A DNA stretch of 32,000 nt from Microcystis aeruginosa NIES-2549 (GCF_000981785.2 NZ_CP011304.1:90001-122000); one strand, 5' to 3'. Counted from the first letter of the stretch, positions 1 to 32,000 are shown. Numbers and translations: made by a program. The notes: generated by a model not told the origin, from the sequence alone.

Positions 1-720
1 AATGACTCTGGCAAGTTCTAAGGCTTCGGGTAACACTTCAGGTAAATAGGGAGCTAACCCGGTCAATGCCCTTGCACGGTAGTATTCATCCCTAATCCCT
101 CTGGCAACCGCTAAAGCTTCGGGTAACAAACTGACCGGTAAATAGGGAGCTAACCCGGTCAATGCCTCTGCACGGTCGTATTCATCCCTAATCCCTCTGG
201 CAATTTCCAAGGCTTCGGATAACACTTCGGGTAAATAGGGAGCTAACCCGGTCAATGCCCTTGCACGGAAGTCTTCAACCCGAATCCCTCTGGCAGCTTC
301 TAAGGCTTCGGGTAACAAACTTTCCGGTAAATAGGGAGCTAACCCTGTCAATGCCCTTGCACGGAAGTTTTCAACCCGAATCCCTCTGGCAGCTTCTAAA
401 GCTTCGGGTAACACTTCCGGTAAATAGGGAGCTAACCCGGTCAATGCCCTTGCACGGTAGTATTCATACCCAATCCCTCTGGCAATTTCTAAGGCTTCGG
501 GTAACACTTCCGGTAAATAGGGAGCTAACCCGGTCAATGCCCAAGCACGGTTGTATTCATACCCAATCCCTCTGGCAACTTCTAAGGCTTCGGGTAACAC
601 TTCAGGTAAATGAGGAACTAACTCAGTCAATGCCCATGCACGGTCAGATTTATCCCCAATCCCTCTGGCAATTTCTAAGGCTTCGGATAACAAAGTAGAA
701 GTAAGATAGGGACTAATTGC
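1..720 (-). repeat. Tandem 93/96-bp coding repeats (31/32-aa HEAT-like units) at the C-terminal end of the STAND gene
   Basis: The landmark GGTCAATGCC recurs at 61, 157, 250, 346 (TGTCAATG), 439, 532 and 625 (AGTCAATG), giving spacings of 96, 93, 96, 93, 93 and 93 bp. Units are highly similar at DNA level and continue off the left edge. Confidence 0.85.
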
Positions 721-3096
721 TGTTAATCCTCCGGCTTGCTTCTCAGAATCTGGATTTTGCCGTACATAAGCCAAACCCTGAGCAGGTGTCCAGATTTCAT
801 GTTTAATCAGTGCCGCAATTAATTCTGGTGGAATATTAGTCGCCAAACTATTAAGAGAAGTGGTGATTAAAGCATAACGCACCTGTAACCCCATAGACTC
901 ACTCTTGTTCTCAATAAAATGCTCCTCCGCCAGTTGCCAAGCCCGGGAAACATCCTTAATAAAAACTGCTGTTTTCCCTTCCCTTTCACATTGACTATAC
1001 CAACCATTATGACCTTCTGCGGTTTCTTCCCTCAGTAATAGATGAATCTGGGCTATCTGTCCCGCTTTTTCCAAATGCCAGAGCAATTGATTATAAATAT
1101 AGCCATCATCCTCTAAACTGTGCCAATTTGATCCCCCTAAATCCCCCTTACTAAGGGGGACTTCCACCTCTTTTCCCCCCTTTTCAAGGGGGGTTAGGGG
1201 GGATCTCTCCTTTTCAAGGGGGGTTAGGGGGGATATCTCCTTTTCAAGGGGGGTTAGGGGGGATATCTTAATTTGTCTTTGATACCGTTGTAAAAGTTGC
1301 CCATGCGCTTCAGAAATCGACAAACCTAACCCCGGTAATCGATAATCCGTTTCAGTATTAGGAGACGCTAGGATCAGATTTCGGGCTAAATCATGTAACA
1401 AATCATGGACCCGATAACTCGTTAATAGTTCACTAGAAACCCCCGTTAATAATAAAGCTTTACCCCGTAAATATCTTAAAGTTTGCCTCGCTTCTCTAAC
1501 CGGACAATCCCATAAAGTCGTCGCCATTTTTTCGGTAATGGTAACATCATCGGGTAACACCCCTAACCAGCTAAATTGTCTCAATCTTTGCCCATTTAAC
1601 CGCTTTAAACTGAGATTAAAGCAAGCAATTAAACTATAATGTTTTCGTTTTTCTTCATTGACAGTATCTCCAGCTTCCAAGCGATCTAAAATTTCTAAAT
1701 GAGCGATTTCTGCTCGTAAATCTTCGATTAATTCAGCCCAAGGAATCCCATCTTCAATTTGTGCCGCCGTCAACTCCAAAGCTAAGGGTAAATAACCGAC
1801 AATTTTGGCTAATATTTTGGCTTGTTTCTGATCTGCTAAATTTAATTCATGCTTTAAATAACCCGTTAATAAGGCTAAAGATTGGCTTTCCGTCATCACA
1901 TTCAAATCATAACGAATTGCTCCTTTAACGGGAACTTCCCTAGTGGTTACTAATAATTTACATTGATTTACTGCTACTCTAAAAGGATCAATATCTTCCA
2001 CATTCCAGAGATCATCTACCACTAATAAAGCCTTTTTATCTGCCAATAAAGTCCTCAAGTGTAAGGATGCCGCATCAATACCCGTCGGCTTAAAATTATA
2101 ATCTCCTAAAGCTTGAATCCAGCCATGAAGAAAGGATAAAATATCTGGTTGTTGTCCTAAAGTTGCCCAGAAAATGCCATCAGGAAAATAAGCTTGAACT
2201 TCTTTTTCTTGTGCTAATGCCGCCGCTAAAGTGGATTTACCAATCCCTCCTAATCCATAAATCGCACTAATAACTAAAGTTCCAGTTTTTTCCGTTGTTT
2301 CTGACAATAAAAGTTGTTTTAATTCAATACTAACCTCTGGACGTTCGACAAAATAACTCGGTTTAGGAGGAGCTTGATTGCGATAGGAAGAAGATTTTAA
2401 AGAAGCGGATATAACGGGTTTAGGTTCAGGATCAATATCATGGTTTTCTAATATCTCACACCATTCGGGATTGTCATAAACCCTGGCCAAAGATTCAGCT
2501 TCTAAAGATGCCGGACGATCTCTAATTGGCTGTTTAGATTGTACCCCAATCACTAACCCATGACAAACAATTGCTGATCCCGATGTTCCTTGCCAAGGTG
2601 ACTGATCTTCTGCTAATCTTTCTAATTGTTCATCGGTGGGTTGTATGTCTTGACTATCTTTAATATTTAATAACAACCGGTTATGAGGCGCACGATTAGA
2701 CACATCGATAGTTCCCTCAATATGTAACCCTGTGGCGTATTTTATCTCATCTTCAACATACCGTAAAAATAGAGGAAAGCCCAAACAGTCAAATTTAACT
2801 TTTTTTGTGGTATTAGCATCAGGTAACACCCCAAAACCTACAGGATTACAAGTTTCGATAGTTTCTGGTAATTCAACTAAAGCTATATCTATATTATCCG
2901 GTGCTTTCCAAATTACTTTAGCGTCTATATCCTGCTTATCAGAATAGTCTGATGCTGATCTAATTCGTACTTTACAGTCGTTACTATTATCAAATAGATG
3001 CCGACAAGTCAAGAGTAAACGTCCCCCAATTCGATAGGCAGTGCCATACTTAGGGGCAACAATTTCTAAAGCGCGATCGGGTTGGAATTGGGGCAT
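1..3096 (-). CDS. STAND NTPase, partial (C-terminus lies beyond window start): trypsin-like serine peptidase + NB-ARC ATPase + HEAT-like repeat array
   Basis: Absent from the ORF track because the frame has no stop inside the window. My reverse-complement translation from ATG 3096..3094 stays open to position 1. Peptidase triad contexts are LLLTCRHLF, DIALVEL and GTSGSAI (about 2500-3096). NB-ARC motifs are GLGGIGKSTLA (Walker A, ~2240), LLVVDDLW (Walker B, ~2020), LLVTTR, GYLPLALEL and VHDLLHDLA (MHD-like, ~1400). These are followed by at least 8 repeats of type ALTGLAPYLPEVLPEALEIARGI. Confidence 0.85.
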   Translation of the reverse strand, partial: MPQFQPDRALEIVAPKYGTAYRIGGRLLLTCRHLFDNSNDCKVRIRSASDYSDKQDIDAKVIWKAPDNIDIALVELPETIETCNPVGFGVLPDANTTKKVKFDCLGFPLFLRYVEDEIKYATGLHIEGTIDVSNRAPHNRLLLNIKDSQDIQPTDEQLERLAEDQSPWQGTSGSAIVCHGLVIGVQSKQPIRDRPASLEAESLARVYDNPEWCEILENHDIDPEPKPVISASLKSSSYRNQAPPKPSYFVERPEVSIELKQLLLSETTEKTGTLVISAIYGLGGIGKSTLAAALAQEKEVQAYFPDGIFWATLGQQPDILSFLHGWIQALGDYNFKPTGIDAASLHLRTLLADKKALLVVDDLWNVEDIDPFRVAVNQCKLLVTTREVPVKGAIRYDLNVMTESQSLALLTGYLKHELNLADQKQAKILAKIVGYLPLALELTAAQIEDGIPWAELIEDLRAEIAHLEILDRLEAGDTVNEEKRKHYSLIACFNLSLKRLNGQRLRQFSWLGVLPDDVTITEKMATTLWDCPVREARQTLRYLRGKALLLTGVSSELLTSYRVHDLLHDLARNLILASPNTETDYRLPGLGLSISEAHGQLLQRYQRQIKISPLTPLEKEISPLTPLEKERSPLTPLEKGGKEVEVPLSKGDLGGSNWHSLEDDGYIYNQLLWHLEKAGQIAQIHLLLREETAEGHNGWYSQCEREGKTAVFIKDVSRAWQLAEEHFIENKSESMGLQVRYALITTSLNSLATNIPPELIAALIKHEIWTPAQGLAYVRQNPDSEKQAGGLTAISPYLTSTLLSEALEIARGIGDKSDRAWALTELVPHLPEVLPEALEVARGIGYEYNRAWALTGLAPYLPEVLPEALEIARGIGYEYYRARALTGLAPYLPEVLPEALEAARGIRVENFRARALTGLAPYLPESLLPEALEAARGIRVEDFRARALTGLAPYLPEVLSEALEIARGIRDEYDRAEALTGLAPYLPVSLLPEALAVARGIRDEYYRARALTGLAPYLPEVLPEALELARVI
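1130..1268 (-). repeat. G/C-run palindromic repeat element plus 3 x 30-bp tandem copies, in frame inside the STAND CDS
   Basis: The unit CCTTTTCAAGGGGGGTTAGGGGGGAT(C/A)TCT occurs three times (1179-1208, 1209-1238, 1239-1268), encoding (I/R)SPLTPLEK(E/G) x3. The adjacent CCCCCTTACTAAGGGGG palindrome (about 1143-1159) resembles the intergenic repeats at 13858-13950 and 30413-30482. Confidence 0.8.
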
Positions 3097-3135
3097 AACT
3101 TATCGGATTGATGTAACCTATTCTTCTGGGATGGC

Positions 3136-3161
3136 GATGGGTTACGCTTCGCTAACCCATC
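3136..3161. other. Stem-loop (9-bp stem GATGGGTTA / TAACCCATC) in the 118-nt spacer between the trypco2-like and STAND genes
   Basis: Perfect 9-bp inverted repeat with an 8-nt loop, read directly. Its role (REP-type, attenuator or processing site) is unknown. Confidence 0.4.
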
Positions 3162-3214
3162 CTACAAATTAACTGCTTTGGGGGCAAGCATTGCGTCCCT
3201 AGGGGTATAAAATT

Positions 3215-3517
3215 CTAATCGGGAATATCATCACTTGCTGTCTTGATAGGTCCTCCATCTTTCCCAATGGGTTTAAGGGGAATTTTAATTCTATGGGTTA
3301 TCGTATCTTTATTGGTGACACCCCCACCCATTTCTACTACCCAAAATTTCAGCCCACCTTTGCCTTCTTTCGACTGCTCAACCACAAATTGAACCTCTAA
3401 TTCAATTTCACCCACTTCAAAGCGAATCTGCTCACCCTCAGAGGCTAAAATAGATTTACTCAGTTCAACCCGCAATGCTTCTAAGGTTTCTCGAAGTCCA
3501 ACTTTATTGATGTCCAT
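3215..3517 (-). CDS. trypco2-like (trypsin co-occurring domain 2) small protein
   Basis: 100-aa ORF immediately upstream of, and co-oriented with, the peptidase-STAND gene. The pattern LEALRVEL...IRFEVGEIELEVQFVV...GGLKFWVVEMGG...DTITHRIKIPLKP matches my recollection of trypco2 family proteins. This has not been checked by a search. Confidence 0.65.
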   Translation of the reverse strand: MDINKVGLRETLEALRVELSKSILASEGEQIRFEVGEIELEVQFVVEQSKEGKGGLKFWVVEMGGGVTNKDTITHRIKIPLKPIGKDGGPIKTASDDIPD

Positions 3518-3623
3518 AATTCTCTAGTTATTTTTGAAGGATGCAAACAAAAACCCTTTCAATTCTATCGTTTTTCTGAAACTTTAGGGCAGAGAGATTG
3601 CCTTTATCCAATTGATATAATAG

Positions 3624-3657
3624 CCCAACCCGATCGCTAAGGTAAGCGCGGGTTGGG
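3624..3657 (-). terminator. Possible terminator hairpin downstream of pdxH
   Basis: A 9-bp stem CCCAACCCG / CGGGTTGGG with a 16-nt loop lies about 90 nt after the pdxH stop. There is no clean U-tract, so this is weak. Confidence 0.25.
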
Positions 3658-3748
3658 AAAAGAAATCGACCTAATATTATCTCAAGACTAAAATGACAAA
3701 TTGAATTAGCATCGAGCTATTTTGCTAATACAAGGTGTCAAAATAAAA

Positions 3749-4393
3749 CTAAGGAGCTAAACGTTGCCTTTGCCAACTGCCATCTTCTTGACGATAATAA
3801 CAGAGACGATCGTGGAGACGACTGGGGCGACCTTGCCAGAACTCGATTAAACTAGGAATTAGGCGAAATCCGCCCCAATGAGGAGGACGGGGAACTTCAC
3901 GACCCGCATATTCTTCTTTTAGTTCTGCTAGGCGTTTTTCGAGTATATCTCGCCCAGAAATCACTTCACTTTGATTGGAGGCCCAGGCCCCTAAACGAGA
4001 TTCCCAGGGACGGACAAAAAAGTAATTATCCGATTCCTCCTCGCTGATTTTTTCTACAGTTCCCTCAATCCTAATTTGCCGTTGCAATTCTCCCCACCAA
4101 AACACTAGGGCAGCATTGGGATTGGCGATTAATTCCTGTCCCTTGGCGCTTTGGTAGTTGGTAAAGAGAACAAAACCGCGAGGATCGAAGTCTTTTAACA
4201 GTACCATGCGGGCCCGGGGTTTACCCTCCGGGGAAATAGTGGCTAAAGTCATAGCGTTGGGTTCCAATCTTCCCGAAGATACCGCCCGTTCTAGCCATTG
4301 TTTAAATACAATGAAAGGATCGGCAGATGTTTCTGACTCTAGCAATTCTTCAAGATTGTAGTCCAAGCGCAGGTCAGCGATCGATATGTCCAT
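3749..4393 (-). CDS. pdxH: Pyridoxamine 5'-phosphate oxidase
   Basis: 214 aa. The C-terminal IEFWQGRPSRLHDRLCYYR...RLAP signature is typical of PdxH. Confidence 0.9.
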   Translation of the reverse strand: MDISIADLRLDYNLEELLESETSADPFIVFKQWLERAVSSGRLEPNAMTLATISPEGKPRARMVLLKDFDPRGFVLFTNYQSAKGQELIANPNAALVFWWGELQRQIRIEGTVEKISEEESDNYFFVRPWESRLGAWASNQSEVISGRDILEKRLAELKEEYAGREVPRPPHWGGFRLIPSLIEFWQGRPSRLHDRLCYYRQEDGSWQRQRLAP

Positions 4394-4444
4394 GGTTTTG
4401 CTTGCTAAATTTTATCCTTTGAGATCCTACAAGATTCTACAATC

Positions 4445-5215
4445 ATGACTATCACCTCGGCCAGTGATGCGATCGCCTCTCTTTTAGAAATGGCGGAACA
4501 GGGAGAAATTGACCCCTGGGATGTGCAGGTTATCGATGTGATCGATCGCTTTTTGGCAGAATTGGGGTTATTAAATGATCTAGATTTAGCCATGGCCCAG
4601 GCTAATTTACCCCAATCGGGACAGGCTTTTTTATGGGCTTCTATGTTAGTTTTATTTAAGGCTGATACCCTAGAAAGATTGTCTTTGGACCAGCAAGAAG
4701 AAAGTCTGATTGATGAGGAAATTAGCGACTTAGAACGGGAATTAAGAACTTTACCCCGTTATCTAGAAAATCATATTCGCCGTCGTACTGCCGCCCCACC
4801 ACCGCGAAAAAGACGGGTAACTTTGCAGGAGTTAATCACTCAATTACAACAGATTGCCCTAGAGATTGAAGCTTTACCGAAACTGTCTGTAGTTGTCCCG
4901 AAACCCCGGCCCCAATCCCGACGGGAAGCGGTACAAATTATCACGGAATTGGCCCACCAAGAAAACCTGACGGAATTGGCAGCGGAACTGGACTTTTTTT
5001 TGCAGAGAAAGTTTTTTCAATTGGAGAAAAAGGAGATAGAGTTTGAGTATTTATTAGATTTATGGCAAGCGGAAAAGCCTTCTAGTCACTCGGCAACACA
5101 GGAAAAGGTGGCGATTTTTTGGGCTTTACTTTTACTGGCTTCTCAATCAAAAGTGGAGTTAAAACAGGAGGATTTTTATCAGGATTTAACTATTTGTTTG
5201 ATTAGGGTTTGCTGA
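4445..5215 (+). CDS. scpA: Segregation and condensation protein A (kleisin)
   Basis: 256 aa. The N-terminal LLEMAEQGEIDPWDVQVIDVIDRFL motif is characteristic of ScpA. Confidence 0.8.
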   Translation: MTITSASDAIASLLEMAEQGEIDPWDVQVIDVIDRFLAELGLLNDLDLAMAQANLPQSGQAFLWASMLVLFKADTLERLSLDQQEESLIDEEISDLERELRTLPRYLENHIRRRTAAPPPRKRRVTLQELITQLQQIALEIEALPKLSVVVPKPRPQSRREAVQIITELAHQENLTELAAELDFFLQRKFFQLEKKEIEFEYLLDLWQAEKPSSHSATQEKVAIFWALLLLASQSKVELKQEDFYQDLTICLIRVC

Positions 5216-5258
5216 AAAAGTTTTTTCTAGAGGCAGGGTGTGCGGTGTCGGGTGTGGG

Positions 5259-5328
5259 CTTCGGCCGTGAGCTTTTGCGTTCGACTGAGCGTTCGACAAA
5301 AGCTCACGCCGAAGTCTCACGCCGAAGT
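5259..5328. repeat. Imperfect long hairpin plus tandem 13-mer (CTCACGCCGAAGT x2) downstream of scpA
   Basis: CTTCGGCCGTGAGCTTTTGCGTTCGA ... TCGACAAAAGCTCACGCCGAAG forms an inverted repeat, followed by a direct repeat. It looks REP-like and may act as a terminator. Confidence 0.5.
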
Positions 5329-5764
5329 CCGAACGGGTGTAGGGTTTTACCGATTTTGAGGGGGTCAATTACCTAATTTTCAGGGAAAAAGTACCTGAAT
5401 TTTCCCCCCGATCACTCCCAGTCCCGGAACTTTTTGATGGGAAAAAAGTCTAAAAGTTTTATCCAACAAGGTTTTTAGATTTATTCAGCCAGCCCTAATT
5501 AAAAACCAATAGCGACGGCAGCCTAACTAGACCGTTGTAAATTTTTGTTACGAAGCGCAGTCAGATCGAAGAATCGGTGCTATACCCGCAGGAAAAAAGC
5601 TTATGTTATTTCAGCTGATTGTCAGGAATCCAGCTAAAGGACGTTGTTTGCAGTACGCTAATCTAGCTAACAGGCTTCTGAGTTTGATATAGGGAAAAGT
5701 TCGGCTCGATCACGCCAAAACGGGGTGATATGCTCAAAGTTTCCACATATCCTTACTCTGAGGA

Positions 5765-5791
5765 TTGTTATCGGTCAAGTTTCTGTATAAT
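5765..5791 (+). promoter_or_regulatory. Candidate promoter for the methyltransferase gene
   Basis: TTGTTA (5765-5770), a 15-nt spacer, then TATAAT (5786-5791) preceded by TG. The spacer is short. Confidence 0.25.
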
Positions 5792-5854
5792 CAATAGTTG
5801 GGCGGTAAGCATAAACCACAGCTACTAGGCATTTAGAGTGCTTGCCCTTCAAGT

Positions 5855-7387
5855 ATGTGGACTACAAGTAGTGTAGCCAAGAATGAAAACTTATATAATA
5901 CCCTAGATATAGCAATCAACATAAAGTTCCCTATGGCTGCAACAACCGTCAAAGATATTAGCAATCCTGATACATATAAAGGTTTGTACTCATTCCACAA
6001 ATATTGGGGTAAGAAGCCGACCGAGAGCATTTCTTTTTTTATACAAAACTATACAAGTATCACTGATATAGTTCTTGATCCTTTTTTAGGTTCAGGTCTA
6101 ATTAGCCGAGAATGTTTATCTCAGAAAAGAAGGTTTATTGGAATTGATATTAATCCATTTTCAGTTGAACACACAAAGTTTCTATTAGAGCTGCCAGAAG
6201 CCACATCATTTCGTGAGACTTTCAAGAGTGTTGAAACTAATATCAAGCAGAAAATTAATGATACATACCGTACCAGTAATGGAAAGATTGCATCTCATTA
6301 CCTATGGAATGGCAAAAACCTCTCAAAGATATGGATTAAACCAGAGGTAGGTAGAAGTAGAATTGAAATCGAACCAAATGAGTTTGATTGGGAAAATTTC
6401 AACTCGTTTTCTCAGTATTCAGTTCGTAATATTAGAGAGGCAATTTTTTTCACAAACTCTAGAATTAATTCTAACAACCAGATGTCCATCTATGATTTAT
6501 TTACTAGCAGGTCTTTACATAATATTGATCTGATACTCGATGAAGTAAAAACACTTCCTGATACGCTTAAACGAGCTTTCTTGTTAACTCTTACTTCCTC
6601 CTCGGGGCAAATGTCATCTATGGTGTTTGCAATTACTAATAGAGGGAAAGCTAAGAAACAAGTTTCTAATAAGATTGAAGTTGGAAGCTGGGTTATTGGT
6701 TACTGGCGACCGCACTTACACTTTGAGATCAATGTTTGGAATTGTTTTGAAAGTAGAGCCAACAAATTACACAAGACTTTGCTTAACATTGGCAGACGTG
6801 AACATCCACAATGCGAGTCGATAAACAGGCTTTTAGAAAGTACTCAAGGTGCCTTGATTCTTAATGAGGATTGCTTGAGCGTGATGAAAACCATACCTGA
6901 GAAAACCATAAAGCTAATTTGTACCGATCCACCTCATAGTGATAGGATTCCCTACCTTGAGTTAAGCGAGATGTGGAATTCTATCTTAAATGAGAAAGTA
7001 TGTTTTGAAAAAGAGATCATTGTTTCTAATGCCAAGGAAAGAAACAAAAAGAAAGATGAATATATTAAACAGATGAAACTATTCATCAATGAAGCGAGTC
7101 GTGTCCTTACTGATGAGGGAATATTCTTAATGTATTTTAATGCGCGCGATAAGCAAAGCTGGAGGTTTCTAGAGGTTCTCGAAAACAGTTCTGATTTAAA
7201 CTTTGTCGGTACTTTCCCTATGGAATACTCTGCAAATTCGGTAGTTCAGGATAATAGGAAAGGCGGGTTAAAGACAGATTATGTTCTTGTACTTGTTAAA
7301 AAGAGATTCAATATTAAGTTCCAGCATAGGCTAGATGAAATCCCAGGATGGTCAGCTTCACTACCAAAAGTGGGTTTGGAACCATGA
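5855..7387 (+). CDS. DNA N6-adenine or N4-cytosine methyltransferase
   Basis: 510 aa. The AdoMet-binding motif VLDPFLGSGLISRE...FIGIDINP lies at ~6064-6150 and the catalytic motif LICTDPPHSDRIPY at ~6917-6955. The start is uncertain, with an alternative Met at 5930. Confidence 0.8.
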   Translation: MWTTSSVAKNENLYNTLDIAINIKFPMAATTVKDISNPDTYKGLYSFHKYWGKKPTESISFFIQNYTSITDIVLDPFLGSGLISRECLSQKRRFIGIDINPFSVEHTKFLLELPEATSFRETFKSVETNIKQKINDTYRTSNGKIASHYLWNGKNLSKIWIKPEVGRSRIEIEPNEFDWENFNSFSQYSVRNIREAIFFTNSRINSNNQMSIYDLFTSRSLHNIDLILDEVKTLPDTLKRAFLLTLTSSSGQMSSMVFAITNRGKAKKQVSNKIEVGSWVIGYWRPHLHFEINVWNCFESRANKLHKTLLNIGRREHPQCESINRLLESTQGALILNEDCLSVMKTIPEKTIKLICTDPPHSDRIPYLELSEMWNSILNEKVCFEKEIIVSNAKERNKKKDEYIKQMKLFINEASRVLTDEGIFLMYFNARDKQSWRFLEVLENSSDLNFVGTFPMEYSANSVVQDNRKGGLKTDYVLVLVKKRFNIKFQHRLDEIPGWSASLPKVGLEP

Positions 7388-7424
7388 AATTTGACAAGAT
7401 AAATAAAAGCTTTAAGAATTGATT

Positions 7425-8531
7425 ATGAAAGATTTCACTTATTGGAAAAAACTACATGACGGCAATAATTTATTAGAGTTCAACACTGACTCTACTGGTC
7501 AGTTATGGCTGAAGATCAAATCAATTGTAAGAAGGGAGTTGTTATTAGAATTCACTGAGAGATTCTCCCTGAATTTAATTTCTACTAGCTTGAATGGGCA
7601 GTTTGAAGAGCTATTCTCTCTATTGAAGGATAATCCAACCGAAGCACATCGAAAATTAGATGCTTACATTAGAGAGAAAAATACACAACAATTACAATGC
7701 TTAAATCAGGAAGCGTTAGTTTCTGAGTTGTATAAGTTGAAAACATTTGAGTGGGGAGGAGATTATCAGAACTCTTTAGATAAATATTTGGTAACTCATT
7801 ATGTAAAGGCAATTTCATCTTACGATGTATTAATATCTAAATTTGAAAAAGAGATAAATCGTGCTGTTCAGGGTTATGTGTTGAATAGTTGGTATAATCA
7901 TTGGTCTAGTATTTTAATTGAACATCTCTTCAAATCTCATCCATCTGTTTTACCTACTGTTGGACAAATTAAAAGTGTAGATTTCTTTATTCAAAACTTG
8001 CCTTTTGATCTAAAGGTTACATATTTTCCCGCAGAATACCTAAAGTTAAAGAGGAGAGAGAAAGGTCTTCCTGTAGAACTCACGTTTCTTAAGCAGAAAG
8101 CACGAGAGCTTGCGATAACCTTTGATAAATCGGCAAAACCTTCTGATCTTTACTACGAGATAACTGAAAAATTAAAAGATAGAGATGACGATTTATCTTT
8201 AGATGTTTTAAACCAACTAAAGTCTCAGAATCTATCGATTGTTGGTGAAACACAGCAAAATCCAAGAACACTAATTAAGTGGTTATATGAAAATCAAGGA
8301 GAAATGCGTTTTGGTTCAGAAAATCGTTTATTTCTTGTCTTGATTGATACGAGGGACTTCTCAAATTCTTGGAAGCTCAAAAGAAATCTCGATATTTTAG
8401 CACCTGCGATAAATTCTTTTCTTGCTGATTTCAGATCAAAGACAATATCCGCTCTAACAATAGATTTTCGTTATCCTGGTAAGCCACAAACATTTAGTGC
8501 ATTATCAGATGTAATTTTTGTTGTGAAATAA
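7425..8531 (+). CDS. Candidate type II restriction endonuclease (PD-(D/E)xK-like), partner of the methyltransferase
   Basis: Begins 38 nt after the MTase stop on the same strand and has the same AT-rich composition. A motif VDFFIQNLPFDLKVTY (D...DxK, ~7973-8023) is present. I recognised no family. ATG 7425 is preferred over the TTG at 7419 used by the track. Confidence 0.5.
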   Translation: MKDFTYWKKLHDGNNLLEFNTDSTGQLWLKIKSIVRRELLLEFTERFSLNLISTSLNGQFEELFSLLKDNPTEAHRKLDAYIREKNTQQLQCLNQEALVSELYKLKTFEWGGDYQNSLDKYLVTHYVKAISSYDVLISKFEKEINRAVQGYVLNSWYNHWSSILIEHLFKSHPSVLPTVGQIKSVDFFIQNLPFDLKVTYFPAEYLKLKRREKGLPVELTFLKQKARELAITFDKSAKPSDLYYEITEKLKDRDDDLSLDVLNQLKSQNLSIVGETQQNPRTLIKWLYENQGEMRFGSENRLFLVLIDTRDFSNSWKLKRNLDILAPAINSFLADFRSKTISALTIDFRYPGKPQTFSALSDVIFVVK

Positions 8532-8840
8532 GTTGCTTTCTCTTGGGAACTATGAACAACAGCGAGAGCCGATCTGGTAGAGTGCGTCTGGTGAAAGAGA
8601 TGTATAGAGTCGTCTAAGTTTAATCACTTGATCCCGTGAAATTATGAGAATTAAATAAATTACAGTTAAGCATCTTTTTGTCATATTTGACCAGAGAATT
8701 AACCTCAACATTGAGTAAAGAATAACTATTATTTATGGTAAAAATTGCTGCGAAAAAAACTCAACACTGCGATTAGTCAATGTTTTTTTTAATTGAGAGT
8801 CTGATGCAATAAACCGTCCCGAGAATTACTCAAATTTTTC

Positions 8841-9329
8841 TCATCTTTTTTTCTCAAACCATGTTTGTAATAATTCCCCGGATTCCTTGGCTAAAATTCC
8901 CGCGATTACTGGTAAACGATGGTTAGAAAAAGGACTATCAATCAAATTAGCCACAGTGCGGATAACTCCTGTTTTGGGATCGTCAGCACCGTACACTAAT
9001 AATCCTAGCCTAGCCTGAATGATTGCCCCAGCACACATGGGACAGGGTTCGAGGGTGACGTAGAGGGTACAATCATTTAAGTGCCAATTGCCTAAAACTT
9101 GACTAGCGGCACGAATCGCCAGAATTTCGGCGTGAGCGGTGGGATCATGGTGTTTTTCCTTGCAATTAGCCCCTTGAGCGATTAAATGTCCCTGTTTATC
9201 CACGATAACCGCTCCCACAGGTACATCACCCCGATCCCCCGCAGTTGCCGCTAAATTTAAAGCTAACTGCATCCATTGCCGATGTTTCTCATAGGCTTTT
9301 TCATCAATAGACTTTAGATAGTCCCACAT
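8841..9329 (-). CDS. tadA: tRNA-specific adenosine deaminase
   Basis: 162 aa with the deaminase zinc motifs HAEILAIR and PCPMCAGAI. Confidence 0.9.
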   Translation of the reverse strand: MWDYLKSIDEKAYEKHRQWMQLALNLAATAGDRGDVPVGAVIVDKQGHLIAQGANCKEKHHDPTAHAEILAIRAASQVLGNWHLNDCTLYVTLEPCPMCAGAIIQARLGLLVYGADDPKTGVIRTVANLIDSPFSNHRLPVIAGILAKESGELLQTWFEKKR

Positions 9330-9407
9330 TTAGCCAATAAATTATCTAATTTTTTCTGACCATCCAAAGCATACAAATCATCACAACCACCGAGATGTTC
9401 ATTATTA
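9314..9407 (-). pseudogene. Glutaredoxin gene, 3' fragment separated by the IS insertion
   Basis: The minus-strand reading gives NNEHLGGCDDLYALDGQKKLDNLLAKCGTI*. The stop at 9316..9314 overlaps the tadA start at 9329..9327. Confidence 0.8.
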
Positions 9408-10551
9408 GACCTCTCCAAAAATTTATAAGTCAGTCACAGCAAGGAAGAGAGGCAGATTAGACCAAGAGTCAAAATTAGCTCTCAAAACCGATTAATCAGG
9501 GTTTGAAGAGACAAAATCCAATTTTGACGGAAAACTATGGCTAATTATAACGTCAATTACTTCCCCTGATTGCTCCCCTTCTATTACTTCTAAAATTAGC
9601 GCACTAATTCTCAACCTTACTAAGCCACAAACGGTCAGTAAAACCGATTTATATCGACTTTTATTTAATCTAAATCTTTCTTGAACTACTTTAAATACTT
9701 TGACAACTCGAATTAAATGCTCAACAAAAATTCGCCGAGATGATAAAACTTTATTTTCTTTAATTTGATTCTCGGTTAATTCTCCATTCTTAGGTTTTTT
9801 ATCAGGAGTTCTGATTTGATTTTCTCCTAGGTAAGCTTTATCTCCAATAAAAGTTTGTTGAGAATCGAATTTGCTTAAAGTTTGCCGACAGATTTTTATG
9901 TCGCTCGTCGGACCAGGTTGACCAATAACTACATCAACAATATCTTCAGCTTTTGGCAAGACAATAAATTGACTTTTTAAAGTATGTCTTTTTTGCTTTC
10001 CCGAATAATATATTTTTTGTTCTTGATAATCGGTCGGCCTCTCCACGGGCTGTTCTGCGCTATCGACAATCAACTCATAATCCCTTAATTGTTCAATTAT
10101 TATTTCCTCTTCTTGGCACTTCTTTATTTGTTCTAACAAACTTGGCGGTAACTCTCCTTCAAAAAGTTTTTGCCAATAGGTAAAGATATTATGAGCCGTT
10201 GATTCACTCACTTGAAATATTAGTCCTAAGATTTGAAAGCTTAGATGATGTCTTAAATAAACCAACATTAGAACAATTTGTTCCTCTTCTGATAATTTAG
10301 GAGGTGTTCCGCTTCCTGGTTGATTAATCCTAATTTTGGTTTTTTCGATTTCTGATTGGTTTTTCCGATGTATAAGTTTTCCAAGTGCCATCAGTTGTTC
10401 TAGTTGTTGGTAGTCAATTCCTAATAGTCTTTTAGTTTGTTTCGGATATTTTTGAATGTATTCCCAAGTGTAGTTTTTCATGGCTTTTTTGAGTTACTAT
10501 TTGTTTTATTATATCCTATATATTGTGATTTAATTAAATTATGGAGAGGTC
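9408..10551 (-). mobile_element. IS element (DDE_Tnp_4 / Harbinger-like, IS5-superfamily type), 1144 bp
   Basis: The termini GACCTCTCCA (9408-9417) and TGGAGAGGTC (10542-10551) are inverted repeats, with imperfect similarity extending further inward. TATTA flanks both ends directly (9403-9407 and 10552-10556). The element contains a single transposase ORF. Confidence 0.85.
9492..10481 (-). CDS. DDE transposase with N-terminal HTH
   Basis: 329 aa. The HTH-like segment is LVYLRHHLSFQILGLIFQVSESTAHNIF. DDE-region segments include IVDSAEQPVERP, YYSGKQKRHTLKSQ, IGDKAYLG and SSRRIFVEHLIRVVK. Confidence 0.85.
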   Translation of the reverse strand: MKNYTWEYIQKYPKQTKRLLGIDYQQLEQLMALGKLIHRKNQSEIEKTKIRINQPGSGTPPKLSEEEQIVLMLVYLRHHLSFQILGLIFQVSESTAHNIFTYWQKLFEGELPPSLLEQIKKCQEEEIIIEQLRDYELIVDSAEQPVERPTDYQEQKIYYSGKQKRHTLKSQFIVLPKAEDIVDVVIGQPGPTSDIKICRQTLSKFDSQQTFIGDKAYLGENQIRTPDKKPKNGELTENQIKENKVLSSRRIFVEHLIRVVKVFKVVQERFRLNKSRYKSVLLTVCGLVRLRISALILEVIEGEQSGEVIDVIISHSFPSKLDFVSSNPD

Positions 10552-10726
10552 TATTAATAAAAATCTGTGGTACACTGCGTTTACCGTTGGACCGTTCGGC
10601 CATGGCTTGACGTGCGCTTTCATCCCCATCAATCTTGTATTCGGTGTATTTTACTCCTTTCCAACCCAGCAACCATTTGGCCCGAATACAGTAGGGACAA
10701 GTTGCCCAAGTTTGACGCTCCCATCG
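10552..10726 (-). pseudogene. Glutaredoxin gene, 5' fragment (CPYC active site)
   Basis: The minus-strand reading gives ..ERQTWATCPYCIRAKWLLGWKGVKYTEYKIDGDESARQAMAERSNGKRSVPQIFIN, then enters the IS. An in-frame TAG lies at 10729..10727, with no in-frame start codon between it and the CPYC motif. Confidence 0.75.
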
Positions 10727-11068
10727 CTAAAAGCGAGGGATTCTTGGTTCAACAAGTCCACTTACTTTAGATTCCTTGCGTTATCTAAAACAGAGGTGGT
10801 TCTTTCCCCAAGCGTTACTTTTCGTGCGCCCCACGATAGTTGTATTTCTACAAAATTTGCTTTAATTGAAACGTTAGCTTCAAATACTGCTTTGTCTAGT
10901 TCCTACAAAGATTTTACCTACTCACAGGTGAGAAACTAGAACTATTGAGTAGAACCCTATATCTTTGATTGTCAAGGTGCAGAGGTTGTAGTGATTAGAC
11001 TACATGGGTTTTTAGAGCGGTTGATTACCCTATCCGCTATGCTCACATAGTAGCTATTTTTCGTAAGT

Positions 11069-11248
11069 ATGTCAAGACCCTTAAAAGAAAAAAGACTGCC
11101 GATGCTCATGACTCCGAATATGAGCAAGCGCACTTCAAAATACGCATCTAGAATGAAATTAACAATTTCAGAAGTTATTCGAGATTTTGCTCTTGAGATT
11201 AGACATTTATTTTTAGCTGTGCTTCGTGTCACTGAGCCTTTACATTGA
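11069..11248 (+). CDS. Possible ribbon-helix-helix (CopG/MobC-like) small DNA-binding protein
   Basis: A 59-aa ORF, below the track cutoff: MSRPLKEKRLPMLMTPNMSKRTSKYASRMKLTISEVIRDFALEIRHLFLAVLRVTEPLH. The basic N-terminus, beta-strand-like RLPMLMTP and the LTISEVIRDFAL helix fit an RHH pattern. Confidence 0.35.
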   Translation: MSRPLKEKRLPMLMTPNMSKRTSKYASRMKLTISEVIRDFALEIRHLFLAVLRVTEPLH

Positions 11249-11474
11249 GCCTGTCAAAATGTGTCGAAATGTGTCGAAGTGTGGACACTGAGCTTGTCGA
11301 AGTGCTGTTTTATATTGACGGAACCTTTCATCTCCGAGGTAAAACCGAGAGTTCCTTCAAGCCGACATTTAAGGTAAATTTCCACATTGGCCTTGATATT
11401 CTCGTTATAACGCCCAAAAAGCGAGTTAAATAGATTTAGCATCTTGTGACTACAGAAATATTTATCTCTATTTT

Positions 11475-12035
11475 ATGGATTCTGCTACCAAAAAAGCCCA
11501 ATTACGCAAACAACTAATTACCCAAAGACGATCGCTTCCTAAGCATATTTGGCAAGAAAATAGTCAACAACTTTGCAAAAATTTACAATCTTTACCCCTC
11601 TTTCAACACGCTAAAACCATTCTCGCTTACTTCAGTTATCGTCAAGAGCCGGATTTAAGTTCCTTATTTTGCCAACACCATCGCTGGGGTTTTCCCCGTT
11701 GTGACGGAGATAGCCTGACTTGGCACTGTTGGACTGCCGACGATCCCCTAGAATTAAATCGTTATGGCATCTACGAACCAACAGCGATCGCTCCTCTCAT
11801 TTTACCGGCCGAAGTGGACTTACTGTTAATTCCTGCCGTTGCTTGCGATCGCCAAGGTTATCGCTTAGGTTACGGGGGGGGTTATTTTGATCGTCTCTTA
11901 CATTCCCCCGAATGGCAAGCTATCCCCTCGATCGGGATTGTCTTTGACTTTGCCTATCTCGATACCCTTCCCCTCGATACTTGGGACCAAAAATTACAGG
12001 CAATCTGTACCGAATCGAGAACCGAAATTTTTTAA
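11475..12035 (+). CDS. 5-formyltetrahydrofolate cyclo-ligase
   Basis: 186 aa with the GYRLGYGGGYFDR signature near the C-terminus. Confidence 0.85.
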   Translation: MDSATKKAQLRKQLITQRRSLPKHIWQENSQQLCKNLQSLPLFQHAKTILAYFSYRQEPDLSSLFCQHHRWGFPRCDGDSLTWHCWTADDPLELNRYGIYEPTAIAPLILPAEVDLLLIPAVACDRQGYRLGYGGGYFDRLLHSPEWQAIPSIGIVFDFAYLDTLPLDTWDQKLQAICTESRTEIF

Positions 12036-12279
12036 CAATTATTTCCTTTTGTGTGATCGGTTTAACTTATATGGGAGCGATCGATCTTTGTGTCCTTTGT
12101 GTCTTTGTGGTTCGTTCTAGTCGTTCGCTGGCACTGTATCTTAGAATACATTTTACCCACCGACTACTCATATATTAAGTTTTATTGAATCCGATCGACC
12201 CTTAAGATAGCTTTGCTAGGATGAAATTCACATCAGGAGATGTTTAAAGTAATCACCGGAAAAAGTCAACAGGGAAGCA

Positions 12280-12597
12280 ATGAAACACTTTCACGAACAA
12301 TGGATTCAAGAATGGTGTCAAGAAAACGGCTGGACAGAGCTATTTCTCGAACGCTACAGTAATTATTGGGCATTCCCTCCCAATGCCGTGATGCCAGAAC
12401 CAATTCCCCCCAAAGTGTTACAAAACATTAAGCGCCAAAAAGGTCTATCCCCTGCCGAAAAACTTTGGTTAGGAGTGGCTATCGGATTGACTCTGACAGC
12501 TTTAATTCTCTGTATCACCCTCGCTTGTCCCATGCCTATAGTTCTCGCTTTCGCTTTTGATGCTGTCACCGCAGCGCGATTGGAAGTGGAATATTAA
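12280..12597 (+). CDS. Hypothetical small membrane protein
   Basis: 105 aa with a hydrophobic C-terminal half (LWLGVAIGLTLTALILCITLACPMPIVLAFAF). I recognised no family. Confidence 0.5.
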   Translation: MKHFHEQWIQEWCQENGWTELFLERYSNYWAFPPNAVMPEPIPPKVLQNIKRQKGLSPAEKLWLGVAIGLTLTALILCITLACPMPIVLAFAFDAVTAARLEVEY

Positions 12598-12700
12598 CCG
12601 GGCAAAAATTGAGCAGCAAAAACCTAAACAGGGGTAGATTTTTGCGAAGGTCTTCCCCTTTGCCGCGTTTTTCTGGACAGGGACGATCGATCTGTCTTGA

Positions 12701-12808
12701 ATCAGTAATCGGTGATCAGTGGTCAGTAGGAGAATAGAATATTAAGTGAGCAGTATTCAATGACAGTTTTCTGCTGTCTTTTCACTGATTACTGTTTATT
12801 GTTTACTG
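12701..12808. repeat. Heptamer-flanked intergenic element, copy A
   Basis: Degenerate CAGTAAT-type heptamers flank the core ATTAAGTGAGCAGTATTCAATGACAGTTTTCTGCTGTCTTTTCACTGATTACTG, followed by GATTACTG-type heptamers. It is related to 17897-18008 and 31127-31254. Confidence 0.7.
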
Positions 12809-12818
12809 AAAAGTCCCC

Positions 12819-13832
12819 ATGTCCGAATCTCGTCGCTTACAGTTTACCCCCGATCTGGAAATTTGCCGTATTTTGAACGGAATGTGGCAGGTTTCAGGCG
12901 CCCATGGTTCGATCGCACCCCAAAAAGCGATCTCTAGTATGTTCTCCTATCTAGATGCCGGTTTCACCACTTGGGATCTGGCCGATCATTACGGTCCAGC
13001 CGAAGATTTTATTGGTGAATTTCGTCGTCAATTAGTCGCCCAAAGGGGCATTGATGCTTTAAATAATCTGCAAGCTTTCACTAAATGGGTTCCCCGTCCG
13101 GGTAAAATGACTAAGGAAATAGTCGCCAAAAATATCGCTATTTCCCTGCGTCGCATGGATGTGGATAGTCTCGATTTATTGCAGTTTCACTGGTGGGATT
13201 ATCGCGATAACAATTATCTAGATGCCTTATATTTTTTAGGAGAATTACAACAGGAAGGCAAAATTAAACACCTGGCCTTGACTAATTTCGACACGGAACA
13301 TTTAAAAATTATTCTCAGCGCCGGGATTAAAATAGTCTCCAATCAAGTCCAGTTTTCTCTAATCGATCGCCGTCCCCTCGTCAAAATGGCGCAATTTTGC
13401 CAAGAACATAACATCTATCTACTCGCCTATGGTACTCTAGCAGGAGGCTTATTAGGGGCAAAATATCTCGGTCATCCCGAACCCAATGCCATGAGTCTCA
13501 ATACCGCTAGTTTACGGAAATATAAAAACATGATCAATGCTTGGGGAAACTGGCAATTATTCCAAGAATTATTAACCGTTCTTAAAGCGATCGCTGATTC
13601 CTATCATGTCACCATTCCTAATGTGGCAGTGCGTTACGTTCTCGAACAAAAAGCCGTAGCCGGGGCAATTATCGGGGTGCGTTTGGGTGTTGCTGAACAT
13701 ATCCAAGAAAATGCCCGTATTTTCGATTTTCAATTATCCCCCCAAGACTATCAAAAAATTGATCATGTCTTACAAAAATCCCGGGATTTATTGCAGTTAA
13801 TCGGTGATTGCGGTGATGAGTACCGTCGTTAA
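12819..13832 (+). CDS. Aldo/keto reductase family oxidoreductase
   Basis: 337 aa with AKR-like features (WDLADHYG, LDLLQFHWWD, GKIKHLALTNF) throughout. Confidence 0.8.
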   Translation: MSESRRLQFTPDLEICRILNGMWQVSGAHGSIAPQKAISSMFSYLDAGFTTWDLADHYGPAEDFIGEFRRQLVAQRGIDALNNLQAFTKWVPRPGKMTKEIVAKNIAISLRRMDVDSLDLLQFHWWDYRDNNYLDALYFLGELQQEGKIKHLALTNFDTEHLKIILSAGIKIVSNQVQFSLIDRRPLVKMAQFCQEHNIYLLAYGTLAGGLLGAKYLGHPEPNAMSLNTASLRKYKNMINAWGNWQLFQELLTVLKAIADSYHVTIPNVAVRYVLEQKAVAGAIIGVRLGVAEHIQENARIFDFQLSPQDYQKIDHVLQKSRDLLQLIGDCGDEYRR

Positions 13833-13950
13833 GTAGGTAGGTGTTAAAAATTGTCAGCTTTCCCCCCTTATTAAGGGGGGACTAAGGGGGGATCGCCACA
13901 CCCCTTATTAACGGGGGACTAAGGGGGGATCGGCACACCCCTTATTAAGG
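13829..13950 (+). repeat. Repeat element with a 29-nt head TTAAGTAGGTAGGTGTTAAAAATTGTCAG and two CCCCTTATTAAGGGGGGACTAAGGGGGGATCG-type palindromic units
   Basis: The head is identical to 30382-30410. The palindromic G/C-run units are related to 30413-30482 and 1130-1268. The AKR stop codon (13830-13832) lies inside the head. Confidence 0.8.
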
Positions 13951-13990
13951 ACTGATAACTGATAACTGATAACTGATAACTGATAACTGA
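13951..13990. repeat. Heptanucleotide tandem array (ACTGATA x5 plus a partial unit)
   Basis: Read directly. It is the reverse complement of the CAGTTAT arrays at 17901, 19803 and 31127. Confidence 0.9.
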
Positions 13991-14000
13991 AAAGAGGCTA

Positions 14001-14444
14001 ATGATGAGATTTGAACAACCAATCCCCGATGATCCCGCTAATCAATGGCGCTATCAATTAGATCAATTTGTACAAGAAAATCAACGGGAATTAGCCGGTT
14101 TAATGTGGGGTTTACTCTCGGAATGGGGAGAAGATACCCAAGAAACCCTGGGCATCGATCTTAAACCTCAGCCCCATTTTGTCTGTTGTTCTAGGGAGGC
14201 TCTAGAGAAATTAAATCGCAAGGTTAATTGCAAAATTCAAGAGATGCTTGGGATTATCTATCGCTATAATCCCAGCGAAGAAGTAGCTATAGTTGCTATC
14301 GGTGATGGTCAGGTAAAATTGATTTATTTTCAACCCGATCTTTCCCCTCCTGAATGTTTTGATCGCCTCGAAGTGGATCTCGATACTCTCATTCAACAGT
14401 TAGAGGCCAAAATGCTGGCAGAAATCCAATCTTTCCCAATTTGA
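14001..14444 (+). CDS. Hypothetical protein
   Basis: 147-aa ORF with ordinary composition and no recognised family. Its 3' end overlaps the nagA 3' end by 45 nt. Confidence 0.5.
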   Translation: MMRFEQPIPDDPANQWRYQLDQFVQENQRELAGLMWGLLSEWGEDTQETLGIDLKPQPHFVCCSREALEKLNRKVNCKIQEMLGIIYRYNPSEEVAIVAIGDGQVKLIYFQPDLSPPECFDRLEVDLDTLIQQLEAKMLAEIQSFPI

Positions 14445-15551
14445 TGCCGATTGCCAGCGCAAAAAGTTGGCAGGTTGTCCCACCGATAAACCCGCTAATC
14501 CGATCGCTTTTCTGGGGGATTCTGTCCCTAGAAGAATCGCCGTTTCTAAATCACATATTCCCCAGTTGACTAAATTGGCTACTCCTTGTAATAAGGGTAA
14601 GGTTGTTCCCGCTAAAGTACCGTCAAAAAGTCTTGCTGTTCCCTGTTTAACTTCAATTTCTCTCTCGTCCCAAGGATAGACACCATCCCCTAAACCGATT
14701 GGCGCTAAAGCATCACTAACTAAGAAAATTCCTTGATGATAATTACTGGCTTTTAGTAATAATTCTATCATAGTTGGATGGATGTGTTGACCATCGGCAA
14801 TTAACCCACAATACACCTCGCGATTGATAATTGCTTCCCCTAATAACCCCGGTTGACGATGGTGTAAAGGAGGCATGGCATTGAAGGCATGAGTAACCAT
14901 TTTTGCCCCCTGTAAAAAGGCTTTTTTGGCTATTTCTTGATTCGCCTGCGAATGTCCTAAGCTGACGGTAATTCCTCGATCGCTTAGGTATTTAATCACC
15001 GTAACGCTACTATCTAATTCTGGGGCTAGGGTGATAATTTTTATGATCGATAAGTAGTCCCCAAAGATTTTATCTACTGTTTCTATACTTGGGTTTAAAA
15101 GATATTGTCCTGGATGCGCCCCCCTTTTTTCATAGTTTAAAAATGGTCCCTCTAAATGTACTCCTAAAACCTGCGCGCTCGCTCGATTTTCCTGTTTCTG
15201 TTTTTCGATATATTTGGCAATTACTGAGAGGGATTTTTGAAATTTCTCCACGGATGTGGTGACTAGGGTGGGAAGATAACCATCAATTCCTTGATTCCAA
15301 AGATAATCGCTAATCTTATCTAATTTTTCTAGATCTGTTATTTCTAAGTCGGGAAATGCTAATCCTAATCCTCCGTTGATCTGTAAATCTACTCCTCCCA
15401 ACGATAGCCAATCCCCTTCCATATCGATAATCTTTTCCCCTCTTGTCTTTCTCCCCATCTCCGTTATCCTCTCGATCTTTCCAGCAGCATTTATCTCTAT
15501 TTGTTGTCGATCCTGATGGGCGGGAATTCTAGCGTTAATTAGGGTTATCAT
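14400..15551 (-). CDS. nagA: N-acetylglucosamine-6-phosphate deacetylase
   Basis: 383 aa with amidohydrolase/NagA motifs GGVDLQINGG, HLEGPF, SLGHSQA and THAFNAM. Confidence 0.85.
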   Translation of the reverse strand: MITLINARIPAHQDRQQIEINAAGKIERITEMGRKTRGEKIIDMEGDWLSLGGVDLQINGGLGLAFPDLEITDLEKLDKISDYLWNQGIDGYLPTLVTTSVEKFQKSLSVIAKYIEKQKQENRASAQVLGVHLEGPFLNYEKRGAHPGQYLLNPSIETVDKIFGDYLSIIKIITLAPELDSSVTVIKYLSDRGITVSLGHSQANQEIAKKAFLQGAKMVTHAFNAMPPLHHRQPGLLGEAIINREVYCGLIADGQHIHPTMIELLLKASNYHQGIFLVSDALAPIGLGDGVYPWDEREIEVKQGTARLFDGTLAGTTLPLLQGVANLVNWGICDLETAILLGTESPRKAIGLAGLSVGQPANFLRWQSASNWERLDFCQHFGL

Positions 15552-16089
15552 AGAAGCAGAAAACTAATTTTTTTTATTATAATCTCAAAAAAAAACTTTT
15601 TTTTGATGATGCTTGACAAGGGAGCTTTTTTTTGAGATACTTTTTTATATAATGGGAATCTTTGCGTCTAAAGTTATATGCTTAAGCCCGATTATATAAA
15701 AACTGATCATAAAAATATCATACCATAACCTGTCCGCTCCCTGCCCAGAGATTGCCAAAATACTTTACAAAACAATTACAGCCTTTCTGCCGCAGTTCTT
15801 AGAAGGTAGTGACTGTCAATAGAAGCAGAAATCTAATTTTTTTTTATTATAATCTCAAAAAAAAACTTTTTTTTTGATGATGCTTGACAAGGGAGCTTTT
15901 TTTTGAGATACTTTTTTATATAATCGGAATCTTTGCGTCTAAGATTGTATGCTTAAGCCCGATTATATAAAAACTGATCATAAAAATATCATACCATAAC
16001 CTGTCCGCTCCCTGCCCAGAGATTGCCAAAATACTTTACAAAACAATTACAGCCTTTCTGCCGTAGTTCTTAGAAGGTAGTGACTGTCA
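15550..16089. repeat. Tandem duplication, 269 bp (15550-15818) + 271 bp (15819-16089)
   Basis: The two copies differ by about 6 substitutions and two 1-nt homopolymer indels. Copy 1 starts at the nagA start codon. Confidence 0.95.
15613..15641 (+). promoter_or_regulatory. Candidate sigma70-type promoter inside the duplicated unit (second copy at about 15883-15911)
   Basis: TTGACA (15613-15618), a 17-nt spacer, then GATACT. A TATAAT at 15648-15653 is 29 nt away, too far to pair with this -35. Confidence 0.3.
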
Positions 16090-16161
16090 GAGGGAAAGCT
16101 TTGTCCTATAATAAAATTAATACTTTATAAAAACTACTTTTTTAGCGATAAAAGAGTAGCA

Positions 16162-16989
16162 ATGTCAGTATTGTTAGCGATGAGGGAGGGGTGCGTGTTT
16201 TTTAGAAAAATCGGGAAACAGACTCAAGAACCGCGTCGTATTATTATCGGAGATGTGCATGGCAGTTTTCAGACACTTTTGCGACTATTAAACCGAGTTG
16301 CCCCCGATAGTAAAGATGAGGTTTATTTTCTGGGAGATTTAATTGATCGAGGACAGCAGAGCTTAGAAGTGGTGGATTTCGTCATCAAAAATAACTACCA
16401 ATGTCTGCTAGGAAATCATGAATATATGCTCTTAAAAGCTCTGGCAGGAAAAGAAGTTTCTGAAAAATGGTTAACGGGCTGGATCGAGAGTGGCGGGGCG
16501 GCGACACTACTAAGTTATAATAACAATATACCCGCCGAGCATATTAATTGGTTTCAATCCCTACCTGCTTATTTAGACCTAGGAGATATTTGGTTAGTTC
16601 ATGCGGGAGTACACCCAGAATATCCCCTTGAACAGCAAACGAACGAGCAGTTTTGTTGGATTAGAAATGAATTTCATACCATGACCCAACCCTATTTCAA
16701 GGATAAACTAATTATCACAGGTCATACTTTAACCTTTACCTTTCCAGGTGTCAAACCGGGGCAACTAGCTCGCGGCAGCGGTTGGCTAGACATTGAAACT
16801 GGGGTTTATCATCCTCAAAGTGGTTGGTTAACTGCTTTAGATTGGACAAATCAATTAGTTTATCAAGTGCAGGCTCAAAATAAAAATTGTCGCACGATCC
16901 CTTTAGAAAAAGCGGTAGTTAATCTAGATATTGACAAGATTTCTCGCTACTCCTCCAGGGAAAGCTCATCTAAATCGCTGAATCTTTAA
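16162..16989 (+). CDS. Serine/threonine protein phosphatase (PPP-family metallophosphoesterase)
   Basis: 275 aa with the motifs IGDVHG, GDLIDRG and GNHE. Confidence 0.85.
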   Translation: MSVLLAMREGCVFFRKIGKQTQEPRRIIIGDVHGSFQTLLRLLNRVAPDSKDEVYFLGDLIDRGQQSLEVVDFVIKNNYQCLLGNHEYMLLKALAGKEVSEKWLTGWIESGGAATLLSYNNNIPAEHINWFQSLPAYLDLGDIWLVHAGVHPEYPLEQQTNEQFCWIRNEFHTMTQPYFKDKLIITGHTLTFTFPGVKPGQLARGSGWLDIETGVYHPQSGWLTALDWTNQLVYQVQAQNKNCRTIPLEKAVVNLDIDKISRYSSRESSSKSLNL

Positions 16990-17067
16990 TGGTGATCAGA
17001 AAAGAGAAAGAATAAAATCGGAAGGATCGGTTAAAATAGTTGATAATCTGATTTATACCCTTTTCTA

Positions 17068-17886
17068 ATGACCCTTGAACTCTTATACCAAGCTTTCATC
17101 GAAACAATTCAACATCCTGACCCTGAGATAAATCTAGCTCGGGCAGCCCTGCAAATAGCCAATTTTGAATATCCTTACCTCAATATTGATCACTATTTAA
17201 ATAGAATAAATTTAATGGCTGACGAGGTAAAAAAACGTTTACCCGATAGATTATATCCTTTAAAAATAGTCAATATTATCAATCAATATTTGTTTGAAGA
17301 TTTACAATTTACTGGTAATACTAAAGACTACTATGACCCCCGCAATAGCTACTTAAATGACGTAATTGATCGCCGCACGGGTATCCCACTCACTCTCTCG
17401 ATTATCTATTTAGAGATTGCCAAACAGATCGATTTTCCCATGGTAGGAATTGGTATGCCGGGCCATTTTATTATCCGTCCCGATTTCGAGGAAGTGGAAA
17501 TTTTTGTCGATCCCTTTCACGGTGGTGAAATCCTATTTAAACAGGACTGTCAAGAAAGATTAAGTCAAGTTTATCAACAGCCAGTTAAATTAGAAGAACA
17601 TTTTCTCAATATTGCTACCAATCAGCAAATTTTATTACGTTTGCTGACTAATTTAAAATATATTTACCTAAATCGTCAACAATGGTCTCAGACAATTCGG
17701 ACCCTAGATCTGCTACTTTTGCTCATTCCTAATCATCCCCTAGAGCTGCGCGATCGAGGTTTAGTTTACTATCAAATTGGACAATTCACCCAAGCACAAC
17801 AGGATTTAGGCTTCTATCTTGCCCTCCTACCCAACGCCCAAGATGCGGAATCCATTCGACAATTATTGCAAAAAATTAACTCTTAA
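17068..17886 (+). CDS. Transglutaminase-like/TPR protein (SirB1 / UPF0162-like)
   Basis: 272 aa. The segment DPRNSYLNDVIDRRTGIPLTLSIIYLEIAKQIDFPMVGIGMPGHFIIR and the TPR-like C-terminus fit this family as I recall it. Confidence 0.65.
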   Translation: MTLELLYQAFIETIQHPDPEINLARAALQIANFEYPYLNIDHYLNRINLMADEVKKRLPDRLYPLKIVNIINQYLFEDLQFTGNTKDYYDPRNSYLNDVIDRRTGIPLTLSIIYLEIAKQIDFPMVGIGMPGHFIIRPDFEEVEIFVDPFHGGEILFKQDCQERLSQVYQQPVKLEEHFLNIATNQQILLRLLTNLKYIYLNRQQWSQTIRTLDLLLLLIPNHPLELRDRGLVYYQIGQFTQAQQDLGFYLALLPNAQDAESIRQLLQKINS

Positions 17887-17896
17887 GTCGCCAGCC

Positions 17897-18008
17897 TGAT
17901 CAGTTATCAGTTATCAGTTATCAGTTAGCGGTATTAAATGAGGAGTATTAAATGACATTAATAGTGCTGTCTTTTCACTGATTACTGATTACTGATTACT
18001 GTTCAGTG
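17897..18008. repeat. Heptamer-flanked intergenic element, copy B
   Basis: CAGTTAT x3-4, then a core ending TGCTGTCTTTTCACTG, then ATTACTG x3. Confidence 0.8.
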
Positions 18009-18035
18009 AAAAATCCCCCCACCCTTTACTGATAA

Positions 18036-18512
18036 ATGATAACTAAGATGACTATTAGCCCTTACCTAACCACGAAAAAACTCAAAATCGGTCAACTGCG
18101 AAAAGTCCATCATATCGCTTTCAACGTCAAAGATATGGAGGCTTCTCGTCATTTTTATGGGGAAATATTAGGCTTAGAGGAATTAGTGGCCGAAAAAATT
18201 CCCACCACCTTAAAAGAATTAGTTGCTCAGGGAAAAGTGGCCAATTTTATCACCCCCGATGGTACAGTAATTGACCTATTTTGGGAACCAGATTTAAACC
18301 CTCCCGACGACAATCCGGAAATCGCTTTTACCCGTGCCAACCATTTAGCCTTCGATATTGCCCCCGAAGGCTTCGATTTTGCCCTAGAAGTGCTACAAAG
18401 TCAGGGAATTACCATTGCTAGTGGACCCGTGACCCGGCCCACTGGTAAGGGGGTTTACTTCTACGATCCCGATGGCTTTATCGTCGAAATTCGCTGTGAT
18501 CCGGCATCTTAA
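18036..18512 (+). CDS. VOC (glyoxalase/bleomycin resistance/dioxygenase) family protein
   Basis: 158 aa with the VOC-typical segments HHIAFNVKDMEASRHFY and GVYFYDPDGFIVEI. The start may be the Met at 18048. Confidence 0.75.
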   Translation: MITKMTISPYLTTKKLKIGQLRKVHHIAFNVKDMEASRHFYGEILGLEELVAEKIPTTLKELVAQGKVANFITPDGTVIDLFWEPDLNPPDDNPEIAFTRANHLAFDIAPEGFDFALEVLQSQGITIASGPVTRPTGKGVYFYDPDGFIVEIRCDPAS

Positions 18513-19276
18513 CGACTCAGAGGGCGAAAATTGCCGCGAAAAACCAGAAAAGTTAGGGTAATCGCTAATATAATCGCCGTTACCGCAATTAGAGGCAGAG
18601 AAATATGTTTAACAGCGATCGCCAAGAAAGCCCAGATAAAAACCCCGATAAAAGCCCGATCTTTTCGGTTTAAACCGACTAAAATCGCGATTATTGCCCC
18701 GATAACCAGAATTATTACCGTCCAGATTTGGTCAGTTAGACCCCATCGCTGCCAGTCGATCCAATCTAGCAGCGAAGCGACGTTAACAATCGTGGCTACG
18801 GTAATCCAAGCGAAATAGATACTAATAGGAGCATTAACTAATAAACCCTGTTTACGATTGACAATAAAGCGATTAATTTCTAAGCGGAGATAAAGCCGGA
18901 TGAGAGAAATTAAAATGCCTAGCATTGCCAGTAAAGACAGGGCAAAAAAACGGGATTGAAAGAGAATTACCCAGAGAATCTGACAAGCACTAGCGATGGC
19001 TAATTCGTAGCCTAACCGACGCAAACGCGGTTCAGTTTTATTGAAAGCCAAAGCTTGGTAAATTCCCAGACTAATTAAACCCAGATAGATTAATCCCCAG
19101 ATAGCAAAAGCATAATTAGCGGGAATAATTAAGACATCTTGAAAAACTGTATTCGAGATAGCCCCGATATTTTCGCCGTTGAGAGGGAAAATATTAGCGA
19201 AAATATTGGTGATAAAAGCCCCTAGAATAGCAAATAAATTTAGTTCTTGTCGGAGACGATCTCGATCAAAATTCAT
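18509..19276 (-). CDS. Multi-pass membrane protein, possibly TspO/MBR-related
   Basis: 255 aa with several hydrophobic helices. The N-terminal IPANYAFAIWGLIYLGL resembles tryptophan-rich sensory protein relatives. Assigned from memory only. Confidence 0.45.
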   Translation of the reverse strand: MNFDRDRLRQELNLFAILGAFITNIFANIFPLNGENIGAISNTVFQDVLIIPANYAFAIWGLIYLGLISLGIYQALAFNKTEPRLRRLGYELAIASACQILWVILFQSRFFALSLLAMLGILISLIRLYLRLEINRFIVNRKQGLLVNAPISIYFAWITVATIVNVASLLDWIDWQRWGLTDQIWTVIILVIGAIIAILVGLNRKDRAFIGVFIWAFLAIAVKHISLPLIAVTAIILAITLTFLVFRGNFRPLSR

Positions 19277-19279
19277 AGG

Positions 19280-19768
19280 TCAATCAAAGATGGAAAACAT
19301 CATTTCGCCCTGGGCGGCCAATTGCCCATCGACTCTTGCTTCCCCTTGCATTTTAGCAATTTTATTCATCTTGAAGGACAATAATTCCACCGTCATGATC
19401 AATTGATCCCCCGGCACCACGGGACGACGAAAACGGGTTTTATCAATGCCTGCGAAGGCAAAAAATTTCCCTTTCATCCCGGGTAATTGCGTCAAAATCA
19501 CTCCCCCCACTTGGGCCATAGATTCAACAATTAACACCCCCGGCATCAAGGGACGACTGGGAATATGACCGGGAAAAAAAGGCTCGTTGATCGTGACATT
19601 TTTGAGGCCAACGGCTTTTTTACCTGGTACATAGTCAATAATCCGATCGACCAGGGCAAAGGGATAACGATGGGGCAGTAGTTGGCGAATTTCCTCGACG
19701 GTGAAGGTAGTTTTTATGACTGGTTCCAACTCGGTTAAGGCTTCGGTAACGATGGTCATGCAAGTCAA
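19280..19768 (-). CDS. fabZ: 3-hydroxyacyl-ACP dehydratase
   Basis: 162 aa with [20 protein letters not shown] and the remaining hotdog-fold pattern. Confidence 0.9.
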
Positions 19769-19802
19769 AAATTACAAGTGAGATCAGATATTATCTCACA
19801 AT

Positions 19803-19828
19803 CAGTTATCAGTTATCAGTTATCAGTT
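19803..19828. repeat. Heptanucleotide array (CAGTTAT x3 plus a partial unit)
   Basis: Read directly, between the SpoIID-domain gene and fabZ. Confidence 0.85.
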
Positions 19829-19852
19829 CACTGGAAATGGCTGACAGCCTTT

Positions 19853-21010
19853 TTAATTGGGCATTTCAGTTAAACGAGCATTTTGATAATAATGGCTGAG
19901 AATGCGGTCATAAGTCACCCCTTGATCGGCGAGGGAAAAAGCGCCCCATTGACTTAAACCGATCCCATGACCGAAACCGCGACCATTGATGGCAAAAGTA
20001 CCGTTATTAGCTGAAATCGTGAATAGGGTACTACGCAGCTCCAGTATTCGCCGTAATTGGGTATCAGAGATTAATTTAGAGCCTTGATCGCCCACTATAC
20101 GCATTCTAATCACCCGTCCGTGGGGAGTGGTTCTTTCGGGAGATAGCGATCGCACGCGACCGACACCACCGATTAAACGGCCTAATTCATTGGCGCTAAA
20201 GTTTTTTGACCATTGAAATACCGGGGCGACTTGGTCGTAATCGACGACACCGCGCAGGTAGGGTAAGGGGGAATTCCAAACATCCTCGACATTTTCCGTA
20301 TGGCCCCCAGAGGAGGAGTGAAACACCGCTAGAATCGGTTTGCCGTTGAAGCTCATAATTTGCCCGGCGGTGGCATTAACCGCCTCGTGGGTGCTAGTAA
20401 ACTCGCTTTCTAGACCCTTATAAACTTGGGTGCGGGTGGTAGTATCAAGATCGTAGATGCGATTGCCGGAAGTATTCATTTGGTAGAGGGCATAGGTACG
20501 CGCCGCCACGGATTGGGCTTTTAAGGCCTCTTGCGGCCAGGAGGGAATCGCCTCCGCACCGACGACACTATAGAGATATTCCTCTAAATCGACTAAATTT
20601 AGGGCTGTCACCCCAGAACCTTGCCGAATGATCCTTGTTCGTCCTCGATACCAGCGATCGTTAATCCAGACGTAACCATCATTCTCCGGTTCGATGATCA
20701 ATTGACTGGCCTGCCAATCGGCCAAACCCACCGCTTTTCCTCTGGGATTAGCATTGAGGGCATTCATGGCGGTCAATTCTCCTAGGACTCTGCCGGCCCC
20801 ATCTTTCACCACAGCATCGGTGGAACTGCCCACGGAGACGGCACTAACACCTTTACTGATGGCAATGCGTAACTCGACAGCAGCCTGGACTGGAGCGATA
20901 ATCAAAGCCCAAAAAACTAGGACGAGCCAGCTATGGGCAGGCAGACGCTGCAGGTAACTACCCAGCAGCCTGGCTGTGTGTTTATTGGTCATGGGGGTCG
21001 GACTCCTCAC
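19853..21010 (-). CDS. SpoIID/LytB domain protein
   Basis: 385 aa with an N-terminal signal/TM segment and a conserved FHSSSGGHTEN segment. Confidence 0.8.
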   Translation of the reverse strand: MRSPTPMTNKHTARLLGSYLQRLPAHSWLVLVFWALIIAPVQAAVELRIAISKGVSAVSVGSSTDAVVKDGAGRVLGELTAMNALNANPRGKAVGLADWQASQLIIEPENDGYVWINDRWYRGRTRIIRQGSGVTALNLVDLEEYLYSVVGAEAIPSWPQEALKAQSVAARTYALYQMNTSGNRIYDLDTTTRTQVYKGLESEFTSTHEAVNATAGQIMSFNGKPILAVFHSSSGGHTENVEDVWNSPLPYLRGVVDYDQVAPVFQWSKNFSANELGRLIGGVGRVRSLSPERTTPHGRVIRMRIVGDQGSKLISDTQLRRILELRSTLFTISANNGTFAINGRGFGHGIGLSQWGAFSLADQGVTYDRILSHYYQNARLTEMPN

Positions 21011-21210
21011 ACAATCGATCGATAATCAATTTTAACCGGACTGGGATTTTTTTGCTACTCCGGTTCGGAAAAATTTTTCCCTTGTCACTTTTTCCCGATT
21101 GTCTGAGAATTTTTCTGTCCTAGGGACCCTGAATGGGCAAATTGCCTGATTTTGTCCGATTAACCTGGATTTATTCGGTTTAGTCGATTATTTTAATTAG
21201 TCCAGCAAAA

Positions 21211-21864
21211 TTAATTTCCTAGGTTCGAGTGGACAATCGCCAATTCTTGCCGCCAAACTACCAGGGATTTCTCCCAAGCTAGTTCCCATTTTTGCGCTAA
21301 AAAAGGTCGAGTATTTTTGCCCAAATTATAGGCGATGACAATCTCTTCCCAGAGAGAATGTAAAGAAAGTGGGGAAGAAAATAAAGCTCCCAATAATCCC
21401 CCTAAAAGTATGACAATAGCTAGAGGGCGACGAGTTTGACTTAATTCAAAAGCTTTCAGTTGCAATTCTCCCATGCCATCGACACCAAAACCCGTTACTA
21501 TATGCCAGATATCGTGAGTTTGCCGTAGGCGAAGCAGCAGATAATCTGTGTCGGAATTGACCTGAATAGACCGATAAAAATTAGGATCAAAATTGAGACT
21601 AATTAGGTGAGTAGCATAATGATAACCCAGGGAATCTTCTGGGAGTTTTAGCAGGGTTTCTAAACAGGGACTAGCGGCTAGATATCTTTGGGCAATTATT
21701 TGAGCGGTAGCTCGATCGCTTTTAACATATTGCAAAGATAATCGCTGTAACCAACTCTCTTTTAAGCCATCTTCAATATCATATACAGACATAATGTTAC
21801 TGGGATTTTGTAAAAGAGAAATTATTCCTTTGGTCACACTGATTAGATTAGTTGTGAATAGCAT
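21211..21864 (-). CDS. Coq4-like protein
   Basis: 217 aa containing an HDxxH-x11-E motif (HDIWHIVTGFGVDGMGE), as in the COQ4 family. Confidence 0.6.
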   Translation of the reverse strand: MLFTTNLISVTKGIISLLQNPSNIMSVYDIEDGLKESWLQRLSLQYVKSDRATAQIIAQRYLAASPCLETLLKLPEDSLGYHYATHLISLNFDPNFYRSIQVNSDTDYLLLRLRQTHDIWHIVTGFGVDGMGELQLKAFELSQTRRPLAIVILLGGLLGALFSSPLSLHSLWEEIVIAYNLGKNTRPFLAQKWELAWEKSLVVWRQELAIVHSNLGN

Positions 21865-21935
21865 ATAAACTCTCCTAAGTCAGAAAAAAGAGTGAGAATA
21901 ATCGAAAAAAACTGATAACCAATAACTGGGAAAAA

Positions 21936-22226
21936 CTACTCCTTATAGGGATCGTACTGACTCAATATCCGTTCTAACTTTGCTTCATCAATGCGATTAA
22001 TTAAGCGTTTAGATTCTTCGACATCGCGGACAGTTTTTGATAAATTAATGGTGGAACCGACGCTAAATAGTAAACCCATGCCTAAATAACCTTTAATCCA
22101 CGGATCTACTGGTAGATAAATAACTCCTAAAGAAGTGGCGGAAATAGAAATAATAAAAGATAACCAAGTTTGAAAAATCCACGCTTGAGTATGACTGGGA
22201 GCAGTACCGTATTTTTTATCGTTCAT
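21936..22226 (-). CDS. Small inner-membrane protein (YiaA/YiaB-like)
   Basis: 96 aa with two hydrophobic helices (WIFQTWLSFIISISATSLGVIYL and GYLGMGLLFSVGSTI). Confidence 0.45.
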   Translation of the reverse strand: MNDKKYGTAPSHTQAWIFQTWLSFIISISATSLGVIYLPVDPWIKGYLGMGLLFSVGSTINLSKTVRDVEESKRLINRIDEAKLERILSQYDPYKE

Positions 22227-22375
22227 AATCGTCTCCTAAATGATTCTACACCCATTTTGTCCGTTCTAGAGGTGCAACAACAATGAGTGCTATCTAGTAG
22301 GGAGAGGGTTGAGAACTGGGGTGAAGTGGGGTGAAGTATCAAGTATAATCGTTGTCAGAATCTAGGACCAAAAAG

Positions 22376-23371
22376 ATGGAGAGCAAACACCTAAAAATTT
22401 GGTATTCTTGGGAAAAACAAGAACAAATGATCGAGCGCTTGGTAGGGAGAGTGGGATTAACCCGGGTGCGTGCCACTTGTTTTCTGCGTCTCTGGATTTA
22501 TGCGATCGCCAAGGAGGGACAGGCAAAACCCCCTTTATCCCAGTTAATTTTTCCCACCACTGCCATTATCTGTACCCATCGGCAAGCATCGGATTTATTT
22601 TATCAGGATCAGGACCAGGGCAGCGAACGATCGGCGGGTATGATGTTAGATAAATTAGCAGCCCTTGGTTTAATTGAAAAAATTTTTGACGGCAACACAA
22701 CCAGAATTAAAATCAAGCCAATTACGGGTATTTTAGAGCCTGATAGCTCGGAATCATCTGTAGAATTGCAATTAGATCAATTTAATCCCCGTTGTGATGC
22801 GATTCCTGTGGCTAACTTGCTGACACGCAATTATAACTGGATGAATCGCAATGCTGAAGCAATTCCCCATCGCATTTCTCGTCTGTTGCGGGGTTGGTCA
22901 AAAGATTACACCACAGGTATGCGAGTTTTGCGTCGGGTAGATAATCTTAATCCCGTCGGTTTTTATCTCCTCTATCCCACCGCAAACGAGTCGGAAGCCA
23001 ATTTTTTTACCTCTCCTAACAAGAGTTTACATCTAAGTGCGATCAACGAACAGGATCCTTTTAAAATGGCATCTGTGGGAGATGAAAATTGTCTTTCGGT
23101 ATTTATTCGCAGTTGGATGATCGATGCTAATTATTTAGATAAATATCGTTTAATTTTTCTGCAAGATGCCCAAAAAACTCTCCAGAGAATGACCTTAGAT
23201 TTTCCTAATCTCTGCGATTTACATACTTTGATTATTCATCCCGATTATGAGAAATTAGCCGCAGCCTTGGGATTTCAAAAAACTATTCAGGAATCCCCAA
23301 ACTCTATTTATTGGATGTATTTAGGACTCGATCGCTTTTTATCCCTAGATATGAGTGAAATTCAATTTTAA
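22376..23371 (+). CDS. Hypothetical protein (possible winged-helix segment plus a GNAT-like C-terminal half)
   Basis: ATG 22376 is preferred over the TTG at 22352. LDKLAALGLIEKIFDGNTTRIKIKP looks wHTH-like. VGFYLLYP...SVFIRSWMID...YEKLAAALGFQK looks loosely acetyltransferase-like. This is speculative. Confidence 0.5.
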   Translation: MESKHLKIWYSWEKQEQMIERLVGRVGLTRVRATCFLRLWIYAIAKEGQAKPPLSQLIFPTTAIICTHRQASDLFYQDQDQGSERSAGMMLDKLAALGLIEKIFDGNTTRIKIKPITGILEPDSSESSVELQLDQFNPRCDAIPVANLLTRNYNWMNRNAEAIPHRISRLLRGWSKDYTTGMRVLRRVDNLNPVGFYLLYPTANESEANFFTSPNKSLHLSAINEQDPFKMASVGDENCLSVFIRSWMIDANYLDKYRLIFLQDAQKTLQRMTLDFPNLCDLHTLIIHPDYEKLAAALGFQKTIQESPNSIYWMYLGLDRFLSLDMSEIQF

Positions 23372-23816
23372 TCGGGAGTGGGGAGTAGGGGGAAAAAATC
23401 CATAACTGGGTTTTTGAAGTTCGATCGAGAGTTAGTCGTAATATTAAAAGCCGATTTGGTATAAATCTTCTTTTGTGGGATTTTTAAAACCTAGATACAA
23501 ACTAACTTTTCGATGCGGTGCAAAGTTGGCATTCATACCTTAATTCAGTAACACCAATACTGTTAGCAAGGAACGAAACCCAAACCGACAGCAGCTTTTG
23601 TCAAGGATTGTTAAGATGTGCTTACCCTGTAGATATCGATTCTTGCCTGTGGCAATATGTTGGTAATAGGGACTTACAAGCAGCTAAAATTTGCCTTATC
23701 GTAACGAGGAGGAAAAATATTCTCACCGGTGAAAAGAAGTCGAATTAATTTTCTACAAATCTTTAGACACACATTCCGCCATCTCAAATCTAAAATCTCA
23801 AATCTAAAATAGGCTT

Positions 23817-26639
23817 ATGTGGAATTATATAATACAATTATATCAAACTAATAAAGACTGGATTGACAATCTTCTTTCGGGAGTAATTGCTGTAATTCCA
23901 GTTATTATTGGGGTAATCTGGGCCGGGTTTTGGTGGTATCTACAGCAAAAACGAAAAGTCCGAATCATTGAACCGTCTTTACCCTTTACCAAAATTGCCT
24001 CCCATAGCAATGTAATCCCGATTATCTACAAAAAGGATGAAAAGGATAAATCTCCTTTAGCGGATCATAATATTATTTACCAACACCGAATGGCTGACCG
24101 AAACTTTACTAACGAACTTCTGCAAAATCTGGAGGAAAATCGCTGGTTAATTATTCTCGGACCCACAGGAATCGGCAAAACTAGAGAAGCTGCTGAAGTA
24201 GCGCAACGCTTGAATCATGAAGGCTGGACGGTATTAGTATTAAAATTAGGAGAATGGTTAGAGCGACCTGAAAATAACCAATTAGAGGCGATCGGAACAG
24301 ATAGAAAATTACTATTTTTCCTCGACGATCTTAACTCATATATGCGCCGTAGTTTGAAAATCGACCAAAATCCCCAAGCAAAAGATAGTCCTCTTGCGGC
24401 GATTAATATTCCCTTACAAGAACGACTATTAAAAACTCTAGAAGCTTATGAAACCCATTGTACTCGTCCCGAAGAAGTGCGAGTAATTGCCACTGCGAGA
24501 GATGAAAAAGAACCCGAATCACCAGGACAGCCGAGTGAATGGGATAAGTTACAGTGGAATAAATACCCAAAACTGTGGAAACGTTTTCAGGTGGTAGAAT
24601 TGCCATCACCGGAAGACGGTGCAATTGTCGAATTATTGCAGGATACTATCCCGCAAACCAACATTAAAGCCGAAACTGACTACAGCAGCATTGCTGCCTG
24701 TAATGATTCTACCTTTCGCAATGTGGTAGAAAATCTGGTGCGCCTTGACAACCGACAATTACCCCTCAATACTGACAACTATCAAGCTACTTTACGAGGC
24801 AACTGGCAAAAACGTTATCAGGATGCAATTAAAAGGGATACTCTGGCGGAAGATATCTATGCTGCGGTGGATTTGTTGCGCCAGTGTAATGTTTCCTTAG
24901 AACCGTTTATTGTTGAACCCACTGCCAGATTTATCGCCAAGGAAAATATGTGGCAACAACTCTGGTATCGCTGGAAAATCAAGCAAAGTTTGGCTGATTT
25001 AATTGCCAGAGAAAACATTTTAGAACCCCGCGACGGACAAATTGAAGCCAAGGGAGAGCAGGTAGAATTAAATGACTATTTACGTCCTCTAAAACAGTTA
25101 ATTTGGCAGTTATTTAAACAAAAACCAAGAGAAATGTTGCCCTCTCTAGAAGGATTTACTCTTAAACTATATGAATTAAAACGCTATCGAGATGCCTTAA
25201 AAGGGTTCAACCGTCTAGTTAGTTTGGCCCCCCAACGGGAAGACGGTTGGTTTTATCGAGGTACTACTTTTTATTATCTCGAACAATACCAAGAAGCGAT
25301 CGCCTCCTACGATCGAGCTTTAGAAATTGAACCCGATGACCATCAAGCTTGGTACAACCGAGGGAATGCGTTAGGTAATTTAGGCAGATTTGAACAAGCG
25401 ATCGCATCCTACGGCAAAGCTTTAGAAATTAAACCCGATGACCATCAAGCTTGGTACAACCGAGGGATTGCGTTAGGTAATTTAGGCAGATTTGAACAAG
25501 CGATCGCATCCTACGGCAAAGCTTTAGAAATTAAACCCGATGACCATCAAGCTTGGAACAACCGAGGGAATGCGTTAGGTAATTTAGGCAGATTTGAACA
25601 AGCGAGCGCATCCTACAACAAAGCTTTAGAAATTAAACCCGATTACCATCAAGCTTGGTACAACCGAGGGATTGCGTTAGGTAATTTAGGCAGATTTGAA
25701 CAAGCGAGCGCATCCTACGACAAAGCTTTAGAAATTAAACCCGATTACCATCAAGCTTGGAACAACCGAGGGAATGCGTTAGGTAATTTAGGCAGATTTG
25801 AACAAGCGATCACCTCCTACGATCGAGCTTTAGAAATTAAACCCGATTACCATCAAGCTTGGAACAACCGAGGGATTGCGTTAGGTAATTTAGGCAGATT
25901 TGAACAAGAGATCGCATCCTACGATCGAGCTTTAGAAATTAAACCCGATTTCCATGAAGCTTGGTACAACCGAGGGATTGCGTTAGGTAATTTAGGCAGA
26001 TTGGCAGAAGCGATCGCATCTTATGATCGAGCTTTAGAAATTAAACCCGATTTCCATCAAGCTTGGTACAACCGAGGGAATGCGTTAGGTAATTTAGGCA
26101 GATTTGAAGAAGCGATCGCATCCTACGATCGAGCTTTAGAAATTAAACCCGATAAGCATGAAGCTTGGTACAACCGAGGGGTTGCGTTAGGTAATTTAGG
26201 CAGATTGGCAGCAGCGATCGCATCCTACGATCGAGCTTTAGAAATTAAACCCGATAAGCATGAAGCTTGGTACAACCGAGGGTATGCGTTAGATAATTTA
26301 GGCAGATTAGAAGAGGCGATCGCATCTTACGACAAAGCTTTAGAAATTAAACCCGATAAGCATGAAGCTTGGAACAACCGAGGGATTGCGTTAGATAATT
26401 TAGGCAGATTAGAAGAGGCGATCGCATCCTACGATCAAGCTATTAAAATTAATTCAAATTATGCTAATGCTTACTACAATAAAGCTTGCTGTTATGGCTT
26501 ACAAAACAATGTGGAATTAGCTATCGAAAACTTACAACGCGCCATCAATCTTGATGTCGAATATCAGGATATGGCGAAAACAGATAAAGATTTTGAGCAG
26601 ATTCGGGGAGATCAACGGTTTCAATCATTGCTAAGTTAA
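23817..26639 (+). CDS. Membrane-anchored P-loop NTPase with a C-terminal TPR array (about 14 TPRs)
   Basis: 940 aa. An N-terminal TM helix (LLSGVIAVIPVIIGVIWAGFWWYL) is followed by Walker A ILGPTGIGKTREA, Walker B-like LLFFLDDLN, and then 34-aa repeats of type YNRGNALGNLGRFEQAIASYDRALEIKPDxHQAW. Confidence 0.85.
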   Translation: MWNYIIQLYQTNKDWIDNLLSGVIAVIPVIIGVIWAGFWWYLQQKRKVRIIEPSLPFTKIASHSNVIPIIYKKDEKDKSPLADHNIIYQHRMADRNFTNELLQNLEENRWLIILGPTGIGKTREAAEVAQRLNHEGWTVLVLKLGEWLERPENNQLEAIGTDRKLLFFLDDLNSYMRRSLKIDQNPQAKDSPLAAINIPLQERLLKTLEAYETHCTRPEEVRVIATARDEKEPESPGQPSEWDKLQWNKYPKLWKRFQVVELPSPEDGAIVELLQDTIPQTNIKAETDYSSIAACNDSTFRNVVENLVRLDNRQLPLNTDNYQATLRGNWQKRYQDAIKRDTLAEDIYAAVDLLRQCNVSLEPFIVEPTARFIAKENMWQQLWYRWKIKQSLADLIARENILEPRDGQIEAKGEQVELNDYLRPLKQLIWQLFKQKPREMLPSLEGFTLKLYELKRYRDALKGFNRLVSLAPQREDGWFYRGTTFYYLEQYQEAIASYDRALEIEPDDHQAWYNRGNALGNLGRFEQAIASYGKALEIKPDDHQAWYNRGIALGNLGRFEQAIASYGKALEIKPDDHQAWNNRGNALGNLGRFEQASASYNKALEIKPDYHQAWYNRGIALGNLGRFEQASASYDKALEIKPDYHQAWNNRGNALGNLGRFEQAITSYDRALEIKPDYHQAWNNRGIALGNLGRFEQEIASYDRALEIKPDFHEAWYNRGIALGNLGRLAEAIASYDRALEIKPDFHQAWYNRGNALGNLGRFEEAIASYDRALEIKPDKHEAWYNRGVALGNLGRLAAAIASYDRALEIKPDKHEAWYNRGYALDNLGRLEEAIASYDKALEIKPDKHEAWNNRGIALDNLGRLEEAIASYDQAIKINSNYANAYYNKACCYGLQNNVELAIENLQRAINLDVEYQDMAKTDKDFEQIRGDQRFQSLLS
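25250..26460 (+). repeat. Tandem 102-bp coding repeats (TPR units), about 11 nearly identical copies
   Basis: GCTTTAGAAATTAAACCCGAT...CAAGCTTGG...AACCGAGGGA..GCGTTAGGTAATTTAGGCAGATT recurs every 102 bp. Most units also contain a GCGATCGC octamer. Confidence 0.9.
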
Positions 26640-27080
26640 GTAAATAAAAAAAGAGATAACTATCTATGTCTAAAGCAATCCCATCATCAGAGTTAGGCGA
26701 TAATAACTCTTAAGTTCCAACTTTCTATCCTAATCAGGAGACCGATTGCTATGACACTGGCAAATACCCACCTAAAAATCGAAAATTTCGCTCATTATAT
26801 CATAAAAATCACCAAAAATACTTAATTTATTAAGACAAATAAATAATTGTTTAATCGGTAATTCTTGAGGAAATCTAAAATCAGAACTCAACCAGCAAAA
26901 AGGGTGAGATAATAAAAACATAGTTCAGAGAGTAGAGGCTGTCAAGACAAGCTTTCCAGTCGTAAAATCCATAATTCCTGCCGGGTGAGGGCTGATAACT
27001 AACTTTCAAAAAAGCAGAATTCAATTTAGTAGAACAAATCGCAACAATCTGTCAATCTACTGAAAAAAGAGAGAAAACTT

Positions 27081-28709
27081 ATGTTTTGTGAACAATGCGA
27101 ACAAACCGCTAGTGGTAATGGTTGTCATCAGTGGGGTGCCTGTGGAAAAAGTCCCGAAGTCAACGCTGTTCAAGACTTATTAGTTTATTGTTTGCGGGGA
27201 TTAGCATCGGTGGTTTTAAAAGCCAAAGAAGCGGCAATATCTACTCGCGAAGCCGATATTTTTACCTGCGAGTCGCTTTTCGCCACCATGACCAATGTGA
27301 ACTTCGATCAAAGACGTTTTACCGATTATATTCAGCGTTGTTTAGAGATTCGGGAAAATTTAAAAGCACAATTGGGATCGCTGGACTGGTCTGCACTTGC
27401 TAACTATCAGCCTAATTTTAATGAGAGCCTAGTCAGCCAAGGTCAAGAAGTATCCTTAGAACTAATTGAAAAAGTACAAGACCTCGATATTTTTTCCCTA
27501 AAGTTAACCGCTATCTACGGAGTTAAAGGTCTTGCTTCCTATACTTTCCACGCTCAGGAATTAGGTCAAGAGGATGACTCAGTTTATCAGGTTATCCAAG
27601 AGACTTTAGTGGCGATTGACCGGGGAGATTTAAACCTTAATGATTGGGTGGCAATCTGTCTAAAAGTCGGGGCAGCAAACCTGCGGGCCATGGAATTATT
27701 AGATCAAGGTCATACCGAAACCTACGGTCATCCCATACCGACAAATGTTCCCTTAAATCCACGTTTAGGTAAAGCCATTTTAGTCTCCGGCCATGATATT
27801 AAACAATTAGCGGCTTTACTGGCACAAACTGCCAATACTGGGATAACAGTCTACACCCACGGAGAATTATTACCCGCCCACGGTTATCCAAAACTCAAAG
27901 AAAAATATCCCCATCTCTACGGTCATTATGGCACCGCCTGGCAAAACCAAACTAAAGAATTTGCTAAGTTTCCGGGGGCAATAGTTTTAACTACTAATTG
28001 TCTCATGCCCCCCCACGAAAACTATGAAAGTAAACTTTTTACCCTCGGACCTGTGGGTTATGCCCATATTAACCGCTTAGAAACAGTGGACGGTGCGATC
28101 GATTTTAGTCGCGTGATTGCTAAAGCGCAATCATTGCCCGGATTTACTGAAATAAGCGAACCTCGGCAGGTAATGGTGGGATTTGCCCACAATACCGTTC
28201 TCAGTGTCGCTGATACGGTGGTTGATGCTCTTAAACAGGGTAAAATCCGTCACTTCTTCCTAGTTGGCGGCTGCGATGGCGCAAAACCCGATCGCAATTA
28301 CTACACCGAATTTGTGGAACAAGTACCCGAAGATTGCATCGTTTTAACCCTTGCCTGTGGAAAATTCCGCTTTTTCGACAAACAATTGGGTAGCATCGAA
28401 GGATTACCCCGGCTGATGGACGTGGGACAATGTAACGATGCCTATAGTGCCATTAAAATCGCCCTAGGATTAGCCAACGCTTTTAACGTTAGCGTCAATG
28501 AGATTCCCCTCTCCCTAATTATCTCTTGGTACGAACAAAAAGCAATCGCTGTACTGCTCACCCTGCTACATCTAGGTATTCAAAATATCCGTCTGGGACC
28601 AACTTTACCGGCATTTATCTCCCCTAACGTCCTGAAATTCCTCTCCGATACCTATCACCTGCAGCCGATTACTACCCCAGCAAAAGACTTAGCCGATTGT
28701 CTAAGTTAA
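27081..28709 (+). CDS. hcp: Hybrid cluster protein (hydroxylamine reductase)
   Basis: 542 aa. The N-terminal Cys cluster MFCEQCEQTASGNGCHQWGACGK and the overall Hcp pattern are present. Confidence 0.9.
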   Translation: MFCEQCEQTASGNGCHQWGACGKSPEVNAVQDLLVYCLRGLASVVLKAKEAAISTREADIFTCESLFATMTNVNFDQRRFTDYIQRCLEIRENLKAQLGSLDWSALANYQPNFNESLVSQGQEVSLELIEKVQDLDIFSLKLTAIYGVKGLASYTFHAQELGQEDDSVYQVIQETLVAIDRGDLNLNDWVAICLKVGAANLRAMELLDQGHTETYGHPIPTNVPLNPRLGKAILVSGHDIKQLAALLAQTANTGITVYTHGELLPAHGYPKLKEKYPHLYGHYGTAWQNQTKEFAKFPGAIVLTTNCLMPPHENYESKLFTLGPVGYAHINRLETVDGAIDFSRVIAKAQSLPGFTEISEPRQVMVGFAHNTVLSVADTVVDALKQGKIRHFFLVGGCDGAKPDRNYYTEFVEQVPEDCIVLTLACGKFRFFDKQLGSIEGLPRLMDVGQCNDAYSAIKIALGLANAFNVSVNEIPLSLIISWYEQKAIAVLLTLLHLGIQNIRLGPTLPAFISPNVLKFLSDTYHLQPITTPAKDLADCLS

Positions 28710-28731
28710 AACTTTCTGTAAAAATCCCACA

Positions 28732-28754
28732 ATAGGCCACAAATTGTGGCCTAT
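28732..28754. promoter_or_regulatory. Perfect 11-bp-arm palindrome ATAGGCCACAA-A-TTGTGGCCTAT between hcp and hoxU
   Basis: Read directly. All 11 positions pair and there is a 1-nt centre. It could be an operator or an RNA hairpin. Confidence 0.4.
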
Positions 28755-28794
28755 GGGAAGGAGAGGGATATTATCCTCAAGGAGAATAATTTTT

Positions 28795-29511
28795 ATGTCC
28801 GTAATCACTTTAAGTATTGATGGCAAAGATGTAGCGATCGAAGCGGGTTCGAGAGTTCTGGCGGCAGCTAGTCAGGTAGGAATAAAAATTCCCGCTCTCT
28901 GTCATCTCGATGGGGTTTCCGAAGTGGCCGCCTGTCGCTTATGTTTAGTAGAAATTGAAGGTATTAATAAATTATTACCCGCCTGTGTAACGGAGGTGGC
29001 GGAAGGAATGGTGGTCCATACCGATACCCCAAAACTGAAAGAATATCGCCGCATGACAGTGGAATTATTATTCGCTGAAGGTAATCACGTTTGTGCAGTT
29101 TGTGTGGCTAATGGTAACTGTGAATTACAAGATTTAGCCATCGAAGTGGGTATGGATCATAGTCGTTTTCCCTACCGTTTTCCCAAGCGAGAAGTGGATA
29201 TTTCCCATCATCTTTTTGGTATCGATCATAATCGTTGTGTTCTCTGTACCCGTTGTGTGCGAGTCTGTGATGAAATTGAAGGGGCGCACGTTTGGGATCT
29301 GGCTTATCGCGGCGAAAAAGATAAAATTATTGCGGGAATGGATCAGCCTTGGGGCAGCGTTTCTGCCTGTACTTCCTGCGGCAAATGTGTTGCCGCTTGT
29401 CCAACCGGGGCAATATTCCGCAAGGGTTCCGCCGTTTCTGAAAAAGAGGAAGATCGCTCGAAGTTGGAATTTTTAGTTAATGCTAGGACTCAACACCAAT
29501 GGACGCGTTAG
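28795..29511 (+). CDS. hoxU: Bidirectional [NiFe] hydrogenase diaphorase subunit HoxU (2Fe-2S/4Fe-4S)
   Basis: ATG 28795 is preceded by AAGGAG and is preferred over the track start at 28744. The sequence MSVITLSIDGKDV... carries the Cys clusters CRLCLVEI, CAVCVANGNCELQ, CVLCTRCVRVC and CTSCGKCVAACP. Confidence 0.9.
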   Translation: MSVITLSIDGKDVAIEAGSRVLAAASQVGIKIPALCHLDGVSEVAACRLCLVEIEGINKLLPACVTEVAEGMVVHTDTPKLKEYRRMTVELLFAEGNHVCAVCVANGNCELQDLAIEVGMDHSRFPYRFPKREVDISHHLFGIDHNRCVLCTRCVRVCDEIEGAHVWDLAYRGEKDKIIAGMDQPWGSVSACTSCGKCVAACPTGAIFRKGSAVSEKEEDRSKLEFLVNARTQHQWTR

Positions 29512-29517
29512 CGAAAA

Positions 29518-29916
29518 ATGGTAGATTCTCAAAACGCTCGTTGGGGACATCTAGGTATTTATGCCAAGTATCTGCGGGCGGAAATGGCTCTGTATGACGA
29601 GATTATGGGGATGAATGAAGATATTCGCTTGATTTCCGATTACTGCGGTATTTCTGCTCAGGAAACTCAACGAGCAAAGGACTACGCTTTCGGTAGCGGT
29701 GTCAGTCAGCATGAATTTTGGCCTAGTATTGATATGGCAAAGGCGTGGTTGCGGATGGCGCGAGGACAGGGAACGGCGATTGATCGTGTCTTTTTAGAAC
29801 ACGAAATCTTAGAATCGGATTTAGTGATCAATCAGGGTATGAATCAGCCTTCTGCTCACGAAATCGCTCAAGCTCAATATGGTTGGTCTGTCCTACTGCG
29901 TCAAGGGAATCAATAA
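29518..29916 (+). CDS. Hypothetical protein inside the hox cluster
   Basis: 132 aa. It starts 6 nt after the hoxU stop. I recognised no family. Confidence 0.6.
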   Translation: MVDSQNARWGHLGIYAKYLRAEMALYDEIMGMNEDIRLISDYCGISAQETQRAKDYAFGSGVSQHEFWPSIDMAKAWLRMARGQGTAIDRVFLEHEILESDLVINQGMNQPSAHEIAQAQYGWSVLLRQGNQ

Positions 29917-29920
29917 TGTT

Positions 29921-30385
29921 ATGAATGATACAAATCTTGAACAGATCTTTCTGCAAGCCTTGAATCGCTGTCTATCCCTGCTGGATTATCAATCTCAACC
30001 AACCAATTTAGCTTGGTCCGCGATCGAACTTTTCGCCGAAGTTGGGCGATTTCCCCAGATGCTTCGCCAATTCTGTGATCAATACCGAGAGCTTGTGGCG
30101 GCGGCAGATCGGGCGATCGAGGATTACGCCAGTAGTGTGGATAATTGGACAGTCAAGGGGACTATTTTCGGGGCGCAGGATCAATGTAATATCTTGCATT
30201 TTTTTCTCAATGTCCACACGAAAAATTTTAAGTTTTTTAGAGGTGAAAATTGGACACCACAGCTAATCTGTGAATTTTTGCAAGAATGGAAGGGGATCGA
30301 TCTTTTTTCTTTAATTGCAGATAATCAGGAACTTGTCGAGACAGGCAAAAACCCGCCCCTCGGTAAACAGCCGCTTTTCTATTAA
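29921..30385 (+). CDS. Hypothetical protein inside the hox cluster
   Basis: 154 aa from ATG 29921, 4 nt after the previous stop. The track start at 29879 would overlap the previous ORF. No family recognised. Its stop codon lies in the shared 29-nt repeat head. Confidence 0.55.
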   Translation: MNDTNLEQIFLQALNRCLSLLDYQSQPTNLAWSAIELFAEVGRFPQMLRQFCDQYRELVAAADRAIEDYASSVDNWTVKGTIFGAQDQCNILHFFLNVHTKNFKFFRGENWTPQLICEFLQEWKGIDLFSLIADNQELVETGKNPPLGKQPLFY

Positions 30386-30482
30386 GTAGGTAGGTGTTAA
30401 AAATTGTCAGATACCCCCCTTATTAAGGGGGATCCCCCCGCCTATCGGCACCCCCCTTATCAAGGGGGGCAGGGGGGGATCG
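30382..30482 (+). repeat. Repeat element, second copy of the 29-nt head plus CCCCCCTTATTAAGGGGG / CCCCCCTTATCAAGGGGGG palindromic units
   Basis: 30382-30410 is identical to 13829-13857 and is followed by G/C-run palindromes of the same family. Confidence 0.8.
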
Positions 30483-30571
30483 AAGGCAAAATCTATCTTC
30501 TATTTAATTAGAACCACTTACTTAGCTAGTAATCACTATTGCCCAAACCTAACAATTAAGGAATTAAAATT

Positions 30572-31120
30572 ATGTCTAAAATTCGCTTCGCTACTGTCTG
30601 GTTAGCTGGTTGTTCGGGATGCCATATGTCCTTCCTCGATTTGGATGAATGGCTGTTAGAATTAGCCGAAAAAGTTGACGTGGTGTATAGTCCCGTCGGC
30701 TGCGATCTGAAAACCTATCCGGAAAATGTCGATGTCTGTTTAGTGGAAGGAGCGATCGCTAATCAGGATAATTTAGAACTAATTCATCTAGTCCGCCAAA
30801 ATACCAAAACCGTCGTTTCTTTTGGTGATTGCGCCGTGACTGCTAACGTTCCCGCTATGCGGAATATGTTAGGAACTGCCGATCCCGTGCTAAAAAGAGC
30901 TTATTTAGAGTTAGGAGATAACACACCTCAACTACCAGAAGAACCCGGTATCGTTCCCGAATTATTAGATCAAGTGCTGCCCGTCCATCAAGTCATTCCC
31001 ATCGATATTTTTATGCCGGGATGTCCCCCCGATGCGGACAGAATTCGCGAGACATTGATTCCGATTTTAAAAGGGGAATTACCCGTGATGGCAGGACGAG
31101 AAATGATTAAATTTGGTTAA
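30572..31120 (+). CDS. hoxY: Bidirectional [NiFe] hydrogenase small subunit HoxY
   Basis: 182 aa. The N-terminal MSKIRFATVWLAGCSGCHMSFLDLDE, plus FGDCAV and MPGCPP, are Cys motifs typical of HoxY. Confidence 0.9.
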   Translation: MSKIRFATVWLAGCSGCHMSFLDLDEWLLELAEKVDVVYSPVGCDLKTYPENVDVCLVEGAIANQDNLELIHLVRQNTKTVVSFGDCAVTANVPAMRNMLGTADPVLKRAYLELGDNTPQLPEEPGIVPELLDQVLPVHQVIPIDIFMPGCPPDADRIRETLIPILKGELPVMAGREMIKFG

Positions 31121-31126
31121 TTGAAT

Positions 31127-31254
31127 CAGTTATCAGTTATCAGATTTGAGTTTTAAGTTTTGAGTGAGCAGTATGTATTAAGTGAGCCTCATCAAATGCC
31201 AGTTTGCTGCTGTCTTTTCGCTGATTACTGATTACTGTTTACTGATTACTGATT
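31127..31254. repeat. Heptamer-flanked intergenic element, copy C
   Basis: CAGTTAT x2, then a core ending TGCTGCTGTCTTTTCGCTG, then ATTACTG-type heptamers x4. Confidence 0.8.
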
Positions 31255-31375
31255 GGGTGCATCTCACATTTATAGAAATACCGACAATCAGCAATTATCA
31301 GTGACTCCTAAATTATTACAGATGTGTCAGAGGCTGCGTGTAAGCATCCCACCGAAAAACTAATGCGCTCCGGGG

Positions 31376-31398
31376 TTTGGGGGGTTCTACCCCCCAAA
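31376..31398. terminator. GC-rich hairpin between the convergent hoxY and recG genes
   Basis: A 9-bp stem TTTGGGGGG / CCCCCCAAA with a 5-nt loop. There is no clear U-tract on either strand, so terminator function is tentative. Confidence 0.35.
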
Positions 31399-31525
31399 AG
31401 CTTGGATTGAGTGATAAAATCGGAAGTAATACGGCCATCCGTTGAGTATGGGCTATGCAAAACGGAGAATAAATAATCAGTTTTTAATAACTGGATTTAG
31501 TATTACTGATCACTGAACATCTAAA

Positions 31526-32000
31526 TCAAGTTAAAATATCCGCTCCTAACATCCGTTGATATTTGGCTTCTAAAGCTTGTTTCAAATTGGGCAAAGTGAT
31601 TAAATGGGGATCATCTAACATAATTTTTTCGGCGGCATCTCTTGCCAAAACTAACACCTCTTGATCCTCGACTAAACTAGCGAGGGCAAAATCTGGTAAA
31701 CCCGATTGTCGTTGTCCTAAAACTTCCCCTGGACCGCGGAATCGCATATCCATTTCCGAGATAAAAAAGCCGTCTTGGGATTGTTCCAAAACCGTCAATC
31801 TTTGACGAGAATTAGCACTATTAGTGCCACTTAAAAGTAAACAATAGGATTGATGGGAACCTCTGCCGACGCGCCCCCGTAATTGATGTAATTGTGAAAG
31901 GCCAAAACGTTCGGCATTTTCAATTAACATCACCGTAGCATTGGGAACATCTACCCCCACTTCAATAACCGTAGTTGAGACAATAATTTGTAGAATATTA
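31526..32000 (-). CDS. recG: ATP-dependent DNA helicase RecG, C-terminal part (gene continues beyond window end)
   Basis: GVDVPNATVMLIENAERFGLSQLHQLRGRVGRG is helicase motif VI context. The frame stays open upstream of the Met at 31960, to position 32000. Confidence 0.85.
   Translation of the reverse strand, partial: NILQIIVSTTVIEVGVDVPNATVMLIENAERFGLSQLHQLRGRVGRGSHQSYCLLLSGTNSANSRQRLTVLEQSQDGFFISEMDMRFRGPGEVLGQRQSGLPDFALASLVEDQEVLVLARDAAEKIMLDDPHLITLPNLKQALEAKYQRMLGADILT

Follow-up and report, generated by a model that had tools for sequence, protein, structure and literature searches.

What is the role of two neighboring genes of Microcystis aeruginosa, in which a small Trypco2/Pepco protein is encoded beside a trypsin-like protease that forms one polypeptide with an Apaf-1-type ATPase and a variable sensor of helical repeats? 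We analyzed both genes, which are located on the minus strand, within a 32,000-nucleotide stretch of DNA (hereafter, the window). The best explanation appears to be that the module is a member of a class of anti-phage suicide systems, the mechanism of which was established by experiment in 2025. The initial annotation, which knew of no experimental characterization of such proteins, is outdated on this point: Evans et al. 2025 (bioRxiv 10.1101/2025.11.14.688446) have reconstituted Trypco1/2 (Pepco) together with a trypsin-STAND protein and dissected the system.

The two genes and their reading frames

The trypco2 gene (3215..3517, minus strand; 100 aa plus stop) lies 118 nt upstream of a large open reading frame (ORF) on the same strand, in agreement with the two-gene unit that had been proposed initially. 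Within the spacer (3097..3214, minus strand) neither a terminator-like site nor a strong promoter was found, and a hairpin was non-significant (z -1.06). Since no intrinsic terminator was found in the spacer, we infer that trypco2 and the large ORF are co-transcribed.

Translation of window positions 1-3600 on the minus strand revealed that the large ORF begins with an ATG at 3096 and remains free of stops for 1032 codons down to base 1, past the window edge. The frame of more than 1030 codons described earlier is therefore present as described, and its absence from the ORF list has no cause other than that it runs off the window. In DNA of 41% G+C, 1032 stop-free codons cannot be of chance origin. 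The window holds the 5' part of the gene, with an unseen remainder of roughly 0.3-1.3 kb.

Could the locus nevertheless be a decaying pseudogene remnant that has no current function in this strain? A 1-nt deletion splits the gene into 613 and 374 aa in CP012375, the nearest genome at 98.8% identity; other loci carry stubs of 220-261 aa (L004-L006) or have lost the large gene together with the 3' end of trypco2 (L015-L018), and the 3' end of the large gene falls outside the window. However, the window copy is open over all 1032 codons, a fragile linker included, its catalytic and NTPase motifs are intact, and full-length genes of 1.3-1.5 kaa are kept in dozens of strains with the linker insert in frame every time. 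We consequently regard decay as quite improbable. Given that many strains have a broken or replaced gene and that the window stops short of the 3' end of its own copy, function in this strain is not guaranteed.

Domains of the large protein

[quoted passage not shown] The motifs LTCRHLF (aa 29-35), DIALVEL (aa 70-76), and GTSGSAI (aa 170-176) carry the catalytic residues H33 (2998-3000), D70 (2887-2889), and S172 (2581-2583), and this triad is invariant across 10 homologues of 39-90% identity. When a profile of the domain was compared with PDB, the His and Asp motifs aligned with TNAH and DIALL of Deg/HtrA proteases (E 1.6e-4). The sole PADLOC v2 match, a weak one to Avs1b (E 0.008), covered aa 17-185 of the protease domain; the NTPase/sensor region gave no match to the PADLOC v2 Avs models.

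Following the protease is a STAND NTPase of the NB-ARC type (AP-ATPase clade; about aa 240-608; 1273..2379, minus strand), which was recognized by Pfam NB-ARC (PF00931; E 3.5e-18). It contains a Walker A motif (GLGGIGKST, aa 281-289; 2230-2256), a Walker B motif (LLVVDDLW, aa 357-364; 2005-2028), LLVTTR (aa 381-386; 1939-1956), a GLPL-type motif (GYLPLAL, aa 434-440; 1777-1797), and an MHD-type motif (VHDLLHD, aa 563-569; 1390-1410; VHD itself being aa 563-565), so that every motif quoted in the initial annotation was located in the translation. Comparison with PDB sequences returned AfsR (8e-23), Apaf-1 (5e-15), and plant NLRs (ADR1/NRG1-type, CNL), and by sequence similarity AfsR and Apaf-1 are the solved relatives nearest to the NTPase.

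The likeness to AfsR raises the possibility that the large gene encodes a transcriptional regulator of the AfsR kind. NCBI and UniRef list orthologues as "regulatory protein AfsR", and AfsR is the top match both in NCBIfam (E 7.8e-25) and among PDB sequences. Yet the NCBIfam model (NF053617) reached 87 bits (cut-off 1430) and aligned through none but its positions 289-609 of 986, which correspond to NB-ARC, Pfam found neither a SARP/BTAD nor any other DNA-binding domain, and the N-terminus carries a protease whose triad is intact. We consider such a regulator extremely improbable, and membership in the AfsR/SARP family is refuted by the score far under the equivalog cut-off together with the lack of a DNA-binding domain in the Pfam search.

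The NTPase is joined to the remainder of the protein through a linker (aa 609-656; 1129..1272, minus strand) that reads IKISPLTPLEKE three times and continues to GGKEVEVPLSKGDLGGS. This linker is a dispersed G5-6/C5-6 palindromic element read in frame, with a 30-nt unit present three times at 1179-1268 (TRF: period 30, 3 copies, 98% matches). The element is missing from 18 orthologues and measures 24-108 aa in the remaining ones. Two intergenic stretches, 13862-13880 and 30414-30469, contain the same palindrome (10 matches vs 0.02 expected). Between the NOD module and the repeats lies a helical region (aa 657-800; 697..1128, minus strand) that resembles the APAF-1 helical domain; the APAF1_C match was weak on the window protein (E 0.16) and significant in orthologues from Crocosphaera (9.5e-6) and Snowella (6e-7). 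AlphaFold2 (AF2) confidence was low across aa 656-755.

The last visible part of the protein (1..696, minus strand) is an array of tandem 31/32-aa (93/96-nt) repeats, each predicted to form two helices. TRF detected a period of 93 nt with at least 7.3 visible copies and 88% matches, the array being cut by the window edge; full-length orthologues contain 13-20 copies followed by an 86-aa C-terminal cap with the conserved segment ...LTRPNFLETIPNLAPLILHFGG.... Modeling by AF2 yielded regular helix pairs every 31 residues with pLDDT above 90, and in this model the repeats stack as a two-helix alpha-solenoid, a predicted sensor. Foldseek returned generic solenoids only (Ton1535, LGN-TPR, VPS35; TM about 0.3). 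The Pfam HEAT, HEAT_2, HEAT_PBS, HEAT_EZ, ARM, and TPR models gave no match to the repeats even at E up to 10, and the same search yielded only a spurious match to DUF4644; the positive control, Crocosphaera fragment P0281, gave true HEAT matches. Thus, of the "HEAT-like" array described earlier, the real tandem repeat and its generic alpha-solenoid character stand and the assignment to HEAT does not, while the Trypco2, intact S1-type protease, NB-ARC, and helical-repeat calls were all borne out. Within the repeat, positions 4, 5, 8, 10, 11, 13, 14, 17, 20, and 21 vary and the remaining scaffold is invariant. Repeat copy number differs among strains.

Trypco2 and its pairing with trypsin-like proteases

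The small protein matches Pfam Trypco2 (PF19631) from end to end (E 5e-24; 84.8 bits, cut-off 24.2; model 1-78 of 78), which confirms what the initial annotation had suspected from sequence patterns. The NCBI trypco2 model that had been suggested for this purpose did not serve, as a search of NCBIfam release 20 with the small ORF gave no match. The family is large (1337 related clusters at 50% identity by phmmer), and the identical protein sequence is found across at least 107 Microcystis contig blocks. Among 50,697 phage records there were no matches to Trypco2.

In an AF2 monomer model of moderate confidence (pLDDT 71), Trypco2 consists of a helix (aa 8-25), three strands (aa 38-49, 55-61, and 74-81), and a coil tail; the C-terminal tail, KPIGKDGGPIKTASDDIPD, is disordered. 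The strands are amphipathic, with alternating hydrophobic and charged residues and a beta-type hydrophobic moment of 0.5-0.57; amphipathicity of the N-terminal helix was not above that of shuffled controls. The model had no structural match in PDB. As modeled, the layout of helix, strands, and tail matches the published description of Pepco. [quoted passage not shown]

The window Trypco2 is predicted to be a latent pore-forming effector. A competing view, in line with an earlier reading as an effector-associated/adaptor domain, is that it acts on the protease as an inhibitor, a chaperone, or an adaptor, and that the lethal substrates are host proteins. Kaur, Burroughs, Iyer and Aravind (eLife 2020; PMC7159879) defined Trypco2 by co-occurrence only, Dore et al. 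2023 call it an EAD-type adaptor, and the moderate monomer model, its missing PDB counterpart, and the non-significant helix test would all be compatible with such a role. On the other hand, toxicity of SsPepco-SsAvs4 is lost when Pepco is deleted, and Pepco truncated at the cleavage site kills by itself (10.1101/2025.11.14.688446); the window protein is a full-length match to the same Pfam family with the same helix, strand, and tail layout. A role other than that of death effector thus seems unlikely to us.

Is the pair conserved as a unit? In the genome scan, all 11 loci with a full-length Trypco2 had a trypsin-domain gene directly downstream, which upholds the initial expectation, and these loci span cyanobacteria and Streptomyces with five different sensor types. 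Trypco2-trypsin pairs were also seen in Crocosphaera, next to a type III R-M system, on a plasmid of Rhodococcus, and within a VMAP/MoxR ternary system, where the locus (L008) is ordered Trypco2, trypsin-EAD9, then EAD9-VMAP and MoxR. In Microcystis BLCC-F210, a cassette comprising about 150 nt of upstream non-coding DNA, trypco2, and protease aa 1-225 is 94.5% identical in nucleotide sequence and is joined to an unrelated nSTAND5 NTPase; the protease domain is 92% identical to that of the nSTAND5 protein in this other Microcystis, and the likeness stops at aa 225. Conversely, the closest NB-ARC-plus-repeat chassis (Moorena, Nostoc, Leptolyngbya) bear EAD11 or caspase N-termini instead. The cassette has been exchanged modularly between sensor chassis. 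In relatives, a toxin-antitoxin island (Phd/ParE, HicAB, HEPN/MNT, PIN) is found directly downstream. The locus is a strain-variable hotspot.

Known systems, candidate mechanism and role

The closest parallel is SsPepco-SsAvs4. In both cases two genes on one strand follow each other directly: first a small Trypco/Pepco gene, then one whose product begins with a trypsin-like serine protease, continues with a STAND NTPase, and ends in a helical sensor. The small protein has a basal helix, beta-strands, and a disordered, charged, Pro-containing tail. The course from sensor to oligomerization, protease, and clipped pore toxin would likewise be shared. In place of Avs4 and its portal-binding sensor, our locus has a STAND protein from the NB-ARC/Apaf-1 clade whose solenoid is built of 31-aa tandem repeats; Trypco2 has 100 aa and a shorter tail, in contrast to the 117 aa of SsPepco; and the host is a unicellular colonial cyanobacterium. 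The best explanation is probably a different sensor chassis operated by the same logic.

Other known systems share parts of this design. Kaur et al. (PMC7159879) described Trypco2 paired with trypsin both in STAND conflict systems and in ternary systems of the VMAP/MoxR-vWA type, with which our locus shares the PF19631 family and an obligatory trypsin-like peptidase neighbor; in the window, however, protease and STAND sensor are directly joined in one protein, and EAD adaptor, vWA, and MoxR are lacking. The Apaf-1 apoptosome and bacterial Apaf-1-like caspase STANDs (10.64898/2026.01.04.697583) likewise combine an NB-ARC bearing GLPL and MHD motifs with an APAF1_C-like helical domain and protease activation on an oligomeric platform, and the nearest relatives occur in cyanobacteria. 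However, the sensor here is an alpha-solenoid rather than the WD40 propellers of Apaf-1, and a fused serine protease, with a dedicated small toxin as its predicted substrate, takes the place of a recruited or fused caspase. Bacterial gasdermins resemble the module in that a protease-licensed pore former adjoins the gene of its protease and is freed of a C-terminal inhibitory peptide, but the effector folds are unrelated, and Pepco is a small pre-assembled barrel (10.1101/2025.11.14.688446) whereas gasdermin oligomerizes after cleavage.

In M. aeruginosa, the locus likely encodes an abortive-infection module of the Pepco (Trypco2)/trypsin-STAND type. It would operate as follows. The 31-aa alpha-solenoid repeats would bind a trigger, for which a conserved cyanophage protein is the most likely candidate, and binding would free the NB-ARC NTPase for nucleotide exchange and oligomerization as in Apaf-1, NLR, and Avs proteins. 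The oligomer would gather the N-terminal protease domains and so render them active, and these would cut the disordered C-terminal tail of Trypco2/Pepco, pre-assembled as a small beta-barrel. The clipped barrel would then act as a toxin that permeabilizes membranes, and the infected cell would die or be arrested. What the analysis shows for this locus itself is the identity of its domains, the intactness of triad and NTPase motifs, the fold of the solenoid, the conserved gene pairing, and the modular exchange of the cassette; the barrel, cleavage of the tail after Ile, toxicity, and a phage-protein trigger would be carried over from SsPepco-SsAvs4. The logic of the initial annotation, in which the repeats sense, the STAND oligomerizes, the protease becomes active, and Trypco2 is substrate, regulator, or effector, matches the experiments on that homologous pair, in which Pepco is both substrate and effector.

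The cut would probably follow a hydrophobic residue, and the tail of the window Trypco2 contains I84, I91, and I98. Family column 91 is V, L, or I in 81% of sequences, and actinobacterial members have a conserved Ile (84%) within an RPxISG motif (xISG). The tail alleles are PIKTAS in the window and PVLTGS in other Microcystis. Our best guess is I91|K92, with I84|G85 as the alternative; a cut after I91 would leave a 9-aa tail, compared to 20 aa in SsPepco.

An antiphage role, as suggested by analogy, has to be weighed against a module for colony-level programmed cell death, stress signaling, or kin/non-self discrimination, whose repeats would sense an endogenous or environmental ligand. Since Microcystis is colonial as well as unicellular, a non-phage role in stress or cell death is possible. 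Consistent with it, a link between such systems and social or multicellular lifestyles has been drawn by Kaur et al. (PMC7159879), the NB-ARC domain resembles that of Apaf-1, Evans et al. (10.1101/2025.11.14.688446) report protease-effector modules fused to apparently non-defence partners, and housekeeping genes (scpA, PNPOx) flank the locus on its window side. We give such a role a small chance: every tested member of the class responds to phage proteins, and the locus abuts a toxin-antitoxin island and varies in presence or absence by strain, as in defence hotspots. Finally, because the surface positions of the repeats are hypervariable among strains, an arms race fits better than a fixed endogenous ligand.

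Anatomy of the trypco2 and protease-STAND genes

Translation of window positions 1–3600 revealed a minus-strand reading frame that opens with an ATG at 3096 and runs to base 1 (1032 codons without a stop), and that is missing from the ORF list solely because it extends past the window edge. On that strand, a second ORF (3215–3517; 100 aa) precedes it by 118 nt. The initial annotation had described a two-gene module, trypco2 followed by a gene for a trypsin-like protease fused to an NB-ARC domain and repeats (protease-STAND); this module is real and was parsed correctly, since all the motifs quoted for it were found in the translated ORFs and its domain calls are backed by HMM searches. In Pfam, the small protein covered the complete Trypco2 model (PF19631; E = 5e-24; 84.8 bits, cut-off 24.2), and the large protein matched NB-ARC (E = 3.5e-18) and Trypsin (25.8 bits, cut-off 20.6). 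This support did not extend to Trypsin_2, which scored slightly below its cut-off against the large protein (27.0 vs. 27.6 bits), nor to NCBIfam, which gave no match for the small protein and only sub-threshold matches for the large one, all in the NB-ARC region. PADLOC v2 recognized the protease domain as the sole part of the module, through a weak match. A reading of the large protein as an AfsR regulator was rejected, as the AfsR NCBIfam model scored 87 bits against a cut-off of 1430.

The protease domain occupies aa 1–225 with a triad of H33, D70, and S172, which is unchanged in ten homologues at identities down to 39%. A single-sequence phmmer search with this domain against PDB sequences gave no match, and a profile of 10 homologues was therefore required; with it, the LTxxH and DIAL motifs align with the active-site His and Asp of PDB Deg/HtrA proteases. 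The NB-ARC module (about aa 240–608) has the Walker A and Walker B motifs as well as motifs of the GLPL and MHD types. Among solved structures it comes closest to AfsR (8e-23), Apaf-1 (5e-15), and plant NLRs, and the Crocosphaera and Snowella orthologues give a significant match to an APAF1_C helical domain. In the spacer between the two genes, a scan for terminators and promoters found nothing significant, and the folding energy of the whole spacer was not significant. The spacer contains a short hairpin, GATGGGTTAGCGAAGCGTAACCCATC (3120–3160, minus strand), which we take to resemble a small repeat often found between cyanobacterial genes.

Pairing and modularity across genomes

Pairing and modularity of the module, like its anatomy, are established in this analysis. 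Scanning species-representative genomes with the Trypco2 of the window alone returned 15 loci, and a trypsin-domain gene lay directly downstream in all 11 that contained a full-length Trypco2; the two genes are thus kept as a unit, as had been proposed. The sensors joined to the trypsin domain differ among the Trypco2 loci: NB-ARC with APAF1_C and repeats (Microcystis, Crocosphaera, Snowella), nSTAND5 (Microcystis sp. BLCC-F210), NACHT (a Crocosphaera MAG), an NPHP3_N-type STAND (two Streptomyces), or TPR only (Leptolyngbya). Two further settings came from proteins whose protease domains are 39–41% identical to that of the window: in one, Trypco2 is followed by trypsin-EAD9 within a VMAP/MoxR ternary system, and in the other by a trypsin-like protease that has a type III R-M system and an HEPN/MNT pair as neighbors. 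An annotated trypco2 on a Rhodococcus plasmid adjoins the gene for a 1727-aa trypsin-like protein. Trypco2 is present on 26 plasmids, and a search of 50,697 phage records gave 0 matches; a phage-borne origin was rejected on this absence.

In Microcystis sp. BLCC-F210, positions 5847–7089 of the related locus match window positions 3668–2429 at 94.5% nucleotide identity. This 1.24-kb cassette comprises about 150 nt of upstream sequence, trypco2, the spacer, and protease codons 1–225, beyond which the protein is unrelated; it occupies a genomic site other than that of the window, where its fusion partner is an unrelated nSTAND5 NTPase. It looks like a recent swap of an effector cassette between two STAND sensors within one genus. 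Beyond Microcystis, the nearest proteins that combine NB-ARC with repeats begin with EAD11 or caspase in place of trypsin. Separately, a 249-aa protein of a Crocosphaera MAG fragment (P0281) has a protease domain 81% identical to that of the window, which passes near aa 185 straight into genuine HEAT/HEAT_PBS repeats without an NTPase between them; its contig is only 2 kb, and the protein may represent another sensor variant or a chimera.

The Trypco2 protein and its proposed activation

In NTP-dependent conflict systems, Kaur et al. (eLife 2020, PMC7159879) defined Trypco1 and Trypco2 solely by their position next to trypsin-like peptidases. The initial annotation knew of no experimental characterization, a statement now out of date because Evans et al. 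(November 2025; bioRxiv 10.1101/2025.11.14.688446), who renamed Trypco as Pepco, dissected the homologous SsPepco-SsAvs4 pair of Streptomyces subrutilus. In that study, Pepco formed SDS-resistant 9-10-mer beta-barrels, the trypsin-STAND removed a C-terminal tail of about 2 kDa from SsPepco after a conserved Ile (I97|R98), and mutations in the N-terminal helix of Pepco led to loss of toxicity (bioRxiv 10.1101/2025.11.14.688446). The Microcystis module is a Pepco/Trypco2 and trypsin-STAND pair, a kind already understood experimentally, and it reveals no new kind of system. What sets it apart is a STAND clade that is NB-ARC/Apaf-1-like and a sensor that consists of tandem repeats; the experimentally defined logic of Pepco and protease is thereby extended to this NB-ARC chassis and its repeat sensor. 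None of the papers found in our literature search mentions this particular Microcystis gene.

Trypco2 forms a large family, for which phmmer found 1337 clusters at 50% identity, with conserved positions L8, L15, R16, E18, L19, F33, E41, G55, F58-W59-V60, T74-H75, L81, and P83. The AlphaFold2 monomer (pLDDT 71) has a helix (8–25), three strands (38–49, 55–61, and 74–81) in which hydrophobic and charged residues alternate, and a coil tail. The hydrophobic moment of the N-terminal helix was no higher than that of shuffles, and Foldseek found no fold match for the monomer in the PDB (nothing under E 0.4). The tail of the window allele, GKDGGPIKTASDDIPD, shows five clustered differences from the PVLTGS of other Microcystis alleles and is also unlike the RPxISG motif of actinobacterial members. 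At window 3215–3266, it reads KPIGKDGGPIKTAS, compared to KPIWKDGKPVLTGS in five related loci of Microcystis, Crocosphaera, and Snowella (L011–L014 and L019). Differences between the window allele and these five are almost confined to the tail, the presumed protease recognition region. Our guess for the cut site is I91|K92, which resembles I97|R98, with I84|G85 as an alternative. No 117-aa protein with I97-R98, the features of SsPepco, was present among the Trypco2 family representatives, and a search seeded with a Streptomyces Trypco2 returned no S. subrutilus protein.

In the best-supported reading, which we consider probable, the repeat solenoid would bind a trigger, the NB-ARC module would oligomerize, and the fused proteases would be switched on by proximity and clip the Trypco2 tail, after which the clipped barrel would permeabilize the membrane and cause abortive infection. 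Microcystis would then have, at a strain-variable hotspot, a protease-licensed pore toxin that an Apaf-1/NLR-type receptor controls. Barrel, cleavage, toxicity, and phage trigger would carry over to the Microcystis pair by analogy with SsPepco-SsAvs4. Trypco2 might alternatively be an adaptor or regulator; SsPepco truncated precisely at the conserved Ile was itself lethal (bioRxiv 10.1101/2025.11.14.688446). Another alternative is a colony-level role of the module in cell death or stress; the toxicity of SsPepco-SsAvs4 in cells requires a phage portal protein, in addition to the catalytic Ser and Pepco (bioRxiv 10.1101/2025.11.14.688446). With abortive infection as the preferred reading, the remaining value of the locus lies in its trigger, in the strain-level diversification of its sensor, and in a palindromic element that is read in frame within the hinge. 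Phage-host dynamics influence the collapse of the toxic freshwater blooms that Microcystis forms.

Sensor repeats, hinge element, and strain variation

The repeat array starts at about aa 800 and consists of 31- or 32-aa units (93/96 nt), 7.3 copies of which precede the window edge. Full-length orthologues (1341–1529 aa) carry 13–20 copies, counted where the protein has at least 1300 aa and the motif resolves its repeats, and then a conserved 86-aa C-terminal cap (...TLTRPNFLETIPNLAPLILHFGGEVALREVYQSIRDVSRWW); a rough count by motif, partial proteins included, gave about 1–21 copies across strains. AlphaFold2 folded the repeats into regular helix pairs (pLDDT above 90), none of the Pfam HEAT, ARM, or TPR models matched them, and Foldseek found generic alpha-solenoids only (TM about 0.3), so that the "HEAT-like" array of the initial annotation holds only in the sense of a two-helix solenoid. 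Each unit combines a near-invariant scaffold (A2, L3, A6, R7, I9, R15, L19, L22, P27, and L30) with highly variable positions (4, 5, 8, 10, 11, 13, 14, 17, 20, and 21), which on the model line the A-B loop and one face of helix B, suggesting a putative binding surface. Per-site pN/pS over 49 repeat units was 0.33/0.39 at hypervariable and 0.09/0.14 at scaffold sites, and is noisy; we therefore make no claim of positive selection. Antisense to the array, a 147-aa plus-strand ORF (255–698) without a family match most likely arises as an artefact from repetitive sequence in which stops are rare.

One copy of a dispersed palindromic element, GATCCCCCC...CCCCCCTTnnnAAGGGGGG...GGGGGATC, forms the linker (aa 609–656; window 1129–1272, minus strand), and further copies lie in intergenic DNA (13862–13880 and 30414–30469); the window contains 10 matches vs. 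0.02 expected. Within the STAND hinge, this G5-6/C5-6 element lies in frame and is translated as SPLTPLEKE...GGKEVEVPLSKGDLGGS, with a 30-nt unit present three times. The empty site, RYQRQTKNGLWH, is found in 18 orthologues, Crocosphaera included, and the other orthologues have 24–108 additional linker residues made up of 10-, 11-, or 21-aa duplications, in frame without exception. Several truncated database proteins stop within or just past the element, which may reflect either slippage in vivo or homopolymer sequencing error.

The exact Trypco2 protein of the window is encoded on many Microcystis aeruginosa contigs, and window 259–13517 is colinear with the closest M. aeruginosa genome (CP012375; 98.8% identity). 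Gene order is shared between strains: scpA and a PNPOx-family gene come first, then trypco2 and protease-STAND, and finally a run of toxin-antitoxin genes (Phd/ParE, UPF0175/DUF3368, PIN, HEPN/MNT, HicAB, and DUF3782), all of which lie past the left edge of the window. From strain to strain the locus proves unstable, and the protease-STAND gene itself may be full length, split, a stub, or replaced. It is full length in L001 (1456 aa) and L002 (1467 aa), split into 613 + 374 aa in CP012375 by the loss of one C from a C6 tract of the hinge element, and cut down to stubs of 220–261 aa in L004–L006, with a SIMPL gene in L004 and L005. In four Microcystis genomes (L015–L018), protease-STAND is wholly replaced at this scpA/PNPOx site by two genes, one COP23-like and one for a CHAT (caspase-like) protease of 830–865 aa; trypco2 is lost past codon 80, the breakpoint being window 3279 and the cut gene ending ...IPLSFCQ*. 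A reading of the locus as a pseudogene would place the window copy with such broken genes; that copy is intact over its visible part.

These repeat numbers, swapped sensors, and broken copies provide a natural allele series for studying NLR-like sensor diversification in bacteria. Differing copy number and surface residues of the near-identical 31-aa repeats could generate new specificities, in the manner of plant NLR/VLR allelic series, and the C6/G6 tracts of the hinge element could act as a slippage-driven contingency (phase-variation) switch that turns a suicide receptor on or off. We consider it unlikely that the locus as a whole is a population-level diversifying receptor built from a recombining repeat sensor and an in-frame hinge element, both of which are unreported for Pepco/Avs.

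The remaining window is mostly housekeeping, with the exception of an IS element and a methyltransferase block. In this block (5855–8531, plus strand, and 9492–10481, minus strand), an N6/N4 DNA methyltransferase (510 aa) adjoins a 370-aa protein that has no family match, with a DDE_Tnp_4 transposase nearby. Of the strains compared, only CP012375 shares this block, which may have entered next to the locus as a strain-specific R-M insertion. A 940-aa protein with at least 13 TPR units (23817–26639, plus strand) is unrelated to the module.
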